A stretch of DNA of 64,000 bases from Patescibacteria group bacterium (GTDB taxonomy: Bacteria; Patescibacteriota; Minisyncoccia; Phycocordibacterales; Phycocordibacteraceae): the NCBI GenBank assembly GCA_040388985.1, contig JAZKAU010000002.1, forward strand, positions 311,642 to 375,641, written 5' to 3'. Positions 1-64,000 of the stretch are shown here, one piece after another. The notes beneath the pieces were generated by a model. It saw only the letters and a list, made by a program, of their open reading frames with translations. It did not search any database and had not been told where the DNA came from. A program made the position numbers and the translations under genes. Numbering within the stretch: position 1 is the stretch's first letter; each line of letters opens with the position of its first letter.

Positions 1-65
1 TCCTTATACGTTGGATTGCTGGCCTCGCTCAAGCATTCGCCATCAACTATATAGAGCTCTGGATC

Positions 66-1536
<1,471 letters not shown>

Positions 1537-1550
<14 letters not shown>

Positions 1551-2421
1551 CGAACAGATTCAGGTAGAGAGAATCACCTCGGCGCAGCCGGGCAGGAAAT
1601 TCTTGCTATTCGGCGCGGTCCACGGGAACGAGCCATGCGGACCGCTCGCCATAGAGAGGGTCTTGGAACGTATACGTTCAGGAGAGGTCGCGCTTTTGGG
1701 CGGCGAACTCATTGCGGTTCCGGTCGCCAATCCCGGAGCATATGCTGAAGATGCGCGCTTTCTCGAGGACAACCTCAATCGCGTCTTCAGAAAGACCGAA
1801 CTCCCGGAAACGTACGAAGCACGGCTCGCGAACGTGCTCGCGCCGTTCATAGAAGAGACTGATATCTTCCTCGACATCCACTCGACGAGCGCGCCTGGGC
1901 CCACATGCGTATTCATAGATTATCCGACGCCCGAGAATATCGCCTTTGCGGGTGCGCTCGGCATGGACTACGCGATAACCGGCTGGTCCACAGTCTATGC
2001 GAACAATCCTGCCGGTCTCGACTCCTATGACACGACCCGGTATACGTATGAGCAGGGGAAGACGGGCGTGATCATCGAATGCGGACAGCATGCAGAGCCT
2101 ACGGCAGCCGCGATTGCTGAGCGCTCCATACTCCGGGCACTCGCTCACTTCGGCATGATAGATCCCCTCGGAACGGACACACCGCGCACGAAGACGCGCA
2201 CGGTCCGGATGCATACCCTGCAGTACAAGCACGCTCCAGGCGACGTCTTCAGTAGTCGCTTCGAACACCTCGAACCTCTGGTCGAGGGGGCCGTAATTGC
2301 AACTCGCGAAAGCGGGGAGCCGCTCGTCGCGCCTCGGGATGCGGTGATGGTAATGCCTAAACACACGGCGCAGCCGGGCGGCGAGTGGTTCTATCTGGGA
2401 ACAGAGGAGGATCCGATATAA
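1537..2421 (+). CDS. succinylglutamate desuccinylase/aspartoacylase family zinc hydrolase
   Basis: FGAVHGNEPCG motif typical of AstE/AspA family; start moved to internal ATG (MEPSSEQ) overlapping upstream stop by 14 nt. Confidence 0.6.
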
Positions 2422-2465
2422 CTGCTATCAGGGGCTAGATAAGGTGCTATGATTTCCACATCTCC

Positions 2466-3005
2466 ATGACCCATTGGTTTCAGGCACATAAGCGAAAGAT
2501 TCAAGAGATAGGCGCAGGACTATTTATCTGGGAAAGCTGGAATTTCCTGTACGACTGGCTCTTCTATCCCTTTGCGATCGCGTATTGGGGCGTCGTCGCA
2601 GGCGGCATACTCGTCACCGTCATCTCCGTCATCGTAAACGGCTTCGTATTCTGGCTCTATGAGTACATGCGCGTCGACTGGCTCGGCGCGCACGCGCTGC
2701 GCGAGCTCGAAGATAAGGAGAATAAGAGCAATATCGAGAAGCTTGCCACGTGGCTCGGAAAGCAAAAGACGACGCTGCGCGAGAAGATACTCAGCCCTAT
2801 AGTCTTCATCGGTCTTACCTTGCCGATCGATCCACTCATCGTGGCCATACATTACCGCAAGAATCATTTCCGCGGCTTAGGCACCCGCGACTGGCTGCTC
2901 CTCATAGGCGCGACGCTTGCCGCTAATGCCTGGTGGCTCCTCAAGATCGGCCTCATCGTCGAGGCTGCTAAATTCCTCTGGTTACATTTCCTCTTGCTTA
3001 TCTGA
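2466..3005 (+). CDS. hypothetical integral membrane protein
   Basis: several hydrophobic helices; no recognisable motif. Confidence 0.45.
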   Translation: MTHWFQAHKRKIQEIGAGLFIWESWNFLYDWLFYPFAIAYWGVVAGGILVTVISVIVNGFVFWLYEYMRVDWLGAHALRELEDKENKSNIEKLATWLGKQKTTLREKILSPIVFIGLTLPIDPLIVAIHYRKNHFRGLGTRDWLLLIGATLAANAWWLLKIGLIVEAAKFLWLHFLLLI

Positions 3006-3006
3006 T

Positions 3007-3846
3007 ATGAGCGAGCCATCACCTGACGAACTCACCGTTGACAGGATTGCTTCCGACCGGAGCCTCTTCAACTCATTCGTGTATACGCCGTGGGAGGAGG
3101 CTATAGAGGAATGTAAACGCCGTGAGAATGACCCCGTGCTCGCCGCGTATGTGGAGCGCACGGTCCGTGCGGGCATACCTCCCATCATGAACGGGAAGAA
3201 AAGTATGGTGCTCTTCCGCCATGTGCTGACGCCCAATTACGAGGTGCACCGGTTTCTCGTAGCGGCCGATGCCTTTCCGGAATTCCAACCGCTCGTTCTC
3301 GAATACACGAAAGATAAATATACCAATCGCAACGACTGGAAATTCTCGCTAGGGAAGATGAGCTTCCATAAAGGACATACGAGAACGAACGAGACCATCG
3401 TGGAGAATAAGACCATCATCGATATGAACGATAGCAACTTCAAGCCTATCGATTCTATCCGCACGCATTGGGGGCAGAACCTGGTCGAGTTCCACCATGA
3501 GCTGTTCGATACAGCCTACCCGAATTTCAAGAATCTCCGCTTCGACCTTTCCGACTGGATACACGAGGCAGGACCCTCGCCCAAGGAGTATTATAAGAGC
3601 TTCATCGCGCTCTTCCTGCGGAACGGAATACTCTTCGAGAATTTTCTCGTCGACAGCAAGGAATACAACTTTACGAAGGAGATCATCCTGCCGGCCTTCC
3701 TCGAGCTGTATGCGGAGAGCGGTCATAAGCCGCTCATCGTCGCGCTCGAGCCGACCGACATAGAAGGCGATCGCTTCTGGCATTCGCATCCGTTCGTGCG
3801 CAAGGATGCTGTCGATGCGAAGGAGCGCGGGACACCGAGCGCCTGA
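3007..3846 (+). CDS. hypothetical protein
   Basis: ATG immediately after upstream stop (MSEPSPDE...); long ORF, no recognisable motif. Confidence 0.45.
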   Translation: MSEPSPDELTVDRIASDRSLFNSFVYTPWEEAIEECKRRENDPVLAAYVERTVRAGIPPIMNGKKSMVLFRHVLTPNYEVHRFLVAADAFPEFQPLVLEYTKDKYTNRNDWKFSLGKMSFHKGHTRTNETIVENKTIIDMNDSNFKPIDSIRTHWGQNLVEFHHELFDTAYPNFKNLRFDLSDWIHEAGPSPKEYYKSFIALFLRNGILFENFLVDSKEYNFTKEIILPAFLELYAESGHKPLIVALEPTDIEGDRFWHSHPFVRKDAVDAKERGTPSA

Positions 3847-3912
3847 TATACCCAGCTGCGAAGCGATATATCGGGTTCAGAGGCGAGCTCTGGGGGTATA
3901 CTTAGCTCATTC

Positions 3913-4368
3913 ATGCGTAGTCCACGGTATTTTCTCGTGCTCAGCATCGCGGCGATACTCGGCATCGTAGGCTATCGCTACGACCAGTATCTCGTCGAGA
4001 AGCAGTATACGTTGCGTGTCGACGTCTCCTGTGATTCGGCAGCCGAAAGCTGCTTCGCGGCTGACTGCACGCCTGACAGCGGTCCGGATTGCGATCCGAC
4101 GCCATATAAGAAAGTAGAGATACGCGCAGCGGACGCGCCTGCGTGCCTCGAAGAGCATTCCTGCGAGCACTTTTCCTGTGCAGGTATCGCGTCATGCACC
4201 CTATCACTCTGCAGCGGAGACGTGCTTGAGGACGGCGAGAAATGTGCAACTCCTGACACAGATAGCGACAGTGCTGCGGATACTCCTCCAGACCAGGTCT
4301 CTGCGCCTGCATCCGAGATGGAAAGGTCTTCAGCGATACCCACAGCGAGCACGTCCGCTCCCCGATAG
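3913..4368 (+). CDS. hypothetical Cys-rich secreted/membrane-anchored protein
   Basis: N-terminal hydrophobic helix, multiple CxxxC/CxxC pairs, acidic Ser/Asp-rich tail; GGGTATACT -10-like box ~10 nt upstream. Confidence 0.45.
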   Translation: MRSPRYFLVLSIAAILGIVGYRYDQYLVEKQYTLRVDVSCDSAAESCFAADCTPDSGPDCDPTPYKKVEIRAADAPACLEEHSCEHFSCAGIASCTLSLCSGDVLEDGEKCATPDTDSDSAADTPPDQVSAPASEMERSSAIPTASTSAPR

Positions 4369-4371
4369 CCT

Positions 4372-6024
4372 ATGCACTTAGAATCCCTCATACACGTCCA
4401 ATACTGTTACGACTATCTGATAGAGCAGATACCGGTGGGCTTGCTCGTCTATTCCCATATCCCGACCGCTATCGCAGCGCTTCTCTTCGGCGGCTACGTG
4501 CTCTGGAAGACGCGTAATCTTCCGAGCACCATGCTTTTCATAGTTTGCGTCGCCTTTGCCGCGTGGTGCTTCGGAGACCTCGGATCCTGGTTCTCCTTCC
4601 TGGGATCGGCACAGACGATGTTCCTGTGGGCGCCGCTCGATTTGTTTGCCGTCATCTTCTTCTATTTCGCATACTACTTCCTCTATACTTTCGTCACTAA
4701 ACACGACATCCCGCTCTGGCAGAAGATACTCAGTATCGTTCTCATACTGCCCACGGCTATCGCGACCTTGCTCGGAACGAATCTCACGGCATATGACGCT
4801 AATACCTGCGAAGCCGTAGAGAACGCACGCATAACGGCGTACCCGTATTTCGTGGAAGCGATCGTACTCCTTGGATCGTTGGTCTTCTCGATCCGGCACT
4901 ACCTACGGACTACGGATATGCAGCTCAGGAGAGAAGGACTGCTTGCCGGTATCGGCGTCATCACCTTCCTGGGCTTCTTCCTCACGTCCACGCTTGCCGT
5001 CAAGCTCCTCGTCAACTACAGTGTCGGCGATTACGCCTATAACTATGAGATATACGGATTGTTCGGGATGCCAATCCTTCTCATGTACCTCGGCTATCTC
5101 ATCGTCCGCTATCATGCCTTCGACCTGCGCATCTTCGGTACGCAGGCGCTCGTGCTCGCGCTCATCGCGCTCATCGGAGCTGAATTCGCATTCGTGACTT
5201 CTGTAACCAATAGAATTCTTGTCGGCATCACGCTCGTCCTGACCGGCTTCATCGGCCTCATCCTTATCAGGAGTGTGCGCCGGGAGATAGAGCAGCGTCA
5301 GCGCATCGAGCTGCTCGCAAAGGACCTCGGGGTATCAAACAAGCAGCAGGAGACGCTCATCCGCTTCATCAGCCATCAGTTGAAAGGTTTCATCGCAAAA
5401 TCCCGGAACATCTTCTCCATGATCCAGGAGGGTGACTACGGCACACCGCCGGAGACCATGAAAGCCGTCATCGCCGAAGGCTTCAACTCCTCGACTAAGG
5501 GCGCGCAGACCATCCAGGAGATACTGAATGCGTCCAACATAAAGAGCGGTAAGGTCACCTATATGAACCAAGCCTGTGATTTCAAGGCGCTCCTCGAAGG
5601 CGTGGTCGCGGGACTCAAGCCCGCAGCTGACGCCAAGGGAGTTACCCTTACGCTTGTCATGCCGAGCGAGCCGGTGCCGTGTATGGGCGACAAGATGCAG
5701 ATGGAGAATGCGCTTAGGAATCTCATCGATAACTCGATCAAGTACACGCCGACCGGGAGTATCACCGTCACCCTCACGCAAGGAGAAGGGAAACTGCGAT
5801 TGGTCCTACAGGATACGGGCGTGGGCATTACGCCCGAGGATATGCAGCATCTCTTCACCGAGGGTGGTCATGGTGCCGAGAGTCAGAAGGTGAACATCGA
5901 CTCCACCGGCTTCGGGCTCTACATCGTGAAGAACATCATCGAGGCACATAAAGGGAAGGTGTGGGCGCAGAGTGAGGGCGCGGGCAAAGGCTCAACTTTC
6001 ACCGTCGAGCTCCCAATCTCCTGA
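4372..6024 (+). CDS. sensor histidine kinase with large N-terminal multi-TM sensor domain (orphan, no adjacent response regulator)
   Basis: ~8 predicted TM helices, then HisKA region (FISHQLKGF) and HATPase_c (DTGVGI, GFGLYIVKNIIEAHKG). Confidence 0.8.
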   Translation: MHLESLIHVQYCYDYLIEQIPVGLLVYSHIPTAIAALLFGGYVLWKTRNLPSTMLFIVCVAFAAWCFGDLGSWFSFLGSAQTMFLWAPLDLFAVIFFYFAYYFLYTFVTKHDIPLWQKILSIVLILPTAIATLLGTNLTAYDANTCEAVENARITAYPYFVEAIVLLGSLVFSIRHYLRTTDMQLRREGLLAGIGVITFLGFFLTSTLAVKLLVNYSVGDYAYNYEIYGLFGMPILLMYLGYLIVRYHAFDLRIFGTQALVLALIALIGAEFAFVTSVTNRILVGITLVLTGFIGLILIRSVRREIEQRQRIELLAKDLGVSNKQQETLIRFISHQLKGFIAKSRNIFSMIQEGDYGTPPETMKAVIAEGFNSSTKGAQTIQEILNASNIKSGKVTYMNQACDFKALLEGVVAGLKPAADAKGVTLTLVMPSEPVPCMGDKMQMENALRNLIDNSIKYTPTGSITVTLTQGEGKLRLVLQDTGVGITPEDMQHLFTEGGHGAESQKVNIDSTGFGLYIVKNIIEAHKGKVWAQSEGAGKGSTFTVELPIS

Positions 6025-6144
6025 CCAGAGGCGTTTACGAGATTTCCTCGCATGCGGCTCCGGCGTTGAATATACGGGCTTCGCGTAGTAAGGTGTTCCT
6101 ATCGCTGACGTGCGCAGGCTTTCGTCAGCTGGATTCTCTCATTT

Positions 6145-6218
6145 GCTGGCGTAGCTCAGGTAGTTAGAGCATAGGACTCATAAACCTAAGGTCGGAAGTG
6201 CAAGTCTTCCCGCCAGCA
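6145..6218 (+). tRNA. tRNA-Met (CAT), CCA not encoded, atypical T-loop (G at position 55)
   Basis: acceptor GCTGGCG/CGCCAGC, anticodon loop CTCATAA, T-arm GGAAG-TGCAAGT-CTTCC; hand-folded. Confidence 0.65.
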
Positions 6219-6400
6219 CAAAGTGGTTATCGCGAGCTTGGTGCTGGCGGAGAACCCTGCCTGCGCAGGGTTCGTGAAGACTTGCAAGGCGGAGTCATGT
6301 CGCGAAGCGACGGCGAGCCCGGGTCGGGACTGCGAGGACGAATGCGAATGCTTGGAGCATTCGGCCCGCAGATCGTGACCAAGTCTTCCCGCCAGCACCA
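6219..6400 (+). ncRNA. GC-rich structured segment ending in a duplicated tRNA 3' end with CCA (possible tRNA-associated ncRNA or integration scar)
   Basis: 19-nt exact repeat of tRNA-Met 3' end at 6380-6398 followed by CA; 12-bp long-range helix TGGTGCTGGCGG(6239-6250)/CCGCCAGCACCA(6389-6400); internal hairpins. Confidence 0.35.
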
Positions 6401-6446
6401 ACTTGTATTCCCGAACGGAAAACGTTATATTCCATAGGTTAACCAT

Positions 6447-6523
6447 GCGGCTGTAGCTCAGCTGGTTAGAGCGATCGCCTGTCACGCGATAGGTCGCCGG
6501 TTCGAGTCCGGTCAGCCGCGCCA
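6447..6523 (+). tRNA. tRNA-Asp (GTC), CCA encoded
   Basis: acceptor GCGGCTG/CAGCCGC, D-arm GCTCAGCTGGTTAGAGC, anticodon loop CTGTCAC, T-arm GCCGGTTCGAGTCCGGT. Confidence 0.85.
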
Positions 6524-6526
6524 ACA

Positions 6527-6556
6527 ACAAAGCCGCCCATATGGGCGGCTTTGTGC
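6527..6556. terminator. bidirectional Rho-independent terminator hairpin (AAAGCCGCCCATATGGGCGGCTTT)
   Basis: perfect 9-bp GC-rich stem flanked by A/T runs between convergent tRNA-Asp and minus-strand gene. Confidence 0.6.
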
Positions 6557-6586
6557 GTGCGAGGGGTGAATACGTCTGTAAAGACT

Positions 6587-7594
6587 TTAGTACAGCGGAG
6601 CTACTACTATTGATGTGGCGGTGTGTGCGCTTGAGCCGCTGTCATCCGTCACCGTAAATGCTGGAGCGTAAGTGCCTGCGCGTCCATATGAATGGGTAAA
6701 TGTTCCGCTTGTGCTTATGGTGGTTGGCTGAGGAGCCATGATATTGGCGCCGCTCGTCGCATATTGCTCATTGCCCCAGAGTACTGAGTAATGCAGGTTG
6801 CCTGAACCGCTATCTGTAAGAACGCGTACCGTCCAGGTTCCTTGCTGTCCAAGGGCTAGCGTTGTGGGTGCGTCTAAGCCGCTAATCGAGAGAGTTTGCT
6901 GGCTACCTGTTCCCACCTGTATCACTACCGTACCGATAGGCATGGTCGCGATCATGCAGCGAGGCTCGCTCCACATACAACCGATATAGCGTTCGAGAGT
7001 AGCGGTGTACGTACCACTCGAAGTGTAGGTGTGTGTCGAATGAACTCGCGGGCAGCCCGCAGGATTATTAAGGGTGCCCATGCACACATTTACCGCGTCC
7101 AGAGCGCCGCTGTTTGAACCGTCTCCGTACTCAATGACATATTGATTGCCACCAGTAAGGCCGGACCCAGAAAAGTCTACCGAAAGAGGTGCAGAGCCTG
7201 AAGTAGGAGTAGCGGAGAGGGGAGTGTCTGTGGGGAAGGAGTTTGGACTACAGTGTCGTTGTATGAAGGCCCGGGTAAGGGGGCCCACATATCCTGTTGC
7301 AGGAACGCCGTTGGCTGACTGGAAGGCTATTACTGCCTTACGGGTTATCGGTCCGAAGTGACCAGTACCCATATTCACTGAATCAAAGAACCCTTGTGTC
7401 ACAAGGTATTGCTGTAAAGAGGTAACCTCGCCTGTTGTAGTCGTGTCGTCCGCGCCATATCGCATATTTACTACAGGAGAAAAGCAAGCCGGGCCTGCTC
7501 CTGTACCGTCAGTTTGGGCAGAAGCGACCGAAACGCTAGAAAAGAGCATGGTAATTACAAGCAATGCGCCGGGGAGTATTTGGTATGGTTTCAT
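6587..7594 (-). CDS. secreted protein with peptidoglycan-binding (PG_binding_1-like) domain and Thr/Ser/Gly-rich beta domains
   Basis: signal peptide MKPYQILPGALLVITMLFSSVSVASA (start trimmed from ORF 6587..7747); LQQYLVTQGFF...GHFGPITRKAVIAFQ motif. Confidence 0.55.
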   Translation of the reverse strand: MKPYQILPGALLVITMLFSSVSVASAQTDGTGAGPACFSPVVNMRYGADDTTTTGEVTSLQQYLVTQGFFDSVNMGTGHFGPITRKAVIAFQSANGVPATGYVGPLTRAFIQRHCSPNSFPTDTPLSATPTSGSAPLSVDFSGSGLTGGNQYVIEYGDGSNSGALDAVNVCMGTLNNPAGCPRVHSTHTYTSSGTYTATLERYIGCMWSEPRCMIATMPIGTVVIQVGTGSQQTLSISGLDAPTTLALGQQGTWTVRVLTDSGSGNLHYSVLWGNEQYATSGANIMAPQPTTISTSGTFTHSYGRAGTYAPAFTVTDDSGSSAHTATSIVVAPLY

Positions 7595-7810
7595 TACTAT
7601 AGTATGACGTGTTGTTGAGCTAACTCTTACCCGCCGTTGCGTGACTGGAGGATCATAGAAAACCAAGAGAGATATCAACACAGCTACGTCTAAGTACGTA
7701 CAGTGGTTCCAACAGCGTCCACGAGGTCGCGCGAACAATAAAGCCATCCTCTGGGCGGCTGTGTGTTTCGGTAAACGGAACTGCTATGCTTAGGCCATCC
7801 ACCAAGATTT

Positions 7811-8794
7811 ATGGAGGCTACCCAGACAATAGAGAGCATCCTCGCTTATTGCGCTAAAGAAGGCCTGGATATAGACGCTTCCACGCTTGCTCCTCTGGAT
7901 AGCGCGGGGTTCATGAGCCGAGTACTAACTGCGCGCTCCGACAAAGGCGAAGTCGTCATAACTATCGTCGCGCAGCCGGTGCCGGAACAGCTCTATCAGG
8001 GTGGTGGTGAGAAGATTCTAAAAGTAGGGAGGTTATTAGCGGGCGTGCCTCAGATTCCCCACATATACCTTACCGGCCCGTTGCCCAATAAGGGGTACTT
8101 CATAGTCCAAGAACGCAAACCAGGCACGCCGCTTGGCAGACGCGTGTATTCAGGAGGAACATTTGTTGATGAGTTCTTAGTCGAAGATCCGCAGAGACTC
8201 GTGGAAGAACTTGAAGAAGTAATACTCCAGATACACGAGCATCGATTCACGAGCTTCGGCTACATAGACCTGCAAGCGAGCGCGATACAGGGATCGCACG
8301 CCTCATGGCCTGAATTCTTACTGGATAATTTCAAGAGAAATATATCTATGCTTGAAGCTGCAGAAGCTTCTCATGGAGTCTCGTACTTTAGTGCGGTCTC
8401 TGCGGATGAGTTCAGAAGAAAGATTGAAGATCTGCTCTCCCTAAACAGGGAATGCTTCGAGATCGAGAGCGCCAGTCTCATCCATGGCGACGTGCTCAAC
8501 TACAGCAACGTGTTGGTAGAGGACGGGAAGGTCACCGGAGTCGTGGATCTCGAATGGGCGCTCTTAGGACATCCCGCATGGGAATTCGTATTCAGAAAAC
8601 AACCTCCGATTGGCCGCTATGTGCCCTTGGCTAAGCAGAAAGGGCTCATTCCGCCAGATATAGACTTCAAGCGTTCAGTCGCACTCCACAACATATTCTG
8701 GTGCGCATGGGGTGCTTCAGTCCACGCGACGAATCCAGAGTTCGGCTCAGCGCTTTTTAAATCCTTCATAACTAGCTTACAATCAGAGGTATGA
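7811..8794 (+). CDS. APH/choline-kinase-like phosphotransferase (protein-kinase fold)
   Basis: catalytic-loop-like LIHGDVLNYSNVLVEDGKVTGVVDLEWA (HGD...N...D motif of aminoglycoside/homoserine kinase II family). Confidence 0.6.
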   Translation: MEATQTIESILAYCAKEGLDIDASTLAPLDSAGFMSRVLTARSDKGEVVITIVAQPVPEQLYQGGGEKILKVGRLLAGVPQIPHIYLTGPLPNKGYFIVQERKPGTPLGRRVYSGGTFVDEFLVEDPQRLVEELEEVILQIHEHRFTSFGYIDLQASAIQGSHASWPEFLLDNFKRNISMLEAAEASHGVSYFSAVSADEFRRKIEDLLSLNRECFEIESASLIHGDVLNYSNVLVEDGKVTGVVDLEWALLGHPAWEFVFRKQPPIGRYVPLAKQKGLIPPDIDFKRSVALHNIFWCAWGASVHATNPEFGSALFKSFITSLQSEV

Positions 8795-9675
8795 CCGAAC
8801 GTCTCCGATCTGAGGCTACTGCACAAGATCAGCCACCATCTGAGGAGGCTGCATTCGAAGCGTTCTTCACGCGCCATGGCGCTGCCCTATATCTAGAGAA
8901 TGGACGTATCCTTCGCTCGGATAGCCCTGAAGCCACGCCGAACTTCAAGGGGTTGCTGCGTCCAGATCTCGACCCTCAGAAGATCGAGGCTGTCCATAAG
9001 GCAGCTGAGAAGCTTCTAGGATCGCTTAACCCCGATACCGATGAGCTCTTCATCGTGTCTAGCGACATCCCTCGAGCTATTGAGACCGCAGACATCTATC
9101 GGCAGATAGCTCACACGCTAGGCTTTACTGTCATACGACACGAAGACAGACAGGTTCGTGACGACTTCGCCCGGGATAGCGCCGAAAGCGAGATACGGAC
9201 CCTCCCGAGCCTCGGTCTCAGGGTGGAGAACCTTCTGAATCTCGCCCTATTTAGCCCGGAGACAACAGAGGAGGACATCAACTGGAGCGGAGTGAGCTCG
9301 GAAGCAAGAGAGAAGTGGAGGAAGGCGCGTGCCCTCATCGACCAGGATAGCAGGGCTAACTGGGGAGAGAATTTCGTGGCCCATGCAGACGAGATCGGAA
9401 AGCTGTACCCCGATATAGCGAGAGCCAAGGCGGCATACGTACAGGGCTTCCAGAATCTCTTGAGGCTCGCCAAGTTTGCGAAGAGGAAGAGCGAGACATT
9501 GGCACCAGGGAGGAAGATCAAGGTGCTCGCATTCGGTCATGAGAACTACATACGCCCGTTTCTCAGTGAGAACTTCGGCGACGCAGGTTTTGACAACGTT
9601 GAGACCATAAAGGTAGAGGTGGGCGAGCCTGTCACTATTGAACGCAGGGGCGTGCGTAAATCGCTCGAGGACTGA
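8791..9675 (+). CDS. histidine phosphatase superfamily protein (PGM-like, branch 1)
   Basis: N-terminal FTRHGAALY (RHG motif) and downstream AFGHEN second His; ATGA overlap with upstream gene. Confidence 0.5.
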   Translation: MTERLRSEATAQDQPPSEEAAFEAFFTRHGAALYLENGRILRSDSPEATPNFKGLLRPDLDPQKIEAVHKAAEKLLGSLNPDTDELFIVSSDIPRAIETADIYRQIAHTLGFTVIRHEDRQVRDDFARDSAESEIRTLPSLGLRVENLLNLALFSPETTEEDINWSGVSSEAREKWRKARALIDQDSRANWGENFVAHADEIGKLYPDIARAKAAYVQGFQNLLRLAKFAKRKSETLAPGRKIKVLAFGHENYIRPFLSENFGDAGFDNVETIKVEVGEPVTIERRGVRKSLED

Positions 9676-9709
9676 TTGCGGCAAGTAGCCTCCTTGGTAC
9701 TATTACCTG

Positions 9710-10198
9710 ATGAGCACGTACCATATCGAGGGAGTTGCTGGTACCGGGAAAAGTACTGTTTCTGAAGACCTAAGGAAAAGGGGATACCGCGTCGTCGATG
9801 CTGATGTGCTGTGCTATTACGGCGATCCGAAGACGGGCGAGCCTGCGGAGAAGTCTCCATTGAACTGGATCTGGCCCAAATCAGAGATCCTTGCGCACAT
9901 AACAGATGCAAACGGTGAACCGCTCTTTATCTGTGGCCGAGCCATGAATCAGGACGACTTCGAGCCTTACTTCAAGAAGACCTTCCTACTGAAGATAGAT
10001 GACGAGACTCTGAAATATCGGCTCGCTACCAGAACCAATAACGACTATGGCAAACATCCGGACGATCTGGCCCTTCAGTTGAAATGGAATGCCGAAGAAC
10101 TCGAGGCTGCTCGACACAAAGGGGCAATAGTCATCGACGCGACGCTCCCGCCTGATGAGGTCGTTACTGAAATACTGCGGCATGTTCAGGAAGGATAG
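9710..10198 (+). CDS. small P-loop NTPase/kinase (adenylate-kinase-like fold)
   Basis: Walker A GVAGTGKST at N-terminus, 162 aa. Confidence 0.55.
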   Translation: MSTYHIEGVAGTGKSTVSEDLRKRGYRVVDADVLCYYGDPKTGEPAEKSPLNWIWPKSEILAHITDANGEPLFICGRAMNQDDFEPYFKKTFLLKIDDETLKYRLATRTNNDYGKHPDDLALQLKWNAEELEAARHKGAIVIDATLPPDEVVTEILRHVQEG

Positions 10199-10218
10199 AC
10201 GTTCAACCCATCTCCGCT

Positions 10219-10248
10219 CGCAAGGCCGCCCTCTGGGCGGCCTTGCGT
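10219..10248 (+). terminator. Rho-independent terminator hairpin (GCAAGGCCGCCCTCTGGGCGGCCTTGC)
   Basis: perfect 12-bp stem just downstream of stop codon. Confidence 0.6.
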
Positions 10249-10290
10249 TTCAGCCTGCAGGACTTCAAGACCGGGGGGTATACTTAAGCT

Positions 10291-11112
10291 ATGAGTGAGA
10301 AGATCGAATCAGCAGGACCCAAGGCTACAAATGTTTCGGAATCTGTGCCTCCGGTTGAAACGCCTGAGGGTGAGCGGAAGCCCGAGCTGATAATCGATTT
10401 CATACGACATGGCACGACCGCGTACGGACCCGCTCTTGAGCAGAAACTCCGGGATATCGGACAAGATCCGGAGATATTCACGCTTATGCCGGCAGTCGAT
10501 GGTTCGATCGAAGACGCGCGTGAGCAGCTAGAAGGCAGGGTAACCCAGGAAGGAGAGGAGGGACTGCGAGAGTCTATACGTGAGCTATGCAAGCGAATCG
10601 ACCCGAAGAAGGAGATAGTCGCGATAGCGCACGGTACCCGGACACGGCATGAACAGTCGACCGATATCATCGCTGACGAACTGCGCAAGAACGGTATCGA
10701 CGTAGTGAGGGTGAAGCCCCATAAGAACCTGGTGGATGTTCAAGGAGGCGGCTGGTACAGCTTCGTGGACTACATCATGAATCACCAGGGCAAGACCGAG
10801 GCAGATCTCGAAGCATTCTGGTGGGAGATGTATCAGGATGAAGAGACACGTTCAGCCATGAATGCAGCCGGTTACGAGAACCTCGCCGATGTTGCTAAGC
10901 GTACCGAATATTTCGTCGAGATACTGAGGCGTTTCGTGAGGAGACATGCTCTTGGCAAGACGCTGCGCGTCATTGCTGTAACGAGCGACGTGAATATCGA
11001 GCAGATCCAGCAGGCCGGGATTCCTATGGAAGAACGTAATCAGATCTGGCCTGCCAATGCAGAGATATATGAGGTGGGATTCGAGGCTTTGGATACTGCT
11101 ACGCAACCATGA
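10291..11112 (+). CDS. histidine phosphatase superfamily protein (PGM-like)
   Basis: DFIRHGTTAYG (RHG) and IVAIAHGTRTRHE (AHG second-His motif); GGGTATACT box 6 nt upstream of ATG. Confidence 0.6.
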   Translation: MSEKIESAGPKATNVSESVPPVETPEGERKPELIIDFIRHGTTAYGPALEQKLRDIGQDPEIFTLMPAVDGSIEDAREQLEGRVTQEGEEGLRESIRELCKRIDPKKEIVAIAHGTRTRHEQSTDIIADELRKNGIDVVRVKPHKNLVDVQGGGWYSFVDYIMNHQGKTEADLEAFWWEMYQDEETRSAMNAAGYENLADVAKRTEYFVEILRRFVRRHALGKTLRVIAVTSDVNIEQIQQAGIPMEERNQIWPANAEIYEVGFEALDTATQP

Positions 11113-11723
11113 ATGAGGGAAAGATAATCGCAATAACCGGAGGTCCGCGCAGCGGCAAGAGCACGCTCGTGAAGCTCCTGTCACAGCGGCTTGGCGCAAC
11201 GCCCTTTCTCGAAGGAGAGGAGAAGGATTTTCCCACGAGAATCATCGACGACATCGCGCAGGGAGATAATCAGCTCGAACTTGTGCTGTATTTCAGGAAC
11301 CTGCTCATCAAGCAGTATGCCGAGGCTCTCAGGATAAAGCAGGAAGGAAAGATAGCTGTCCTTGATTGTTTCTGGCTCACGAATCAGGTGTATATCGACG
11401 CCTGGGTGCCGGATGAGTTTCAAAGGAGTCTTCTGACGGAGCTTACTAATCTAGATATGCAGACATATCCGTGGCCGGACGCCGTCCTGGTACTCACTCA
11501 GTCAGACGAGGGTATCAGAGAATTCATACAGCTTGGCGGAAGGGAATTCGAGAATAATGCTGAATACTTCGAGCGGCAGCTAGCTATCCATAGGCAGCAT
11601 GATCGTTTCTTCAAGGAGATGGAACAGCGACATCCCAACGTCGTCTTCTTTGACCGTACAGGACTCGACTTCATGGGAAAAGAAGAAGACCTTGAACGAG
11701 TTCTGAGAATCTTGCCTCTCTAA
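11109..11723 (+). CDS. deoxynucleoside kinase family protein (dNK/dAK-dGK-like)
   Basis: IAITGGPRSGKST P-loop, LEGEE, LGGREFENN (RGREFE-like LID) architecture matching dNK family; ATGA overlap with upstream gene. Confidence 0.6.
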   Translation: MNEGKIIAITGGPRSGKSTLVKLLSQRLGATPFLEGEEKDFPTRIIDDIAQGDNQLELVLYFRNLLIKQYAEALRIKQEGKIAVLDCFWLTNQVYIDAWVPDEFQRSLLTELTNLDMQTYPWPDAVLVLTQSDEGIREFIQLGGREFENNAEYFERQLAIHRQHDRFFKEMEQRHPNVVFFDRTGLDFMGKEEDLERVLRILPL

Positions 11724-11822
11724 AGATTCGTATCACCACCTTTAGCACTGCCAGTATTTATAAAGTCAGACGGACCTTCATTCTCCATCGTTATCAACAC
11801 GAACGTATGAGAATACGGAACG

Positions 11823-12506
11823 GTGCCGTATGATTTGCGTATGGCTTTAGACCTCTCCGCTATCCGGACCTTCCTGCGCATAAACGGCATCACGGATACG
11901 AGCTCGGAAAGGGAGGTCCGGGACATGCTCCTGAAAGCGCATTACTCGGAGGCGGAGATTAGCGCGTATTTGTCTTCGCAGAATGCTGTACGCCCTGCTC
12001 CCGTTTCTGCCGTCGCTCCGGCAGAAACGTATGTGGCGCCCGCACCCGCTCCCGTAGTAAATCGTAGTCCCGTTGATATACCATCCCCTATCGTACGCAG
12101 CACTATGACTGCACCTCCAGCTCCGGCCGCGAGTGTAGATGTACGTAAGGGCAGATTCCAGGGAAGAGTGAACAGGAAGAATTATTTGTTCGGGAGTCTT
12201 GTCTTGCTGCTGACCTCTAGTTTGATGCTGCTATTTCCTCGACTGTTTGCGCACAATATCTATGTGGTATTTTTCGTTACCATCGTGCTAGTCGGCATAG
12301 TGGTCATCTTAGGGATATCACTCACCGTACGTCGCCTTCACGACATCGGCCATTCGTGGCTCCTGCTCCTCCTGAATCTCATCCCGTACGTGAATATCGG
12401 ACTCTTCATCTATCTCCTGGTGCGCAAAGGGTCTATAGGACCCAACGCGTATGGAGACCTCGTATCTCCCCAGCCATTCTGGAAGACCTTCTTCGCAGTT
12501 GCGTAG
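11823..12506 (+). CDS. DUF805-family membrane protein with Pro/Ala-rich N-terminal region
   Basis: RLHDIGHSWLLLLLNLIPYVNIGLFIYLLV resembles DUF805/YhaH motif; TM helices. Confidence 0.55.
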   Translation: MPYDLRMALDLSAIRTFLRINGITDTSSEREVRDMLLKAHYSEAEISAYLSSQNAVRPAPVSAVAPAETYVAPAPAPVVNRSPVDIPSPIVRSTMTAPPAPAASVDVRKGRFQGRVNRKNYLFGSLVLLLTSSLMLLFPRLFAHNIYVVFFVTIVLVGIVVILGISLTVRRLHDIGHSWLLLLLNLIPYVNIGLFIYLLVRKGSIGPNAYGDLVSPQPFWKTFFAVA

Positions 12507-12509
12507 CGT

Positions 12510-12776
12510 ATGACGGAAGAACAGCTCACTTCTCCTCTCATTGCGGCAGCGTTCCTGACATTATTCGCGACATTCTTCCTGGCATCCGTAGTAGGAATGG
12601 AACCGATACGCGCAGGCAGTAATCTCTACATGACGATTGTCATTCCGATCACTCTATTCATATCAGCATTCTACTTCGCGTATACGCTGTACACGAAAGG
12701 ACATAGGGTATACATGGCAGGAGCACTCATCATATCTCTGTTGCTCGGCGGCTTCTTCCTGTACTCGTATTTCTAA
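12510..12776 (+). CDS. small hypothetical membrane protein (3 TM)
   Basis: hydrophobic 88-aa ORF directly after DUF805 gene. Confidence 0.4.
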   Translation: MTEEQLTSPLIAAAFLTLFATFFLASVVGMEPIRAGSNLYMTIVIPITLFISAFYFAYTLYTKGHRVYMAGALIISLLLGGFFLYSYF

Positions 12777-12937
12777 AGATTCTTAGCCTGGGTGACGTAT
12801 GACTATCGTCAGCGAAGTCGGTGTAGACCTTAAAGAACGTCTGCGGACAAAGGGCTACTACGGTTAGTAAGAATTGATTTCTACACGGATGAGCATATAG
12901 TCAACATGGATGTGGCCACTAGAGAAAGGAGGCGACC

Positions 12938-13621
12938 ATGTACATCCCCATCAGCCTCCTCAGGAGGCACGTTCGAGAGAGCAATCTCATCGAGAATATC
13001 CGTTATCGTTCCGGCGTCCGGTTGGTCGCAAGCCATCTGAACGCTGCTGTACAGGTCGTGCGACGCACCGCTCGCGGTGAGCTTCTGGATCCTTTGCACA
13101 TCCATTCGCTGCTGTGCCGCGGCACCAGCATGGAAGGTTTCGGCGGAAAGAAACGTACCTGTAATGTATGCGTTGGCAAGTACGATATGCCGAGGTGGAG
13201 GGAAGTCACGCGACTTCTTAACTTGTGGCGCGGTACCGTCCAGTATTACGACAAGCGTATGAAGGATGCCCCGAAAAAGGAACGGGAACGTATTGCTCGA
13301 ATCCTCCACGAACTATTCCTCTGCGTACATCCGTTCGAAGACGGGAACGGTAGGACCTCACGACTCATTCTGAATATGCTGCGGCTTCGCTGGGGACTTG
13401 AGTGGCTGGTCGTTGAGAATCGCCGGAAAGGATTCTATTACCGGCAGATACGGCATACGCAGGACACGATCTTCAGGCCGTGCTACCCGAATGTCTTCCC
13501 GGAAGATGAGCGGCGGCGCTTGCGACGCCGTCTCGAAGCGGAACGAGCCTGGATAGACGCTTACGAGGATTTGCCGACCGGTAGGGTCTCGATGCGAAAT
13601 TCGATCCGCCCTCGTCGGTAA
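12938..13621 (+). CDS. Fic/Doc family protein (class II, intramolecular inhibitory helix)
   Basis: Fic motif HPFEDGNGRTSR; N-terminal SNLIEN matching [ST]xxxE[GN] inhibitory motif. Confidence 0.8.
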   Translation: MYIPISLLRRHVRESNLIENIRYRSGVRLVASHLNAAVQVVRRTARGELLDPLHIHSLLCRGTSMEGFGGKKRTCNVCVGKYDMPRWREVTRLLNLWRGTVQYYDKRMKDAPKKERERIARILHELFLCVHPFEDGNGRTSRLILNMLRLRWGLEWLVVENRRKGFYYRQIRHTQDTIFRPCYPNVFPEDERRRLRRRLEAERAWIDAYEDLPTGRVSMRNSIRPRR

Positions 13622-13728
13622 GGGCGCAATGACGTGAATCAGACCCGTGCTCGAACACAGGCACACCGGCCACTCCCCACAGGGTGGCCGGTTCACGTAT
13701 CTCTTGGTAGGTGTGCTAGCATTTCGAC

Positions 13729-15003
13729 ATGATCCATCGCCGGAGGTTCGGAGCGCACCATAAGAAACCGAGTGCTGCAGGAACGCATTCCTCTATATAT
13801 CTTGTGTGCGCGATGATGCTCTTCTGGACGCTTTCGGAAGGGATGGTGTCTTTCATTGTGCCGCTCAAGATACAGAATGCCGGCTTCACCGATACGATGC
13901 TCGGCGTCATCATCGGCACATCCTCTATCGCGGGCGCGCTATTCGATCTCGTCGCGTGCCGCCTCTTCAGGAATATCTTCTACAAGCGCATATTCGGGTT
14001 CATGTTCATCCTGTGCCTATCATTCCCACTTATCTTGATGCATGCAGGAACGCTTCTTGCCTTCGTCATAGGAATGGGCGTATGGGGGGTCTACTACGAT
14101 CTGCGTAATATCGGGAACTTCGACTACATCGCTCGCACCACGGTGCGAAGTGACAGCACGCGTGCCTTCGGCCTCATCCAGGTATTCCAGTCAGTGGGCT
14201 GGATACTCGGACCGATCATCGTCGGCTTTCTTGCAGGAGAGGCGGTGGGTTGGAAGCCGTTCGCGGCGATCTATGTATTTCTGGGCCTCGCCTTCTCCTT
14301 CTTTATTGCTCTCTGCGTCGCGGCAGGGAATAAGCGGGCGCTCGAGAATAGTCATAAGGAAAAGGAGTGCCGGCGCGGAACTTGGTCGGAGGCCAGGATG
14401 CTCGGGTCCGTCGGACGCGTCCTGTTCCCGACGCTGCTCGCCGTATTCTTCATCAACTTCGTCGACTCATTCTTCTGGAGTATCGGCCCTTTGTTCGCCG
14501 AAGCGCTTAAGCTCGGCTTCCTCGCGGGACTTCTCATGACCGCATGGTCCTTGCCGTCGATGCTGCTCGGCTGGCACGCGGGAAGGATCGCTGCCAGGTA
14601 CTCGAAGGAGCGCACGGCTTACGGCGCGCAATTCGCGAGCGCGCTCTGCCTCATACCTATCTTCTTTGTGTCCTCAGGAGTGGCTGTTGTCGCCATGGTC
14701 TTCGTCGCAGCTTCCTTCGCAGCCATCGCCATCCCTGCCTTCCAGAGCATGTTCACGGACTATATAGAGGTTCGTGGCGACCTGGAGAAAGAGATAGAAA
14801 GCCTCGAGGATCTCTACACGAATCTCGGCTACGTATTCGGACCTATCCTCGCAGGTTTCTCCTCTGATCTTCTGGGCTTCAATACGACGTTCGGCATTCT
14901 CGGCGCGGTAGTCGCGCTCATCGGATTCGCGCTCATCATCGTCGACCGCAGAGACACGGTGCCCTTCGTGCAGAAGGCCCCGCCCCTCATCTGCGATATC
15001 TAA
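13729..15003 (+). CDS. MFS transporter
   Basis: 12 predicted TM helices, MFS-like loop motifs (GALFDLVACRLFRN); exact start uncertain. Confidence 0.7.
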   Translation: MIHRRRFGAHHKKPSAAGTHSSIYLVCAMMLFWTLSEGMVSFIVPLKIQNAGFTDTMLGVIIGTSSIAGALFDLVACRLFRNIFYKRIFGFMFILCLSFPLILMHAGTLLAFVIGMGVWGVYYDLRNIGNFDYIARTTVRSDSTRAFGLIQVFQSVGWILGPIIVGFLAGEAVGWKPFAAIYVFLGLAFSFFIALCVAAGNKRALENSHKEKECRRGTWSEARMLGSVGRVLFPTLLAVFFINFVDSFFWSIGPLFAEALKLGFLAGLLMTAWSLPSMLLGWHAGRIAARYSKERTAYGAQFASALCLIPIFFVSSGVAVVAMVFVAASFAAIAIPAFQSMFTDYIEVRGDLEKEIESLEDLYTNLGYVFGPILAGFSSDLLGFNTTFGILGAVVALIGFALIIVDRRDTVPFVQKAPPLICDI

Positions 15004-15059
15004 GTAGCTGTTTTTGAGCTTGCGTTCCTGGGATAAGAAATCGGGTATACTGTCCGCAT

Positions 15060-15536
15060 ATGCAGAATGACTTCCGGCTCATCAACTCCTTCATCTTCTA
15101 CGTTGCTGTCCTTTTCTTCCTAGGAATCGGTGCAGCCACCCTTCCGCAGCTTCCTTGGTACTACGCGCTTACTCGGCCGGTCTGGACGCCTTCGCATGTA
15201 GTCGTCTCGACCATCTGGCTTCTCATCTTCCTTTCGACCGCAGCTTCGCTGTCAAAATATTGGGACACGGTGACGCATGACCGAACCTTCAGGTGGACCG
15301 TCCGGATGTATGCAGGCATGGCGCTCCTGGTCCTGCTCTGGAATTATCTCTTCTTCGGCGCGCATATGGTCGCGCTTTCCGTCTGGGCCGCAGCCCTCGT
15401 TACTCTCGCTATACTCGCTATCCTTCTGCGGGTACGAACGGCATCAGCCAAGGCTGCACTATACATGGTCCCGTTCCTGGTCTGGGGAATCTTTGCGACC
15501 TATATCGTCCACGTCATCGCTCTCTTGAACCCCTAA
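15060..15536 (+). CDS. TspO/MBR (tryptophan-rich sensory protein) family membrane protein
   Basis: LPWYYALTRPVWTP, LWNYLFFG, VPFLVWGIFAT motifs and 158-aa size match TspO; GGGTATACT box 8 nt upstream. Confidence 0.65.
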   Translation: MQNDFRLINSFIFYVAVLFFLGIGAATLPQLPWYYALTRPVWTPSHVVVSTIWLLIFLSTAASLSKYWDTVTHDRTFRWTVRMYAGMALLVLLWNYLFFGAHMVALSVWAAALVTLAILAILLRVRTASAKAALYMVPFLVWGIFATYIVHVIALLNP

Positions 15537-15585
15537 GTGCCTTTGTTCGCCTTTACATGCGTCGAATACCTTATAGGGTAGGGAC

Positions 15586-16317
15586 ATGACTCCCGAGAAC
15601 CGGAACAGCAATCAAGAGCAGTGGGACGCGGAATATCGCGCTTCGCAGATGCTCTCGCCATCGAATATTCCCCAGGCGGATGTCGTACGCTTTACGCGCT
15701 GGCTCAAGAAGGAGGGCAAGCGCGCGGGACGTCCGCTCGAGATCGACGAGATGACCGTACTTGATCTTGGAAGCGGTACGGGGCGCAACAGCTTCTACTA
15801 TGCCCAGCAAGGAGCAACTGCCATAGGCTACGAGCTTTCCGAGACGGCGCTCGCTATGGCGCAGAAGTTCGCCCGTCATGGCGAGCTCGCCATCGATTAC
15901 CGGAGACAGGATATCGGCGCGCCGTATCCGCTACCGGACGCATCCGTAGATATCGTGCTTGATATCACGTCTTCCAATTCGCTGAGCGATGCGAAGCGCG
16001 AGGTATATCTCTCGGAAATTTCCCGAGTACTTAAGCCGGGCGGTCATATGCTCGTGCGGGCGCTTGCCAAGGAGGGGGACGCCAACGCGAAGACGCTCAT
16101 CGCGCGCGCTCCTGGCGCTGATCCTGATACCTATGTGCACCCGGATCTGGGCATCATCGAGAAAGTCTTCTCTCGCAAGTCCTTCAGGGAGACTTATGGC
16201 AGGTTCGAGATCCTCGAACTCGAACGAGTGAGCCATTACAACGCCGTTGCGGGCCGGAAGTATAAGAGAAACTACTGGATCGCGTATATGCGCAAGCCTA
16301 GTAAGCCGGTGGATTGA
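15586..16317 (+). CDS. class I SAM-dependent methyltransferase
   Basis: motif I VLDLGSGTGRNS, motif post-I/II (YELSETAL, VDIVLD), LKPGG motif. Confidence 0.8.
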   Translation: MTPENRNSNQEQWDAEYRASQMLSPSNIPQADVVRFTRWLKKEGKRAGRPLEIDEMTVLDLGSGTGRNSFYYAQQGATAIGYELSETALAMAQKFARHGELAIDYRRQDIGAPYPLPDASVDIVLDITSSNSLSDAKREVYLSEISRVLKPGGHMLVRALAKEGDANAKTLIARAPGADPDTYVHPDLGIIEKVFSRKSFRETYGRFEILELERVSHYNAVAGRKYKRNYWIAYMRKPSKPVD

Positions 16318-16494
16318 GATTTGTAAGGAAATCAGATAGGATAGCGGGGTGCGATGTAGAGAGGGTTAGTCGATAGAAGATGGCCTCGCCGATGGAAGAA
16401 CACAATCTCGAAGACTCGAAAGGTTTTTCCATCACGGCTCTCTCGGGCGAAAAGAAATATGCATAAGAATGCAGATTTCTTTTACCCTCGTTCG

Positions 16495-16566
16495 CCGATG
16501 TAGCTCAGGGGTAGAGCAACTCCATGGTAAGGAGTAGGTCGGCAGTTCAATTCTGCCCATCGGCTC
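16495..16566 (+). tRNA. tRNA-Thr (GGT), CCA not encoded
   Basis: acceptor GCCGATG/CATCGGC, anticodon stem ACTCC/GGAGT, loop ATGGTAA, T-arm GGCAGTTCAATTCTGCC. Confidence 0.8.
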
Positions 16567-16667
16567 AAGCATCGATTCCGATGCGGTCGGGCTTCAAGTG
16601 ATCCCATCGGTTCCAGGTTTGTGTTCACAAGCCAGAGCGTTAGTTGGGCGCCGCTAGGCGCCCAGAA

Positions 16668-16740
16668 GCCGAAGTAGCTCAGTTGGTAGAGCATTTCACT
16701 CGTAACGAAAAGGTCGCCGGTTCAATCCCGGCCTTCGGCT
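16668..16740 (+). tRNA. tRNA-Thr (CGT), CCA not encoded
   Basis: acceptor GCCGAAG/CTTCGGC, anticodon loop CTCGTAA, T-arm GCCGGTTCAATCCCGGC. Confidence 0.75.
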
Positions 16741-16875
16741 CAAAGAGTTTGTGCGACATTATTATTCTTGATACATTAGCCTTCTGGCCCGATACGATTT
16801 CACCTCTCGGGCCAGGGACGCTCGGCGTGTTAATCCTGAGCCAAGGCCGTGCTCCGCACGCCGAGCGTCCGCTCT

Positions 16876-16905
16876 CTTGCGCCCACCGAGCATCGGTGGG
16901 TTTTT
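16876..16905 (+). terminator. Rho-independent terminator (CCCACCGAGCATCGGTGGGTTTTT) ending tRNA operon, immediately before prfB promoter
   Basis: 7-bp GC stem + T5; followed by TATACT box and prfB ATG. Confidence 0.6.
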
Positions 16906-16921
16906 GCTATACTCAACCCTA

Positions 16922-17815
16922 ATGAACGATGAGACGCAGAAACGGCTCGAAGAAATCGAAGCGCTGATGGCTTCGCCGTCTTTCTGGGCCGATAAGGACG
17001 AAGCGCAGCGTATCGTACGTGAGTATCAGAGTCTCAAAGACGGCGAAGGCGATCAGGGAGCCGACCCGCAAGATGCAGGACCTGCGACGCTCGCCATCCT
17101 CGCTGGCGCCGGAGGCGACGACGCGGAGGATTTCGCCGGCATGCTGCGACGCATGTACGAAGGATATGCAGATAAGAAGGGTTGGCGCGTGCGCGAACTC
17201 GATGCCAACGAGAACAATCACGGCGGATATCGCAGTCTTCTGCTTGAGATAGAAGGGAAGAGCGCGTACGGCAGGCTCAAATACGAAGCGGGCGTGCATC
17301 GCCTCGTGCGCATCTCGCCGTTCAACTCCAATAACAAACGGCAGACGTCATTCGCGCTCGTGGAAGTGCTTCCGAAAGTCGGCGCTGCCGACGCCATCGA
17401 TCTGCGGCCGGACGATCTCGATATCCAATTCGCCCGCTCCGGAGGAGCGGGCGGCCAGAACGTGAATAAGCGCGAGACTGCGGTGCGTATCACGCACACG
17501 CCGTCCGGGATCTCCGTCCACGTATCGAGCGAACGCAGCCAGCAGGCTAACCGTGAGAAGGCCATGGATCTCATCCGTGCGAAGCTCCTGGTCCGGCAGA
17601 CACTCGAGCGAGACGCGGAATCTAAAGGCCGCTCTATAGCGCCCACGACCGCCAACGAATGGGGCAGCCAGATGCGCTCATATGTCCTGCATCCCTATAA
17701 GATGGTCAAAGACCATGAGACCGGTCACGAGTCTCATAATCCCGACGCCGTGCTGGACGGCGACCTCGATGCTTTCATCGATGCGCACGCGTCTGTGGAT
17801 AACGAAGCCAAATGA
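16922..17815 (+). CDS. prfB: peptide chain release factor 2, N-terminally shortened, no programmed frameshift
   Basis: SPF tripeptide (RISPFNS), GGQ motif ([12 protein letters not shown]), RF2-like C-terminus; start taken at [13 protein letters not shown]; no in-frame CTTTGAC shift site. Confidence 0.85.
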
Positions 17816-17878
17816 GCGGTCCGTTGCGCGCTTCATGAATAGACGTGCCTTGCGACCGTGGGGTATACTACGTCGGTC

Positions 17879-18559
17879 ATGATCTATTTCGACAAGGTGA
17901 CGAAGATGTACCGCGACGGCAGTCCCGGACTCGAGGACGTAACCCTCTCCATCAGTCCCAAGGAATTCGTCTCCATCGTCGGCCACTCAGGCGCGGGCAA
18001 GACCACGCTCCTTAAGATGCTCCTTGCCGAAGATACGCCCACCGAAGGCAACGTCTATTTCGAAGAGACCGACGTGCATTCGCTTCCGAAGCACGCGCTT
18101 CATCATTACCGCCGCAAGATAGGTATGGTCTTCCAGGATTTCCGTCTCATTCCGAATAAGACTGCCTATGAGAACATCGCCTTCGCCATGGAAGCCGCAG
18201 GCCGTCCTGACGACGAGATAGCGTCCGACGTGCCGTACATCCTCGACCTGGTCGATCTGGGCAGCAAGGGCGGACATTTCCCGCACCAGCTCTCAGGCGG
18301 CGAGCAGCAGCGCGTCGCTATCGGTCGTGCAATCGTGAACCAGCCGGACGTTATTGTCGCTGACGAGCCTACGGGAAATCTGGATCCGGTGAACACGTAC
18401 GAGATCGTCGAGATCTTGAAGAAGATAAACGAGCTCGGCACGACGGTTCTCATTACCACGCATAACAAGGGTGTCGTCGACGCCATGGGCAAGCGCGTCA
18501 TCACGATGGAGCGCGGGCGCATCACCCGTGACGACGCGCACGGGCAGTATATCTTATGA
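17879..18559 (+). CDS. ftsE: cell division ATP-binding protein FtsE
   Basis: Walker [24 protein letters not shown], Walker [13 protein letters not shown]; immediately upstream of ftsX; start trimmed to MIYFDKV after TATACT box. Confidence 0.85.
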
Positions 18560-18656
18560 ACACAACGAGCGTAGCGACTATGTGTTCGTTAGATGTCGGG
18601 AATTCTCTGCAGTCTTCCCGGCAGAGAATTCCCGACGCCTATAATTCCTTATAATC

Positions 18657-19577
18657 ATGTTTACTACTTTCAGACGCATCTTCTCCGCAGGCAGCCAGAG
18701 TTTCGCACGCAGCGGCCTCGTATCATTCGCGACCGTGCTCATCATGACGGCGACGCTCATCATCATCGGGACCCTCATCCTCCTCTCTGCCGTACTTTCC
18801 AATACGCTTGCTGCCATCGAGAACAAGGTCGACATCAACGTCTACTTCACGACCGACGCAGGCGAAAGCGACATCATGTCGGTCAAGTCGAGCCTGGAGA
18901 AGCTTCCTGCGGTAGCGCAGGTGACCTATACCTCGCGCGAAGACGCGCTCGCGCAGTTCCGCGCTCGCCATTCCGATGATCAGCTAACCCTCGCCGCTCT
19001 CGATCAACTCGGCGAGAATCCGCTCGGAGCCTCGCTTGCCGTGAAGGCCACCGATCCGAGCAAGTACGCGAGCATCGTGAACTTCCTTTCTGACGGCTCG
19101 AATATATCAGGCGGCTCCTCGATTATCGAGCGCGTGAACTACTATCAGAACAAGACCGTGATCGACCGTCTTACCGCCGCCATCAGTGCCACCCAGAAGG
19201 CTGGCCTCGCCATCGTGCTTCTATTTGCCATCGCAAGCATCATCATCGCCTTCGCGACCGTCAGGCTCGCCATCTACAGCGCGCGCGACGAGATAGCCGT
19301 TATGCGTCTGGTTGGAGCCTCCAATGCCTTCATTCGCGGACCGTTCATCGTGGCGGGCATCATAGGCGGCGTCATATCCGCCGTCATAACACTCCTGCTG
19401 TTCTATCCGGCCACCTGGTATGCAGGCCGCTCGCTTTCCGATTGGCTCGGCGGATTCAACCTCTTCACCTACTACACGGGCCATTTCGCCTTCATATTCT
19501 TCGTGCTAGTAGGTTCAGGCGTATTGCTCGGCGGTATCGCCTCATTCGTAGCCGTGCGCAGGTATCTCCGCATCTAG
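18657..19577 (+). CDS. ftsX: cell division permease FtsX
   Basis: 4-TM topology with large periplasmic loop, FtsX-like C-terminal TM bundle; follows ftsE. Confidence 0.8.
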   Translation: MFTTFRRIFSAGSQSFARSGLVSFATVLIMTATLIIIGTLILLSAVLSNTLAAIENKVDINVYFTTDAGESDIMSVKSSLEKLPAVAQVTYTSREDALAQFRARHSDDQLTLAALDQLGENPLGASLAVKATDPSKYASIVNFLSDGSNISGGSSIIERVNYYQNKTVIDRLTAAISATQKAGLAIVLLFAIASIIIAFATVRLAIYSARDEIAVMRLVGASNAFIRGPFIVAGIIGGVISAVITLLLFYPATWYAGRSLSDWLGGFNLFTYYTGHFAFIFFVLVGSGVLLGGIASFVAVRRYLRI

Positions 19578-19578
19578 T

Positions 19579-21225
19579 ATGGCGCTCGAAGGTCACAAAT
19601 ATATATTCGTCCTCGGCGGGGTGATGAGTGGCGTCGGAAAGGGGGTCGCTTCCTCTTCCATGGGTCTTCTCTTGCAGGAGCTTGGCTACAGCGTGAACCT
19701 TGTGAAGATCGATCCGTATCTGAATGTCGACGCCGGTACGATGAATCCGACCGAGCACGGCGAGGTCTTCGTGCTGAACTCCGGTCTCGAGACCGATCAG
19801 GACATGGGCAACTATGAGCGCTTCCTCAACCGCGACCTGGGTCCCGAAGACTATATGACGAGCGGCATGGTCTATAAGACGGTCATCGAGCGCGAGCGAG
19901 CGCTCGAGTACGGCGGCCGCTGCATCGAAGCTGTCCCGCACGTGCGCGATGAGATATTGCGTCGCATCCAGATAGCGGCAAGCCATAACGGCAGCCAGAT
20001 CTCCGTCATTGAGATAGGCGGGACGGTGGGGGACTTCCAGAACGCGCTCTTCATCGAGGCTGCGCGCGTCCTGCGCCTTACGCATCCTGACGACGTGCTC
20101 TTCGTGATGGTTTCGTACCTGCCGGTGCCGAGCACGCTCGGCGAGATGAAGACCAAGCCTACCCAGACTGCGGTGCGCGAGCTCAACTCCTATGGCGTGC
20201 AGCCGGACTTCATCATTGCTCGCGCGAACAATGCCATGGATGAGAAGCGTAAGGAGAAGCTCGCCATCTGGTGCAACGTGCGTCCGAGCCATGTCATCTC
20301 GGCTCCTGACGTCGAGAGCATCTATGACGTGCCGCTTAACTTTGAGCAGGACAATCTCGGCAACCTGCTCCTTGACGCGCTCAAGCTCCCGAATAACAAG
20401 CCTTCGGATTTCAAGGCCTGGAAAGAATTCCTCGGAAAGCTGAAGGCGGGAGGTCCTGAAGTGACTATCGGCATCGTCGGCAAATATTTCGATACCGGAG
20501 ATTTCGTGTTGTCAGACGCCTATCTTTCCATCATCGAGGCGCTCAAGTTCTCGGGAGCGGCGCAGGGCGTGAAGCCCGTCATCGAATGGGTGAACGCCAA
20601 AGATTTCGAGAAGGGAACGAGTGTCGAGACGCTGGCCAAGTATGATGGCATCCTCGTCCCGGGCGGTTTCGGCGAGACCGGCATCGAAGGCAAGCTCAAG
20701 GCCATCCGCTACGCGCGCGAGAACCAGATTCCGTATTTCGGCATCTGCTACGGCATGCAGCTCATGGTCGTCGAATACGCGCGCAACGTGCTCGGTATTG
20801 CTGACGCCCACACCATGGAGATAGATCCGCAGACTAAGAATCCAGTGGTCGCCATCATGGACGCGCAGAAGAAACATATAGCTGAAGGCAACTATGGCGG
20901 CACGATGCGGCTCGGAACCTATGTCGAGAACATCAAGGCGGGGACCATAGCGCGCGAAGCATACGGCGTAGCTTCCGTGGAAGAACGCCATCGCCATCGC
21001 TATGAGATAAACCCTGCATATGTGCCGCAGATCGAAGAAGCTGGCATGGTCTTCTCTGCGACCAGTCCTGACGGCGTGCTCATGGAGATGGCTGAGCTGC
21101 CGCGCGAGACGCACCCCTTCTTCCTGGGCACCCAAGCGCACCCCGAGCTTCAGGCCCGCCCGCTTGCGCCGCACCCGCTTTTCACTGAGTTCTTGAAGGC
21201 AGCTTCAGCCCGGCGCGCCCGCTAG
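19579..21225 (+). CDS. pyrG: CTP synthase
   Basis: N-terminal GGVMSGVGKGVASSS, KIDPYLNVDAGTMNP, glutaminase GICYGMQ and HRHRYE motifs. Confidence 0.95.
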   Translation: MALEGHKYIFVLGGVMSGVGKGVASSSMGLLLQELGYSVNLVKIDPYLNVDAGTMNPTEHGEVFVLNSGLETDQDMGNYERFLNRDLGPEDYMTSGMVYKTVIERERALEYGGRCIEAVPHVRDEILRRIQIAASHNGSQISVIEIGGTVGDFQNALFIEAARVLRLTHPDDVLFVMVSYLPVPSTLGEMKTKPTQTAVRELNSYGVQPDFIIARANNAMDEKRKEKLAIWCNVRPSHVISAPDVESIYDVPLNFEQDNLGNLLLDALKLPNNKPSDFKAWKEFLGKLKAGGPEVTIGIVGKYFDTGDFVLSDAYLSIIEALKFSGAAQGVKPVIEWVNAKDFEKGTSVETLAKYDGILVPGGFGETGIEGKLKAIRYARENQIPYFGICYGMQLMVVEYARNVLGIADAHTMEIDPQTKNPVVAIMDAQKKHIAEGNYGGTMRLGTYVENIKAGTIAREAYGVASVEERHRHRYEINPAYVPQIEEAGMVFSATSPDGVLMEMAELPRETHPFFLGTQAHPELQARPLAPHPLFTEFLKAASARRAR

Positions 21226-21341
21226 AGCGCGCAAGCGCGCTCATCTTCTCTTCACGACATTCGTGCCATGCTTATCTCCTAGGTAAGGGAGCTATACTAA
21301 GAACGTCTACCTTAGCGGAACTAACCACCTATCATTCGTCT

Positions 21342-21602
21342 ATGACCACTACCAGCAAAGCCGTTCTCGGGATAGCACTAGCAGCCGTTATCCTCGTCAT
21401 CGCGTTCTACGCGCTTCGCATGCATGACGCCGGTACGAACGCGCAATCGGCTGACGCGGCAACCCTTCCGACGCCCGCAAATGACACGTCCGATAGCGCG
21501 ATGGATAAGGATGCAGCCGCTATCGATGCGCAGCTGAAAGGCCTATCTGACGATGACGCCACTGTCGACCAGGGAATCCAGACGCACGCGACTGCGCAGT
21601 AG
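21342..21602 (+). CDS. small hypothetical protein with N-terminal TM/signal anchor
   Basis: 86-aa ORF, hydrophobic N-terminus, Ala/Asp-rich. Confidence 0.35.
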   Translation: MTTTSKAVLGIALAAVILVIAFYALRMHDAGTNAQSADAATLPTPANDTSDSAMDKDAAAIDAQLKGLSDDDATVDQGIQTHATAQ

Positions 21603-21654
21603 CTCTGGTATCCGCGACTCTCACATCTTTACTAATCTCACTACTACCCACTCT

Positions 21655-22590
21655 ATGAAATCCACCCGAACCCTTACTGCCGTCACGCTTGCCGCAGGTA
21701 TCGCGCTTACGCCGTTCCTCGCCCTTGCTCACGATGCGAACCTGGATTCAGCATCGGCGGTCCAGGTCAAGTTTAACGAAGGTCAGAACAGCGACGATGC
21801 TTCAGTTCACGCTGACACGAATGTCTCCGCAGATGGACAAGGCCTTACCGGTCGTCCAACGCGCGATCACGCGAACCTCGTTCCGGAGGGTGTCATGATG
21901 AATAAAGATCACGGCAATGCTAAGGGAGATAAGGGCGCAGGTATGATGGAGCGCGGCGACACCGGCATTGATATGCGCATAGGTGCGCTTGAGAAGCTCT
22001 CTAGCCGCATCGAAGGCGCGAAGCGCGTCTCAGGCAGCATACGGAGCGAACTCTCCGGAGAGCTTTCCGCACAGATACAGGCGCTTACCAGCCTCAAGGC
22101 CAAGATAGGGAACGATGCCAGTACTTCAACGCTGCGTGCTGACGTGAAGGGTATCCGCCCTGAATTCCGCACGTACGCGCTCGTCCTTCCGCAGGCGGCG
22201 ATAACCGCAGCGAGCGATCGCGTGCTTAACATTAGCGCGCAGATGGATGCCTTCGGCGCAAAGCTCAATTCCCGCATCCAGGCTGCGACGACTGCCGGCA
22301 CTGACACGACTGCTGCAGTAAGCGCATACAACGACTACACCGCAAAGGTCGCTGACGCGAAAGTTCAGGCAAATGCAGCCGCAAGCCTCATTGCAGGACT
22401 GAAGCCTGATAACGGCGACAAAGCCGTCTTCGCCGCCAACAGTGCCGCTCTCAAGAGCGCGCACGACAAGCTGAAAGTAGCCGAGACTGACCTCAAGGCG
22501 GCTCGCGTCGACATCGGTACCATCCTCAAGACAGTGAAGGGAGCAAGCGCAGAAGCGCACGCTTCAACGACCGTGAAGACCCACTCATAA
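21655..22590 (+). CDS. secreted alpha-helical/coiled-coil hypothetical protein
   Basis: signal peptide MKSTRTLTAVTLAAGIALTPFLALAHD (start trimmed from ORF 21553); Ala-rich repeats. Confidence 0.5.
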   Translation: MKSTRTLTAVTLAAGIALTPFLALAHDANLDSASAVQVKFNEGQNSDDASVHADTNVSADGQGLTGRPTRDHANLVPEGVMMNKDHGNAKGDKGAGMMERGDTGIDMRIGALEKLSSRIEGAKRVSGSIRSELSGELSAQIQALTSLKAKIGNDASTSTLRADVKGIRPEFRTYALVLPQAAITAASDRVLNISAQMDAFGAKLNSRIQAATTAGTDTTAAVSAYNDYTAKVADAKVQANAAASLIAGLKPDNGDKAVFAANSAALKSAHDKLKVAETDLKAARVDIGTILKTVKGASAEAHASTTVKTHS

Positions 22591-22742
22591 TTTCCTCTCG
22601 GGAGCTTAGATAGGAGTAAGTATCAGATATATAGAATCAGTCCCCGGCTACGCCGGGGACTGATTCTATATATACACCTTGCCTGATTTCCAGGCCCCAT
22701 ACAGCGGTATACTTAGGGAATAGCAGATAATCCGCAGTATCC

Positions 22743-23171
22743 ATGGAAGTCATAATCAATTATTGGGCCGTGCTTCTCGCAGCCATCGCCGCCTTCGTCC
22801 TCGGAGGCCTCTGGTTCGGACCGTTCTTCGGGAAGACCTGGATGAAGCTCGCCGGCATCCATATGCCGCACGAGATGACCAAGGCGATGAGAAGCAGCAT
22901 GATGCGCTCCTATGCCGTCGTCGCCATCTTCTCGCTCGTCATGGCAACCGTCCTCGCCCATCTCTTGTTCTATATGAACATCTTCACCGGCGTCTACGGC
23001 GTCGACACCGGCGTCACGACTGCCATTTGGTGCTGGCTCGGCTTCGTCGTCCCGGCGACTCTCGGCTCCGTCCTCTGGGAAGGCCGCTCATGGAAGTACT
23101 GGTTCATCGTCGCAGGCTACTGGCTCGTCGCGATGATCATTGCGGGCATTATCCTTGCCGCCTGGCGCTAA
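22743..23171 (+). CDS. hypothetical 4-TM membrane protein (DUF1761-like)
   Basis: MEVIINYWAVLLAAIAAFVLGGLWFGPFFGKTW N-terminus; TATACT box upstream. Confidence 0.45.
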   Translation: MEVIINYWAVLLAAIAAFVLGGLWFGPFFGKTWMKLAGIHMPHEMTKAMRSSMMRSYAVVAIFSLVMATVLAHLLFYMNIFTGVYGVDTGVTTAIWCWLGFVVPATLGSVLWEGRSWKYWFIVAGYWLVAMIIAGIILAAWR

Positions 23172-23185
23172 GTATCTGAGAATTT

Positions 23186-23222
23186 ATAAAGAACAGAGCC
23201 GGGCATGCCCGGCTCTGTTCTT
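23186..23222 (+). terminator. Rho-independent terminator (AAAGAACAGAGCCGGGCATGCCCGGCTCTGTTCTTT)
   Basis: perfect 15-bp stem followed by T-run. Confidence 0.65.
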
Positions 23223-23271
23223 TATCTTTTATCCATATTTCCTCTATGTGTTTGTGCCATAGTAGGTCGTT

Positions 23272-23940
23272 ATGGATGCGCGCTCTCGTAAGATATCAGA
23301 AACAATGCGAGCTAAGAAGCTCGATAACCTCAAGGAGTGGCGAGACCGCATGAAGGCAGAAGGGAAGATCAAGTCATCCTACGAACCGTTCGAGAAGAAC
23401 GGAGATCTGGCAGAGTTAATCGGCGTAGTGCTTGGAGACGGTCATATTTATAAACACGTTCGGTGCGAATCCTTGCGCATCGTCGGAAGTGGGAATAACC
23501 CCGGCTTTGCGCAAAGATACGCATCTCTTGTCGAGAATATATTCGGTAAGAAGCCACATGTAGCTCTCAGAAGCGCAGAATATGCAATTAATATAACGAT
23601 TTACCAAAGAGAGATCGCCGCGCGTCTCGGTATACCTGCAGGCTCCCGCAAGAATCTTGTATACGAACTTCCGCCGTGGATTCAAGATGAGCCACAACAT
23701 ATCATCTATTTCTTGCGTGGGCTCTATGAAGCAGAAGGTTGCCTCGCGCACCATGAGGGCACCTATACGCATAAGTTCCAATTCTCCAACGTAAACAGAT
23801 CGCTTCTGGATATCGTCTTTAATGAGCTCCAGAAGCTTGGCTTCCATCCGCACCGATCACCTAAGCAAATACAGGTCTCGCGGAAGGAAGAGGTGCAAAA
23901 ATTAGCCAATTTGCTACAATTTCGAAACTACGGTCCGTAG
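23272..23940 (+). CDS. free-standing double-motif LAGLIDADG homing endonuclease-like protein
   Basis: two LAGLIDADG-like motifs ~100 aa apart: LIGVVLGDGHI and FLRGLYEAEGCL; stop codon 4 nt before tRNA-Gln. Confidence 0.65.
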   Translation: MDARSRKISETMRAKKLDNLKEWRDRMKAEGKIKSSYEPFEKNGDLAELIGVVLGDGHIYKHVRCESLRIVGSGNNPGFAQRYASLVENIFGKKPHVALRSAEYAINITIYQREIAARLGIPAGSRKNLVYELPPWIQDEPQHIIYFLRGLYEAEGCLAHHEGTYTHKFQFSNVNRSLLDIVFNELQKLGFHPHRSPKQIQVSRKEEVQKLANLLQFRNYGP

Positions 23941-23944
23941 TATT

Positions 23945-24018
23945 TGCGGGATCATCTAATGGTAGGATCCATGCTTCTGGCGCATGTCATCTAGGTTCGA
24001 GTCCTAGTCCCGCAGCCA
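23945..24018 (+). tRNA. tRNA-Gln (CTG), CCA encoded; integration target
   Basis: acceptor TGCGGGA/TCCCGCA, anticodon stem CATGC/GCATG loop TTCTGGC, T-arm CTAGGTTCGAGTCCTAG, GCCA end. Confidence 0.7.
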
Positions 24019-24032
24019 ACTCGTGCTAGGTT
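24006..24032 (+). repeat. left copy of 27-bp perfect direct repeat (tRNA-Gln 3' end + 14 nt): AGTCCCGCAGCCAACTCGTGCTAGGTT
   Basis: identical 27-mer recurs at 40422-40448. Confidence 0.8.
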
Positions 24033-24098
24033 ATCGCGCTCGAGACGCGTCGATATGAGAATCACCAAAATGGTATAATTGGTGGAGTCAACTTTAAT

Positions 24099-25010
24099 AT
24101 GTCCGCTTCCCATAATCACAATAGTGTTTCCGCAGATTCAGCCTCAATAGGCAAAGCATTTGCGTGGGGAGTCAGTCTCAATACTGTTTTCATTATTGTA
24201 GAAATCAGCTTCGGTCTACTGGCGGGATCTGTAGCTCTGATTGCGGACGCTGCTCATAACTTTAGCGACGTGCTAGGTCTCCTACTTTCGTGGGGTGCAC
24301 TAGCACTTGCTCGGAGAATTCCGAATGGAAAATACACCTACGGATATCGTTCAGCAACCATATTATCTGTCCTTGCCTCAACCGCTTTTTTGTTCGTGGC
24401 AGTGGGCGGGATTGTGTGGTCAGCATTCGGTCGCTTTGCAGAGCCAGCTCCAGTCGAAAGCGGTATTGTCATGATTGTTGCCGCTGTAGGCATTCTTATA
24501 AACGGACTTTCTGCGTGGTTGCTTTCACGGGGGAATAAAGATCTAAACGTGAAAAGTGCTTTCATGCATTTGGCGGCTGATGCGGCGGTATCGGCGGGAG
24601 TTGTCGTAGCAGGTATCGCTATCTACTTCACGGGTTGGAATGTTCTCGACCCTATCGTTAGTATTTTGATTTCAGTAGTCGTTCTATGGGGAGGTTGGGG
24701 TGTTCTGCGTGACGCAGTAAAGCTTGCTCTTAATGCCGTTCCTGATTCTGTACAGCTTCCTGAAGTTCGCACCTATCTTGAAACGCTTCCCGGGGTATCT
24801 CGCATACACGACGTACATGTCTGGCCTATAAGCACCACCGAAATCGCGCTTACAGCGCACCTAGTGCTTCCGCAGGGAGGGTGCAATGATCGTTTCTTGC
24901 ATGAAGTTTGTCATACATTACGCGAGCGTTTTGGTATTGCTCACGCAACCCTACAGACTGAACAAGGAGAAGGGGAGGAATGCGACCTCGCGCCTGAGGA
25001 AGTCGTCTAA
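24099..25010 (+). CDS. czcD: cation diffusion facilitator (CDF) family metal efflux transporter
   Basis: FAWGVSLNTVFIIVEI...LIADAAHNFSDV TM1-2 motif, His-rich N-terminus, C-terminal cytoplasmic domain. Confidence 0.85.
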   Translation: MSASHNHNSVSADSASIGKAFAWGVSLNTVFIIVEISFGLLAGSVALIADAAHNFSDVLGLLLSWGALALARRIPNGKYTYGYRSATILSVLASTAFLFVAVGGIVWSAFGRFAEPAPVESGIVMIVAAVGILINGLSAWLLSRGNKDLNVKSAFMHLAADAAVSAGVVVAGIAIYFTGWNVLDPIVSILISVVVLWGGWGVLRDAVKLALNAVPDSVQLPEVRTYLETLPGVSRIHDVHVWPISTTEIALTAHLVLPQGGCNDRFLHEVCHTLRERFGIAHATLQTEQGEGEECDLAPEEVV

Positions 25011-25153
25011 TATTTAACCCATGTCACCTAAAGCAATTATCTTTATTCTCTTAGCGCTAGTGGTAGCTTTCTTGATTTTTAAGACGGTAACTCATAAGCC
25101 AGGAGACATTTCGTTCCACATATGCACTAGTCAGATAGTGTAAAATAGGAGTC

Positions 25154-25516
25154 ATGCGTGCACCTAATCCTCTAATTACTTACGTATCGCTGGCTGCGTT
25201 TCTTTTTATAGTCATCGTTGGGCCGTGGCTGGTTTTCTCATCGCCGGTTGATATAGATCCCGGATGTCTTTTTACGCATGGTCAGGAATCGTTCTGTTCG
25301 ATGACTTCGCTCGAACATCTAGAGCAGTGGCAATCTGCGTTTATGTTCACGCTCGTGCAAATTCTCTCTTTCGCAGTATGTATCGCAGTTGTAAGTATCT
25401 TCTTCGCTATCATTCAGCGACTCAAACCAGATATCCCTTTCTTCTTTAAGCGATATCAACCCACGCTCTTTCAACAACTTTTCTCACAAGGAATATTGAA
25501 TTCAAAGGCTTACTAA
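25154..25516 (+). CDS. small membrane protein with conserved Cys pair (paralog of 30739..31107)
   Basis: GCLFTHGQESFCSMTSLEHLEQWQSAF... aligns with GCPFMKGETSICPMSVLDHITSWQSTF... of second copy. Confidence 0.45.
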   Translation: MRAPNPLITYVSLAAFLFIVIVGPWLVFSSPVDIDPGCLFTHGQESFCSMTSLEHLEQWQSAFMFTLVQILSFAVCIAVVSIFFAIIQRLKPDIPFFFKRYQPTLFQQLFSQGILNSKAY

Positions 25517-25557
25517 AACGCACATGCGCGTGCTTTTATTCGTTTGTTTGAAATCGT

Positions 25558-25758
25558 ATGCAGAAAAAGTTTATTGTTGCGTTGATAGCAACTTTATTAG
25601 TCGTAGGCTTTATAGGGTATCTCTACATAGGAAGGTCTGCTCCGACAGAAGATGGTGAATCAGTAGCAGTACCTGTAAATGAAACTTTATTTCAGCAACC
25701 TATAGTTTCACCTACGAACGCAGAGCCAGATGACTCACAACATCCATCCAATCTCTAA
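25558..25758 (+). CDS. small secreted/membrane-anchored hypothetical protein
   Basis: 66-aa ORF with N-terminal TM helix. Confidence 0.3.
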   Translation: MQKKFIVALIATLLVVGFIGYLYIGRSAPTEDGESVAVPVNETLFQQPIVSPTNAEPDDSQHPSNL

Positions 25759-25782
25759 ATTACCAACCTATACTTTAATCGT

Positions 25783-26340
25783 ATGTCCTTAGAATTATTC
25801 TCAACAATACTTACGATCGGCAGCATGGCCGTAAGTGCAGTACTGCTTCTGTCACTCGTTTTATTTCAGGTGTCAGGCAAGTTTAGAGAGCACGTATATG
25901 CTCATAGTTATTGGAGATTCTTAATAGCCATGGGTCTGCTATCAGTTGTTTCGATTGCAGGTGCTCTTATATATCAGCTTGTGTACCTAACGCCTGTATG
26001 CGAGTTGTGCTGGTGGCAACGAATATTCTTCTTCCCAATCAGTGTCATCTCGCTTGTTGCATTCTGGCGTAAATCTAAAGAGGCACACATTACTATCGCG
26101 ATTCTTGCCGCGCTAGGGCTTTTTTATGCGAGCTACCACTATTATTACCATTTCCAAGGTCTGGTACTCGGAAACAAACTTGCCCTCCCGTGTTCTTCTG
26201 GAGGCTTGCTTCCGGCCTGCACTGATTCGCCAATCTTAATATTTGGCTTCGTCACTATTCCGTTCATGGGAGTTCTCATGTTCTTGAGCATGCTCATACT
26301 CGCATATTTTGCGCACAAAGTCCTAAAACGTACTTCTTAA
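25783..26340 (+). CDS. disulfide bond formation protein B-like oxidoreductase (BdbC/DsbB family)
   Basis: PVCELCWWQRIFFFP (CxxC...QR) and second Cys pair CSSGGLLPAC; FGFVTIPFMG motif as in Bacillus BdbC. Confidence 0.75.
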   Translation: MSLELFSTILTIGSMAVSAVLLLSLVLFQVSGKFREHVYAHSYWRFLIAMGLLSVVSIAGALIYQLVYLTPVCELCWWQRIFFFPISVISLVAFWRKSKEAHITIAILAALGLFYASYHYYYHFQGLVLGNKLALPCSSGGLLPACTDSPILIFGFVTIPFMGVLMFLSMLILAYFAHKVLKRTS

Positions 26341-26364
26341 ATAGATTGATATACTAAAATTACT

Positions 26365-27003
26365 ATGAAAAATAGAACTATTTGGATCGGCGGAATCCTC
26401 ATTCTTTCCCTTGGAGCCCTTCTATTCCTTTCGACGCTCATACGTCCCGCTAGCCAGCCACCAGTAGGTAATTCAACACTTACGGCGCTTTCTTCAGACG
26501 ATTATATTCGTGGCGCTACTTCAAGCCCGGTAACACTAATCGAATATTTTGATTTTGAATGCGAAGCCTGCGGAGCATATTATCCGCTCGTAAAGCAATT
26601 GGAGAGCGAGTTGGGTGACCGCGTAACTTTTGTCGCGCGCTACTATCCGCTCCCGAACCATAAGAACGGGCTGCAGGCAGCGCTTGCCGCAGAAGCCGCA
26701 GGAAGACAAGGCAAGTTTTGGGAAATGCACGACCTACTCTTCACGCGCCAGAAAGAGTGGGGCGAGAAGCAGGTAGAGACTCCTGAAGTCTTTGCCCAAT
26801 ACGCACAGGAGATCGGGCTGGATGTAGAGCGTTTCAAGACGGATGTGACTTCAGCGGAGGTACGAGCACGCGTGCAGCGAGACCTAGATTCAGGCCGTGC
26901 GCTGGGTGTACAGGGTACGCCATCCTTCTTCTTGAATGGAGAGAAGATCCAGAACCCTCAGTCCTATGAAGCATTCAAGACGCTGCTTGAAAATAAGTTC
27001 TAA
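26365..27003 (+). CDS. DsbA/BdbD-like thioredoxin-fold thiol:disulfide oxidoreductase (secreted)
   Basis: signal anchor, active site FECEACGAYY (CxxC). Confidence 0.75.
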   Translation: MKNRTIWIGGILILSLGALLFLSTLIRPASQPPVGNSTLTALSSDDYIRGATSSPVTLIEYFDFECEACGAYYPLVKQLESELGDRVTFVARYYPLPNHKNGLQAALAAEAAGRQGKFWEMHDLLFTRQKEWGEKQVETPEVFAQYAQEIGLDVERFKTDVTSAEVRARVQRDLDSGRALGVQGTPSFFLNGEKIQNPQSYEAFKTLLENKF

Positions 27004-27006
27004 AAT

Positions 27007-28908
27007 ATGTCTTCTTCCTGCGACAACTGCGAAGTAAAGCCGGTAACGGGTCCTGATTGGAGGAAAATCGGTACCGGATATTCAGGCATTGCTACCATGC
27101 TCGGATTCTTACTCTCATACACCAGTCTTTTCCCTCAAGTACAAATGCCCCTTTTCCTCTCTGCAATAGCAGTAGGAGGCATATTCGTAGTTCGGGGTGC
27201 ACTACGGGGACTTACGCGTCAACGATTTCTTAATATTGATTTCCTCGTCGTTATCGCTACCATCGGTGCGCTGTACCTTGGTGAATTCGGGGAAGCGGCA
27301 GCCATTGTATTTTTCTTCTCGCTAGCGGAAGCATTTGAGGAATATGGAATAGCACGCTCTCGAAAAGCCCTTGAGGCACTCGTGGAAAAAAGTCCAAAGT
27401 TTGCAACACTCTCAGACGGAAGCGAGATGGCGGTTGAAAACATTACCGTTGGAACCGTGATCGCGGTTAAGCCCGGGAAGCTGATACCGCTTGATGGAGA
27501 AGTCGTCAAAGGTCAGTCGGCAGTGAATGAGGCTTCAATCACCGGAGAACCGCTACCAAAGGAAAAGACCGAGGGCGACACGGTGTACGCGGGAACGTTG
27601 AACGAAAATGGATACCTTGAAATTCGTGTGACCAAGGAAAGCAAGAATTCTACAATTGCAAAGATTGTAGGACTGGTAGAAGAGGCGCAGAAGTCAAAAA
27701 CAGGAGCAGAGGAATTCATTGATCGCTTTGCAAAATACTACACACCCGGCATCGCGTTCCTCGCGCTCGCCGTGTTTGCCGTCCCCGTACTTTTCCTTGG
27801 TGGCCAGGCTGCGCTATGGCTTGAACGGGCGATAACACTCCTTGTGATCGCATGCCCATGCGCTCTGGTAATTGCTACACCCGTTACGGTTACAGCAGCT
27901 CTCGGCGGCGCATCGCGCAGAGGAGTGCTTATCCGTGGCGGCCGTTTCCTTGAGATGCTTGGAAAGATCCGCGCCATTTCGTTTGATAAGACCGGCACAC
28001 TCACACAAGGAGAACCTCGTGTCGCCGCAGTCATTGCGTTTAATGGGTTTACAGAGCAGCAGGTTCTTGAAGACGCAGCAGGCATTGAGACGTACTCCTC
28101 GCACCCTCTTTCAAAAGCAATCCTCGCATATGCTACTGAGCGCGGGGTAACACCGCATACGATGGAAAAGTACGAGAACGTGAAAGGGAAGGGCGGACAG
28201 GCGGTATGTCTGGTCTGTGATGATACGGAGCATCTTATAGGGAACCTGAAAATGCTCGACACACACAATATAGATACGTCGAGTATTGTAGAAAAAACAA
28301 AAGAGTATGAAGAACAGGGAATGACCATCGTTCTAGTAACGGAGGGTCATACCCCTATGGGGGCACTCGCTATAACAGATACTATCCGCAGTGAATCTTC
28401 CGCCGTGATAGAGCGTCTGCGTGCAATGAAGGTAACCCCAGTTATGCTTACGGGTGACCATCAGCAGGGCGCGGACTATGTTGCCGTACAGGTAGGTATT
28501 ACCGAAGCAAGAGGCGATCTTCTTCCTGAAGACAAAGTGCGCGAGATGCAATCACTTAAAGCGAAGTATGATTCTGTTGCAATGGTCGGAGATGGGGTAA
28601 ACGATGCGCCCTCGCTCGCCATTGCAGACGTTGGTATTGCTATGGGAGCCCGAGGCTCTGATGTTGCAATCGAGACCGCAGATATTGCTCTTATGAATGA
28701 TTCTCTCTCAACGGTTCCTGACATGGTGCGTCTTGGTAGGCGCACACTCTCAACCGTTAAGGTGAATGTATTTCTCGCAATCGCGTCAAAACTCGCGTTC
28801 ATTATCCTTACTATCTTTGGCATATCCAGTCTTGGAATTGCGATAGCCGCAGATACAGGCATTGCAATTCTTGTCACTTTAAATGGCTTACGGTTATTCA
28901 GAGTTTAA
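27007..28908 (+). CDS. heavy-metal translocating P1B-type ATPase (Cd/Zn/Pb or Cu class)
   Basis: N-terminal CDNC, TM CPC motif (IACPCALVIATP), DKTGTLT, TGDHQ, GDGVNDAP. Confidence 0.9.
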   Translation: MSSSCDNCEVKPVTGPDWRKIGTGYSGIATMLGFLLSYTSLFPQVQMPLFLSAIAVGGIFVVRGALRGLTRQRFLNIDFLVVIATIGALYLGEFGEAAAIVFFFSLAEAFEEYGIARSRKALEALVEKSPKFATLSDGSEMAVENITVGTVIAVKPGKLIPLDGEVVKGQSAVNEASITGEPLPKEKTEGDTVYAGTLNENGYLEIRVTKESKNSTIAKIVGLVEEAQKSKTGAEEFIDRFAKYYTPGIAFLALAVFAVPVLFLGGQAALWLERAITLLVIACPCALVIATPVTVTAALGGASRRGVLIRGGRFLEMLGKIRAISFDKTGTLTQGEPRVAAVIAFNGFTEQQVLEDAAGIETYSSHPLSKAILAYATERGVTPHTMEKYENVKGKGGQAVCLVCDDTEHLIGNLKMLDTHNIDTSSIVEKTKEYEEQGMTIVLVTEGHTPMGALAITDTIRSESSAVIERLRAMKVTPVMLTGDHQQGADYVAVQVGITEARGDLLPEDKVREMQSLKAKYDSVAMVGDGVNDAPSLAIADVGIAMGARGSDVAIETADIALMNDSLSTVPDMVRLGRRTLSTVKVNVFLAIASKLAFIILTIFGISSLGIAIAADTGIAILVTLNGLRLFRV

Positions 28909-29067
28909 GCGGTTACTTAAGCCATACTTTAGTCCACACTTCTTCATAAAAGCATCATTGACCACGATTTTACCCTCGTTATACTAGTAGGACTGGTTAG
29001 ATACGGATGTACTCAAGAAAGCCTATTACAGGCTTTTTGTATTATGAAGAAACGCTGAATTTCCTTT

Positions 29068-30165
29068 TTGTTTCCTATTTTACCTTCAAAGTTTTTCTCC
29101 CGTTCTACACGTGCGTCGAACAGGGATACATATAAGCGGTTTGGTTTAGTAGCTGCGATTCCCGCTCTACTTCTTTTTGTCCATATCATCGCACCTAATG
29201 CGATAGACGGTTTCTTTCCGTTCCCTCACAGCGCACATGCGCAGAGCGATAGTATCGGCGGCATCATTCATGACCCAAGCATAGGTTTGCTTAAAGGCGT
29301 TCGTGACTCAAGTGTTACTGACGACAATGAGATGGAAGTCTCAGGAGGAATGGCGCTCATGTCTCATTCTGATCTTTCAGAAGGAAGTGAGGGAGGCGTA
29401 AGCACGCAATCAGCGAAGCCGAAGAAATCAGGCATTTCTCTCTACACTGTCAAAGAAGGAGATTCGCTTTCAGAAATAGCTGAAGAGCATGGAGTTTCAA
29501 GTAATACTATTCTCTGGGCAAACGACATTCGTGATGCAAGTACCATCCGTACTGGAGACGAACTTATTATCCTTCCTGTCTCAGGCGTACAGCATAAGGT
29601 AGCTTCTGGCGAGACTCTACAGACTATAGCGAAGAAGTATGGATCGGATGCATCTGACATCGCACTCTATAACGGCATTGATGAATCAAGTGGTCTTAAG
29701 CAGGGAGCAGAGATAGTGGTTCCCGGCGGAGCGTTCCCTTCAGCTACGAAGAAAGTCGCAAGTACGGCAAACACAAAGAAAGCTGCGGTATCAACAGCAA
29801 AGTCGAGTAGCTCGTCTACTGGCGGGAAGTTTGGGAACCCGCTCCCAGGCAGAGCGATCACACAGGCGAATCACGGATATAATGCAGTAGATATAGATGG
29901 CGAAACAGGAGACCCGATTTACGCTTCGGCTGGCGGTAAGGTCATTATTGCTAAGGGTGGAGGAGGCTACAACGGTGGCTACGGAAATTACATCGTAATT
30001 GAGCATGGGGGAGGAGTTCAGACACTTTACGCTCACATGTCGAGCCTTGCGGTGTCAGGTGGCACGGTTGAAAAGGGTGAGATTATCGGGTATGTAGGTA
30101 GTACCGGAAAATCAACGGGTTCGCATCTGCACTTTGAAGTTCGCGGAGCAACTAATCCGCTTTAA
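29068..30165 (+). CDS. LysM-domain M23 family metallopeptidase (peptidoglycan hydrolase)
   Basis: two LysM repeats (YTVKEGDSLSEIA..., HKVASGETLQTIA...), C-terminal M23 HxxxD/HxH motifs (AVDIDG, YAHMS, GSHLHFEV). Confidence 0.85.
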   Translation: MFPILPSKFFSRSTRASNRDTYKRFGLVAAIPALLLFVHIIAPNAIDGFFPFPHSAHAQSDSIGGIIHDPSIGLLKGVRDSSVTDDNEMEVSGGMALMSHSDLSEGSEGGVSTQSAKPKKSGISLYTVKEGDSLSEIAEEHGVSSNTILWANDIRDASTIRTGDELIILPVSGVQHKVASGETLQTIAKKYGSDASDIALYNGIDESSGLKQGAEIVVPGGAFPSATKKVASTANTKKAAVSTAKSSSSSTGGKFGNPLPGRAITQANHGYNAVDIDGETGDPIYASAGGKVIIAKGGGGYNGGYGNYIVIEHGGGVQTLYAHMSSLAVSGGTVEKGEIIGYVGSTGKSTGSHLHFEVRGATNPL

Positions 30166-30204
30166 GCGAGATTCTCTTGTCTTCCATAGCAGGATAGTAG
30201 TTTC

Positions 30205-30657
30205 CTAGAGCCTCTTGAGAATGCTACTCATCTGATCAATCTCCAGTTGCTGGCTCGCAATGATGTTCTGACAAAGCTGCTTTATCTCTGGATCAGTGAT
30301 TTTCGCTTGCTCACACATCAGTATGGCTCCTGAGTGGTGAGGAATCATAGATTGAAGGAATCCCTTGTCTCCCACAAAAGTCTGATATCGAATCGCAAGA
30401 AATGAAAGTACGAGAACAACGAACCCGATACCAATTATGATCTTGTTCAATTTCTTGTCTTTGTACATCATGCCCATGAGGAGCATCTCAAGAATGAGCA
30501 TAGGCGCAGTCATCATGATTCCCATATAGAGGAAATTGATATTTGGAACCGCGTTCGCAAATACATTTACCATTGCAAACATGAGGACGAACATGGCGAC
30601 TACATGGAGTCCGACCATAAGAGCTAGTTTGCTATAGGAGGCATCTTTCATATTCAT
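30205..30657 (-). CDS. DUF305 family membrane protein (metal-resistance associated)
   Basis: MIPHHSGAILMCEQA matches DUF305 HHxGA-x-M motif; N-terminal TM helices. Confidence 0.6.
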   Translation of the reverse strand: MNMKDASYSKLALMVGLHVVAMFVLMFAMVNVFANAVPNINFLYMGIMMTAPMLILEMLLMGMMYKDKKLNKIIIGIGFVVLVLSFLAIRYQTFVGDKGFLQSMIPHHSGAILMCEQAKITDPEIKQLCQNIIASQQLEIDQMSSILKRL

Positions 30658-30738
30658 AGAAATATTAGCTTATGCGAACTGATAATACGTATAGATATTG
30701 TACCTTTTATCCCTTCTTAATAGGTATAGAATAGAGGT

Positions 30739-31107
30739 ATGACTGCGCAGATAAAGAAACTCCTATCGTGGTCAGCGCTGGCTTTGATAGTAGTGGTTCC
30801 TCTCCTGATGCTTTTCACCATGGCGATGCCCATGGATCATAGTACGGGTGGCTGTCCCTTTATGAAGGGTGAGACTTCAATCTGCCCGATGTCGGTTTTG
30901 GATCACATAACGAGCTGGCAGAGCACATTTACCATTACTCTCGTCGAGATACTCACGTTTGCCCTGCCAATCTTCGCGCTCGCATTGATTTGGCTCATTC
31001 TTCCAAAACCTGAACATCCACCGGGGTACCGAAGACGTTCCTATCCAGTACCGCCTTTACTACAAGAACTCTTCTCAAGCGGTCTCCTCAATCCGAGAGT
31101 TCCATAG
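30739..31107 (+). CDS. small membrane protein with conserved Cys pair (paralog of 25154..25516)
   Basis: see paralog alignment; C-terminal QELFSSGLLNPRVP vs QQLFSQGILNSKAY. Confidence 0.45.
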   Translation: MTAQIKKLLSWSALALIVVVPLLMLFTMAMPMDHSTGGCPFMKGETSICPMSVLDHITSWQSTFTITLVEILTFALPIFALALIWLILPKPEHPPGYRRRSYPVPPLLQELFSSGLLNPRVP

Positions 31108-31146
31108 AAACCCTTTAGTTATCTTTATTTCACTTAACTAAACTCT

Positions 31147-31548
31147 ATGGAAAAGAATGTAATTATTATAGGACTCGTTGCTCTTATTATTGGCGCTGGA
31201 GGGGGTTATGCACTTGCTATGAACAAGGCCCCGGAACCTACAGCAACTACCGGAGGTCATATGATGTCTAACGGTCAGATGATGGGAGGCTCTATGTCAG
31301 GGAATAGTATGCAGGGTGAGATGGACTCGATGATGGCTGGGCTTCAAGGAAAGACTGGAGACGCGTTCGACCAGGCCTTTTTGAGCGAGATGATCATGCA
31401 CCACCAAGGAGCCGTACAAATGGCTGAAGCAGCCCTTCAGAACGCAAAGCATCAGGAGATAAAGGATCTTGCAAAGAACATCATCTCTGCACAGAACACC
31501 GAGATCAAAGAGATGCAAGACTGGCAAAAGTCTTGGTACGGGAACTAA
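31147..31548 (+). CDS. DUF305 family protein with Met-rich (Cu-binding-like) region
   Basis: MIMHHQGAVQMA DUF305 motif; MMSNGQMMGGSMSGNSMQGEMDSMM Met-rich stretch; signal anchor. Confidence 0.65.
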   Translation: MEKNVIIIGLVALIIGAGGGYALAMNKAPEPTATTGGHMMSNGQMMGGSMSGNSMQGEMDSMMAGLQGKTGDAFDQAFLSEMIMHHQGAVQMAEAALQNAKHQEIKDLAKNIISAQNTEIKEMQDWQKSWYGN

Positions 31549-32322
31549 GTGGAGACTGTATGCGTTATGAACCAGACTACTAAACGAACAGCGATCCTCT
31601 ACCGAATGGTGCTACCAGACCATACCTGTCCGTATGGCCTGAAGGCTCGATGGCTTCTAAGGAAGCGCGGGTATGAAATCGATGATCAAATACTTCACAC
31701 CCGTCATGAAGTGGATGCGTTCAAAGCAGAATACTCTGTAGAATCGACACCTCAAATCTTCATTAACGACAAAAGAATTCGTGGGTATGATGACTTGCGT
31801 AAATCGTTAGGCATGAAGGTGCGCGATCCTAAGGGTACGACGTATACGCCCGTTGTTGTAGTGTTTGTTACCACAGCTCTCATGGCTTTGGCAGTGAGCT
31901 ACGCAACATACGGAGACCTGCTTACACTGCAAACGGTTCAGTGGTTCATCGCGCTCTCAATGATGGTACTCGGCATGCTCAAGCTCCAAGACATTGAAAG
32001 CTTCTCCAGTATGTTCCTGAACTATGATCTGCTTGCTCGTCGCTGGGTTCGGTATGGATATATATACCCATATGCAGAACTTGGAGCGGGAGCACTCATG
32101 GTGGCAGGCGCATTGTCTTGGCTATCAATTCCAGTTGCCCTGCTCATTGGAATCATTGGTGCAGTATCTGTATTCAAGGCCGTCTACATCGACAAGCGAG
32201 AACTCAAATGTGCCTGTGTCGGTGGAAACAGTAATGTTCCGCTCGGCTTCCTATCTCTCACTGAGAATCTCATGATGATAGCGATGGCTCTATGGATGCT
32301 GATAATGATTGGAATGCATTAG
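31549..32322 (+). CDS. glutaredoxin-like domain fused to multi-TM (MauE/DoxX-like) membrane domain
   Basis: CPYG active-site motif in N-terminal ~80 aa; 4-5 C-terminal TM helices with Cys pair CACVGG; start could be internal ATG (MNQTTKR). Confidence 0.55.
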   Translation: METVCVMNQTTKRTAILYRMVLPDHTCPYGLKARWLLRKRGYEIDDQILHTRHEVDAFKAEYSVESTPQIFINDKRIRGYDDLRKSLGMKVRDPKGTTYTPVVVVFVTTALMALAVSYATYGDLLTLQTVQWFIALSMMVLGMLKLQDIESFSSMFLNYDLLARRWVRYGYIYPYAELGAGALMVAGALSWLSIPVALLIGIIGAVSVFKAVYIDKRELKCACVGGNSNVPLGFLSLTENLMMIAMALWMLIMIGMH

Positions 32323-32339
32323 TGTTCTACAAATCAAAA

Positions 32340-32373
32340 TATGCAAAAGGCCGCTATATAGCGGCCTTTTGCA
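32340..32373. terminator. bidirectional terminator hairpin (AAAAGGCCGCTATATAGCGGCCTTTT)
   Basis: perfect stem between convergent genes; possible boundary between metal module and satellite-like module. Confidence 0.6.
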
Positions 32374-32384
32374 TTAGGATGCTA

Positions 32385-33707
32385 CTAATTAATCGCCAGA
32401 GTAATTTTCTTGTCATTAATAAGAAGTTTACCCTTTAAACATCCAAGTAATTCCCGCTTTTCTATGTCCGCTCCTTCTCTTAAGAGGTATTTAGCGTAAT
32501 TTCGTATATCTACATCTACTATCTCAATTTTGGTCTTTGTGCCTAGAATAGCTTGCTGGAACTTCTTAAACCTCTCAACCTCAGCTTTTATCTTTTCCTT
32601 AATACCAATCTCGTCGATATCAATGGTATCCATAAGAGCGATGAATTGTTCTATAAGATCCGTCTCATTTATATAGCCTGATTTACAATTCACATCTTTG
32701 CCTTTGCCGCAGCCGTAATAGACGTGGCGGTGAACATTTCCGTTCTTTTGCTTCTTAAATTTCTCGTCAGCCGAGATACTTGAACCGCATAGGCCACACT
32801 CCATAAGACGAGTGAAGGCAAATTCTTTAGTCTCGGAACGGATCACTTGGCTCTTTACTTGTTCCTGAACGAGGTCAAACAGCTCTTTAGAAATAAGGGG
32901 TTCGTGCTTTCCTTGATACCAACGGCCTGAATTCTTCGGGTATTCAAATACTCCGTAGTAGAAGGGATTTTGGAGAAGAATATAAATATTACTCAAACTC
33001 AGGTTCTTGTTCCCGGCGGCTGTCTTAAAATTAAGCTCGAATTTGAGCCAGTTATATACCTTACGTCCGCTCCATTTTTCATATGCTACTTTCTCGAACA
33101 TCTTCCTAATTACCATTGCTCTATCTGGGTCGAGAATGCTCTGACACTTCCTATCCAGTCGCTGTTCTTTCAGATAGCCGGTAGGGGCACGTCCCGGCAG
33201 TAGTCCCATTTCTACTCTCGTCTTTAAACCTCTCTTTACATTAATACTCTTGTTGTCGTTCTCGAGCTTTGCTTGAGAACACAGAATCATCAGGAGGAAC
33301 TTCTCGTTAGGGGAGTTCCTGAAGTGTTGTCCGTAAGTACGAATTTCAAGGAGTAGCTTCTGATCCATCAGATCTACGAGTGTTCCTAAGTCTCCAGCAT
33401 TTCTACTCAAACGGTCAGGTGCCCAAGTTAGTACGGCGTTAAAGCGTCCGCGTCGTATATCTTCGAGTAGTTCTTGATATACAGGTCGTTGTCCTGAATC
33501 CTTTGCTGAATGCGACTCTCTCCGAATATCTACTATCTCTAGATTCTCCCGCTCAGCGATTTGAAGCATTTCCTTAATCTGCGAATCTATGGAAAGAGCT
33601 TGCTTCTCATCGGACTCGGTAGATTTTCGGGCGTATAAGCAGTATCTAATTTTCTCTTCTATAATGACGGGTGATAATCCTATCTGTGAGGTTTCTAAAG
33701 TTTGCAT
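32385..33707 (-). CDS. large serine recombinase (resolvase/invertase N-domain + recombinase domain + zinc ribbon)
   Basis: YARKSTESDEKQ catalytic Ser region, DRLSRN, recombinase domain, CGLCGSS...YYGCGKG zinc ribbon, C-terminal coiled coil. Confidence 0.85.
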   Translation of the reverse strand: MQTLETSQIGLSPVIIEEKIRYCLYARKSTESDEKQALSIDSQIKEMLQIAERENLEIVDIRRESHSAKDSGQRPVYQELLEDIRRGRFNAVLTWAPDRLSRNAGDLGTLVDLMDQKLLLEIRTYGQHFRNSPNEKFLLMILCSQAKLENDNKSINVKRGLKTRVEMGLLPGRAPTGYLKEQRLDRKCQSILDPDRAMVIRKMFEKVAYEKWSGRKVYNWLKFELNFKTAAGNKNLSLSNIYILLQNPFYYGVFEYPKNSGRWYQGKHEPLISKELFDLVQEQVKSQVIRSETKEFAFTRLMECGLCGSSISADEKFKKQKNGNVHRHVYYGCGKGKDVNCKSGYINETDLIEQFIALMDTIDIDEIGIKEKIKAEVERFKKFQQAILGTKTKIEIVDVDIRNYAKYLLREGADIEKRELLGCLKGKLLINDKKITLAIN

Positions 33708-33711
33708 ATAG

Positions 33712-34014
33712 TTATTTCAATTTACTTAATGCTTCGGCACGAAGTCTTCCCATATCTCGGAGTACACCTAAATATACTTTCCGGCTCCTGTCCGTACCTT
33801 GGTGCGTATTGAGCCAGTCGATCAACTCGTCTGGTACGTATGTAGCAAGAGAGCTATAGGAAACTATCAACTCTTCAATCCTTTCAAGGATTGCTCGCTT
33901 TAAATCCTTCTTGGAGTGGGGAAGCAGAGAGATTCTATTCAGATAGGCACTGTCGGCTTCTTTCTTAAAACGATAATGATCTGCGGTATCCAATATTTCG
34001 TCCCTGTCCTCCAC
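33712..34014 (-). CDS. small hypothetical protein (possible RDF/regulator)
   Basis: 100-aa ORF immediately upstream of recombinase on same strand. Confidence 0.3.
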   Translation of the reverse strand: MEDRDEILDTADHYRFKKEADSAYLNRISLLPHSKKDLKRAILERIEELIVSYSSLATYVPDELIDWLNTHQGTDRSRKVYLGVLRDMGRLRAEALSKLK

Positions 34015-34326
34015 CTATTAATTGATGCCAGACTGGTGGCTGGTGCATAGTCTATGCAGAACTAGTCTTTCGTCGCATGGTCGCGAAGGCCTTAGCAAAG
34101 GGTAGGAACTGCGATAATATGAAGAAGTAGTACAGGGCTATGTATTACCTCAATATGGCCTAAACCGAGCAATTGCCCGGCATGGCCGAATAACCGCGAC
34201 CAGCATAGAAAACCCGTCATCAGGGCGCTGGTCGCGTTACCAGGGGAAACTCTGGTATGTCCTTCGGGACTCCTGGTGGCGGGTTTTGTGCTACCCACCA
34301 GAATTACAAATCGCGACCAGCAACAT

Positions 34327-34806
34327 ATGAATGACTCAACCGAGAGTGAGAAATCTGCTCTACAAAAACCTATTAGCGAGCTATGGAAAACCAGTCCTGT
34401 AACTCGAGTTACCACTGTTGTAGTGGTGCTTATACTGATCCTTATAGTTTGGGGTTCTGGAACACCAGCTCCAACATATCAATATCAGTATGTTCCAGAT
34501 ACGAGTTCTCAGCCTGCTGTAAGTACAACGGGAACGTATCAAGAAGTGCTTACGTTCTCTGGCAATGGACCTAAGCGGTCAGAGCCATTTACCATTATAG
34601 GTAGCCGATTCAAGATTACTTATGATTGTAAGGCTATGTATTGCGGCGCGTTCGTATTCAACACAAGCGATCAGATGCCAAGAGCGCTTATGAATAGCCC
34701 TGAGGCAGTAAGCGATGAAACTGTGTTCTACGGTAGCGGCCAATACTACATTGATACCAATATAGTGAATGGAAGTTATACGATGACGGTATACGACTAT
34801 AAATAG
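34327..34806 (+). CDS. membrane-anchored extracellular hypothetical protein
   Basis: single TM (VTTVVVVLILILIVW) then Thr/Tyr-rich beta region; start trimmed to MNDSTESEK. Confidence 0.4.
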   Translation: MNDSTESEKSALQKPISELWKTSPVTRVTTVVVVLILILIVWGSGTPAPTYQYQYVPDTSSQPAVSTTGTYQEVLTFSGNGPKRSEPFTIIGSRFKITYDCKAMYCGAFVFNTSDQMPRALMNSPEAVSDETVFYGSGQYYIDTNIVNGSYTMTVYDYK

Positions 34807-34818
34807 TCTCCAGTTAAT

Positions 34819-36270
34819 TTAAAAGAATCGGGGCACAGCTGGAGGATTGTTGACTGTGTGTAGTACAAGCATCGAAAAGGCATCGGCTAGGTCATCATGC
34901 TTTTCGACACCGAAGTGTACCAGCTGTTGAATTAGCTGTTCCGCGCCTTCTCTTGGGAAAAGGATTGTGCCATTCTTAATTAGATTTGCGGTTAACATGA
35001 GTCGACTGCGCTTGTCTGACCCTGGGTGAATAGTCTCTACTTGCCAAATACCTTCGGTAATAAGCTGCTCGGCCATAGCCCTCTGATACCCAACATCTTC
35101 GATAAGAAATGTGGCTTGTTGTCTATCCTCGTCCATATATGTCTGGTGAAGGATCTTGCAGGTATTTACTGTTTCGGGAAAATCCATTCTCCTGTTTACG
35201 ATCTTAGGCAGGATATATATGCAGTAGTCATTCTCTCGTTCATACAATAGCGCAGGAACCATGGCGGTGTAGTCCGCCGTATCCCTCTTGGATATCGCAA
35301 GATCTACTCCAATATGGAGCTCTGTATGCGTTGTGTAATATTCGTCCAACTGTGTTGATGGAGGAATCGTATCGTAGTACTGAATCCAGGCGCGATCGAT
35401 AACTTGATCTTCGGCAGGAACGATATTTAAGAGATATTCTCTCTGCCAAGCATATTCGTTAGAAGCTTTACGGCGTTCCTCCTCAACATCCTCCATGGTT
35501 GGATATTTGCCTGGCCATAGCACCTGACTTCTGTCGATAAGTGGATAAGACTTAAAAACACCCACCATGCTCTCTGTTTCCACATCTTCTTTAAGTCTCA
35601 TCATGAGTGAATCCTCGTGAAGGAGGTTTCCGATAATGATCATGCGCGTAGTACGGTCTCCGGTCGGTATAACTTCACCCGTTAGCCATTCATAGGTCTT
35701 ATTACGTCCCTCGCGTGTTTTCGTCGAAGCGATATCTTCAAGGTCGTCTCCAATAATAAGATCTGGTCTGTGTTGGTTGTGACGCAAGCCTCGGATGCTT
35801 TGTTCGGAAGAGACGGTTGTGATACGGGCATTGGTTTCAGCAAATACGAGTGAGGAAGCTCCCCATTCGTTATGCTCTTCTTGAAACGGACCAAGATCGT
35901 TCTTAAGGAGTATATTTCCCTCAAGCTCGCGTCGTAGGTTCATCATATGTTGCTTTGCTTGCGCCTGGGTCTGCGCGAGTATTAGCACGAACTTCTTCTG
36001 TGGCTGTCCAAGGATTGCCCAAAGCGGATATGACATAGTGAAGATCGTAGACTTTGCCGACCCACGAAATGCGACTATGAAGAGGTTTCTGATGTTTTCT
36101 TGTTCAGACAGATGAATCAGTTCTCGTTGGAAGGGAGCGGTAGGGTACTTTACATAGTGTGCGAAGTAGAAGTGGAAGAACATGAAGTGGCTTTGCCGAG
36201 TGATTGCTGAGCGAACATTACGGTCACTAAACATTTTCTCGGCAAGTTCTGGTGGCAGATGCTCATTCAT
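34819..36270 (-). CDS. phage terminase large subunit
   Basis: Walker A-like VAFRGSAKST, Walker B LIIGDDLED, C-terminal RNaseH-like nuclease acidic residues; size 483 aa. Confidence 0.8.
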   Translation of the reverse strand: MNEHLPPELAEKMFSDRNVRSAITRQSHFMFFHFYFAHYVKYPTAPFQRELIHLSEQENIRNLFIVAFRGSAKSTIFTMSYPLWAILGQPQKKFVLILAQTQAQAKQHMMNLRRELEGNILLKNDLGPFQEEHNEWGASSLVFAETNARITTVSSEQSIRGLRHNQHRPDLIIGDDLEDIASTKTREGRNKTYEWLTGEVIPTGDRTTRMIIIGNLLHEDSLMMRLKEDVETESMVGVFKSYPLIDRSQVLWPGKYPTMEDVEEERRKASNEYAWQREYLLNIVPAEDQVIDRAWIQYYDTIPPSTQLDEYYTTHTELHIGVDLAISKRDTADYTAMVPALLYERENDYCIYILPKIVNRRMDFPETVNTCKILHQTYMDEDRQQATFLIEDVGYQRAMAEQLITEGIWQVETIHPGSDKRSRLMLTANLIKNGTILFPREGAEQLIQQLVHFGVEKHDDLADAFSMLVLHTVNNPPAVPRFF

Positions 36271-36682
36271 CTTGGTCTTGGATAGGGCTCTCTAAGTTTG
36301 CTGGTTCAGGAAGAGAGAAGGAGGCAAGTCGAAGTGCTTCGCGTACCACTTCTTCTTGTTCAGGAGTAAGTTCTTCCTTTGGTTTCGTAGTCGTCACCTC
36401 CAGACGATCGCGATACTTGGGACTGCGCTTACGGAGCCAGAAGGATATGGCGTTCCAGTTCTTGTCGCGGATCATACTAATGAGCTGGCTTTCGCTCATG
36501 TCGTTGATCAGTTCCTCGCCTTCGCCTAACGCTATGTCCATCGATTTACGGAACTCAGGATCTTCGTTTTTCCAGCGATAGACGCTATTGCGCGATACTC
36601 CAACTTTTTCGCAGGCGACCTGGACGATAGGGACTTTCCGGAGATGATCCAGGAACGCGTCTTTGACCTTATTCTTTTTCAT
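36263..36682 (-). CDS. terminase small subunit-like HTH protein
   Basis: N-terminal HTH (VQVACEKVGVSRNSVYRWKNED), located directly upstream of terminase large subunit. Confidence 0.5.
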   Translation of the reverse strand: MKKNKVKDAFLDHLRKVPIVQVACEKVGVSRNSVYRWKNEDPEFRKSMDIALGEGEELINDMSESQLISMIRDKNWNAISFWLRKRSPKYRDRLEVTTTKPKEELTPEQEEVVREALRLASFSLPEPANLESPIQDQDE

Positions 36683-37958
36683 GCGCGTTTCCGGTTACTT
36701 TTGCTTTGTTTCCCGTAAGCTTTTCGTACCGCTTAATAGCGAGATCGCAGAAGGCAGGCTCAAGTTCTACGGCGTAGACGCGGCGCTTCAACTGCTCGGC
36801 GGCAATCATCGTACTTCCTGAGCCAGAGAAGCTATCGAGAATAATCTCGCCTGGCTTCGTACAGCGACGAATAGCCTTCTCATGAAGCTTAGGGGGCTTC
36901 GAGGTTGCGTGTTCATAATCTTTCCCAGAGAGTCGCTTTACGAGCCACACATCGAGATGATCGAGCGTCTCCTCAATGAGGTTGTTTCCAGTCGTAATCT
37001 CCTTATTGAGTACTTCGTTCAGGTTCTGAATGCTCTTGGCTATATACGGTTTACCTCGCAGTCCATAAACGCAGGGTTCGTAGCATTTATTGAACGCGAC
37101 AGACGGCACCGGATTCTGCGAGTTCTTGAGCCATAGACACACACGCTTATTCGCTATACCGAGTTCGCGGTACAGCTCCTGCATGAGACCGATATAGATC
37201 TGATCGCACCAGTAGAAGACATGCGTATCCGGCTTCGCTACCGAAAGGGCAGCGATCATCGTCTTTGTTATGAATTCCTTATACTCGCTGTCAGTGCGAG
37301 TATCGAGGACGTTTCCTCCATAGTTCTGCTTGCCCCCAATCCCCCCGTTGTAGTCGATATTGATGTTGTATGGTGGATCGCTATAGATCATTGACGCGCG
37401 TTCCTCTCCGAAGAGGTGACCGAGTACCCTTGGGTCAGTTGAACTCCCGCAAATAAGACGATGGCCACCAAGCTGAATGAGGTCTCCAATCTTAGTTTTT
37501 GGCTCCTTGATCTGCTTCAGCTCCTTCTCTTCGTCGAATTCGTCATTCTCTGTCTCCAAGTTCTCCGTCCAGACATTCGAGAGGTCGATGTCGCTAAAGC
37601 CAACATCAGACAGGAAGTCCATCTCGAAGAACTTCAATTTCTCGAAGTCCCATTCTCCGGTGTTGCGGTTAAGGCGAAGGTTCAGTTCCTGTTCCTTCCT
37701 CAGGCTTGGAATCTGGACGTACACGACTGGTACAGTCTTGTGTCCCAATTCCTTAGCGGCACGAAGGCGCATGTGACCACCAATAACGATGTTCTTGCGC
37801 TTCGGTGCACCATTCACGATTACAGGATCTACCAGCTCGAAGCGAGAGATACTCTCTTTAAGCTGGGTAAGCGCCTCCTTGGAGATCTTGCGAGGGTTGT
37901 ACTCGGCAGGCTTTAAGTCTCCGACCGGTACGTACACAATATTTAGTTCTTTGTTCAT
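36669..37958 (-). CDS. ParB-like nuclease domain fused to DNA N6-adenine/N4-cytosine methyltransferase
   Basis: ParB N-domain (IGGHMRLRAAKELG), MTase motif IV DPPY (IYSDPPYNI) and motif I (LDSFSGSGST). Confidence 0.85.
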   Translation of the reverse strand: MNKELNIVYVPVGDLKPAEYNPRKISKEALTQLKESISRFELVDPVIVNGAPKRKNIVIGGHMRLRAAKELGHKTVPVVYVQIPSLRKEQELNLRLNRNTGEWDFEKLKFFEMDFLSDVGFSDIDLSNVWTENLETENDEFDEEKELKQIKEPKTKIGDLIQLGGHRLICGSSTDPRVLGHLFGEERASMIYSDPPYNINIDYNGGIGGKQNYGGNVLDTRTDSEYKEFITKTMIAALSVAKPDTHVFYWCDQIYIGLMQELYRELGIANKRVCLWLKNSQNPVPSVAFNKCYEPCVYGLRGKPYIAKSIQNLNEVLNKEITTGNNLIEETLDHLDVWLVKRLSGKDYEHATSKPPKLHEKAIRRCTKPGEIILDSFSGSGSTMIAAEQLKRRVYAVELEPAFCDLAIKRYEKLTGNKAKVTGNAHEKE

Positions 37959-38124
37959 ATTCCTTTGAAACAGTTATGTTCAATAAGGATGTATGGAAAT
38001 AGAAAAGGCCTATTCCACACACGAAAAGAGAAGAGGTTCAATGCCTCAACTCATTTCTTGCGCGGAATAGGCATGGCCGGGAGGCGATACGCTACTCTAC
38101 TTTTTACTACGCTATATCACTATT

Positions 38125-38532
38125 CTATTCCTCTCGCTTTTTCTTCGCAAGGCCTCGAAGCACTCGCTTACCATTTTTACTGTTCAGGAACTCCACAGTA
38201 TCCTTTCCCGGTCCCACTGGAACGCCTGCACGGTCAAAAGAGAGAAGGACTTTATATCCTTTAGACTCTTGATCCCGTACATAATTCACAAAATCTGGAT
38301 CCTCCTTAAGACGATTGATTGCGTACGCGCGTGAATCCATTAGTGCGAGCAAGTCAATTGGCCCGTAAATGCGACCTGGTTGCCCTGCATCAACTGCTTT
38401 TCGTATTTTATTTCCGACTGAAGGAGTGGCAGTCTTTGCCGCAGTATGGAACGCTCCGTCAGTGATATGAATCGTGACATATTTCCGTCCCTTTTTAAGG
38501 ACGGCGGGATTTAGATCAAGCCGATATTCCAT
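38125..38532 (-). CDS. hypothetical protein (135 aa after start trimming), divergent from CD-NTase gene
   Basis: ORF 38125..38742 trimmed to internal ATG (MEYRLDLNPAV...) to avoid overlap with + strand gene; no motif recognised. Confidence 0.35.
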   Translation of the reverse strand: MEYRLDLNPAVLKKGRKYVTIHITDGAFHTAAKTATPSVGNKIRKAVDAGQPGRIYGPIDLLALMDSRAYAINRLKEDPDFVNYVRDQESKGYKVLLSFDRAGVPVGPGKDTVEFLNSKNGKRVLRGLAKKKREE

Positions 38533-38595
38533 ACCAGTATTATACTCTTCTCCTATTTGCTCGCTATATAACCTGGGCTGTAATAAAATAGCGTT

Positions 38596-39489
38596 ATGTC
38601 TTGGGAAGATACTTTTATTACCTGGTCCGCACCACCCAGCCTCACTGAACGTGAGAAGATGGAAAATGCTGAAACGGCAATACGTAAAGCCGTTGCCGCA
38701 AACACTCGTTTGAGTCAAATGGATGTGTCCATCATCCCGCAAGGTTCTTATCGTTCAAAGACAAATGTAAGATTGGACAGTGACGTCGATATTGCAGTAT
38801 GTCTAAATTCGACGTTCTTCACGCAATATCCTGCTGGTAAAGTACACGAAGATTTTGGAAATAGTAGCTCGGAAGAAATTACTTTTCCTGAATTTCGCGG
38901 TCTAGTACAAGTCGCCCTAGATGACTATTTTGGCTCTGCACAAGTAACGCCAGGAAATAAGGCCTTTGATATCCATTCAAATAATTATCGAGTTGATGCT
39001 GATGTGGTAGCTACATTCGCACATCGCCATTACTTCGAGAACGGTCTATTTATAGAACCAGCAGGAGTAGCATTTCTTACGCGCGACACTTCAAAAAGAA
39101 TTGAGAATTGGCCACATCAAGCCTACGAAAACGGAAAAGATAAACATGATAGAACAGGTCGTCGGCACCGGAAAATGGTTCGCATCCTAAAACGTCTTCG
39201 CAATAAGATGCAGGCAGAAGGTTATGAAGAAGCAAACGACATCTCCTCGTATCTCATTGAAAGCATGGTCTGGAATGCCGCCGACCAGTCTTTTAATCAC
39301 ACAACTTATACTGAAGATGTTCGAGCTGTATTAGCATACTGCTTCAATGAGACCCTGCCTGCGGGAAGCCACGGATCTCTTGTTGAATCGAATGATATTA
39401 AGTACCTCTTCCATGTAACTCAGCCGTGGACGCGCGAACAGGCTCACAAATTCTTTTCTGCCGCATGGAATTATTTAGGCTTCCAATAA
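38596..39489 (+). CDS. cGAS/DncV-like nucleotidyltransferase (CD-NTase, SMODS-type minimal NTase)
   Basis: Pol-beta NTase motif QGSYRSKTNVRLDSDVDIAV (GS...DxD) and downstream DADV; N-terminus WSAPPSLTEREKMENAE resembles clade-E CD-NTases. Confidence 0.75.
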   Translation: MSWEDTFITWSAPPSLTEREKMENAETAIRKAVAANTRLSQMDVSIIPQGSYRSKTNVRLDSDVDIAVCLNSTFFTQYPAGKVHEDFGNSSSEEITFPEFRGLVQVALDDYFGSAQVTPGNKAFDIHSNNYRVDADVVATFAHRHYFENGLFIEPAGVAFLTRDTSKRIENWPHQAYENGKDKHDRTGRRHRKMVRILKRLRNKMQAEGYEEANDISSYLIESMVWNAADQSFNHTTYTEDVRAVLAYCFNETLPAGSHGSLVESNDIKYLFHVTQPWTREQAHKFFSAAWNYLGFQ

Positions 39490-39491
39490 GT

Positions 39492-40118
39492 ATGGAAAAG
39501 GTAAACGGGAAGGTACAGATGTATGTTCAAATAATTACTTTTCTTTTTGTTTGGATTCTCGTACTTATATTTACGCAACCAAACCAGACTTGGGATTTAA
39601 TAAATGCACTCAAAGAAGTACCAACGGCCATATCTATATATGCTGTCCTAAGTCTTTTATTTGTTAAATGGCTTTGGCGTATTCCAATCCTTCATCCGTG
39701 GTTAGTGAAAATACCTAATCTTAACGGTACATGGCGAGGTGTTTTAAAAAGCGATTGGGTCAATCCTGTAACAGGAAAGAATATTGAGCCAATACCTGTT
39801 CTTCTTACGATTAAGCAAGATTTCTCTAATCTACATTGCGTATTGATGACAAAGGAGTCAACAAGTTACAGTGTTGTCGCAGATATTAATTTTGGACTTG
39901 GGGGAGATACGTCCTGTCTTAGCTACACTTATACAAATCGATCCAAAGCATCAATCCGAGATAGAAGTCCAATACATGACGGCGCCGCAATTCTTAAGAT
40001 TATTAAGAATCCACAGATTTCCTTAGAGGGAGAATACTGGACAAGCAGAAAAACGAAAGGAGATATCAATGTCATTCTAGAATCAAGAAAGATAGTAGAA
40101 AGTTACATAGAAGTGTAA
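39492..40118 (+). CDS. 2-TM membrane effector with C-terminal beta-rich domain (Cap15-like CBASS effector candidate)
   Basis: two TM helices (VQIITFLFVWILVLIF; AISIYAVLSLLFVKWLW) then ~140-aa beta-rich domain; ATG 3 nt after CD-NTase stop. Confidence 0.5.
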   Translation: MEKVNGKVQMYVQIITFLFVWILVLIFTQPNQTWDLINALKEVPTAISIYAVLSLLFVKWLWRIPILHPWLVKIPNLNGTWRGVLKSDWVNPVTGKNIEPIPVLLTIKQDFSNLHCVLMTKESTSYSVVADINFGLGGDTSCLSYTYTNRSKASIRDRSPIHDGAAILKIIKNPQISLEGEYWTSRKTKGDINVILESRKIVESYIEV

Positions 40119-40150
40119 CTTTCTACGTGACACTCAAAACCTCATTCCTG

Positions 40151-40266
40151 TGTCACTTTTGTCACTTTCCTAGGTGCACGAGACGCGTCGTTTTGGATTC
40201 TGAAAACTCACCAAACGGACTAAGCAGGGCTTGGTTCTAGACGGTTCGAACTCGAGACGGCCAGCA
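40151..40266 (+). repeat. ~115-nt structured repeat, copy B (tandem GTCACTTT half-sites, GACGCGTC palindrome, GAGACGGCCAGCA end)
   Basis: ~85% identical to 41839-41954; partial motif also at 24041-24052. Confidence 0.7.
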
Positions 40267-40421
40267 ACGTATGGAAGCCGCCCGGGAGGGCGGTTTTCAC
40301 GTTGCTGCGGGAAGCGAGTGTGGGGCACTCGCGTCTAGGACTCGAAGCTGTTACGAGTATTTCTCAGGAGTCCTCCGAACTGAGAAATCCGCAACGGATA
40401 CTGCTCCGTAGGAGAGAGGCC

Positions 40422-40448
40422 AGTCCCGCAGCCAACTCGTGCTAGGTT
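40422..40448 (+). repeat. right copy of 27-bp direct repeat (att-like)
   Basis: identical to 24006-24032. Confidence 0.8.
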
Positions 40449-40508
40449 CGGACGCACGAGATGCGTAGTCTCGACTTAAGACACACAACTTTACTGTCGT
40501 GGACGTAC

Positions 40509-40775
40509 TTAGCTTATCCCGGCGTCCTCACGCCACCTCTTAAGAGCAAACTGATAATAATCAGGTATCCACTTTCTGTTACAGGTATCGAACAGCTCCC
40601 AGAAAAAATCTTGCGATTCTTTAGTGTGTGGATTTTCTAAATAGCCTCGAAGTTCCTCATCCTTAACTGCTGATAGAGCCTCTTTAGAGGCGGTGCGCAC
40701 AAGTCCATATATCATAGTGAGAGGCCGTGTGTCAGTTGTGAAGTCGTTCCCATCTCTAGAATTAGTAAAGTTCAT
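40509..40775 (-). CDS. hypothetical protein
   Basis: 88-aa ORF overlapping start of downstream gene by 4 nt. Confidence 0.4.
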   Translation of the reverse strand: MNFTNSRDGNDFTTDTRPLTMIYGLVRTASKEALSAVKDEELRGYLENPHTKESQDFFWELFDTCNRKWIPDYYQFALKRWREDAGIS

Positions 40776-41080
40776 GCCTCCGGCATATACGTTGAATACC
40801 CATGATGAAGTCGGCTAATAACTGTTTTGTATCCACCTTCTTTACCGTTAAGCCACTTAGAAACGCGCGCTACCGTGGTCGAGCTTAACCCGGTCTGCTT
40901 TTCAATAACTGCGTAGGAAATATTTTGGGTGAGCATTTGAGCTGCCTGAAGCCTCTTTCCGAATTCCGCGATCTCCTTTTCTGTCATAAGGTCACGCAGA
41001 AAGCGACGAGCTTCATTCTCGCTTTTAAGTGACAGTATTGCTTCCAGTAGCGTCCTGGCCTCCTTGCTGTTCCAGTTCAT
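40772..41080 (-). CDS. TrpR/YerC-like DNA-binding protein
   Basis: LTEKEIAEFGKRLQAAQMLTQNISYAVIEKQTGLSSTTVARVSKWLN matches Trp-repressor-like YerC/YecD family HTH. Confidence 0.6.
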   Translation of the reverse strand: MNWNSKEARTLLEAILSLKSENEARRFLRDLMTEKEIAEFGKRLQAAQMLTQNISYAVIEKQTGLSSTTVARVSKWLNGKEGGYKTVISRLHHGYSTYMPEA

Positions 41081-41276
41081 ATAACTACTTTATCAGAGTG
41101 CAGTACTTTAGTCAAGTAAAGTCATATTAGTGAGATTTCTTTGTTATTCAAAAGTATCTTACTTCTCAAACATCCAACTCTCGGTATTAAATAGAGAACC
41201 GCCACCCAAGAAAGGCAGGCTGGTGACAGTCCTCTATCCTTTCCTAAGATGGCGGTCAATCAGCGAAGACGCTTGT

Positions 41277-41750
41277 CTAGACCTGTTCTTTCGAAGCGCG
41301 CATCGCGTTCCGCAACTGGTGAGCAACCTCGATGATCGTCCTGCCCTTCGGCGGCTTGAGGATAGTGACGCTGTCGTCGCCGTTGCGGCGAACCACGTAT
41401 TTCACCTTTCTGCCGTCGATATGTTCGCGATCGTTCCAGAGGATCCGATTGAGCATGTACTCATCCGGATCGTGTTGCCCCGGACCTTCGAGATGTTTGA
41501 CGTCAATCCAGTCCTGAGTCCGATCGATGACAAGGTAGAGACCATACGGAGCAGGCTCCTCGAGCTCGTTTTCGAGCTCCTTTACCTTGATGACATCTCC
41601 CGGCCGGTAGTGGCTGAAAATTGCCCACAGCCAAGGGAAATCCTCGTACATCCGCTGAGTCGCGTGGCGATCACCAAACAACATATTAGCCTTCGCTTTC
41701 TGAGGCATTCCGCCTCTTTGAGTCCATTCCGGACGCTGAAACACCGACAC
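41277..41750 (-). CDS. hypothetical protein
   Basis: protein-like composition; preferred over overlapping + strand ORF 41130..41885 which is low-complexity. Confidence 0.45.
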   Translation of the reverse strand: MSVFQRPEWTQRGGMPQKAKANMLFGDRHATQRMYEDFPWLWAIFSHYRPGDVIKVKELENELEEPAPYGLYLVIDRTQDWIDVKHLEGPGQHDPDEYMLNRILWNDREHIDGRKVKYVVRRNGDDSVTILKPPKGRTIIEVAHQLRNAMRASKEQV

Positions 41751-41838
41751 AAGAGTCGGTACTTATGGAATACTACTAAAGTTATAATACGTCAAGTTTT
41801 AGCCTTGCTATGGCTCCAACATCCTTCCACGCAAGGAC

Positions 41839-41954
41839 TGTCACTTTTGTCACTTTTTGAAGCGCACGAGACGCGTCGTTTTTGACTCTGAAAATTCACC
41901 AAACGGACTAAGCGGGGCTTAGCCGACTACGGTTCTAACACGAGACGGCCAGCA
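41839..41954 (+). repeat. ~115-nt structured repeat, copy C
   Basis: aligned to 40151-40266; lacks the following tRNA-3' repeat. Confidence 0.7.
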
Positions 41955-42145
41955 CTCTAGGATTTTGAGAGTATATTTCTTCAATATCTGTTGCGTTTCC
42001 TTATTGGTTTCTAGCTCTAATCTTGCAGAAAGTGTGCGAGCTTCTTCCGCGACATTTTCAATGGGTATGAGGAGGTTATCTAGTGAAATATTCGGTTTTT
42101 ATGGAATGAGTTTATGATTCTAACCTAATATGGAAGTCTCAGATA

Positions 42146-42724
42146 TTAAGTAAACGAAATCTGTTCCTCAAATGGTTTTGTTCCGTCAATTACAATGTCA
42201 GCGTGCGCTTTAGGGTTGTCGCGCCGTATATACGTTTCTTCCTCCTCAAACCAGTCTTCCCACATTGCAGAAAGTTCGTCCTGCGTTTTACCAGTGCCGC
42301 TGTCTCTCGCAAGGCCACGACGTAAACATATCTCTTTTGGAGTATCCACGAATATGCTCAAGCTGATGTAGTCCCTGAACTCCTCACGTGATGAGCTCAC
42401 TCCTTCAAGTACCATTATCGGGGAAACAGGTTGGTCTACCACTGGATCAGGGTAGTGGTTCTCCCACCATTTTGACCGAGGATAGTTGAGCGTTCTCGCT
42501 CCATTCTTGATGGGAGTAAATACTCGCTCTATAACCAATGACCACCAATCCAAAGGGTTATCCCAGCTTGCGAAATCGTCAGTTTGGATTAGCTCGGCAT
42601 CGAGCTTCTCCGCAAGCCATTTCGCTAGAGTAGATTTACCAGAACCGCCGTGTCCATCCACAGCGATAAAGAGCGTTTGTCCCACCTTGGGCTTCTTGGT
42701 AGCTATCAGCTCTCGTAGGTTCAT
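42146..42724 (-). CDS. P-loop nucleoside/nucleotide kinase (uridine-kinase-like)
   Basis: IAVDGHGGSGKSTLAKWL Walker A; 192 aa. Confidence 0.6.
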   Translation of the reverse strand: MNLRELIATKKPKVGQTLFIAVDGHGGSGKSTLAKWLAEKLDAELIQTDDFASWDNPLDWWSLVIERVFTPIKNGARTLNYPRSKWWENHYPDPVVDQPVSPIMVLEGVSSSREEFRDYISLSIFVDTPKEICLRRGLARDSGTGKTQDELSAMWEDWFEEEETYIRRDNPKAHADIVIDGTKPFEEQISFT

Positions 42725-42903
42725 AAAACTAGTTTACACCGTTGCAAGCAGTTCAGACGAGAGGATTTCATAGCCAAACTCCGATTTGCCAGCCAAAAGA
42801 ACGGTTCTAACTTCGTCTAATGCCTGCAGCAACGAAATGAGCTCTTAGATAATAGGTTTTACGAGGAGGAGTTTAAGACGTTCGAGCCTGATACACTTTA
42901 GTA

Positions 42904-43629
42904 ATGAAAGATATCGACTTGCAGGTTGATGGCCTGCAACTTAAGGCAGAACTATTTGCACCGAACGTCGCTAAGGGCAAAAGGCCGGGAGTGCTTCTCA
43001 TTCACGGATGGGAAAGCGCACAAGACAGAATGTTCGGTCTTGCGGAAGAACTTACGGAGTTGGGATACGTCTGTCTCACTATTGACCTACGAGGTCACGG
43101 CAAGAGCGAGGGAGACCATAAGGTTTACTCTCGAAAAGAGTTCTTAGCAGATGTTGCCGCGGCGTATGATTTCCTTTCAGCGCAGGAGCAAGTTGACCCG
43201 GGGCGAATAGTTTCGATAGGGTCGAGTTTTGGAGGGTATCTGTCCGCACTCCTATCCGCACAACGAAAGCTTTCAGGTATGGTATTACGGGTACCTGCTG
43301 ACTATCGAGATACAGGATTTGATGCGCCTCAATATTCGCAGAGAAAAGAATCAGACCATTCGGAATGGAAAAGCCGCTTGCATGCTCATGACGAGACTGC
43401 AGCCCTACGGGCAGTACATTCGTTCAAGGGCAGCATTTTAGTAATCGAATCTGAATATGACGAACTAGTCCCAAAAACAACCGTAGAGAGTTATCGAGAT
43501 GCAGTCTCTGACAAGAGTAAGGTTACCTACGTGGTTATGAAGGGCGCTCCCCATAGTATTTCAAAGTACCCCGAGTTTCAAAGGGAGTTCGCCAAGATCG
43601 TCATTTCCTGGCTCGGGGAGGCGAAGTAA
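42904..43629 (+). CDS. alpha/beta hydrolase (dienelactone hydrolase-like)
   Basis: nucleophile elbow IGSSFGG, HGWES oxyanion region, C-terminal His. Confidence 0.75.
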   Translation: MKDIDLQVDGLQLKAELFAPNVAKGKRPGVLLIHGWESAQDRMFGLAEELTELGYVCLTIDLRGHGKSEGDHKVYSRKEFLADVAAAYDFLSAQEQVDPGRIVSIGSSFGGYLSALLSAQRKLSGMVLRVPADYRDTGFDAPQYSQRKESDHSEWKSRLHAHDETAALRAVHSFKGSILVIESEYDELVPKTTVESYRDAVSDKSKVTYVVMKGAPHSISKYPEFQREFAKIVISWLGEAK

Positions 43630-43642
43630 GTTCTAACCTCCT

Positions 43643-44488
43643 TCAGTTCCGGGTATTTGGTACGAAGAAATATTTATTATATTTGATTCTCCACTTCTCA
43701 GCTTCTTTCCTTGAACGGATGAAGGTCATACGTGCCGGATCTTTGCGACTGCCGAGTTTTATCAATTCACGCTTAGCAGCCGGAGTCATCACCGGATTCC
43801 GTTCAAAGAATGAATCCAGATCTTCACTGAATCTCTTGCTAACGGATACGCGGATAATGAAGTCACCGAGTACGTTAAGGTACTCAGTTCTTTTAAGACC
43901 AAGATGTATACCCACGCCGATCTGCCTGAATTTACTATCCCAGCCCTTCTTGAACGCCTTATCGAGCGGAGTTGAACTCGCAAGGGAAAAGAATACAAGC
44001 TTCCTATCTTCTTCGAAGCGGTTGAGAAAGAACGATTCAGATTCAGTTCGGGCATGAATGAACCATTCATGCGGGTGAGAGATAAGGATAGGGACTTTCG
44101 GATCGTGAAGATCGAAGATCATGTCGTATATATGTGCCCAGTAGATGCCAAGGAGATTAGGTGTGCCGAATCGATAACTGATCGTATCTCCCTCGCGGAA
44201 GGAGAGTACGTCATCCTGCCCGACTCCGTAACTGGTCTCGATGTACCTTTTACTGAATCGGTATACGCGCTGGAGCCAGCGGAAATTCAATCTATATATC
44301 TTGTCCTGTTTCGTTACGACCTCCTCCACGAGGAGCTTCCGTAGGGTGCGGTAAAAGCTTTCTTTGGTGATGGAGGGGTCGAAGGCTTGTGCTGCAGCGA
44401 GCAGGGCAGGGCCTGACGCTTCTTGCGTATGAAGGCTGGCAACCAGGACATTCTCCAACTTCTCAGAACCGCTTTGTGCCAATAGCAT
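43643..44488 (-). CDS. PaaX-like transcriptional regulator (tentative)
   Basis: N-terminal wHTH-like segment followed by YRL...W...RVY and RYIETS resembling PaaX family; weak. Confidence 0.35.
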   Translation of the reverse strand: MLLAQSGSEKLENVLVASLHTQEASGPALLAAAQAFDPSITKESFYRTLRKLLVEEVVTKQDKIYRLNFRWLQRVYRFSKRYIETSYGVGQDDVLSFREGDTISYRFGTPNLLGIYWAHIYDMIFDLHDPKVPILISHPHEWFIHARTESESFFLNRFEEDRKLVFFSLASSTPLDKAFKKGWDSKFRQIGVGIHLGLKRTEYLNVLGDFIIRVSVSKRFSEDLDSFFERNPVMTPAAKRELIKLGSRKDPARMTFIRSRKEAEKWRIKYNKYFFVPNTRN

Positions 44489-44516
44489 GCCAGAAGCATA
44501 TCATTAGTGTCATTTT

Positions 44517-45401
44517 ATGACACTAAGCCATGTATTAGGTGGCATTTGCTTCCGCTCGTCAGATAGCGAGGTATCGTTCTGTGCTATGCAGATGCATGAT
44601 GCAACTCTCGATATAGAAGGCATAAAGAGAATCGATCGCTTTAACCAGCAGGTCTGTTCAGAAGGCTGGAGAATGGCCGTTGATCAGAATGCTGATGCTG
44701 TGCCTTCCCGGCTGGGTCTGAAGTATCTGTATGCTGGGAAAGACGTACTTTTAGCGATGTGTCTCAACAACGGATACTACCATCGCGAGAATATCTATAG
44801 GATGCTGCGATTCGCTCTGACTTTTTCGAACCGAATGCAGATATTCACGACCGATGGTCCGGCAAAGCACAACTACGAGGCACTCGGTAAAGTGAAAAGC
44901 AAGATTCCCGCGATAACGCGACTTGCTCGGAACCGGCTCCGCAATCAATGCATGGATGCTCTCGGGCGTATCAATGCTGAGCTCCCTCAAGATGAACAGC
45001 GCAGCATCACATTCATGGAGTGGGAGCATATCTATGCCGACCAGGCGTACGTTGACTCGTATAAGTACCTTAAGGACTTATATTCTATGAGCACTGAATT
45101 CCGTACCGATATAAACGATACTTCTGAGCAGGTGCTCCTGAATCGTATTGGCATTGAGAAGGAGGTCAAGGCAGTGCTCTCGATAGGAATTGAATACGTT
45201 ATAGAGGAACTTGCCTTCATACTTGCGTATAGGTCACTGGGGCCTGCGAGTAAGCCAATACGCGATCATGGTCATGAGGGATTCAGCTATCTCTATTACG
45301 AACCCTGGCCTGTATTCGAGAAGCTCATACGTGGCGAGTACGACGGGATGGCAAAGGAGGGGATAGGGTTTGTCGTGGCTAAGATCGAGGAGATAGGCTG
45401 A
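44517..45401 (+). CDS. hypothetical protein divergent from putative regulator
   Basis: 294-aa ORF, no motif recognised; followed by 17-bp-stem hairpin. Confidence 0.4.
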   Translation: MTLSHVLGGICFRSSDSEVSFCAMQMHDATLDIEGIKRIDRFNQQVCSEGWRMAVDQNADAVPSRLGLKYLYAGKDVLLAMCLNNGYYHRENIYRMLRFALTFSNRMQIFTTDGPAKHNYEALGKVKSKIPAITRLARNRLRNQCMDALGRINAELPQDEQRSITFMEWEHIYADQAYVDSYKYLKDLYSMSTEFRTDINDTSEQVLLNRIGIEKEVKAVLSIGIEYVIEELAFILAYRSLGPASKPIRDHGHEGFSYLYYEPWPVFEKLIRGEYDGMAKEGIGFVVAKIEEIG

Positions 45402-45479
45402 CTCGAAGATGTACCTACAGAATGTGGTCGTATATCAGCCAAGACGCCTAGTCCGCGTCTTGGCTGATATACTTTCTGT

Positions 45480-45971
45480 ATGAGACCAAGAATTACCTTC
45501 ATTCTTACCGGAGGAACTATCGATAAGGAATATGACGCGCTCGATCAAGCTTTTACTGTTGGGAAGGGTGCTGTTGATCGAGTGCTCGGGTTTGTAAACC
45601 CTAACTTTGAAGCAACTATTATTTCTGTCGTTCAGAAAGTAAGCGTGAATATCCTTCCTGAAGAAAAAGAAGAAATACGCAAGGCATGTGCTGAAGCGGC
45701 AGATGATAAAATTATCGTAACCTACGGTACCGATGCTATGGCAGAGGCAGGCGAGATGCTTGCCGGAATTGAAGGGAAGACGCTTGTGCTTACTGGCGCT
45801 CTAAAGTCTCAACTCATAAAGGATACTGATGCTGAATTCAACTTGGGATTTGCGGTCGCTGCGGTGCAAACAATGCCAGCTGGAGTGTACGTAGCCATGA
45901 ATGGTCGCATTTACCCGTGGAATGAATGCAAGAAAGATAAGGCTACCGGGCAGTTTGTAGAGATTGCATAA
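45480..45971 (+). CDS. stand-alone L-asparaginase N-terminal-domain-like protein
   Basis: ILTGGTID (TGGTI) and VTYGTDAM (HGTDTM-like) motifs; only 163 aa. Confidence 0.55.
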   Translation: MRPRITFILTGGTIDKEYDALDQAFTVGKGAVDRVLGFVNPNFEATIISVVQKVSVNILPEEKEEIRKACAEAADDKIIVTYGTDAMAEAGEMLAGIEGKTLVLTGALKSQLIKDTDAEFNLGFAVAAVQTMPAGVYVAMNGRIYPWNECKKDKATGQFVEIA

Positions 45972-46464
45972 AGTTTTCAACGTTATACCAAACCTATCTT
46001 TTATGTTTGATGAGAAATGCAGTGAGTGCGGGTCTTCGCTCAGAGGGGTCGCTGCGTGCCGAGAGTATCTGAACGAGATGATCAGATGGGACTTCGAAGA
46101 CTTTACTGGCGTCGGGAAGGTACATCACCTGACGGTGCTCTCTTATAACCTGCAGCACCCCAGTCTGTATTCTTCCAAAGGATTGGAAGACGCGAAAAGC
46201 TCTTTGCCGGAGTTTCTTGCGAATCCTGAGTCCTTCAAGGCTCATGATGAGCGCAATAGAAATAGGCTTTCGTCGGACGTAAGAGACTGGAAGATAACAG
46301 GTACTCCTGACGACCACGGCTCATATGCGACTGCGCCTATCTGGAAGATCGCAGCGGCAGATATCGTGCGGGAAGGTTTGCCTGACTATGTTGAGAACGT
46401 AAAGAAATGGGCACTTTCAGTCCTGCACTCTCTAGAGGAGTCAGACAACCTAGAAATGAAATAA
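45964..46464 (+). CDS. hypothetical protein (possible Zn-ribbon N-terminus CSECGSS)
   Basis: ORF overlapping upstream stop; no family recognised. Confidence 0.35.
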   Translation: MHKVFNVIPNLSFMFDEKCSECGSSLRGVAACREYLNEMIRWDFEDFTGVGKVHHLTVLSYNLQHPSLYSSKGLEDAKSSLPEFLANPESFKAHDERNRNRLSSDVRDWKITGTPDDHGSYATAPIWKIAAADIVREGLPDYVENVKKWALSVLHSLEESDNLEMK

Positions 46465-46525
46465 ATCGTACCCGAACGGGGTACTATAGGTAAGGACGGT
46501 ATGCGTCCCTCATAATCCTTTATCT

Positions 46526-47785
46526 ATGCCGTCAGCAGAGCCTTTACATACTCAAGAAACCGCGTTTGGGAGACTATTCAATAGGGTTCCGGAAATAACC
46601 GTCTTTTTCTGGATCATCAAGGTTCTCGGTACGACCGTGGGTGAGACCGCGGCGGACTTCCTGAACGTCAATCTTAATCTGGGCCTCACCGTCACCTCTG
46701 TCGTTATGGGTGTTCTCCTCGCAGTCGCTCTTTTCTTTCAGTTCAAGGCGAAGCGATATGTTCCCGGCATCTATTGGTCGGCTGTCGTACTCATAAGCGT
46801 GTTTGGCACGCTCGTCACCGATAACCTTACGGATGCCCTCGGCGTGCCTCTGGAGCTCAGTACGCTCGTCTTCAGCGCTCTTCTCGCGATTACCTTTGCT
46901 CTCTGGTACTGGAAGGAGCGAAGCCTCTCGATGCATTCGATCGTGACGGCAAAGCGAGAAACCTTCTACTGGTTCGCCATCCTCTTTACGTTCGCACTCG
47001 GTACGGCGTCCGGCGACCTTATGGCAGAAGGTCTTGGGCTCGGATACTTCACTACTGGCGTCATCGTTGCGGGAGCGATAGCGGCTATCGCGCTCGCACG
47101 GCGCCTTGGCCTTAATGCCGTACTCTCGTTCTGGCTTATCTACATCCTTACCCGCCCACTCGGAGCATCCATAGGTGATCTGCTTACCCAGTCGCCGGCG
47201 CATGGCGGCTTAGGTCTTGGTGCGACGACAACGAGCGTGATATTCATCGCGGCGATCATCGCGACCGTAGCGTATCTTGCGATCACTAAGAAAGACGTAA
47301 CCGAGCCGGAAGGGACTGAGGAAGAGTCGCTGCCACAGAAGGGACGGAAGGGAAGTAAGGGGGCGATGATGCAAGTCGTCGTCACGCTCCTGATAATCAT
47401 CGCGCTCGCAACTGCCGGTTATTATTTGCGCCAATCCTCCTTGCAGGCTCCTGCAGCCACCTTGTCATCTCCTTCGCAGTCTGAAGGAACGACTACAGCA
47501 ACTGTGGCGCCTTCGCCTCTCGGAAACCTCACGACATTCCGCACTATCACTCAGGACATGCTCGACTCAGTAAATAAAGGCGACCTTACGGGGGCGAAGA
47601 CCCGAGCGGACGATCTGGAATTCGAGTGGGATAACGCCGAAGCGCGACTCAAGCCCATGAATACGGCGAAGTGGCATGAGGTCGATGATGCTATAGACAA
47701 GGTGCTGCGCGAGGTACGTTCCGTGAATCCGAATGTGGCGACCTCGAAATCTGCCCTCGAAGCATTGCTCTCAACGCTTAACTAG
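46526..47785 (+). CDS. membrane protein with ~8 TM N-domain and Ser/Thr-rich linker plus soluble C-domain
   Basis: hydropathy; no motif. Confidence 0.5.
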   Translation: MPSAEPLHTQETAFGRLFNRVPEITVFFWIIKVLGTTVGETAADFLNVNLNLGLTVTSVVMGVLLAVALFFQFKAKRYVPGIYWSAVVLISVFGTLVTDNLTDALGVPLELSTLVFSALLAITFALWYWKERSLSMHSIVTAKRETFYWFAILFTFALGTASGDLMAEGLGLGYFTTGVIVAGAIAAIALARRLGLNAVLSFWLIYILTRPLGASIGDLLTQSPAHGGLGLGATTTSVIFIAAIIATVAYLAITKKDVTEPEGTEEESLPQKGRKGSKGAMMQVVVTLLIIIALATAGYYLRQSSLQAPAATLSSPSQSEGTTTATVAPSPLGNLTTFRTITQDMLDSVNKGDLTGAKTRADDLEFEWDNAEARLKPMNTAKWHEVDDAIDKVLREVRSVNPNVATSKSALEALLSTLN

Positions 47786-47936
47786 AGGACCGAAGCAGCA
47801 AAGCGCGTCATCAAAGTGGCCCAACCTCATTCAGCTTCAAAGCGGCAGGTCTCTAGAAATGTAGCTGCAGCCTTGTCCTGCAGCAAGATATCTCATGTGA
47901 TACCCTAGATACATACTTAGAGTAATACGAGCACCT

Positions 47937-48413
47937 ATGATACCTAAAAACACTATCTGCCTCTGGTTCGAAAAGGATGCGCTGGATGCAGCAAACTTCT
48001 ATGCAGCTACGTTCCCTGACACCAGCGTCGGCACTATCGTTCACGCACCCGGTGACTTTCCGAGTGGTAAGAAAGGCGACGTGCTGACAGTGGAATTTAC
48101 TGTCTGCGGGATTCCTTGTCTCGGCCTGAATGGCGGCACGTATTTCACGCAAAGCGAAGCGTTCTCCTTCCAGATCGCAACCGATGATCAGGAGGAAACG
48201 GATCGCTATTGGAACGCGATCGTCGGCAACGGCGGCAAGGAAAGCGAGTGTGGGTGGTGTAAGGATCGCTGGGGAGTATCGTGGCAGATCACCCCGCGTA
48301 CGCTGACCGAGGCTATGACTGCGGGCGGTGCAGAAGCCGAACGTGCCTTCAAGGCCATGATGACCATGAAGAAGATCGACGTCGCTGCTATCGACGCAGC
48401 ACGGAAAGGTTAA
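47937..48413 (+). CDS. VOC/glyoxalase-superfamily protein (PhnB-like)
   Basis: ICLWFEKDALDAANFYAATFPD...TVEFTVCG, WGVSWQI C-terminal motif typical of PhnB-like proteins. Confidence 0.7.
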   Translation: MIPKNTICLWFEKDALDAANFYAATFPDTSVGTIVHAPGDFPSGKKGDVLTVEFTVCGIPCLGLNGGTYFTQSEAFSFQIATDDQEETDRYWNAIVGNGGKESECGWCKDRWGVSWQITPRTLTEAMTAGGAEAERAFKAMMTMKKIDVAAIDAARKG

Positions 48414-48461
48414 GGGAAAGTCGAGGCGCTATAAGCAGACACACCTCGTTATATTCTTCTT

Positions 48462-49079
48462 ATGAGAAAGATTATTACTACGACATTCGTTACTCTTGAC
48501 GGAGTCATGCAGGCTCCAGGAGGACCGCAGGAGGATACCGCAGGCGGATTCGCCTATGGAGGCTGGCAACTATCCCGCCCTTCCGACGAGATGCTCGACT
48601 CCATGCTGAACGAGATCATGCATGCTCCGTTCGAGCTTCTGCTTGGCAAGATCACGTACGATATCTTTGCCGGTTACTGGCCCAGTGCAAAGACTGACCA
48701 GGAGGTGGCAGAGCCGTTCAATCGGACGAAGAAATATGTCGTGTCGCACGAAGCCTTCGAGCCTGAGTGGAATAACTCGACATGTATCACGGGCGATGTC
48801 GTCTCGCAGCTTACAAAACTTAAGGAAGAAGACGGTCCGGACCTATGGGTCTGGGGCAGCGGGAATCTTATCCAGACCTTACTCAAAGCGAATCTGATCG
48901 ATCGGATGCAGCTATGGATATATCCGATCACGCTCGGGACCGGGAAGCGACTCTTCGCGGATGGAACGCAGGCCGAGAATTTCAGGCTCGTCGAGTCTAA
49001 GACATCAACAACGGGCGTTATCGTTGCGACCTACGAATCCGCAGGAGCGCTTACGTCGAATCTATCTTCAGGAAAATAG
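48462..49079 (+). CDS. dihydrofolate reductase family protein (RibD C-terminal-domain-like)
   Basis: MRKIITTTFVTLDGVMQAPGGPQED N-terminus and WVWGSGNL motif. Confidence 0.75.
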   Translation: MRKIITTTFVTLDGVMQAPGGPQEDTAGGFAYGGWQLSRPSDEMLDSMLNEIMHAPFELLLGKITYDIFAGYWPSAKTDQEVAEPFNRTKKYVVSHEAFEPEWNNSTCITGDVVSQLTKLKEEDGPDLWVWGSGNLIQTLLKANLIDRMQLWIYPITLGTGKRLFADGTQAENFRLVESKTSTTGVIVATYESAGALTSNLSSGK

Positions 49080-49138
49080 GCGGCTTCTTCGCCTCCAGAA
49101 AATATTTATACCGCAAAGAAGAGAGGCCTGTACGTGTC

Positions 49139-49182
49139 CCCAACTTCGATTCACAAGAGGTCACCGTGTCATCTGAGACGGT
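49139..49182 (+). terminator. Rho-independent terminator (ACAAGAGGTCACCGT...ACGGTGACCTCTTGT)
   Basis: 15-bp perfect stem. Confidence 0.6.
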
Positions 49183-49281
49183 GACCTCTTGTATCTCCAT
49201 ACTCAGACTTTCAGGACTATAGGGGAGGCAAATAACGATGAAATACTGGCTGAAATTCCTTTCCTCGTCTCGTATATACTT

Positions 49282-49812
49282 ATGGATATGAAATCCATCA
49301 GAATAATCCTGCTCGTTCTGATACTCATCGGGCTCGGCTTACTAGCTGCTCAAAGCATCTGGGTACCACCACTCGTAAACTGGATACTAGCAGAAGAGAA
49401 TACGACCTATGTCGTAGAACCGGCTCCGATGAATATCGTTCCGCCTCCTGCTACGACGATGAGACCGACACCGTCCAAGCCGCCCGCGCCTGGAGTACAA
49501 GAAACAGGGACTCTGCTGGGTACGGTGAGTCTCTCGCCTACGTGTCCGGTAGAACGCATACCCCCAGACCCGCAGTGCGCGCCGAAGCCTTACGTGACGT
49601 CCGTAACCGTGCTGCGCACCGGCGGCACGAGCATAGTCGCTCAACAGAAGACTGAGGATGACGGAAGTTTCAGATTCAGCCTCGCACCAGGACTGTATAC
49701 CGTCAAAGCTGCAGGAGCTGCCGTATATCCTCGCTGCTCGTCGGCGAGTACGCAAGTAACGAAGGACACCATCACCAGCATTGCTATAAGTTGTGATACA
49801 GGTATCCGTTAG
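49282..49812 (+). CDS. secreted hypothetical protein
   Basis: signal anchor MKSIRIILLVLILIGLGLLAA (start trimmed), Pro/Thr-rich, beta-rich C-terminus. Confidence 0.45.
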   Translation: MDMKSIRIILLVLILIGLGLLAAQSIWVPPLVNWILAEENTTYVVEPAPMNIVPPPATTMRPTPSKPPAPGVQETGTLLGTVSLSPTCPVERIPPDPQCAPKPYVTSVTVLRTGGTSIVAQQKTEDDGSFRFSLAPGLYTVKAAGAAVYPRCSSASTQVTKDTITSIAISCDTGIR

Positions 49813-49827
49813 CAAGGCTCTTCCTAT

Positions 49828-50349
49828 ATGTCCGCACGCCGCAGTATAGTTCTCGTACACGATAGGATGCAGGACGGCTACCAGTATGAATTGACCGAGC
49901 CTATGGGAAAGAACTTCAATCCGCGCTTTCAGCCGGAAGTGTCGCCTAAGGAGATGCTCGAGCTCGGAGTCTTCGGCGGCGTGTATATGCGCGATTGCGG
50001 AAAGGAATTCCCGAAGGACTGGTTTACACATGCGAAATTCCAGATACCGGAAACATATAAGCGCGACCCGAAACTCAACTACTTCGGAGTGAATGCCAGT
50101 CAGCCGCTTTCCGTCTGGCGAGCCAAGGGCTGGATCTATAAGGACGATCCGCGCGGATGGTTCCAGTGGTACTGCCGCTACTATAGCGGCAGGCGCGGGC
50201 CCGACGACGACCGGCAGATCAGACGGTGGATAGCCATGCGCCGGCATCTCGCTCAAATACGCATGCATTGCCGCCGCGGCGACTCAACCTGCCATCCCCG
50301 ACAGCGTCAGGCGGTGCTGCACTGGGCATATGATAGCCGCAAGCTCTAG
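49828..50349 (+). CDS. hypothetical protein
   Basis: 173-aa ORF, Trp/Arg-rich, no motif recognised. Confidence 0.4.
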   Translation: MSARRSIVLVHDRMQDGYQYELTEPMGKNFNPRFQPEVSPKEMLELGVFGGVYMRDCGKEFPKDWFTHAKFQIPETYKRDPKLNYFGVNASQPLSVWRAKGWIYKDDPRGWFQWYCRYYSGRRGPDDDRQIRRWIAMRRHLAQIRMHCRRGDSTCHPRQRQAVLHWAYDSRKL

Positions 50350-50398
50350 ATAGGTATCCTTTCTGGGTAGCGCGCGGAGACTGATATACTTTCTCAAC

Positions 50399-50800
50399 AT
50401 GGAAAGAACCCTACCGGACCTGAAGAAAGTTCTCGCAACAAACAAGAAGGCGCAGGCGACGTGGGAGGACCTGACTCCCATCGCGCGCAGGGACTTCATC
50501 AGCTGGATAGAATCGGCCAAACAGCCCGAAACACGCAAGCGACGAGTCGAGAGCCTCCCCTCTAGGCTCGCCTCAGGAAAGCGCCGCCCCTGCTGCTACG
50601 CCATAGTCCCGACGAATCTCTACAAGGCTCTCGACTTTCTTCCCAAAGCAAAGAAGCTCTGGAAGGACCTCACGCCAGATGAGAAAAGAGATTTCACCGA
50701 CTGGATTAATACTGCAAAGGACTCAGAGGCCCGTACCAAAAGAATCGAGAAGGCTTGCGCGCTGCTTTTAGCCGGAAAGAGGAGGCCTCAAGATAAATAG
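50399..50800 (+). CDS. YdeI/OmpD-associated (DUF1801-type) protein, internally duplicated
   Basis: two repeats WEDLTPIARRDFISWIESAKQPETRKRRVE / WKDLTPDEKRDFTDWINTAKDSEARTKRIE. Confidence 0.6.
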   Translation: MERTLPDLKKVLATNKKAQATWEDLTPIARRDFISWIESAKQPETRKRRVESLPSRLASGKRRPCCYAIVPTNLYKALDFLPKAKKLWKDLTPDEKRDFTDWINTAKDSEARTKRIEKACALLLAGKRRPQDK

Positions 50801-50834
50801 ATTGGCCAACTCTCCGACTTGCTATACTTAATCC

Positions 50835-51560
50835 ATGTTCGAAGGCAAGGTAATCCTAGTAACCGGCGGCTCAAGCGGCATTGGCGCTTGTGCAGCCTTG
50901 CTGTTCGCTGAAGAGGGAGGAGATATCGCTTTCTCGTATAAGAGTAACGAAGCGGCAGCTGCTGAGATCGCGGCGAAGATTAAGGGGTTGGGCCGAAGGG
51001 TATTAGTCATTCAGGCAGACTTGGTCAATGAGAACGAAGCGAAAGAGATGGTCGCGAGAGTCATGGATGAATACGGAAGGATCGATATTCTCGTAAATAA
51101 TGCAGGTGGCTACATAGAGGGAGATGAGTGGAACGGGACTGTCGAGATCTGGACAAGATCCCTCTCGCAGAACCTTATTTCCACGATGAGCGTCTCGAAA
51201 TATGTGCTAGAGATCTTTCAGAAACAGAAAAGCGGAGTGATGGTGAACATCGCTTCGCGGCATGGGATGACCGGAGATTACTTTGCTCTTTCGTATGCTG
51301 CTGCAAAAGCCGGAGTGATAAACATAACGCAGGCATATGCAAAACTGCTCGAGCCGTTCGGCCGCGCTAATAGCGTCTCACCGTCTGCCACACATGCTGG
51401 CTACTGGCTCACTGCTCCTCAGCAGGAACTCGAAGAAACCTTGGCTGCACGTCCGGACCACAAGCTCGTTGAGCCGGAAACGGTAGCGAAGAAGATAGTC
51501 TTTCTCGCATCTCCCGAAGCTCGAGAGATTACGGGCCAGAATTTCCCCGTTACGGAATAA
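50835..51560 (+). CDS. SDR family oxidoreductase
   Basis: TGGSSGIG cofactor motif, NNAG, catalytic YxxxK (YAAAK). Confidence 0.85.
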   Translation: MFEGKVILVTGGSSGIGACAALLFAEEGGDIAFSYKSNEAAAAEIAAKIKGLGRRVLVIQADLVNENEAKEMVARVMDEYGRIDILVNNAGGYIEGDEWNGTVEIWTRSLSQNLISTMSVSKYVLEIFQKQKSGVMVNIASRHGMTGDYFALSYAAAKAGVINITQAYAKLLEPFGRANSVSPSATHAGYWLTAPQQELEETLAARPDHKLVEPETVAKKIVFLASPEAREITGQNFPVTE

Positions 51561-51646
51561 TCCCTCATTCATGCTTGAAAACGCGAAGCCAGGCTCATAT
51601 ATCTGGAATGTAGCTTAAGTTTAGTATCTAAGGGTATACTGGATTC

Positions 51647-51722
51647 GATGCGGTCGCCGAGGTGGTTCAGGTGCTTGCCCGCAAGGTAAGAGACGCAGGT
51701 TCAAGTCCTGCCCGCATCTCCA
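51647..51722 (+). tRNA. tRNA-Cys (GCA) (tentative), CCA encoded
   Basis: acceptor GATGCGG/CCGCATC, anticodon stem CTTGC/GTAAG loop CCGCAAG, T-arm GCAGGTTCAAGTCCTGC, TCCA end; D-arm atypical. Confidence 0.55.
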
Positions 51723-52750
51723 TGACACCACAGGAGCATTTAGCGTCCGAGCTCTCAAGCTGTGCCCGATACGAGCTTTCTCCAGCTGAGCAGAAAGAGA
51801 TCGAAGGCGCCGGTCTGCCAGCATTCCTGAAACGACAACTGACTCGTAAGGCATTCCGTCGATGGAAGTTGCCAGAGGCAGCCGAGCAGCGCATCGATAC
51901 AGCAATCGCTCATTGCATCGAGAAGAACAAACCGATCACGTTCCGCTATCGTTTCGGTGGATACAAGCTCTGGCGACTGCCGTCCTCGCCGGAAGTCGAT
52001 TGGGCGGAGTTCTTCACGTTCGTTCACTATTCACGTTACTTGGCACCTATAGCGGCTGCGCATAAGCCAGGAGTAAGGATGATCTTCGCATCCGATGATG
52101 TTTTCGTAGAGCGGCTCGATAACATCGGGAAAGATAAGACCGAGGCATACTACCGTTCGTTCCAGGCGCTCTTAGATGAATTCCGAAAATATTTCCCCGA
52201 GAACTTCTCTATGGATGTGCTCAAGCACAGCTCACTTTATGAGAAGCCTGAAGACCTGGAGAAGGAATTCGAGGAGAAGATGATACAGATGACGAATGCA
52301 TGGGAAGATAAGCCGGAAGAGGCGCGACAAAGCGACCTCGCGACCTCGACCCTTAATATCCGTTGGGATGGAGTGGAGGATCTCACGAGCCTTTCGGATG
52401 AGGAGAAACAACGGAAGATCGTTACGAGTGCGATCATGCACGACGCGCTCGTAGCGCTCCCGACGATCCGGTCATTCACTGCCGATAATCCTGGCATTAT
52501 CTCAGTATTCAGCTTCCCGTTCCCGTCGCTGATCGCTATTGGTACGACCAAGACCTCGATAGCGAAATTCTGGGTGGGGACCGGCGTCCTGGAGCAGAAG
52601 GATGGCCACTACTATGACCGTGTGCTCACCCCTGGTCAAGCAGAACAAATTAGTGAGGCTCCTCACCAAGAGATTGCTGTTGATCTTATACCCTTCAAGA
52701 ACTTCTCGTCGGTCAGGATTTTTAATGGACGGCTAGATTTCGTGAAGTAA
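51722..52750 (+). CDS. hypothetical protein
   Basis: start trimmed to MTPQEH (ORF 51662 overlaps tRNA); no motif. Confidence 0.45.
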   Translation: MTPQEHLASELSSCARYELSPAEQKEIEGAGLPAFLKRQLTRKAFRRWKLPEAAEQRIDTAIAHCIEKNKPITFRYRFGGYKLWRLPSSPEVDWAEFFTFVHYSRYLAPIAAAHKPGVRMIFASDDVFVERLDNIGKDKTEAYYRSFQALLDEFRKYFPENFSMDVLKHSSLYEKPEDLEKEFEEKMIQMTNAWEDKPEEARQSDLATSTLNIRWDGVEDLTSLSDEEKQRKIVTSAIMHDALVALPTIRSFTADNPGIISVFSFPFPSLIAIGTTKTSIAKFWVGTGVLEQKDGHYYDRVLTPGQAEQISEAPHQEIAVDLIPFKNFSSVRIFNGRLDFVK

Positions 52751-52767
52751 GAGCTGGAATAATACAT

Positions 52768-53268
52768 ATGAAAGATCTCGGATTCATTAACCCCAGGAAT
52801 GTCTCTCGAGATGAAGGTGAAAATTACTCCCTACGGGAGGCTGCGCGGGCGATCGTTAGAGATGCGGAAGGACTAATAGCGATGCTCCATGTCACGAGAG
52901 ACAACTACTACAAGCTTCCAGGGGGCGGGGTGGAGGAAGGTGAAGATGTGATCACAGCTCTCAGGCGTGAATGCCAAGAAGAGATCGGGTGCGATATCGA
53001 AGTCACGAGTGAAATCGGAATGATCACTGAGTATTGGCAAGAAGACCGGGAGAAACAGATATCGCATTGCTATCTCGCGAATCTTGTGGGCGCTAAAGGA
53101 GAACCGAGTCTCACCGAAAGTGAAAGAGAGCGACGCTATAAGACCGTATGGCTTTCGTATAACGATGCGTTAAAAGCCTTAAGAGATAGTAGCCTGACTA
53201 ACTGGGAAGCTGAATATATTGTCCCTCGAGAAATCCTTTTTCTTGAAGAGATTAAGGAGCGTTTGTAG
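52768..53268 (+). CDS. NUDIX hydrolase
   Basis: Nudix box GGGVEEGEDVITALRRECQEEIG. Confidence 0.75.
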   Translation: MKDLGFINPRNVSRDEGENYSLREAARAIVRDAEGLIAMLHVTRDNYYKLPGGGVEEGEDVITALRRECQEEIGCDIEVTSEIGMITEYWQEDREKQISHCYLANLVGAKGEPSLTESERERRYKTVWLSYNDALKALRDSSLTNWEAEYIVPREILFLEEIKERL

Positions 53269-53299
53269 TCTCCAATTAGTTAGCTGGTACAATACATCC

Positions 53300-54223
53300 G
53301 TGGCAAAGAGCATAACTATCGGGAGTATCAATATGGATATCGTGAGTCAGGTAGAGAAACATCCTCTGCCTGGACAGACCATTACCGGTAAGGACTTTCT
53401 ATACGTTCCTGGCGGAAAGGGCGCGAATCAGGCTGTCGCCACTCGTCGGATGGGCACTTCGGTACAGATGGCTGGTATGGTCGGAAAAGACCCGTTCGCA
53501 GACACGCTCCTTAATTTCTATCTTTTTGAGGGGATAGATACTCAACATGTCTCGGTTGATAACGAACATCCGACTGGAGCCGCATTTGTCGCAGTAGATT
53601 CTGCTTCGGAGAACGTCATCTATGTAAGCGCGGGCGCTAATTCCAGACTTTCTTCGTTGCATATCGAAGCTATCGTTATTTCAGGCGACGACGTAGTCTC
53701 CGCCACACTCGAGACCCCCGTGAGTTCCACCAAAAGAGCTTTCGAAAAAGCACGGGAGGTAGGAGCCACTACTGTACTCAACGCCGCGCCTGCCCAGAAA
53801 GAAGCGGAAGAACTTTTTCCTCTAACGGATTACTTGATCGTAAACGAGACCGAACTCGCATATTTTGGAGCTATTGATCCAATTAGCTCTAAAGAAGAGG
53901 CTCAGGAAGTCATGAAGGACTTAGCTGCTCGTTTCGAGATGAATATCATTACTACTCTAGGGAGTAAGGGCGCGGCGTCGTATTTAAATAGAGAAGCGTT
54001 CAATGTCGACGGTTATGTAGTGAAAGCCGTAGATAGTACCGGAGCGGGGGATTGCTTCGTAGGAGCATTCGTAAGCATGCTTGTAGAGAAGAGAGGTGCA
54101 AAGGACGCTATCGAATTCGCGAATGCTGCCGCGGCCGTCAAGGTCCAGAAGCTGGGAGCTTCCTCGATGCCTCTGCGAGCCAACGTGGACAGCTTCTTGA
54201 ATCAGAGAGCAGTAACTTTGTAG
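53300..54223 (+). CDS. ribokinase/PfkB family sugar kinase (probable GTG start)
   Basis: ITIGSINMDIV, GGKGANQAVA, C-terminal GAGDCFVGAF; no in-frame ATG near N-terminus so GTG at 53300 proposed. Confidence 0.7.
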   Translation: MAKSITIGSINMDIVSQVEKHPLPGQTITGKDFLYVPGGKGANQAVATRRMGTSVQMAGMVGKDPFADTLLNFYLFEGIDTQHVSVDNEHPTGAAFVAVDSASENVIYVSAGANSRLSSLHIEAIVISGDDVVSATLETPVSSTKRAFEKAREVGATTVLNAAPAQKEAEELFPLTDYLIVNETELAYFGAIDPISSKEEAQEVMKDLAARFEMNIITTLGSKGAASYLNREAFNVDGYVVKAVDSTGAGDCFVGAFVSMLVEKRGAKDAIEFANAAAAVKVQKLGASSMPLRANVDSFLNQRAVTL

Positions 54224-55491
54224 ATCCGATTATCAGCCACTGTTTCTCTATTCTCGAGACCAACTATCTCGAAGGTGTAGTTATTTTCTTTCAGCGAGTC
54301 TTCAAGGATTCTAAGTGCATCCACATCCTTATTCGAGAATCCGATATACATAATCCCGTCCGGTGCAAGATAGTCTCTCGCGGTCTTCACGAATTTGCCG
54401 AGAACGCTCTCCTCATCGTTCTGCGTCTTGAATGCGTGGGCAAGGCTGGTCTCGGTCTTCGCGACCCTTTCGTTATGGAACGGAGGATTGAAGAAGATGA
54501 TGTCGAAGTAGTTCTTATAGATCGATGGTATCTTCTCAAACAGGTCGCTCTCGAAGACCACTCCTTTATCAGCATGAGGAGAACTTTCGAGATTATATTT
54601 TGCATTCTGAACAGCGACAGAATTGATATCGCTCATGACGACTTCCGTTGCTCCTGCGTCCAGAGCGACTAAGCCCATTGCCCCGTGTCCGCATGCTATA
54701 TCGGCTATCTTCTTGCCCTTAGATACTTCGCGCACCAGTCTCGCGAATAGTTTCGATGATCTGAATCGATTGGACGGATACACTCCGGGAAATACGGCCA
54801 TAACCAAGCCCGCAAATAGTATGCGATACGTATTCGCACTCTTAAGCACATGCTTATATATCTCAGCAACTCCAGCAGCCGGATAATATATCGGTGGAGA
54901 GTAATTCTGCTCCACAAGCGAATCAAGATACTCGAGCACTATGGACGCCGCTTTCTCGCCATCCTTCGCATAGAAAAGGGGAGTGGGATCAGCATGCATC
55001 AATTCCTCGGATACAAAGGAGTCGATAAGGGTCTTGTGTCGCTCAAAGTAGTCTCCCACGAGCACGAGCGGCTTATGGATCTCTCCGAGGATATTGAGAA
55101 TCTGTATCTCGAGGATCTCATGGAACGTACCGACTGCGCCCGGGAGCGCGATGAATGCATCTCCCAGCTCGATGAGTCTGCGCTGACGGTCATAGTGATC
55201 GGTATACGCTTCGTATTCCGTGAAGTCGGGACTGGGCTCCGGCTCACGATTCCCGAGTGCTATCCCGAACAGGCTGCCACGCATCCTCCCTGTCTCTCTA
55301 GCTACGACGCCCATGAGTCCTGTCTGGCCGCCCCCGGTATTGATGCCATAGCCCGCTTCACTTATCCTGCATGCCAAAGTCTCCGCGTCACCTATATAAC
55401 GTTTGTTATGAGTGTTCCTCCCGCTTGCGAATATGGTCACGCGAGGTGTATATCCGCCCTTCGTTTTCTTAATCACATTGGTAGTTGTCAT
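54202..55491 (-). CDS. fusion of LOG-family (TIGR00730) nucleotide phosphoribohydrolase and class I methyltransferase (NPPF motif)
   Basis: LOG motifs GGGQTGLMG and LPGAVGTFHE; C-terminal MTase motif I VALDAGATEVVMSDI and IIFFNPPF. Confidence 0.65.
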   Translation of the reverse strand: MTTTNVIKKTKGGYTPRVTIFASGRNTHNKRYIGDAETLACRISEAGYGINTGGGQTGLMGVVARETGRMRGSLFGIALGNREPEPSPDFTEYEAYTDHYDRQRRLIELGDAFIALPGAVGTFHEILEIQILNILGEIHKPLVLVGDYFERHKTLIDSFVSEELMHADPTPLFYAKDGEKAASIVLEYLDSLVEQNYSPPIYYPAAGVAEIYKHVLKSANTYRILFAGLVMAVFPGVYPSNRFRSSKLFARLVREVSKGKKIADIACGHGAMGLVALDAGATEVVMSDINSVAVQNAKYNLESSPHADKGVVFESDLFEKIPSIYKNYFDIIFFNPPFHNERVAKTETSLAHAFKTQNDEESVLGKFVKTARDYLAPDGIMYIGFSNKDVDALRILEDSLKENNYTFEIVGLENRETVADNRIYKVTAL

Positions 55492-55579
55492 ACCGGAGAG
55501 TATGATGCGAATAGCACATCACTGTCAAACACTGTCAGACAGTATTTGACAACAAGTCAGCGCGGACTATACTGACCCT

Positions 55580-56341
55580 ATGGAATTACAGAGGACTCTC
55601 GAAGCACTCGGATTCTCAGCGAAGGAAATCCAGGTATATCTAGCCATCATCAAGCTCGGAAAGACGACGCCTGCGGCAGTGGCTAAGATAACGAAGATAG
55701 GAAGGCCGACGGTGTATAACCTCGTAAAGAGCCTTATATCGAAAGGAGTGATAGCTGAGGATAAGGCTGACGCAATCCTTCACCTGGTCGCGCTGCCGCC
55801 GGAAGGATTGCGGGCATTCATCGAGCGCTCGAAAGTCGAGCTTCAGAAGAAAGAAGCGCTGGTAGATACGGCTATAGAAGAACTCGGTCTTATTCATTCA
55901 GGCGAGACGTATCCGGTGCCGCGTCTGCGATTCGTAGAGGAGAACGAACTGCGTGACTATCTCTTCCAGAATGCGGTCAAATGGAATGAGAGCGTCCTGT
56001 CTAAGGACGGAATTTGGCATGGCTTTCAGGACCATAGCTTCCTTGAGAACTACGCGGACTGGATCGATTGGACCGTGAAGAAATTCAAAGGGAAGGACTA
56101 CGCAGTGCATCTCTTTAGTAATGCGTCGAAGATAGAGGAGAAGATCGAAGGTATGATTCCTGAACGATCCGTAAAGTTTCTTAAGAATTCTCGCTTCACA
56201 GCGACCACCTGGGTCGTGGGCGACTATCTCGTCATGATCTCAACCTCCAAAGCACCGTTCTACCTTGTGGAGATACATGACGCTCTCATGGCCGGAAACA
56301 TGCGCGAAGTCTTCAAGAATATGTGGGAGGTGAATAAATAA
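55580..56341 (+). CDS. TrmB-family transcriptional regulator
   Basis: N-terminal wHTH LGFSAKEIQVYLAIIKLGKTTPAAVAKITKIGRPTVYNLVKSL; TATACT box upstream. Confidence 0.7.
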   Translation: MELQRTLEALGFSAKEIQVYLAIIKLGKTTPAAVAKITKIGRPTVYNLVKSLISKGVIAEDKADAILHLVALPPEGLRAFIERSKVELQKKEALVDTAIEELGLIHSGETYPVPRLRFVEENELRDYLFQNAVKWNESVLSKDGIWHGFQDHSFLENYADWIDWTVKKFKGKDYAVHLFSNASKIEEKIEGMIPERSVKFLKNSRFTATTWVVGDYLVMISTSKAPFYLVEIHDALMAGNMREVFKNMWEVNK

Positions 56342-56391
56342 GCCTCTTCAATCTCATGCGTAAGAACTGATACAATTCTTTTAAGATAACT

Positions 56392-58170
56392 ATGACCAAT
56401 GAGTTCCGAGAAATCCTCCTAGGGCTCAAGAGAGTATCTTCATTGCTAGCCAAGGAAGAGAAGCGGTCGCTGCTTATCGCGACGGTGATTATGCTCGTCA
56501 CGGGTTTCCTGGCGAACGTCCCGGCTCTCGTTCTCGGGCGGTTCGTTGATACGATCGTCCATCTCGAACATCCGACGTTCAGTATCGCGATACCATTTCT
56601 GATCATTATCGTCATCGCGGTCGTGTCCAAAGAAGTGCTCACGGTCTTCCGCAAATACCTCGTCGAGAATGTCGCGACGCAGACCGAGAAGAAGCAGACG
56701 GTAAGTACGATAGAGCGCCTCCTTAAGACGGACATCGACTTCATAACCAAGAATCGCATCGGTGCGCTTCATGGAAGGATATTCCGGTCGATACAGGGCC
56801 TGGTGAAGCTCCTCAAACTGGGCTTCCTGGATTTCTTCCCAGCCTTCTTCGCGGCGCTTACCGCGCTTGCCATCGCCTTCTACCAGAAGCCGCCGCTCGC
56901 GGCGTTCATGATCCTCGTCATTCCGGTCGGCCTGTTCATCATCGTAAAGCAGGTGGCCTCTCAGAAGGGTGTTCGCGTATCGCTTCTGCGCGGCAAGGAA
57001 GACGTGGACGCCAAAGTTATCGAGATGATGGGCGGGCTTGAGACCATTCGTGTTCTCAACACTACTGACGTAGAGGTGAGAGGCATCGAGGCTATTACCG
57101 AACGGCTGCGAAAGATCGAGATCAAGCACCATATAGCCATGGCGCTCTATGACGCCGCGAAGTATCTGAACGAAGCGTTCTTCTACGTGCTGGTCGTTTC
57201 CATAGCCGTGTATTTTGCTGTCACGGGAACTATCTCAAACGGAGACATCCTCACCTACTCGATACTCTTCCTGAGCGTCATCAGCCCGCTCAGGGAAATC
57301 CATCGCATACTCGACGAGGCGCATGAAAGCTCGATACGTGTCCAGGACCTGTATGAGTTGCAGCATCAGCCGATAGACGCGTCATTTGGTGAGGAAGGTA
57401 TCGCTTCGACTCAGACGTCAGAGAATGCAATCGAAGCCCATAATCTTTCCTTCAGGTATGAAAAGGGTGGTCAGCTGATCCTGAATACTGTAAGCCTCTC
57501 TATAAAACGAGAAGAGAAGATAGGTCTCGTGGGAGCTTCGGGGCATGGGAAATCGACATTCGTGAAAGTACTGCTTCGACTGGTCCATGGATATGAAGGA
57601 AGTGTCATGCTATTCGGCAAAGACCTGGAAAAGATAAGTCGCGAGGAAATGGCGCGACAGATCGCCTATATTCCTCAGAAGAGCTATGTTTTCCGCGGAA
57701 CTGTACGGGATAACATCACCTATGGAAGCGGGCAAAGAATTACTGACGAGCAAGTCATCGAGGCGGCTCGAAAAGCGAATATCTTGGAGGAGATAGAGAG
57801 CTCGCTCGGTGGATTGGATGGGCAAGTAGCAGAAGGCGGCAACAATCTGAGCGGAGGACAGAGACAGAGGATCGCACTCGCGCGCCTCATGCTCCAGAAG
57901 CCGGAGCTACTCATTCTCGACGAGGCGACGTCAGCTCTCGATAATACGAATGAAGCTGTCGTCCAGAAGAATCTCGAACACGCATTCGCGGACGCCACCG
58001 TCATCGCGGTAGCTCATCGACTTACTACGCTCCAGAATATGGATCGAATACTCGTCTTCGAGAACGGCTCCATCGTCCAGGAGGGTACGTATCAAGAGCT
58101 CTCAGCGAGACCCGGCTTATTCAAGACCTTCCTGACGCAGCAGGATACAGGAAAGGACTCAGGAACGTAA
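56392..58170 (+). CDS. ABC transporter, fused permease/ATP-binding protein (exporter)
   Basis: 6 TM N-domain; Walker A GASGHGKST, LSGGQRQRIALARL, ILDEATSALD. Confidence 0.85.
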   Translation: MTNEFREILLGLKRVSSLLAKEEKRSLLIATVIMLVTGFLANVPALVLGRFVDTIVHLEHPTFSIAIPFLIIIVIAVVSKEVLTVFRKYLVENVATQTEKKQTVSTIERLLKTDIDFITKNRIGALHGRIFRSIQGLVKLLKLGFLDFFPAFFAALTALAIAFYQKPPLAAFMILVIPVGLFIIVKQVASQKGVRVSLLRGKEDVDAKVIEMMGGLETIRVLNTTDVEVRGIEAITERLRKIEIKHHIAMALYDAAKYLNEAFFYVLVVSIAVYFAVTGTISNGDILTYSILFLSVISPLREIHRILDEAHESSIRVQDLYELQHQPIDASFGEEGIASTQTSENAIEAHNLSFRYEKGGQLILNTVSLSIKREEKIGLVGASGHGKSTFVKVLLRLVHGYEGSVMLFGKDLEKISREEMARQIAYIPQKSYVFRGTVRDNITYGSGQRITDEQVIEAARKANILEEIESSLGGLDGQVAEGGNNLSGGQRQRIALARLMLQKPELLILDEATSALDNTNEAVVQKNLEHAFADATVIAVAHRLTTLQNMDRILVFENGSIVQEGTYQELSARPGLFKTFLTQQDTGKDSGT

Positions 58171-58218
58171 GCTATTCAAAATACTTTCCACCTTGATTCC
58201 GGGTGGTAGTATGCAGGT

Positions 58219-58701
58219 ATGAAAACTGACAAAGAAGGGAAGCTCGAGGAAGCTTCGTCGTTCCTGGTCGGACACGAGGCAGGGGTGTTAGCCACTATCT
58301 CGCAGACCGGAGGCGCGCGAGCGCGGCTGGTGTACTACACGTGCGATGATGCATTCAACGTCTATTTCATAACGCTCAAGAATACGCGCAAGGTGACCGA
58401 CATGATCTTCAACAGTAGCGCCGCATTCGTCGTCTCAGAAACAGAGATTCCCCGGACACTCCAGATGGAGGGAACCGTGTCGAATCTCAGCGATACGGCG
58501 ACAGATGATCCACTCCTTACCGACTTCGTACACAGGCTTATGGAACATAAGAAGTACGGCATACCGCTGGCGCACTTTGACGCGAGCGAGCTGCAATTCT
58601 ACAAATTCACGCCCGATTGGATTCGTTGGGGCGATTTCACGTTCGGACAGGGCACGGATGCCGTGTTCACCGAACTGCATCCTATCGAAGGGGATTCATA
58701 A
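58219..58701 (+). CDS. pyridoxamine 5'-phosphate oxidase-like FMN-binding protein (general stress protein 26-like)
   Basis: FLVGHEAGVLATISQTGGARARLVYY motif typical of PNPOx-like split-barrel. Confidence 0.6.
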   Translation: MKTDKEGKLEEASSFLVGHEAGVLATISQTGGARARLVYYTCDDAFNVYFITLKNTRKVTDMIFNSSAAFVVSETEIPRTLQMEGTVSNLSDTATDDPLLTDFVHRLMEHKKYGIPLAHFDASELQFYKFTPDWIRWGDFTFGQGTDAVFTELHPIEGDS

Positions 58702-58731
58702 TATATTGAATCTTTGAAACTAGAGCTTACA

Positions 58732-58807
58732 TTGCTACTAACCCGAGTGCTTGCGTATAAATAGAAAAGGGCCCGACGTACGCCGTACGTCGGACTCCTC
58801 TTGCCTC
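58732..58807. repeat. ~76-nt repeat with terminator hairpin, copy 1
   Basis: TTGCTACTAACCC..GCTTGCGT.TAAATAGAAAA.GGCCCGAC....CGTCGGA; ~85% identical to 59527-59601. Confidence 0.7.
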
Positions 58808-58840
58808 AGCTCCCTCGCGTTTAGCGGGGGAGCGTCAACC

Positions 58841-59371
58841 TCATTCGGATGGGACGGCGAGCCGCACCACTTCGATATACTCGCCCTTGCGCGAGAACGA
58901 GATCTTCGCGATCTGCCCGGGCTCCAGGTCGAGGTCGGGCCGCGGCTGACCCCTGCACGCCGAGAGCATCATCTCGGCGAGATAGGGGCTGACGTTCAGG
59001 AAGATCGAAGCGCCGGGCTTCGAAGCCTTGATGAGGGGGGTGATCTCGAAGATCGCATTCCTCGCCCTCATGCCGAAGAGATCGGGGTCCTTGTCGTAGA
59101 CGGCGGCGGCCAGGTTGCAGGGAATGGAATGCTCCGGCGGAACGAAGAGGTCCGAGGGATCTTCCGGATGCGGTCCGAGCGATGCAAGGGTATGCAGCCA
59201 GGCATAATCCGGGACCAGTTGCCGAGTCGACTCGACCGCCTCCCGAAGGGGCGAGCAGCCGACGAAGCTGAAGCTGGTGCCTGCCAGGCACGCCTCGCGA
59301 ACCCTTTCGGTGATAATCGCGTTCCCCGTATGGCAGCTGAGGAAGACAGTGATAGGCTTGGTCACGAGCAT
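58841..59371 (-). CDS. hypothetical protein, paralog of 59626..60279 (high-GC)
   Basis: shared LVPDY..., ...FL(N/T)..P.AEM...........LE.G.IA...F...G....L.RL.VP blocks. Confidence 0.5.
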   Translation of the reverse strand: MLVTKPITVFLSCHTGNAIITERVREACLAGTSFSFVGCSPLREAVESTRQLVPDYAWLHTLASLGPHPEDPSDLFVPPEHSIPCNLAAAVYDKDPDLFGMRARNAIFEITPLIKASKPGASIFLNVSPYLAEMMLSACRGQPRPDLDLEPGQIAKISFSRKGEYIEVVRLAVPSE

Positions 59372-59526
59372 CTCCTTGAAAATTGACCGTATGAAGTTGA
59401 ATCTGTGGTGTACACGCTCTACTCAGGCGCACATGCAGAGTCTTGAATACTGTAACATATTTAACAAGACAGGTCAATGATAGAATCATTGACCTACGGT
59501 ACGTATTCTCGAAGCTGAAGCTTTAG

Positions 59527-59601
59527 TTGCTACTAACCCTAGCGCTTGCGTGTAAATAGAAAAAGGCCCGACACACGCTGTGCGTCGGAACCCTTTTGCC
59601 T
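59527..59601. repeat. ~76-nt repeat with terminator hairpin, copy 2
   Basis: see copy 1. Confidence 0.7.
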
Positions 59602-59625
59602 CTCGCTCCAGGCGAGCAGGCTGCT

Positions 59626-60279
59626 TCACCCGGTCGGGACGGGGAGGCGAGTCAGGGCCACGAACTTGCCAGCTGGGGTGAACGCGAATCGGGCGATCTC
59701 GCCCTTCTCCAAGTCCTGCACGGGCTGATTCTGCTCGAGCGCCACCCCTATCCCCATTTCGGCGATAGGGCAGTGCGTGGTCAGGAAGACCGAATCGCCG
59801 GGATCGCACTCGTTGACGATTCTGTGGATCCCGAGGAACGCATCGAGCCCTTTCGCCCGTATGAGCAGGGGGGCTATGGTGCAGCAGGCCTGAGCTAAGA
59901 AGCCAACCGGAGCCGGCGCCATCGTCGCGAGGAACGACCAGTCCTCGTCGTCGTGCGGGCTGAGCCAGTCGAACGTCTCGATCTTGGTATAGTCCGGGAC
60001 CAGCAGCTGGGTGGACAAGATGCCGCGCTTCACCTGCGTGGAGCCGACGCGGCGGTACTTGATGCCGTTCAGATGTGCCATGCGGATGCGGTGAGCGCGC
60101 AGCCTGTGGCCGGGAGCGAGATCTGCCCCCAAGTCCCAGGTGTCCGTGCTCTTGGGCGGCACCTGCGGCAGATGCCGGGCGAGGTCGACGTGGATGTATT
60201 CGGGATGTGCGGGATCGATCAATGGTGCCTCCTCCGGCTGACCTTGTGAAGCTGGATGTGGTGTACGTTCTCTGCACAA
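59626..60279 (-). CDS. hypothetical protein, paralog of 58841..59371 (high-GC)
   Basis: see paralog. Confidence 0.5.
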   Translation of the reverse strand: MCRERTPHPASQGQPEEAPLIDPAHPEYIHVDLARHLPQVPPKSTDTWDLGADLAPGHRLRAHRIRMAHLNGIKYRRVGSTQVKRGILSTQLLVPDYTKIETFDWLSPHDDEDWSFLATMAPAPVGFLAQACCTIAPLLIRAKGLDAFLGIHRIVNECDPGDSVFLTTHCPIAEMGIGVALEQNQPVQDLEKGEIARFAFTPAGKFVALTRLPVPTG

Positions 60280-60375
60280 ACGAACTTGCAGAGTCCCTTA
60301 TAATATACCATCTGTAAAGATAGTAGTCAATGATTGCTTAATTTCGCCTCTGTCCAAGCCACCAAAGCTGTTGTA

Positions 60376-63300
60376 TGCTCAAAGCATTCATTAACGATAA
60401 TTTGCCGGTTGTGGGACTCACTAAACCCTTTGACGAGATAGGCAAAGACGATGCCGAGACAGCGGGCGGTAAGGGGGCGTCTCTCGGGGAAATGACGCAG
60501 GCAGGCATTCCAGTGCCTCCGGGGTTCGTGGTGCTGGCAGATGCCTTCGAACGCTTCATCGAAGAGACGGGACTCGTTGTCGAGATAGATGCGATTCTGG
60601 ATACGGTTGACCATGCAGCGATGCACACGGTCGAGAACGCGTCCGAACAGATTCAGGGTCTCATCCTCGCGGCCGCGATGCCGAACGACCTGCGAACAGA
60701 GATCGAGGAATCATTTGCGCGGCTTGATACGGAATTCGTCGCCGTGCGTTCGAGCGCGACCGCTGAGGACGGCGCGACTGCCGCCTGGGCCGGGCAGCTC
60801 GATACTTATTTGAATACGACGCAGTCGACGCTGCTTGAGAATGTGCAGCGATGCTGGGCTTCGCTCTTTACGCCGCGGGCCATCTTCTATCGCTTTGAGA
60901 AGGGACTTGATACGCAGAAGATATCGGTAGCGGTAGTGGTGCAGAAGATGGTCAACAGCGATGCCGCAGGCATCGCGTTCTCCGTTCATCCAGTGACCGA
61001 AGATTACAACCAGATGATCATAGAAGCCGGCTTCGGGCTCGGCGAGGCGGTCGTATCCGGCCAGATAACTCCCGATAGCTATGTTGTAACCAAGGACAAG
61101 CGAGAAATAATCGAGAAGAGCATCAGCGAGCAAGCGCAGGGACTCTTCCGAAAGTCCGGCGGGGGGAACGAGTGGCGCGATATCCCTCAGAGTGAAGGCA
61201 GCAAGCAAGTGCTTTCGGACGAGCAGATATTAGCGCTTGGCGAGACCCTCATAGGCATCGAACGGCATTATGACTTCCCGGTGGATACCGAGTGGGCGGT
61301 GGAAGGGAAGGAAGTGTATATCGTCCAAAGCCGTCCGATCACGACGCTCTCAACGCAAGAAAGAGAACTGGACACGGATAGTGATGTGGTCCAGCTAATG
61401 AATAGGAGCGGATCTTCGGTTACTCACGTCGTCGACAACTATACCCTCACGTTTGAAAGTGGTGGCATAGGTACTCTCATGAGCGAGATCATCTGCGCAG
61501 GATACCTGCCCGCTGGCTCACTCATTATTTATAGGAACGGTACCTACGAGCAGTACTACTCGAACGCCGGACTCGAGGAAATGGGTCCTAAGGGAATCGA
61601 GTTCTTCAGCATGGAAGGATACGCAGAACAGCTCGTGAAGGACTTGAAGGCTCTAATTGCTTCCGCTACAGATGCGAAGAAAGATACTTTTCAACGCTCG
61701 GATATAGAGAATCTTTTTAAGACATTCACCGAGATTCATAGGAAATATAACGCTTTTGACTTTGGGTACACTGACGGCGCGTATTCGGTGATGGATAGTA
61801 ACGATGTGGTTCGTAAGAACGTGGAGCGCGTTGAAGAAGAGAAGAATGCTATCCGCGAAGAATACAACATACTCTTCTTCGACGAGAACGGCGCGCTTGC
61901 AATCCTCTTGAAGAATCTCTCAGAACGATTCTCCGTACCGGTCTCGAATCTACAATGGTATATAGCTTCAGAATTGTTTGACCTACTCACGAGCAAGAAA
62001 GTAGCCGAGGATGTATTGGAAGAAAGAAAGCGCGCATATGTCTTCAGGAAGGCGGGGGAATCCGAAGAATATACGTTCTTGTACGGGAAAGATGCAATTA
62101 ATTTCAGTTCCAAGTTCGGTCAGATAAAAGTCGTGGAGGATAAAAGCCAGGTTATCCGGGGAGTAGTAGCTAGCGGAGGCAACATTGTACGCGGGGTAGT
62201 CTTCAATCTCACTACTGACTACTCGAACGTCGATCAGTTGCGAGCGCAGATGGCTCTGATGAAGCAGGGAGAGATACTCGTGGCCCCGACTACCGCACCG
62301 GAACATATGGATGCGATTCGGAAGTCAGCGGCTATGGTCGTGGACGTAGGAGGCATGCTATCGCATACGGCGATCGTGGGCCGTGAACTGGGCATACCGA
62401 GTATCGTAGGAACACAGTACGGTAGCAAGGTGTTTAAGACGGGAGACGAGGTTGAGGTCGATGCAGATACGGGCACGGTCCGGCTGATAGGCCGCTCCAC
62501 CAAGGAAGTCACGCTCGTGAAGTTCTTCTCAAGGGATCACTCGCTTTTCTATACCTATGTCTGGCGCACGAGCAATACGCAGAGGGCAAAGAAGTGGGTC
62601 GGATTAAATATTGAAGAAGCCCTCTACGCACATCCGGCGGGAGGGGACGTGGTGGAAGTCTGGTATTCGGATAATGAACTCAAGCGGTATGACGCTGCTA
62701 TCGCGGCAAAGATACTGAGTGATACAGAGTGGTTCCAAGCGCTCGCAGCGTATTTTGAGACTGAGTGGCAGGGCATGTTGAGACTCATACAGAAGAAGGA
62801 AGTGCTTACACGCGAAGAGCTTTCGGAATTCTATGACCACTGGGTGAACTGGTGGGATCCGATGGCGTTTACGATGCAGATTCCGGAGATCGAAGGTGTT
62901 CCTCAAGATATCAAAGACCAGGCATTCAACCTGCGAGCAAGTACGCAGGAATACTCAGATAGCGGAGACGAGTTATTCCACGCGTATATGCAGCAGAATC
63001 ACCCGGAACTCTCGAAGTATTTCTCCGTAGTGACGCCAGAGGAGGTATTCAGCGATACCTTTCCTTCGCATGACGTTCTCGAGCAGCGTCTAGGGGGCTG
63101 GTATATGACCAGCAGTGATTTCGGTCTTATAGACGACCTGCCAAGAGCCCTCAAGGAACGGAACTTCGTACTTGAAAAGGTAGATACGACCGCCATTAAG
63201 GAACTTACCGGACAAGTCGCCTATAAAGGAATCGCGCGGGGCAGGGTGCGGGTGCTCAGTCGTCGCGATCAGGTGTCCGAAGTACAGGAAGGGGAAATTC

Positions 63301-64000
63301 TCGTCGCCACGATGACAACTCCGGATTTCTTCCCAGCACTCCAGAAGGCAGCAGCGTTCATTACCGATGAAGGAGGTATCACGTGCCACGCCGCTATCGT
63401 CGCCCGCGAGATGAAGAAGCCGTGCATCATCGGTACGAAGATCGCGACACAAGTATTGCAGGATGGAGATGAGGTGGAAGTCGATGCAGATACTGGCGTC
63501 GTTCGAATCCTTCAAAAGGAAGACCATCAGCCATACGTGTTCTTTTACGAGTCCCAAGGATACGCCTTCATTCTCGAAGACATGATCATGTCGTCCTATG
63601 TTTCTTGGCCCATGATAGTGCTTGGGGTCGGAACACGGGTACGCAAGTACGTTCCGGCCGGTACGCCCGAAGAGTTGAAGGTGCAGGGACTTACTCACTC
63701 GGCCGAAGATCTCGAGACGAGACTGGCTAGCATTCAGGAGATACTTGGCGAGCTTCGCAGCATCTCTCTTACAGTTGACATGTCAAAGGAAGAATGTCTG
63801 GAGGTATTTGCGAAGATGGAAGAGATTCTTGAACTCTATTCATATTTCGATACCGCGTACTGCGAAGGGCTATACTCGGATGACCTGCAAGATCCTCGCG
63901 CGTTAGTGGTAGAGCAGTCGAAGAACGTGATACGAGACGACCTCGATGGAACATTCTTCAGGGAGAATGGCGTCTTGGATATGTTGCTTACTGCCGTCGG
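60376..64000 (+). CDS. PEP synthase/pyruvate,water dikinase-like multidomain protein (ATP-grasp PEP/pyruvate-binding N-domain + two PEP-utilising swivel His domains), 3' truncated by window end
   Basis: GGKGASLGEM, VAVRSSATAEDG, DTEWAVEGKEVYIVQSRPITT; swivel motifs GGMLSHTAIVGRELGIPSIVGT (~62340) and GGITCHAAIVAREMKKPCIIGT (~63370); not in ORF track because no stop in window. Confidence 0.8.

Follow-up and report, generated by a model that had tools for sequence, protein, structure and literature searches.

A site-specific integrative element family of Patescibacteria with a terminase cassette and a candidate RNA switch

Introduction

The closest described systems are phage satellites. The core of the PICIs comprises an integrase, regulation of the alpA/merR/stl type, a primase-replicase, TerS and a capsid-morphogenesis (size-redirection) gene; cfPICIs encode capsid, portal, protease and head-tail adaptor/connector proteins, and usually an HNH protein (PMC10085698). 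Satellites typically use tyrosine integrases, and classical ones replicate themselves (PMC10690885), in contrast to the element described here, in which no replication gene was found. The Streptomyces satellites MulchRoom and MiniFlayer retain packaging genes and are devoid of recognisable replicases (PMC10690885).

The locus studied here lies in a 64 kb stretch of Patescibacteria DNA (the window; positions are counted from its first nucleotide). It is part of a large, previously uncatalogued family of site-specific integrative elements of Patescibacteria (CPR), the copy in the window being ~16 kb long. We put at roughly 0.55 the probability that the finding is the core of a CPR integrative element that is a terminase-only, helper-dependent satellite with a LOOT RNA as a cis-acting switch.

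Results

The core cassette

A sequence-only reading of the window had named a serine recombinase, a TerL, a TerS-like protein, a ParB-methyltransferase and a CBASS system, and searches of Pfam, PHROG and PADLOC bore out all of these. The core is one operon, which runs from the 135-aa protein through ParB-MTase, TerS and TerL to the recombinase:

38125-38532, (-), conserved 135-aa protein, first gene of the operon
36669-37958, (-), ParB_N + N6_N4_Mtase fusion (N6/N4 DNA methyltransferase; ParB-MTase); phrog_498, 5.1e-92
36263-36682, (-), TerS-like HTH protein; phrog_4044, 7.7e-13, and phrog_309, 4.5e-09
34819-36270, (-), terminase large subunit, TerL; phrog_38, 3.8e-80
33712-34014, (-), 100-aa ORF, with its stop 4 nt ahead of the recombinase start
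32385-33707, (-), large serine recombinase (SR); Pfam Resolvase 2.5e-21, Recombinase 3.7e-14, Zn_ribbon_recom 8.3e-07
32341-32374, perfect palindromic terminator hairpin of 34 nt, 3' of the SR gene

The ParB-MTase and TerS genes overlap by 14 nt and the TerS-like and TerL genes by 8 nt, which suggests translational coupling. The Pfam Resolvase, Recombinase and zinc ribbon matches of the SR, each past its cut-off, mark it as a phage-type large serine recombinase; it also matches an integrase family (phrog_95, 2e-62), and its translation shows the catalytic-serine motif YARKST. The 100-aa ORF was missed by the gene caller and has no family match in Pfam, PHROG or PADLOC, but an 82% identical homologue occupies the same position in the related locus L005; a recombination directionality factor or regulator would be our guess. 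The 135-aa protein has 73 homologues, all unnamed and all from CPR; its AF2 model (pLDDT 86.9) matches no fold in the PDB or BFVD.

Spread and conservation of the family

No fewer than 221 species-level genomes have the cassette in this order, co-directional and with a gap between TerL and SR, and nearly all of these genomes are Patescibacteria; the 221 matches are GTDB contigs, one genome per species, from 185,579 species genomes. TerL itself has over 4,500 relatives, of which the best matches (57-75% identical) come from Patescibacteria, and its Walker A, Walker B and nuclease motifs are invariant across the family. Among 80 loci compared for synteny, ParB-MTase is present in 76, TerS in 79 and SR in 58 (downstream of TerL, on the same strand), always co-directional. 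When the 1,624 ORFs were clustered, the only recurrent families were TerL, ParB-MTase, TerS, SR, an S24/LexA-like protein (29 loci) and the 135-aa protein (family c5, 27 loci); every further family occurs in at most 13 loci. Many relatives have an S24 repressor of the LexA/CI type whose gene diverges from the operon; the window copy has no such LexA-like repressor. Cassette genes differ in their nearest relatives: ParB-MTase is 98% identical to that of locus L004 but TerL only 72%, and SR is 92% identical to that of L005, which points to modular exchange.

Phage ancestry and missing virion genes

The best TerL from a sequenced phage is ~25-27% identical to the window TerL. Closer ones (38-44%) were found on three IMG/VR contigs (L121-L123), where portal, protease and major capsid protein (MCP) genes come right after TerL (portal matches to phrog_2662, 4e-96 and 7e-113). 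In these related phages the portal-protease-capsid block occupies the place held by SR in the island, and virion genes were seen only beside TerLs of ≤44% identity. The claim that portal, capsid, tail and lysis genes are missing held up: when every ORF of the window from 23.3 to 47.8 kb was scanned against PHROG and Pfam profiles, no structural, lysis or replication match came up. The small ORFs at 33712-34806 (33712-34014 and 34327-34806) and 38125-38532, on which the sequence-only reading had hung the choice between a satellite and a degraded prophage, likewise have no match to a portal, capsid, tail or lysis family. Relatives of the L121-L123 portal, protease and MCP were absent from the 64 kb window (tblastn with portal and MCP) and from ~115 cassette loci with ±10 kb of flank (1.97 Mb in total). 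No ORF between 24.0 and 40.4 kb has a replication domain, and no such family recurs in 88 loci. These results support the view that the element retains a packaging module of phage origin but no virion genes. The IMG/VR contigs with the cassette are fragments, probably called viral owing to their TerL, and are no proof of encapsidation.

Boundaries and integration site

The ends of the element are marked by the following features:

23945-24018, (+), tRNA-Gln(CTG) (ARAGORN, Rfam), 3' end directed into the element; integration landmark
24006-24052, (+), left junction: 27 nt (the tRNA-Gln 3' end and 14 nt more), then a 12-nt core
40095-40126, inverted repeat GTTACA-n6-TGTAAC, here GTAGAAAGTTACACTTCTATGTAACTTTCTAC
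40151-40275, (+), terminal region R: TGTCACTTTTGTCACTTT (40151-40168), core CGAGACGCGTCG (40179-40190) and a tail like a tRNA 3' end
40422-40448, (+), exact 27-nt copy of the tRNA-Gln 3' end and flank; alternative right boundary
40449-41955, probable remnant region: 88-aa ORF, TrpR-like regulator, 157-aa ORF and R once more (41839-41955, core at 41867)

The left core CGAGACGCGTCG lies at 24041-24052, and the exact 12-mer occurs again at 40179 and 41867; the 27-mer of the tRNA-Gln end (24006) is exactly repeated at 40422-40448 (blastn within the window, E = 2e-07). There are thus two candidate right ends, the 12-bp core and the 27-bp tRNA-end repeat, and judged from these repeats the element spans ~24.0 to 40.2-40.45 kb, ~16 kb, with tRNA-Gln at its left. 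The metal-resistance genes and CBASS are therefore cargo, and SR, which the sequence-only reading had taken for a flank, is internal; the module that it had drawn at 32385-38000 is only the core of the element, to which the heavy-metal/redox genes on the left side of SR also belong. Nucleotide similarity between the window and L005 falls into three blocks and ends just past the left core. The stretch 40449-41955 is a probable remnant of a second, older element.

Similar ends recur elsewhere. At least 18 related loci have a tRNA gene (Ser, Gln, Trp, Glu or Asp) placed and oriented in the same way, and in 13 loci the element lies between a tRNA gene on one side and the near-invariant TGTCACTTTTGTCACTTT terminal region on the other. 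The 18-mer is present in 42 loci with 0-2 mismatches and is exact at 29 of 44 sites, its relative orientation being constant; at most of the 44 sites an inverted repeat (consensus ttaca......tgtaac) stands ~20 nt ahead of the TGTCAC repeats. Direct repeats of 8-14 bp, lineage-specific and spanning 11.0-18.3 kb, match at both ends in 13 locus/end combinations. Terminal region R matches no Rfam family, and searches for an attP circle junction and an empty attB site of the element found neither.

Cargo

Two blocks of cargo flank the cassette:

24099-32322, left cargo (Pfam): CDF cation-efflux transporter, DsbB, DsbA/thioredoxin, P-type ATPase, LysM-M23 peptidase, two DUF305 proteins and glutaredoxin-MauE
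38596-39489, (+), CD-NTase; PADLOC cyclase, 2.8e-114
39492-40118, (+), Cap15 2TM effector; PADLOC 3.5e-72, Pfam Cap15_CD_rec 3.5e-19

The GC content of the left cargo is 41-51%, versus 52-60% in the flanks, and in 12 loci a P-type ATPase is among the cargo close to the cassette. The cyclase adjoining a Cap15-type effector at 38596-40118 makes this a type I CBASS, so that the suggestion of defence cargo was correct: CBASS is inside the element, it has the same placement in locus L079, and other loci carry ThsB-TIR, type I R-M or RT systems. The gap between TerL and SR holds a further cargo unit in the opposite orientation, consisting of a LOOT RNA and then the gene for a membrane-anchored β-sandwich protein.

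The LOOT RNA and its downstream gene

The LOOT RNA motif was reportedly described by Weinberg et al. in 2017. The cargo unit in the gap comprises:

34157-34287, (+), LOOT RNA: Rfam match (34157-34271) and pseudoknot tail (34271-34287)
34288-34335, (+), expression-platform-like spacer: CCACCAG (34296-34302), P2 duplicate (34312-34322), ATG (34327)
34327-34806, (+), 159-aa protein (gene caller; family c6): N-terminal TM helix, linker and β-sandwich domain

The match to RF03000 scores 69.5 bits (gathering score 46.4), covers model positions 1-121 of 121, and reaches 97.5 bits with a covariance model built in this analysis. Of the 80 loci, 33 have a LOOT, and with few exceptions it lies in the gap between TerL and SR, 40-90 nt ahead of an ORF on the same strand. 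Covariation is 0.50 versus 0.20 in shuffles, with 85% of cells paired; helix 4 has 17 pairs, 12 of them changed on both sides, and is 88.5% paired. The 159-aa protein has homologues, and residues 71-158 are modelled by AF2 at pLDDT ~98 with weak fold matches to PPC, collagen-binding and CBM-like domains; it seems to be a surface protein under LOOT control.

The repeats in the intergenic region 34030-34326 had been read as operators. The repeats themselves are there: CGCGACCAGC occurs exactly three times within 127 bp (34195+, 34227-, 34312+) and nowhere else in the window, and CTGGTGG (34273) and CCACCAG (34296) are both present. A repressor binding them between divergent promoters would suit the position of the region between the 100-aa ORF/SR and the 159-aa ORF, and the LOOT promoter must be close by; even so, a role as DNA operators is highly improbable, since a full-length Rfam match has its helices where the repeats lie. 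The first two CGCGACCAGC copies are the two strands of LOOT stem P2 (34195-34204 paired with 34227-34236), and CTGGTGG supplies the 3' strand of a pseudoknot that covaries, CCACCAG at 34296-34302 being a degenerate copy of the loop strand. The loop-tail helix covaries, GU pairs included, and GNRA and UUCG tetraloops close P3 and P4. The third copy is a locus-specific duplicate of a P2 strand, 4 nt ahead of the ATG of the downstream ORF; an extra upstream copy of the 9-mer, the fourth, at 34078, is not a conserved feature.

The duplicate of the P2 5' strand (CGCGACCAGCA, 34312-34322) has counterparts elsewhere: an exact copy of 9-14 nt of a locus's own P2, ending 1-7 nt ahead of the ATG, was found in 13 of 35 loci, versus 14 of 1186 cross-locus controls (1.2%). 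The duplicated sequence differs wholly between loci yet always matches the P2 stem of its own locus, which argues for RNA pairing rather than a conserved DNA-binding specificity. The minimum free energy fold is an alternative one in which the AUG is sequestered (z = -4.4), so that competing helices have support from both the duplicated strand and this fold. In this alternative, the duplicate at the start codon would be paired with the 3' strand of P2, and the AUG with the P2 loop; this fold and the LOOT fold (P2 plus pseudoknot) would be mutually exclusive, and LOOT would thus act in cis, like a riboswitch. Given also its leader position in ~30 of 35 copies, LOOT is most likely a riboswitch-like translational switch of the downstream gene. 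Because Rfam types LOOT as an sRNA and the duplicate is present in only 13 of 35 loci, the cis-switch may apply to only a subset of copies.

Discussion

The gene content is best read as that of a helper-dependent satellite, which probably rides in the capsids of another phage. On induction, the recombinase would excise the element, ParB-MTase would methylate its DNA ahead of packaging, TerS would recognise the element's own DNA, and TerL would pump it into procapsids of a co-resident helper phage with a compatible portal; defence and resistance genes would be delivered along with it.

Alternatively, the island could be self-sufficient or a domesticated module, with TerS and TerL working without a foreign helper: in GTA-like particles from the same genome, in lateral-transduction-like headful packaging of adjacent chromosome, or as a nuclease/ATPase for processing the element's own DNA. 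The lack of a recognised replication module and capsid-remodelling gene, the very high conservation of TerL across CPR classes, and the variable cargo beside the cassette, which such packaging would mobilise, are consistent with this. We nevertheless regard it as unlikely, since the patchy spread (221 of the 185,579 species genomes), variable flanks, exchange of modules between elements and att-like ends indicate a selfish mobile element rather than a host function; structural genes are absent within ±10 kb in the ~115 loci and from the whole 64 kb window, and the nearest relatives of TerL are those of ordinary phages. A defence island, in which TerS and TerL, perhaps with ParB-MTase, sabotage or compete for an invader's procapsids and packaging while the recombinase only moves the island, would suit the CBASS, ThsB-TIR, type I R-M and RT cargo, and known satellites interfere with helper packaging (PMC10690885). 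This reading seems quite improbable: no PADLOC model matches TerL, TerS, the 135-aa protein or SR, the nuclease and ATPase motifs, being intact, are in line with genuine packaging, and interference is compatible with self-transfer, making it largely a sub-case of the satellite model.

The order ParB-like ... TerS-TerL is also that of the left end of the morphogenesis module in L122 and L123, as expected if the cassette were the packaging end of a dead prophage beside its integrase. The same truncated set, with SR where the portal belongs, nevertheless recurs in the 221 or more species, with overlapping genes, invariant catalytic residues and conserved ends, which is not what independent decay would leave; such a relic is effectively refuted by this recurrence, the intact motifs and the conserved ends. 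The earlier view that this is no decaying prophage was sound, since in hundreds of genomes the gene set is mobile, conserved and subject to selection.

A broader extension of the satellite reading, which we offer tentatively, is that Patescibacteria host widespread minimal terminase-only satellites that move defence and metal-resistance genes, with LOOT as a dedicated riboswitch-like regulator. If so, tRNA-adjacent islands moved by SR keep TerS, TerL, ParB-MTase and the 135-aa protein with no replicase or virion gene, shuttling defence and metal-resistance genes between ultra-small symbiotic bacteria, and the orphan LOOT RNA regulates a surface protein or secreted nuclease.

None of the known satellite families fits the island. 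It resembles PICIs such as SaPIs in being a site-specifically integrated island of ~10-18 kb that brings its own TerS to redirect packaging (phrog_4044, 7.7e-13), lacks genes for structural proteins and lysis, carries accessory genes, defence among them, and, in many of the related elements, has a divergent repressor. The PICI-like character proposed earlier stands for the integrase and TerS, although the integrase is a large serine rather than a tyrosine recombinase; it does not extend to a primase-replicase or to an Stl/AlpA/MerR regulator, neither of which was found in the element (Pfam, for the regulator), relatives having a LexA/S24-type one instead. There was no match to a capsid-morphogenesis (size-redirection) gene, and the 135-aa protein, without a known fold, could have any role. 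The element additionally encodes TerL and ParB-MTase, and its host phylum is Patescibacteria. With cfPICIs it shares a TerS and TerL of phage origin (phrog_38 for TerL, 3.8e-80) and, as suggested here, a helper for the rest of the virion, but capsid, portal, protease, adaptor, connector and HNH genes were not found in it (PHROG, Pfam, tblastn). MulchRoom and MiniFlayer are alike in having packaging genes without a recognisable replicase, but carry portal, major capsid, scaffold and adaptor genes, are unrelated in sequence, and one has no integrase.

Like the Rfam motif, the window LOOT (RF03000) is full-length, above the gathering score and built of covarying helices; Rfam assigns it the sRNA type and no role, whereas in this analysis it goes with a single family of mobile elements, in which it forms the 5' leader of genes for surface proteins or nucleases and has a 3' pseudoknot tail. 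The packaging module of the tailed phages L122 and L123 has the same ParB-like ... TerS-TerL order and a TerL 38-44% identical, but in those phages TerL is followed by portal, protease and MCP, and in the element by SR, with or without the LOOT cargo unit.

Gene content of the element

The window, part of a Patescibacteria (CPR) MAG, carries an integrative element beside a tRNA gene. The element is conserved and mobile; it encodes an intact phage terminase, a methyltransferase and a large serine recombinase (SR), and has no virion or replication genes. It lies in a stretch (~23-47 kb) that begins at a tRNA-Gln gene and in which GC drops from 52-60% to 41-51%. Domain and profile matches bore out every gene call of an earlier, sequence-only reading (SR, TerL, a TerS-like protein, a ParB-methyltransferase fusion and CD-NTase/Cap15). 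The lack of recognisable virion genes that it noted likewise held, as family profile searches matched no ORF between 23.3 and 47.8 kb to structural, lysis or replication families.

Features of the window element (window coordinates)
23945-24018: tRNA-Gln, the left start of the low-GC stretch
Large serine recombinase (SR): Resolvase, Recombinase and zinc ribbon domains
Minus strand: TerL (phrog_38, 3.8e-80)
Minus strand: TerS-like HTH protein (phrog_4044, 7.7e-13)
Minus strand: ParB_N-N6/N4 methyltransferase fusion, ParB-MTase (phrog_498, 5.1e-92)
38125-38532, minus strand: 135-aa ORF, upstream of ParB-MTase
CD-NTase and Cap15 2TM effector (PADLOC, 2.8e-114 and 3.5e-72, respectively)
40151-40275: conserved terminal region R, starting with the 18-mer TGTCACTTTTGTCACTTT

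The ParB-MTase and TerS genes overlap by 14 nt and the TerS and TerL genes by 8 nt; the 135-aa ORF is on the same minus strand. As the operon's first gene it encodes a conserved protein with a confident model (pLDDT 87), for which structure comparison found no fold match. A free-standing LAGLIDADG-like ORF (23272-23940; PF14528, 3.7e-07) ends 5 nt short of tRNA-Gln, and its 3' end is conserved in the related locus L005.

Conservation and cargo

The window TerL is 100% identical to an NCBI protein from a 'Patescibacteria group bacterium' (525 kb contig). Relatives of TerL number in the thousands, the best being 57-75% identical and nearly all from Patescibacteria; when species were represented by one genome each, a scan limited to a pattern gave at least 221 matches. 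The Walker A (RGSxKST), Walker B (DDxE) and nuclease motifs are invariant in the family. Among 80 fetched loci, tblastn located ParB-MTase in 76, TerS in 79 and SR in 58, co-directional without exception, with TerL-to-SR distances of either ~100-150 bp or 0.7-8 kb. When the 1,624 crude ORFs of the window and 88 loci were clustered, only six families recurred, namely TerL (89 loci), ParB-MTase (84), TerS (82), SR (63), a divergent HTH and Peptidase_S24 (LexA/CI-like) protein (29) and the 135-aa protein (27); all others occurred in at most 13 loci. Identities are mosaic: ParB-MTase of the window is 98% identical to that of locus L004 but TerL only 72%, and SR is 92% identical to that of L005, which indicates an exchange of modules among elements.

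Among the cargo that recurs are heavy-metal P-type ATPases (12 loci, counting the window), TIR proteins of ThsB type, type I R-M systems, reverse transcriptases, membrane-anchored SNase nucleases and CBASS. The cassette (ParB-MTase-TerS-TerL-SR) belongs to a conserved, mobile element rather than a remnant. Between a satellite-like element and a degraded prophage, its conservation in hundreds of species argues for the former, not for decay. A full-text literature search, whose coverage is incomplete, found no published description of the element.

Several variants were seen among the relatives. A reverse transcriptase (RVT_1, 4.2e-22) recurs as cargo between TerL and SR (L034 14213-15265, L081 4423-5481, L082 11375-12490 and six further loci). 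One cassette sub-lineage from IMG/VR (L097, L099, L100, L101, L102, L110, L119) has a tandem pair of TerL genes before SR, each product ~48-50% identical to the window TerL. A second, shorter methyltransferase gene lies between ParB-MTase and TerS in ~20 genome loci, including L001-L003, L006-L008, L010, L011, L014 and L017; the window is without it.

Relation to phages

The closest TerL of a sequenced phage is at most ~27% identical. A profile scan of IMG/VR added 47 loci, in which the cassette is kept down to ~45% TerL identity. At 38-44% identity, in the viral loci L121-L123, the genes after TerL are instead those for portal, protease/scaffold and major head protein, and a ParB-like gene lies upstream (portal matches to phrog_2662 at 4e-96 and 7e-113). 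Used as queries, the portal, protease and major capsid proteins of these loci had no match in the window or any cassette locus (1.97 Mb in total). This gene order and the absent virion genes together identify the cassette with the packaging end of a phage's module for morphogenesis, SR occupying the portal's place. The IMG/VR cassette contigs of ~7 kb had no terminal repeats when examined for circularity, and are fragments.

Ends of the element

Comparison with L005 gave three separate shared nucleotide blocks: the tRNA-Gln region, SR through o100 (a 100-aa ORF beside SR) to the LOOT RNA, and 40113-40271. The last overlaps R, whose 18-mer was present in 42 loci with 0-2 mismatches (exact in 29 of 44 sites), in a single relative orientation throughout and placed past the operon start and any cargo. 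R has a conserved GTTACA-n-TGTAAC inverted repeat before it and a GCACGAG-type core after it. At the opposite end, beyond SR, a tRNA gene is directed into the element in at least 18 loci (Ser in ~10, Gln in 4, also Trp, Glu and Asp). Where each end was captured, a repeat of 8-14 bp was found at both in 13 locus/end combinations, 12-23 nt past the tRNA (65 nt in L018) and again beside TGTCAC repeats. These repeats vary by lineage and match inside each locus (GCACGAGG, GCACGAGATAC, CGAGACGCCT, CTCGACAAGGGTC, CACGAGACGCGTCG), and the spans between them are 11.0-18.3 kb.

In the window, the 12-mer CGAGACGCGTCG occurs exactly at 24041, 40179 and 41867, and a 27-nt repeat (tRNA-Gln 3' end plus flank) at 24006 and 40422. 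Judged by these repeats, the element would run from ~24.04 kb to 40.19 kb (core repeat) or to 40.45 kb (27-nt repeat), so that the narrower module at 32385-38000 of the sequence-only reading was wrongly bounded. Within these limits, the cargo comprises CBASS on one side and, on the other, genes for a CDF transporter, DsbB/DsbA, P-type ATPase, LysM-M23 and DUF305 proteins. R is present once more at 41839-41955, which suggests that a remnant of an older element, carrying TrpR, lies there (40.45-41.96 kb).

Neither an empty attB site of Gln or Ser type in metagenome contigs nor an attP circle junction in IMG/VR gave a match, and a scan of IMG/VR for the 18-mer returned only two cassette contigs, both already known, and unrelated 9-nt tandem iterons. 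These TGTCACTTT iterons occur in viral contigs L129-L147, giant-virus MAGs among them, and in some cases (L137, L147) form inverted arrays. Their 9-mer unit also builds the element's terminal motif and may be a DNA-binding-protein site common to both. For R itself, a displaced tRNA 3' half, a tmRNA piece and a split tRNA-like gene were considered; R and the 40276-40421 spacer matched no Rfam family. This spacer, between R and the tRNA-end repeat, has strong hairpins, e.g., CAGCAACGT...ACGTTGCTG around GCCGCCCGGGAGGGCGGTTTT, and is closed by a tRNA-like acceptor 3' end. The element of L051 recurs in L062 with no difference in its end sequences or in its span of 16,186 bp, and lies beside tRNA-Ser in one genome and tRNA-Asp in the other. 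The junction falls exactly at the tRNA 3' end, which hints at crossover there, or else at deletion of one tRNA.

Outside the element, self-BLAST showed a 76-nt direct repeat (86% identical; 58732-58807 and 59527-59602) and long perfect or near-perfect palindromes at 23186-23225 and 22627-22673. The rest of the low-GC stretch, to the right, encodes a cyclodipeptide synthase (44517-45401; Pfam CDPS, 2.5e-14) among a uridine-kinase-like P-loop protein, an alpha/beta hydrolase, an asparaginase-like protein and a DUF5946 protein (42146-46464), which may be a small gene cluster for a natural product in a CPR genome. In L028, SR is directly followed by a homologue of the uridine-kinase-like protein (63% identity).

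LOOT RNA, a probable leader

A full-length LOOT RNA (Rfam RF03000) lies at 34157-34271 on the plus strand, scoring 69.5 bits against a gathering score of 46.4. With our own covariance model, LOOT was found in 33 of 80 loci, almost always in the TerL-SR gap on the strand opposite TerL, 40-90 nt upstream of a co-oriented ORF. The apical loop of its P2 stem (34209-34225) pairs with a tail just 3' of the Rfam model (34271-34287) through 17 pairs including G-U; in a 34-sequence alignment, both sides changed in 12 of the 17, and 88.5% of cells were paired. Overall LOOT covariation was 0.50, compared with 0.20 for shuffles and at most 0.17 for slid controls.

The repeats here had been read as operator sites. 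Of the three copies of CGCGACCAGC, two form the opposing strands of P2 and the third (34312-34321) stops 4 nt short of the ATG (34327) at which the downstream ORF starts; the CTGGTGG motif is part of the LOOT tail. An exact 9-14 nt copy of the locus's own P2 5' strand, ending 1-7 nt before the ATG, occurs in 13 of 35 LOOT loci; its sequence differs in every locus, and cross-locus controls gave 1.2% of pairs. A protein operator would not vary so freely among close relatives, which argues against that reading and leaves an RNA leader as the better account. The MFE fold of 34155-34340 is an alternative structure (-71.9 kcal/mol, z = -4.4) that pairs the P2 3' strand with its copy, CUGGUGG with CCACCAG, and AUG with the P2 loop. 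The LOOT fold and this start-codon-sequestering fold are therefore mutually exclusive, and their predicted competition would be riboswitch-like in its logic.

The product of the downstream gene, 159 aa long, has a TM anchor and a very confidently modelled beta-sandwich domain (pLDDT ~98), whose resemblance to PPC, collagen-binding and CBM modules is weak. Elsewhere an SNase with a membrane anchor takes its place. Two LOOT RNAs of different sequence subtypes, each before its own ORF, occur in L007 (12152, 20393) and L017 (12981, 15951). A fourth motif copy at 34078 is not a conserved feature across loci. In IMG/VR, all 80 listed matches to a loose LOOT-core pattern were chance hits by our model. 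The literature found mentions LOOT only in passing.

Discussion

In the proposed cycle, SR would excise the element, its own TerS would recognise element DNA and its own TerL would move that DNA, methylated before packaging, into the procapsids of a helper phage; in those relatives that carry the S24 repressor, control would be of SOS type.

The genomes of CPR/Patescibacteria are tiny, with few mobile elements recognised and few phages known, and to our knowledge very little is known of gene exchange among them. The element is easy to recognise and its ends are defined; hundreds of species have it, and its cargo includes CBASS, Thoeris-like, R-M, RT and metal-resistance genes. If it moves as proposed, it would serve these bacteria as a major route of gene flow. 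It would also be a handle for finding CPR phages, because a helper's portal must fit the element's TerL. For the orphan LOOT RNA, the element provides a genomic home, a class of targets (proteins that are membrane-anchored or secreted) and a switching mechanism that can be tested.

Core component sets have been published for PICIs and for cfPICIs, the latter with eleven components (PMC10085698). Of the PICI set the element has only TerS and an integrase, the latter of a different class, so the proposed likeness to PICIs did not stand; of the eleven cfPICI components it has TerS and TerL only (PMC10085698). Streptomyces satellites, like the element, are without a replicase, but they have capsid genes and the element does not (PMC10690885). 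From these comparisons, the element therefore appears to work like a satellite while belonging to no described family, and phage satellites would extend to one that keeps a whole terminase, nothing else, and no replicase of its own.

Follow-up and report, generated by a model that had tools for sequence, protein, structure and literature searches.

A CdnE-Cap15 gene pair, predicted to be a type I CBASS, on a tRNA-Gln island of a Patescibacteria genome

Described CdnE-Cap15 systems and the window pair

The closest described systems are the type I operons of LpCdnE (PDB 7X4F) with Cap15, of ClCdnE, and of EfCdnE, and in such Cap15-paired CdnEs the lid-1 Asn and the lid-3 residues set the uracil/pyrimidine choice (PMC10442399). 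The CdnE-Cap15 arrangement has also been termed "type I-B", and a two-gene CdnE03-Cap15 operon was found to protect staphylococci and to disrupt membranes (PMC10686824). The Ssc-CBASS of Staphylococcus schleiferi (CdnE03 and Cap15) is the experimentally shown model of membrane-disrupting abortive infection; its cyclase, Ssc-CdnE03, makes cGAMP and is activated by phage RNA transcribed from terminase genes (PMC10686824). Another two-gene operon, OptS-OptE of Panoptes, likewise has an S-2TM-beta effector, but its synthase is an mCpol rather than a CD-NTase and its signalling logic is inverse (PMC12657218).

The window, that is, the whole stretch of 64,000 nucleotides analyzed here, comes from a metagenome-assembled genome (MAG) listed by NCBI as "Patescibacteria group bacterium", where it lies on a contig of 525 kb. 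The window encodes the following pair:

38596..39489, + strand: CdnE, a clade-E CD-NTase of 297 aa (NCBI MES2225763.1), identified by profile, structure-sequence, and homolog matches
39492..40118, + strand: Cap15, an effector of 208 aa with two transmembrane (TM) helices and a beta-barrel (NCBI MES2225764.1), identified by Pfam, PADLOC, and AF2 with Foldseek

We consider it very probable (about 0.88) that this pair is a functional-looking type I CBASS, carried as cargo on a tRNA-Gln island with a CPR-wide backbone. The pair itself is ordinary, a textbook minimal system that conceptually adds nothing. The value of the find lies in the context of the operon, namely the element and its CPR hosts. 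NCBI has under-annotated the two genes, labeling the first "nucleotidyltransferase" and the second "hypothetical protein".

The pair shares the two-gene layout of the LpCdnE group and has identical catalytic residues, lid-1 Asn, and lid-3 (R/Q)xW, from which an equivalent cyclic di-pyrimidine chemistry is predicted. The window differs from that group in its lid-2 residue (Ala176, as opposed to Asn or His in the characterized enzymes), in its host, a Patescibacteria MAG, and in its setting, an island at tRNA-Gln that also carries genes for phage packaging. With Ssc-CBASS it shares a clade-E cyclase in an operon with Cap15, whereas its specificity residues would indicate pyrimidines instead of cGAMP.

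In the mechanism that we propose, phage infection would switch on the clade-E CdnE, and the cyclic dinucleotide made by this enzyme would be bound by Cap15, a membrane protein with two passes, through its cytoplasmic beta-barrel. Ligand-bound Cap15 would then form oligomers and breach the cell membrane, and the infected cell would die before phage release. The operon is an accessory load, carried near the right boundary of an island of 16.4 kb that is integrated at the 3' end of a tRNA-Gln gene.

The cyclase, the effector, and their operon

CdnE matched the PADLOC cyclase models along nearly its whole length (PDLC00801, E=2.8e-114, residues 2-296; another model at 5.2e-80, plus others), as well as the sequences of solved structures, with 7X4F (LpCdnE) at 1.4e-65 and further matches to 7X4A, 7X4C, ClCdnE, EfCdnE, and RmCdnE (6E0M). 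Over the full length, it is 40% identical to Legionella pneumophila LpCdnE. A precomputed match to PF26305 (CD_NTase_C) was also available. The SMODS family PF18144, against which the first-pass annotation had suggested checking this gene, gave no match to CdnE in a Pfam-A scan at E<=0.1, and the direct Pfam-A matches were all sub-threshold (NTP_transf_2, 18.7 bits with a cut-off of 21, and Mab-21_C). PF18144 was seen only as a precomputed match on some CdnE homologs, and was "faint" at the sole locus giving a strength; the model lacks sensitivity for this subclade. Since PF18144 gives no match, membership in the CD-NTases rests on the PADLOC cyclase models, PF26305, and the solved CdnE structures, and the clade-E CD-NTase identity first proposed for this gene is borne out by them.

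The N-terminal sequence WSAPPSLTEREKMENAE occupies residues 10-26 of CdnE, and is followed by QGSY (49-52), DSDVD (61-65), and VDADV (133-137). The signature had been read as QGSY-x9-DSDVD with a later DADV; the motifs hold, and the spacer is of 8 residues, not 9. G50-S51, D63/D65, and D134/D136 align with their LpCdnE counterparts (D63/D65 being its Asp65/Asp67), and the GS/DxD/D residues are invariant or nearly so in 42 homologs. Q49-G-S-Y as a whole is likewise conserved, and all catalytic residues of CdnE are intact. The lid-1 residue N171 and the lid-3 residues Q276-P-W278 are also conserved. As GS/DxD/D, the lid-1 Asn, and the lid-3 QxW are all conserved, a cyclic di-pyrimidine product is predicted; the three residues N171 and Q276xW278 suggest, for example, c-di-UMP. 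A search of the 63 nt that precede cdnE found no sigma-70-like promoter on the + strand. A LexA-like S24 repressor precedes cdnE in most relatives and is absent from the window copy.

Cap15 scored above the cut-offs of both Pfam models of this family, PF18153 (Cap15_CD_rec, 70.1 bits, cut-off 31.2) and PF23471 (Cap15_TM, 30 bits, cut-off 28.2), and matched the PADLOC 2TM effector profile at 2.4e-72. With profile matches of this strength in both genes, the ORFs and their signals are not due to chance. The AF2 model (pLDDT 85.7) has TM helices at residues 6-28 and 36-59 and an eight-stranded beta domain at 79-198, in agreement with the two TM helices and beta-rich domain read from the translation at the outset. 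Its best Foldseek matches in the PDB were the structures of Yersinia aleksiciae Cap15 (YaCap15, 7N34/7N35; E 3.8e-6, TM 0.84-0.86), in which the same receptor barrel lies behind two TM helices (TM-score 0.80-0.86, target-normalized; rmsd 2.2-3.5 Å; 25-26% identity). The Cap15-like barrel that had been expected from a structure prediction was therefore recovered. It should be noted that phmmer found no match for Cap15 among PDB sequences, and that the link to YaCap15 comes from the fold comparison only. The C-terminal domain, which the first-pass annotation did not recognize, is by profile and model the cyclic-dinucleotide receptor barrel of PF18153.

The stop codon of cdnE (TAA, 39487-39489) is separated by "GT" from the ATG of cap15 at 39492, leaving a 2-nt spacer. 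Cap15 lies directly downstream of CdnE at 77 of the 80 related genome loci, and the pair is present in all six viral loci (6/6). Pfam and PADLOC scans of the neighbors from 32.4 to 44.5 kb revealed no Cap2, Cap3, HORMA/TRIP13, or other accessory Cap genes, which places the pair in the CdnE-Cap15 group of type I CBASS, as had been claimed from the absence of Cap2, Cap3, and HORMA.

The closest CdnE relatives (56-69% identity) belong nearly all to CPR lineages, so CBASS is unexceptional in CPR. Likewise, Patescibacteria (Magasanik-, Campbell-, Parcu-, Staskawicz-, Zambryskii-, and Saccharibacteria) account for most of the nearest relatives of both genes, and the host is thus not the unusual place for cyclic-oligonucleotide immunity that it was first suspected to be. 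Among these sequences there is a CPR-rich subclade of CdnE-Cap15, and abortive-infection immunity would therefore be maintained in bacteria with genomes of ~0.5-1 Mb. This agrees with the high density of defense systems reported for CPR genomes (PMC12259885).

The tRNA-Gln island

The operon lies in a low-GC island of 16.4 kb (~24.03-40.45 kb), at whose left boundary the GC content falls from ~0.55 to ~0.46. Its boundaries, genes, and other elements are as follows:

23945..24018, + strand: tRNA-Gln(CTG), left island boundary (ARAGORN, Rfam, direct repeat, GC fall)
24099..32322, + strand: metal/redox cargo, comprising a CDF transporter, DsbB, a DsbA-like protein, a P-type ATPase, a LysM-M23 peptidase, two DUF305 proteins, and MauE/glutaredoxin (Pfam)
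32385..33707, - strand: large serine recombinase (Pfam Resolvase, Recombinase, and Zn_ribbon_recom; PHROG 95 integrase, 2e-62)
34157..34271, + strand: LOOT RNA (Rfam RF03000; 69.5 bits, gathering score 46.4)
34276..34806, + strand: variable "moron" ORF after LOOT, 176 aa, one hydrophobic helix (ORF list)
34819..36270, - strand: terminase large subunit, TerL (PHROG 38, 3.8e-80; weak Pfam Terminase_6C match)
36263..36682, - strand: HTH protein resembling a terminase small subunit, TerS (PHROG 4044, 7.7e-13; other TerS PHROGs)
36669..37958, - strand: ParB-N / N6_N4 DNA methyltransferase fusion (Pfam; PHROG 498, 5e-92; PADLOC type II MTase)
37959..38124, - strand: conserved intergenic element with a ~25 bp hairpin (nhmmer matches in related loci L010, L005, L098, and L094)
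38125..38532, - strand: orphan of 135 aa that heads the packaging operon, divergent to cdnE (73 homologs)
40151..40266, strand not assigned: motif conserved at the right end in the element family, containing the blocks TGTCACTTTTGTCAC, CGAGACGCGTC, and GGTTC.A.C.CGAGACGGCCAGCA
40422..40448, + strand: perfect 27-nt copy of the tRNA-Gln 3' end and trailing bases, right boundary (direct repeat D2; alignment)
41839..41954, strand not assigned: second copy of the right-end motif, 84% identity (motif searches)

The first copy of the repeat (24006-24032) consists of the last 12 nt of the tRNA-Gln gene and the next 15 nt, and the similarity of the right copy to the left one continues to 40466. Direct repeats of 27 nt are not typical of serine integrases; the serine recombinase is the sole recombinase found on the island, and is 54-81% identical to those of related elements. 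The predicted empty attB junction reads ...GGTTCGAGTCCTAGTCCCGCAGCCAACTCGTGCTAGGTT joined to CGGACGCACGAGATGCG, and the predicted circular attP junction ...GAGAGGCCAGTCCCGCAGCCAACTCGTGCTAGGTT joined to ATCGCGCTCGAGACGCGTCG. A metagenome scan with the 27-mer att core, aimed at an empty site or further copies, gave 0 matches, and no circular form was found either. Logan contig L001 covers 32345-42641 of the window; its ends were rejected as element ends, as the left one falls in a terminator hairpin and the right one in a kinase gene, neither of them at a repeat.

Elements of this family carry a matching motif at both ends, and the motif varies from element to element. RNAalifold found no compensatory pairs in the 116-nt right-end motif, which speaks against a structured RNA and makes DNA sites the probable explanation. 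An Rfam scan of 40100-40560 at a permissive threshold gave one chance miRNA-like match only. From the second motif copy, we suspect that another element once lay in tandem here and has left a remnant extending from 40449 to ~41954. In the hairpin element at 37959-38124, RNAalifold found five compensatory pairs, and this element is a candidate pac site or structured RNA.

The first-pass annotation had tied the divergent gene next to cdnE to a possibly novel CBASS chemistry. The encoded 135-aa protein had no Pfam, PHROG, or PADLOC match, and its AF2 model (pLDDT 87) had no PDB fold match with E<1. Alignment of 41 of its 73 homologs gave a mean column identity of 56%, and every source name given for the homologs is CPR. 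By tblastn, the gene was found at 2 of the 80 CdnE genome loci (including L010), with L005 as a third case from a separate look-up; it also occurs in the CBASS-less element relatives L094 and L098. A role as CBASS accessory or regulator was ruled out, as the gene runs in the same direction as the packaging operon and also occurs in these CBASS-less elements; going by this distribution, it is part of the element backbone and not of the CBASS. With the effector C-terminal domain assigned to PF18153 and the upstream gene outside the CBASS, nothing points to novel signaling or effector chemistry. No family match was found for the 176-aa "moron" protein (Pfam, PHROG, PADLOC). The slot downstream of LOOT encodes Ltp-like, DUF4352, or T5orf172 proteins in relatives. 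In L005, L006, L009, L010, L011, and L014, too, LOOT is directly followed by a variable ORF on the + strand.

An element family in CPR genomes and the alternatives weighed

The backbone, which consists of the serine recombinase, LOOT RNA, TerL, TerS, the ParB-methylase, and the 135-aa orphan, is syntenic in at least 10 CPR genome/metagenome loci (L004-L006, L008-L011, L014, L015, and L039) and is also found in 8 IMG/VR contigs (L092-L099). Judged by gene content, it marks out a compact element family that is widespread in CPR and carries differing cargo. Among the alternative cargo of relatives are restriction genes of type I, type III, and type IIG, along with a defense-type RT and PDC-S16. 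In L039 a tRNA-Gln gene borders the element on its recombinase side, as does a tRNA-Glu gene in L015 and L093 and a tRNA-Asp gene in L095.

SaPI/PICI-type phage satellites, which have their own TerS, and P4-type hotspots are defense-carrying islands. The family would resemble satellites in being compact and tRNA-adjacent, with a recombinase, packaging genes without virion genes, swappable defense cargo, and, in most members, a repressor of the LexA/CI type. The PICI-like traits present in the window are the serine recombinase, the tRNA-Gln and 27-nt repeat 16.4 kb apart, and TerS with TerL; these bounds and genes support the view, put forward at first, of a mobile, satellite-like carrier in a small, streamlined, uncultivated bacterium. 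Unlike SaPI, PICI, and P4, the family has a large serine recombinase, TerL as well as TerS, the ParB-methylase, and LOOT RNA, has no recognizable replication module, and is found in CPR only. Literature searches on the context of LOOT, and on CBASS or elements with serine recombinases in Patescibacteria, turned up nothing specific. CBASS might be one swappable cargo of an undescribed, CPR-specific, minimalist satellite-like family, integrating at tRNA genes via its serine recombinase and equipped with TerS with or without TerL, the ParB-methylase, and a LOOT-headed "moron" slot. Such elements would shuttle defense genes (CBASS, type I/III/IIG restriction, defense-type RT, PDC-S16) and metal resistance among ultra-small episymbionts by hijacking helper-phage capsids. 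We put this forward tentatively, at somewhat less than even odds.

The CBASS and the backbone could instead be what is left of a prophage in decay, unable to move and perhaps no longer functional, a reading that we regard as less likely than not. Pfam and PHROG searches found no capsid, portal, or tail genes within 24-46 kb, and no replication gene was recognized on the island; 5 of 12 related loci have no TerL, the window copy lacks the repressor seen in most relatives, and neither empty site nor circle was found. Against decay speak the same truncated gene order, intact ORFs, and 45-80% protein identity across different CPR lineages and the 8 IMG/VR contigs, cargo that varies at fixed slots, insertions beside different tRNA genes (Gln, Glu, Asp), end motifs that match within an element and differ between elements, and the intact CdnE catalytic residues.

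Two other readings concern the operon itself. An inverse, Panoptes-like signaling, in which nucleotide made constitutively by the cyclase would hold the Cap15-family effector off until phage sponges or nucleases free its toxicity, is conceivable, as OptE belongs to the S-2TM-beta family like Cap15 and works with the opposite logic (PMC12657218), and as sequence alone does not tell which effector state the ligand would stabilize. Yet Panoptes synthases are mCpol enzymes (Cas10-palm), the window synthase is a CD-NTase 40% identical to LpCdnE, the Pfam models of Cap15 recognize the effector, and characterized CdnE-Cap15 pairs signal forward; the window fails the Panoptes definition (PMC12657218), and we find inverse signaling highly improbable. 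Still more remote is a generic Pol-beta nucleotidyltransferase, such as an MNT-type antitoxin partner, next to an unrelated membrane protein. The sub-threshold Pfam-A matches of gene 1 would fit it, but gene 1 matches both CBASS cyclase profiles and the solved structures of CdnE enzymes along its full length, its partner is a Cap15 homolog with the YaCap15 fold, and no HEPN or toxin partner is present. On these profile and model data, this reading is already refuted, and forward-signaling CBASS carried on a tRNA-Gln island remains our preferred reading.

The recurring recombinase/terminase element beside tRNA genes suggests a concrete vehicle for the exchange of defense genes in CPR. LOOT, an orphan RNA, now has a reproducible genomic neighborhood, which would be its first genomic context if the satellite-like family is real. 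Copper/metal genes homologous to those of the island lie beside three related elements, L004, L005, and L039. Finally, L013 keeps only the methylase of the backbone, and there too a tRNA-Glu gene lies on the recombinase side.

A CdnE-Cap15 pair of a known kind

38125-38532, minus strand: divergent ORF encoding a 135-aa orphan protein
38596-39489, plus strand: gene 1, cdnE (297 aa)
39492-40118, plus strand: gene 2, cap15 (208 aa)

The coordinates of both plus-strand ORFs in the first-pass annotation are exact, and only a GT spacer separates the TAA stop of cdnE from the ATG of cap15. Its identification of gene 1 was right down to the clade, as sequence comparison places the product among the clade-E CD-NTases. 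The full-length protein matches PADLOC CBASS cyclase profiles (PDLC00801, 2.8e-114; three further profiles, <1e-49) and solved CdnE structures, the best being LpCdnE 7X4F (1.4e-65; 40% identity over the whole protein by BLASTP), followed by ClCdnE, EfCdnE, RmCdnE 6E0M, and EmCdnE 6E0K. In alignments, G50-S51, D63/D65, and D134/D136 fall on the catalytic residues, and they are fully or almost fully conserved across 42 homologs. All of the motifs previously quoted are present, although QGSY and DSDVD stand 8 residues apart rather than 9. The SMODS model PF18144, which had been proposed as a check, was formally negative in a Pfam scan of gene 1; this model is simply weak for this CdnE subclade. 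Precomputed annotation places gene 1 in Pfam PF26305 (CD_NTase_C), and the identical NCBI protein, MES2225763.1, is named "nucleotidyltransferase".

Gene 2, whose identical NCBI protein (MES2225764.1) is named "hypothetical protein", scores above the curated cut-offs of two Pfam models (Cap15_CD_rec, 70.1 bits; Cap15_TM, 30 bits) and matches the PADLOC 2TM effector model (2.4e-72). Because no PDB entry matched it by sequence, its structure was predicted from a 47-sequence alignment. The model (pLDDT 85.7) shows eight strands and two helices (6-28 and 36-59), and its top Foldseek match in the PDB is the Yersinia aleksiciae Cap15 receptor 7N34/7N35 (E 3.8e-6; target-normalized TM-score 0.80-0.86, rmsd 2.2-3.5 Å). 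The predicted fold thus has the two transmembrane helices and ligand-binding beta domain anticipated for the effector. Sequence and model together identify gene 2 as Cap15, and the C-terminal domain, reported earlier as unrecognized, is the known Cap15 receptor domain.

Pfam and PADLOC scans of all neighbors in 32.4-44.5 kb found no Cap2, Cap3, HORMA, TRIP13, CapW, or CapH/P. A Cap15 homolog lies directly downstream of the cyclase relative in 77 of 80 genome loci and in all six viral-contig loci (6/6). The pair is therefore, as had been suggested, a minimal two-gene type I CBASS, of a kind already studied: its architecture is that of the LpCdnE, ClCdnE, and EfCdnE operons (PMC10442399), and it matches the "type I-B" CdnE03-Cap15 system of S. 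schleiferi, which permeabilizes membranes and thereby protects staphylococci (PMC10686824). By homology, phage infection would activate CdnE, the resulting cyclic dinucleotide would be bound by the Cap15 barrel, and Cap15 oligomers would breach the membrane. One CdnE-Cap15 system is triggered by a structured RNA that arises from transcription of phage terminase genes (PMC10686824). A Panoptes-like inverse logic is unlikely here, since Panoptes synthases are mCpol domains.

In characterized enzymes, a lid-1 Asn selects uracil at the acceptor site, and a C-terminal (R/Q)xW motif limits the donor site to pyrimidines (PMC10442399). As the window CdnE retains N171 and Q276-P-W278, we infer a cyclic di-pyrimidine product, e.g. 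c-di-UMP; because lid-2 is Ala176, this product is predicted rather than established. The novel signaling or effector chemistry raised earlier is unsupported, as CdnE and Cap15 are known proteins and the upstream gene belongs to the element.

A subclade of cyclases from Patescibacteria lineages (CPR; loci L008-L012, L014, L015, L039, and L086) carries QPC instead of QPW at lid-3 and ENCK instead of ENGK, at residues equivalent to window 276-278 and 179-181. Because a Trp-to-Ala change rewires the donor specificity of EfCdnE (PMC10442399), these enzymes may, by analogy, make a different, purine-containing signal.

Host range and the upstream orphan

Identical CdnE and Cap15 proteins in NCBI come from a "Patescibacteria group bacterium" MAG (525-kb contig). 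When one genome per species was searched, the closest CdnE relatives (56-69% identity) were almost all from CPR, including Magasanikbacteria, Parcubacteria, Paceibacterota, Saccharibacteria, Peribacteria, Zambryskiibacteriota, Staskawiczbacteria, and a complete Campbellbacteria genome (CP011215.1), and they clustered together in a neighbor-joining tree. Among CPR bacteria, CBASS is thus an established system and no exception, and this host group is not the unusual setting that had been suggested. Published surveys report a high density of defense systems in CPR genomes (PMC12259885).

The 135-aa orphan is a real gene and has no match in Pfam, PHROG, or PADLOC. It has 73 homologs, and all source names given are CPR lineages; its AF2 model is confident (pLDDT 87.3) and has no structural match in the PDB. 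It is an element gene, not a CBASS gene, since it is carried by the CBASS-less elements L094 and L098. It is co-oriented with the ParB-methylase/TerS/TerL operon. By tblastn it was detected in 2/80 CdnE loci of the genome_contigs set, including L010; a separate look-up added L005 as a third.

The putative mobile element and its relatives

23945-24018: tRNA-Gln
24006-24032: last 12 nt of tRNA-Gln plus the next 15 nt, left repeat
Island, part 1 (leftmost): metal/redox cargo
Part 2: large serine recombinase
Part 3: LOOT RNA (34157-34271, plus strand; Rfam RF03000, orphan sRNA motif)
Part 4: small membrane-protein ORF
Part 5, minus strand: TerL, TerS-like protein, ParB-methylase, 135-aa orphan
Part 6 (last): cdnE-cap15
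40422-40448: right repeat, perfect, 304 nt past the cap15 stop codon

GC content falls from ~0.55 to ~0.46 across 24-46 kb, the low-GC region starting directly after tRNA-Gln, and the tRNA-Gln-derived repeats delimit a 16.4-kb island with no virion structural genes. The vehicle of this CBASS, which is the moderately interesting part rather than the system itself, is a compact serine-recombinase/terminase/LOOT-RNA element family of CPR with swappable defense cargo. The backbone is kept in order, with intact ORFs and 45-80% protein identity, in L004-L006, L008-L011, L014, L015, and L039, and also occurs in eight IMG/VR contigs (L092-L099); TerL is missing from 5 of the 12 related loci compared. 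The interval from the orphan to cdnE holds a LexA-like S24 repressor gene in most relatives and a DUF2188/PDC-S16 gene in some; the window copy has neither. Among CBASS-less relatives the cargo is type III restriction-modification genes, a type IIG enzyme with an HKD/Snf2 helicase, or a defense-type reverse transcriptase. L010 and L086, which do have CBASS, encode a type I restriction subunit next to the recombinase. On the recombinase side, a tRNA gene adjoins L039 (Gln), L015 (Glu), L093 (Glu), and L095 (Asp); L013, whose only remaining backbone gene is the methylase, has a tRNA-Glu on that side as well.

The satellite-like mobile element proposed earlier is well supported by these sequence comparisons, because the backbone recurs, the cargo varies, and tRNA genes adjoin the relatives. 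No empty site or circular form of the island was found, including in a metagenome scan for the 27-mer att core, and a 27-nt repeat is atypical of serine integrases; for the window's own copy, origin from a decaying prophage is a live alternative. A different, unrelated CBASS island (L002/L007, Magasanikbacteria PCWN01000007.1) lies directly downstream of tRNA-Gln(CTG), in the order LexA-like repressor, 515-aa methylase, ResIII helicase/restriction protein, cdnE-cap15; tRNA-Gln may be a general defense-island hotspot in CPR genomes.

Genes for copper/metal resistance (P-type ATPases, DsbD_2, cupredoxin, CsoR-like, CDF) occur repeatedly beside or within the elements (window 24099-32322; L004 1-2601; L005 84-1835 and 11284-15249; L039 1313-5302), so metal resistance seems to travel with the defense cargo.

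Non-coding elements and neighboring genes

LOOT RNA in relatives: L005 3325-3444; L006 6220-6346; L009 6066-6193; L010 4528-4651; L011 3806-3930; L014 517-629
40151-40266 and 41839-41954: 116-nt direct repeat, 84% identity
Repeat in relatives: L005 9534-9667; L009 13189-13321; L010 12696-12828; L012 3296-3544; L014 7658-7791; L039 13338-13468; L094 56-190

The LOOT RNA is a constant part of the family. It appears to lead a "moron" cassette, because a variable plus-strand ORF (Ltp-like lipoprotein, DUF4352, T5orf172, or small membrane proteins, among others) always lies downstream within about 65 nt, and in L011 the pair occupies a different element position.

In related elements, the end distal to Cap15 retains the 116-nt repeat as the blocks TGTCACTTTTGTCAC, CGAGACGCGTC, and GGTTCTAGCTCGAGACGGCCAGCA. 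These show no covariation and probably act as sites for recombination, packaging, or a repressor. The CGAGACGCGTC motif recurs after tRNA-Gln (24041-24051); L039 has AGTTGCGT at both ends instead. The presence of a second copy points to what is left of a tandem element (40449 to ~41954), with two ORFs of 88 and 157 aa and a gene for a TrpR-like protein. The GC-rich, non-coding stretch 40267-40421 has two strong hairpins (folding z = -3.7 vs shuffles for the wider 40150-40500 region). L012 contains this stretch too, with changes that look compensatory, and Rfam gave no match for it; it may represent an undescribed structured RNA or belong to the att region. Between the orphan and the ParB-methylase, conservation in L005, L010, L094, and L098 is higher in 37959-38124 (minus strand) than in the adjoining genes. 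This region folds into a ~25-bp hairpin with 5 compensatory pairs and may serve the packaging operon as a pac site or a regulatory RNA.

Also within the low-GC region, a cyclodipeptide synthase homolog (44517-45401, plus strand; Pfam CDPS, 2.5e-14) adjoins a 281-aa protein without a family match (43643-44488, minus strand) and a DUF5946 protein (45964-46464, plus strand). Elsewhere in the window, the RF2 (prfB) ORF (16877-17815, plus strand) matches model positions 111-351 only. A programmed +1 frameshift is usual in prfB, and this partial match is as expected if the N-terminal part lies in another frame.

Follow-up and report, generated by a model that had tools for sequence, protein, structure and literature searches.

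Repeats at the ends of tandem units beside a Patescibacteria tRNA-Gln gene are probable far-end attachment modules of an island family

A 116-nt direct repeat in the window (the whole 64,000-nt stretch of DNA analyzed here) is best explained as the far-end attachment module (the P arm, which integration places at attR) of an island family of Patescibacteria that would insert at the extreme 3' end of tRNA-Gln. Judging from sequence comparisons within the window and among related loci, we give this reading a probability of about 0.7. The two copies of the repeat, B and C, would belong to two family elements in tandem, referred to here as unit 1 and unit 2. The features on which the argument rests are as follows.

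23945-24018, plus strand: tRNA-Gln(CUG), the proposed integration target (ARAGORN; Rfam tRNA; junction comparisons)
24016-24098, plus strand: putative near-end (P') arm of unit 1 (sequence; partial model match at 24036-24069)
32385-33707, minus strand: large serine recombinase, LSR (Pfam Resolvase, Recombinase and Zn_ribbon_recom; PHROG integrase, 2e-62)
34819-36270, minus strand: TerL (PHROGs phrog_38, 3.8e-80)
36263-36682, minus strand: TerS-like HTH protein (PHROGs phrog_4044, 7.7e-13)
40095-40168, plus strand: cluster of TGT(A/C)AC(TTT) sites, with an inverted pair at 40095-40126, GTGACAC at 40127-40133 and tandem TGTCACTTT at 40151-40159 and 40160-40168
40174-40266, plus strand: core of copy B, putative far-end (P) arm of unit 1 (model R1; alignments; tRNA-Gln similarity; junction comparisons)
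40263-40306, plus strand: D2, a long hairpin, AGCAACGT ... ACGTTGCT, with a terminator-like tip, GCCGCCC GGGA GGGCGG TTTT
40306-40434, plus strand: D3, a structured segment and candidate module (inverted repeat I12; fold z-scores)
40432-40481, plus strand: putative near-end (P') arm of unit 2 (45-nt direct repeat; weak partial model match at 40453-40481)
40509-41750, minus strand: unit 2 cargo, comprising an 88-aa ORF, a TrpR/YerC-like HTH protein (40772-41080) and a 157-aa orphan ORF
41839-41954, plus strand: copy C, putative far-end arm of unit 2 (tandem TGTCACTTT at 41840-41857 and core at 41862-41954)

Structure of the repeat

The original prediction described a pair of ~115-nt repeats at 40151-40266 and 41839-41954, and both copies were recovered there with their component motifs and with 84% identity. 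Each consists of two tandem TGTCACTTT sites followed by a core of ~95 nt. With sequence model R1, the core of copy B scored 104 bits (E 1.5e-31) and that of copy C 95 bits (E 9e-29). Of the component motifs, GTCACTTTTGTCACTTT occurs exactly twice in the window against 0.12 expected and TCACCAAACGGACTAAGC twice against 0.02 expected, and CGAGACGCGTCG has three occurrences, at 24041, 40179 and 41867. A shorter version of the motif, proposed to lie just inside the left att repeat, was indeed found beside tRNA-Gln at 24036-24069, where positions 1-42 of a model derived from 18 homologues are matched (E 0.004). The match of a fourth, partial copy at 40453-40481, after the second att-like copy, is weak (E 0.31). 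The att-like sequences themselves form a 45-nt repeat (24006-24050 and 40422-40466) with 87% identity, the first 27 nt being identical.

Comparison across genomes indicated that the conserved unit is the core, and that the TGTCACTTT sites form a separate upstream block, which reaches back to 40095 through further direct and inverted copies of TGT(A/C)AC. In the core of copy B, a palindrome box on the 5' side (40176-40190) is followed by a hairpin-prone stretch of variable sequence, by CTCACCAAACGGA and by a 3' half that resembles tRNA-Gln and ends GG-TTCGAAC-TCGAG-ACGGCCA-G|CA. Copy C ends ...GGCCAG|CA and is followed by unrelated sequence. In a relative with 98% identity (L043; numbers of this form denote fetched loci), homology is lost at the 5' edge of core C, and a scaffold gap sits at the 5' edge of core B. 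A protein-coding role for the core was considered and rejected; copy C has a stop in the sole open plus-strand frame, and a 1-nt indel is found in L006 and L012.

The integration site and its junctions

At occupied sites (the window, L045, L056 and L057) the tRNA reads through CAG|CCA into the linker and box. At two empty sites (L060 and L061), which come from other species and share only the tRNA-side gene order with the window, the tRNA ends CAG|CA and is followed by unrelated sequence; the linker is absent there, the core is absent within 9 kb, and no leader of the unit 1 type is present. Far ends read from the core through CAG|CA into unrelated sequence, with the exception of L057, which has CAG|CCAAGTA. 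L013 has an attP-like junction, in which the core runs through CAG|CCA into the linker and box. The difference between the occupied sites and the empty ones, which are those of other species, falls exactly at the junction, and attL and attR each combine an attB half with an attP half. From the empty sites, the occupied sites and the one attP-like junction, we infer a crossover at CAG|C, within the last bases of tRNA-Gln, which in the window read ...GTCCCGCAG|CCA.

This position replaces the one first proposed, in which the 27/45-nt att repeat was the crossover duplication. The empty sites show that the linker is not native downstream of the tRNA, and a crossover inside the 27-nt repeat was dropped. 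The repeated CCAACTCGTGCTAGGTT and GC(A/T)CGAGA(C/T)GCGT are brought by each element, and the two copies therefore belong to two successive elements. That copy C lacks the tRNA repeat had been correctly seen, but under the corrected model it is the expected arrangement.

From about position 20 onward, tRNA-Gln(UUG) can be aligned as far as its 3' end with the 3' half of the core, which also has tRNA-like spacing (T-loop of 7, stem of 5, acceptor of 7, then G and C(C)A). The core of L057 scored 32-38 against tRNA-Gln(UUG), compared with 16 +/- 3 (maximum 30) for shuffled sequences; the similarity is clearly above shuffles only for this core and is marginal for the window's own copies. As an RNA gene in its own right, whether tRNA, tmRNA or SRP RNA, the core was rejected, ARAGORN giving no match and the core ends being unable to form the acceptor pairing. 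A same-strain empty site was sought by exact-protein look-ups for the TrpR-like and LAGLIDADG genes, which returned only the same arrangement. Breaks in Logan contigs at about 23196 and 32345 fall at palindromes, not at variation.

Organization of the two units

Unit 1 (24016-40266) carries metal-resistance genes, the LSR, LOOT RNA, TerL/TerS, a ParB-methylase and CBASS. Its end is ambiguous, at either 40264 or 40431, with 170 nt (D2-D3) lying between core B and the next CCA-linker. The near-end arm consists of CCA, a linker hairpin ACTCGTGC-TAGGTTATCGC-GCTCGAG (24019-24044), a palindrome box GCTCGAGACGCGTCG (24038-24052), a TCACCAAA remnant, an extended -10 sequence TGGTATAAT (24071-24079) and GGAG, after which comes the ATG of the first island gene at 24099. 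In L045, L057, L021, L006 and L013 this leader likewise comes after tRNA-Gln or a tRNA-like end, in agreement with the suggestion that the GACGCGTC box beside tRNA-Gln is part of the same system.

The LSR was the only recombinase among the island ORFs scanned and is for this reason the presumed integrase of the island; the best 120 clusters in the protein collection are at least 74% identical to it. No Phage_integrase domain, indicative of a tyrosine integrase, was found in the 29 ORFs scanned between 22.7 and 45.4 kb. TerL and TerS constitute a conserved island backbone, and the homologues of the TerL and TerS-like proteins in L016 have 72-77% identity. Another repeat, D4 (43 nt, 32404-32446 and 41135-41177), was considered as a pair of att sites for the LSR or as an LSR remnant; tblastn revealed no remnant, and D4 was treated as a chance occurrence.

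Unit 2 (40432-41954) contains three small genes. Its near-end arm is made up of CCA, the linker ACTCGTGCTAGGTT, CGGAC and GCACGAGATGCGTAG, with no recognizable promoter. The TrpR/YerC-like protein matches Pfam Trp_repressor (1.3e-20); the 157-aa ORF has no homologue except itself. A recombinase is absent from the unit and no LSR remnant was detected by tblastn. With a CCA, linker and palindrome leader of its own at one end and its own core at the other, unit 2 supports the proposal of a second, tandemly inserted element that now lacks a recombinase, and by analogy it resembles a cis-mobilizable remnant.

The hairpins reported between 40270 and 40420 are present, including the terminator-like GCCGCCC...GGGCGG followed by TTTT at 40277-40297, but they are better described as parts of a conserved 170-nt module than as incidental structures. 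The D2 helix recurs with a different sequence in L041 and L006, and a similar helix is found in L027. At its two ends D3 has copies of the tRNA-Gln 3' end, an inverted one on the left, TGCGGGA-(hairpin)-TCTAGGACTCGAA, and a direct one on the right, AGTCCCGCAG-CCA; in L041 the D3 arms correspond to the tRNA-like sequence of L041 itself. The 270 nt that run from the core through to the CCA fold much better than shuffled sequences in the window (z -4.6), L041 (z -6.4) and L006 (z -3.5). D3 is absent from L045, L056, L057, L060 and L061.

The core in other genomes

The core was found in ~25 other loci, nearly all of them with the label Paceibacterota or Saccharibacteria. Its strand is in every case that of the variable cargo genes, which it directly follows, 0-72 nt from the upstream gene in most loci. 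In all five LSR islands for which the fetched DNA extends past the defence cargo (the window, L045, L052, L055 and L057), the core is the end far from tRNA-Gln, and in all four islands reaching the other side (the window, L045, L056 and L057), tRNA-Gln is at the opposite end. The same LSR family is present in L045 and in L048-L058. A second LSR in L016/L045, only 29% identical, abuts the same core, so the core is not specific to one recombinase. Islands related to unit 1 carry the LSR, TerS/TerL and ParB-methylase.

The five full islands all have the tandem TGTCACTTT pair before the core, and most gene-sized units lack it. Small units, in which the same leader and the same core enclose unrelated cargo, occur in L004, L021, L028, L006 and L041, and arrays of at least two units in L041, L037, L040 and L006.

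Proposed mechanism and alternative explanations

In the circular form of such an element, the core would meet the linker hairpin (ACTCGTGC...GCACGAG) at ...GGCCAG|CCA, followed by the GACGCGTC box and a TGnTATAAT promoter, as in the junction of L013. Recombination with a chromosomal tRNA-Gln ending CAG|CA would split the element junction, placing the CCA, linker, box and promoter beside the intact tRNA, where they would drive the first island gene, and the core behind the cargo at the opposite end. The core's 3' half, which resembles a decayed tRNA-Gln, would then be the recombinase half-site matching the real tRNA end. The circular junction expected here is GAGACGGCCAG|CCAACTCGTGCTAGGTTATCGC or GGCCAGTCCCGCAG|CCAACTCGTGCTAGGTTATCGC, and the expected empty site is GTCCCGCAG|CAACGTATGGAAGCC; neither a circular junction nor an empty site of the same strain was seen. 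Serine integrases normally need an attP of only ~50 bp, a requirement that leaves the conserved 5' 40 nt of the core and the upstream sites unexplained. The tandem and inverted TGT(C/A)AC sites before the core accompany elements with the full backbone, and they probably bind an island protein. TerS, acting in packaging, or an excision factor would be our guess, the TerS-like protein and TerL being possible partners of the repeated TGTCAC sites. Where the original prediction offered recombinase or excisionase binding arms, or a conserved ncRNA, at element ends, the association with element ends and recombination stood in 5/5 islands and protein binding is predicted from the sites, but the ncRNA did not find support.

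An RNA function for the core (as an sRNA derived from a 3' UTR or standing alone, or as a tRNA-like RNA, co-transcribed with the upstream cargo and ended by the following hairpin) would account for its constant strand and its position shortly after the upstream gene, for the terminator-like hairpin that follows it in the window, L041, L052 and L028, and for the stability of the 270-nt fold; in L006, moreover, D3 is followed by an intrinsic terminator of its own. We nevertheless consider it unlikely. No Rfam family matched the repeat, either at the gathering threshold over the whole window or at E values up to 10 over 39900-42200, and the window copies alone fold no better than shuffled sequences on either strand (z -0.9 and +1.3). 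RNAalifold, applied to 24 cores, gave -3.5 kcal/mol with a covariation term near zero and no compensatory pair, and no covariation was found with 12 cores either; these tests cover the core, the D2-D3 sequences being too few. The sole recurrent hairpin, the P1 helix, is not above shuffled controls (151/500 and 173/500), and conservation resides in the primary sequence at the two ends of the core, the middle decaying in diverged copies. The shared orientation is equally well explained by transcription of the cargo from the leader promoter toward the far end.

That the islands encode TerL and TerS, with no capsid genes seen in the window or the fetched loci, invites the alternative that the TGTCAC sites and core are a pac or cos site, or the replication origin, of a phage-satellite-like island, read by TerS/TerL or an initiator and not used for recombination. 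Clusters of short direct and inverted repeats are typical of regions bound by TerS or initiators, and the distribution of the TGTCACTTT pair, constant in full islands and missing from most gene-sized units, agrees with such a role. However, the core without TGTCAC sites bounds small units that lack terminase (L004, L021, L028, L040 and L041), the junction comparisons put the recombination breakpoint exactly at the 3' end of the core, and neither an AT-rich unwinding region nor a DnaA-box-like feature was noted. We regard this explanation of the whole repeat as improbable; restricted to the TGTCAC block, it may hold, and it is compatible with an attachment module. It is far less probable still that the core is a dispersed repeat of the REP or MITE type, unrelated to element ends and present twice here by chance, even though it is short and non-coding, occurs in several CPR lineages at high identity and is sometimes found more than once per locus. 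A dispersed high-copy element was looked for across genomes and is contradicted by the low copy number and fixed context. Full copies number only two in the 64 kb, and no fetched locus has more than two. A search of 185,579 species genomes gave only ~12 true matches and the metagenome set 6, with none in a motif scan of viral contigs. All copies within a locus point in one direction and hold a fixed position relative to the tRNA-Gln arrays and cargo, and neither terminal inverted repeats nor target duplications were seen.

Beyond the far-end attachment module itself, a broader scheme can be put forward tentatively, which we think rather unlikely. In it, tRNA-Gln in Patescibacteria would be the anchor of an integron-like cassette platform, on which island LSRs capture, stack and exchange units in trans. 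Each unit would have a promoter-bearing leader (CCA, hairpin and GACGCGTC box) and a pseudo-tRNA-Gln 3' end; at least two types of unit end were found, the 95-nt core and GTTCCAACRTCGTMCCARAC..CAGCCA. D3 would be a mimic of the tRNA-Gln acceptor and T-stem, made from inverted and direct copies of the host tRNA end, and would provide an additional landing pad or function as a tRNA-like RNA.

Comparison with known systems

Tandem insertion next to a tRNA is an ordinary kind of feature, but this island family appears to be undescribed. Our literature search found no description of it, and the main text of the 2017 motif paper (PMC5737381) does not discuss LOOT.

SCC elements of staphylococci (SCCmec, pseudo-SCC and ACME, at the 3' end of rlmH/orfX) are likewise tandem units at one LSR target, some of them lacking a recombinase. 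Their LSRs insert at the 3' end of a conserved gene and leave it intact, each unit being bounded by a copy of the integration site. By analogy, units 1 and 2 of the window and the arrays of L041, L006 and L040 form an SCC-like composite array that works alike, although not at rlmH. Here the target is tRNA-Gln, one half of the conserved 95-nt far-end module is tRNA-like, the near-end arm has CCA, a hairpin and a promoter, the backbone comprises TerS/TerL, ParB-methylase and LOOT RNA, and the hosts are Patescibacteria. Accretion of ICEs and CIMEs in Streptococcus thermophilus (ICESt1/ICESt3) also gives tandem arrays by repeated site-specific integration at one site, and CIMEs, like unit 2, keep att sites after loss of their recombination genes; ICESt1 and ICESt3, however, have tyrosine integrases and conjugation modules and use the fda 3' end, in contrast to the serine integrase and terminase-type backbone found here.

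Islands and prophages that use tyrosine integrases at tRNA genes (P4-like and others) share the tRNA 3' target, the carriage of a tRNA-like segment and the presence of tRNA-derived sequence at both ends. In our islands, by contrast, no tyrosine integrase was found among the ORFs, the crossover would lie at CAG|C and not in the anticodon loop or T-loop, and the tRNA-like piece is left at the far end without restoring the tRNA. Integron cassettes with attC sites resemble the small units in being often of one gene, in having the same direction, in their recombination-site-like end and in their one chromosomal anchor. There is no IntI here, however; a tRNA gene is the anchor, conservation of the ends is in sequence and not in folded structure alone, and the units carry their own TGnTATAAT promoter leaders, whereas integron cassettes are promoterless. 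Serine-integrase prophages (phiC31, Bxb1 and A118) have the LSR domain set, the short crossover identity and the hybrid attL and attR in common with these islands, but their known attP sites are ~50 bp, as compared with P-side conservation over 95-170 bp and a P half that imitates the target tRNA.

Significance

Patescibacteria have no genetic tools and few characterized mobile elements, and the present analysis places the ends of a very common island family in this group, together with its likely crossover at CAG|C of tRNA-Gln. The islands carry defence systems of the phylum (CBASS, Thoeris-like TIR and Shedu-like) as well as metal-resistance genes, so that knowing where the islands begin and end shows at which places such cargo is exchanged. 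For the engineering of CPR bacteria, a serine integrase whose tRNA target is defined and conserved would be a candidate tool. For very small genomes, the stacking of gene-sized units suggests that genes may be acquired by a cassette-like route.

The repeat in the window and in other genomes

A repeat search and alignment of the window confirmed the two copies of about 115 nt in the original prediction as a direct repeat of 116 nt with 84% identity, at 40151-40266 (copy B) and 41839-41954 (copy C). The sub-motifs named there were all found, each one seldom expected by chance. Copy B starts about 30 nt past the stop codon of Cap15, a CBASS effector. The predicted att-like repeat beside tRNA-Gln(CUG) (23945-24018) likewise held up, as a 45-nt repeat at 24006-24050 and 40422-40466 in which the first 27 nt are identical. 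R1, a sequence-only model of 18 homologues, gave copy B a score of 104 bits (E 1.5e-31) and copy C one of 95 bits (E 9e-29). Partial 5' pieces were found right behind each att-like copy, at 24036-24069 (E 0.004) and, weakly, at 40453-40481 (E 0.31).

Further copies, which the original prediction had proposed to seek, were found in other genomes. Scanning a genome collection with the pattern CGAGACGCGTCG-N(5-30)-TCACCAAA identified roughly 12 true homologues, which come from MAGs of Paceibacterota and one MAG of Saccharibacteria, and a metagenome scan with a different anchor added six more; a motif scan of viral contigs gave no match. The conserved unit is a core of about 95 nt, from GC(A/T)CGAGACGCGTCG to CGAGACGGCCAGC(C)A, with a mean column identity of 86%. 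In nearly every locus a gene on the same strand ends 0-72 nt upstream of the core. These upstream genes are mutually unrelated (CBASS, reverse transcriptases, methyltransferases, a copper oxidase, unknowns), as are the downstream genes.

The alternative that the repeat is a conserved ncRNA found no support. The core had no match in Rfam, and the two window copies folded alone did no better than shuffles. The proposed covariance check, made with RNAalifold on 24 cores (-3.5 kcal/mol), revealed no pair kept through change on both sides. The sole recurrent hairpin of the core (GUUUUGG..CUGAAAAC) was paired in 77% of cells, against 76% in shuffles. In diverged copies both ends of the core are kept while the middle decays, which fits protein-recognised DNA better than a folded RNA. 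Thus, the core is not demonstrably an RNA.

The island and its backbone

The island between the att-like copies contains the following features, in order.

Before the LSR: cation-efflux protein, DsbB/DsbA, P-type ATPase, M23/LysM peptidase, DUF305 proteins, MauE
32385-33707, minus strand: large serine recombinase (LSR)
34157-34271, plus strand: LOOT RNA (Rfam RF03000; 69.5 bits, gathering score 46.4), with the LSR operon on one side and TerL on the other
34819-37958, minus strand: island backbone of TerL, TerS-like HTH protein and ParB-methyltransferase
38596-40118, plus strand: CBASS pair of cyclase and 2TM Cap15 effector, the final cargo before the core of copy B

The LSR is a member of a very large family with tight conservation, and the best 120 clusters are at least 74% identical to it. 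The contexts of seven proteins of this family share a backbone with, in order, variable defence cargo, a (ParB-)methylase, TerS, TerL, a 177-aa gene, a 100-aa gene, the LSR and a second cargo, often metal resistance. At the position of the CBASS pair, relatives carry a ThsB-TIR gene, SAVED/SMODS genes, a DUF4011 helicase or a reverse transcriptase, which marks this position as a defence hotspot. Related islands have a non-coding gap at the backbone position of the LOOT RNA, so LOOT seems to be a component of this LSR island family.

Domain scans found no tyrosine integrase in the window's island, and neither it nor the fetched relatives showed capsid, portal or tail genes. By its gene content the island looks like a phage-satellite-like element that would rely on a helper for particles. 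Binding of TerS to the TGTCAC block for packaging is a reasonable guess, given that TerS and TerL are encoded by these islands and capsid genes were not seen.

Several other features of the window were recorded. A perfect 40-nt palindrome (20 + 20, no spacer) lies at 23186-23225, between a DUF1761 gene and a LAGLIDADG-like gene, and coincides with a break in a public Logan contig of the same strain. A few kb after copy C, and surrounded by accessory-looking genes, is an ORF with a cyclodipeptide synthase domain (44517-45401, plus strand; Pfam CDPS, 2.5e-14). A tRNA-Cys is located at 51647-51722. A fragment at 61779-62063 (plus strand) resembles the recombinase domain of the island's LSR (29% identity over 118 aa), which suggests another integrated element or remnant downstream.

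Island ends and the probable crossover point

In the window and in the LSR islands among the loci fetched from other genomes and metagenomes (L numbers), the core is present, with tandem TGTCACTTT sites before it, wherever the DNA extends past the defence cargo (window, L045, L052, L055, L057), and tRNA-Gln is present wherever it reaches the opposite side (window, L045, L056, L057). Empty sites were sought by using the peptidase gene adjoining tRNA-Gln in L056 and L057 to fetch other species with the same gene order. In two of these, L060 and L061, unrelated sequence directly follows tRNA-Gln; there is no core within 9 kb and no linker or palindrome box after the tRNA.

Junction types, with the sequence to the left and right of the junction
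Empty site (L060, L061): left, tRNA...CAG; right, CA + native sequence (in L060 a terminator-like hairpin)
Occupied, tRNA side (window, L045, L057; variants L056, L004): left, tRNA...CAG; right, CCA-ACTCGTGCTAGG(G/T)T-5 nt-GC(A/T)CGAGACGCGT
attP-like (L013): left, core...GGCCAG; right, the same CCA-linker-box, then metal-resistance genes resembling the window's
Far end (window copy C, L045, L052, L055, L004): left, core...GGCCAG; right, CA + unrelated sequence

Compared in this way, the four types present the pattern expected of attB, attL, attP and attR with exchange at CAG|C. We place moderate confidence in this exact crossover point, and also in the LSR as the presumed catalyst. The pattern assigns the linker hairpin, the GACGCGTC box and the TGnTATAAT promoter, found 8-20 nt ahead of the first ATG, to the element's near end. 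It also implies that the window's repeated 27 nt are not a crossover duplication; that candidate was rejected, the stretch combining 13 tRNA-like nt with the leader of the element that follows.

CCA is not encoded in the empty-site tRNA-Gln genes (L060 7123-7194, L061 11640-11711; ...CAG-CA...), and at every occupied site an encoded CCA is supplied by the island (24016-24018 in the window); integration thus alters the 3' end and trailer of the tRNA gene. A second LSR (L016 6649-7998, minus strand, the same gene as L045 1-1084), only 29% identical to that of the window, abuts the core and has a reading frame that extends into the 3' half of the core, which suggests insertion of another type of island at the same CAG|C point.

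The core ends in GG-TTCGAA(C/T)-(T/C)CGAG-(A/T)CGGCCA-G-C(C)A, spaced as T-loop, T-stem, acceptor strand, discriminator G and CCA are in a tRNA. In a local alignment with tRNA-Gln(UUG), the match continues back to roughly position 20 of the tRNA; scores are 32-38 for the L057 core, compared with 16 +/- 3 (maximum 30) for shuffled tRNAs, and marginal for the window copies. From this likeness we infer that the 3' half of the core is an element-side half-site resembling the chromosomal target. Because partial R1 matches show the core's 5' part (box, variable stretch, TCACCAAA) to be similar to the near-end leader, the core may, speculatively, have arisen as a collapsed unit of leader plus tRNA relic.

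Proposed tandem stacking

Our main reading, held with high confidence, is that the repeats are modules of element ends and became duplicated through tandem insertion. By the junction rule, the window would read tRNA-Gln, unit 1 (leader 24016-24098 to core B, 40174-40266), D2-D3 (40263-40434), unit 2 and unrelated sequence, with unit 2 consisting of a leader (40432-40481), three genes, TGTCAC sites and core C (41862-41954). Copy C is preceded, on the far side of the right att-like copy, by three short ORFs on the minus strand, one of which is TrpR/YerC-like. Although unit 2 contains TGTCAC sites, as full islands typically do, it lacks a recombinase and backbone; its best interpretation is a truncated island that the array has retained. 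The predicted insertion of a second, truncated element is thus supported by a leader and a core of its own. In L043, a 98%-identical relative, homology ends at the 5' edge of core C and a scaffold gap lies at the 5' edge of core B, which marks this edge of the core as a place of sequence exchange. The putative 157-aa ORF of unit 2 (41277-41750, minus strand) matched solely its own record in a collection of 5.8 billion proteins, and one assembly calls an overlapping plus-strand ORF instead.

Similar arrays were found elsewhere. L041 has a tRNA end followed by leader-ORF-core, D2-D3 and leader-ORF-degenerate core, and L006 has four units in succession, each closed by a tRNA-3'-like ...CAGCCA or a D3. 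L004, L021 and L028 have one gene each between leader and core. A second type of pseudo-tRNA end is present in L040 and L052. This family, GTTC(C/T)AAC(G/A)TCGT(C/A)CCA(G/A)AC..CAGCCA (L040 7968-7992 and 8982-9006; L052 524-548; L006 1678-1706), closes other gene-sized units in the same arrays and is followed by a promoter-like TATACT/TATAAT and ATG.

Within D2-D3, D2 forms a long hairpin whose tip resembles a terminator. D2-D3 recurs after cores in L041 and L006, with a related copy in L027, and the whole stretch folds well below shuffles; D3 was absent from the other islands and empty sites compared. The left end of D3 is a reverse complement of the 3' end of tRNA-Gln, broken up by a hairpin, and its right end is AGTCCCGCAG-CCA; in L041 its arms match the tRNA-like sequence of that locus. 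Under the junction rule, core B|CAACGT has the appearance of a far end next to a native tRNA terminator, and the D3 end|CCA-linker that of a tRNA-side junction serving unit 2. The D3 of L006 is unoccupied and has a terminator of its own. From these observations, D3 could act as a secondary landing site resembling a tRNA, or be a tRNA-like RNA. We have low confidence in any role for the 5' part of the core, for the TGTCAC sites or for D3.

Comparison with known systems

The closest resemblances are to SCC arrays at rlmH, which share serine recombinases and units without a recombinase, and to ICE/CIME accretion, which shares site-specific integration with tandem accretion. Unlike both, the present system targets the last bases of tRNA-Gln; it also differs by a far-end arm that mimics the tRNA and a near-end arm with a promoter, by its terminase/LOOT backbone and by the phylum of its host. 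The tRNA-Gln island family was not described in the literature searched. The kind of feature is known, and the island family and its end architecture appear to be new. The function of the system is site-specific integration and tandem accretion.
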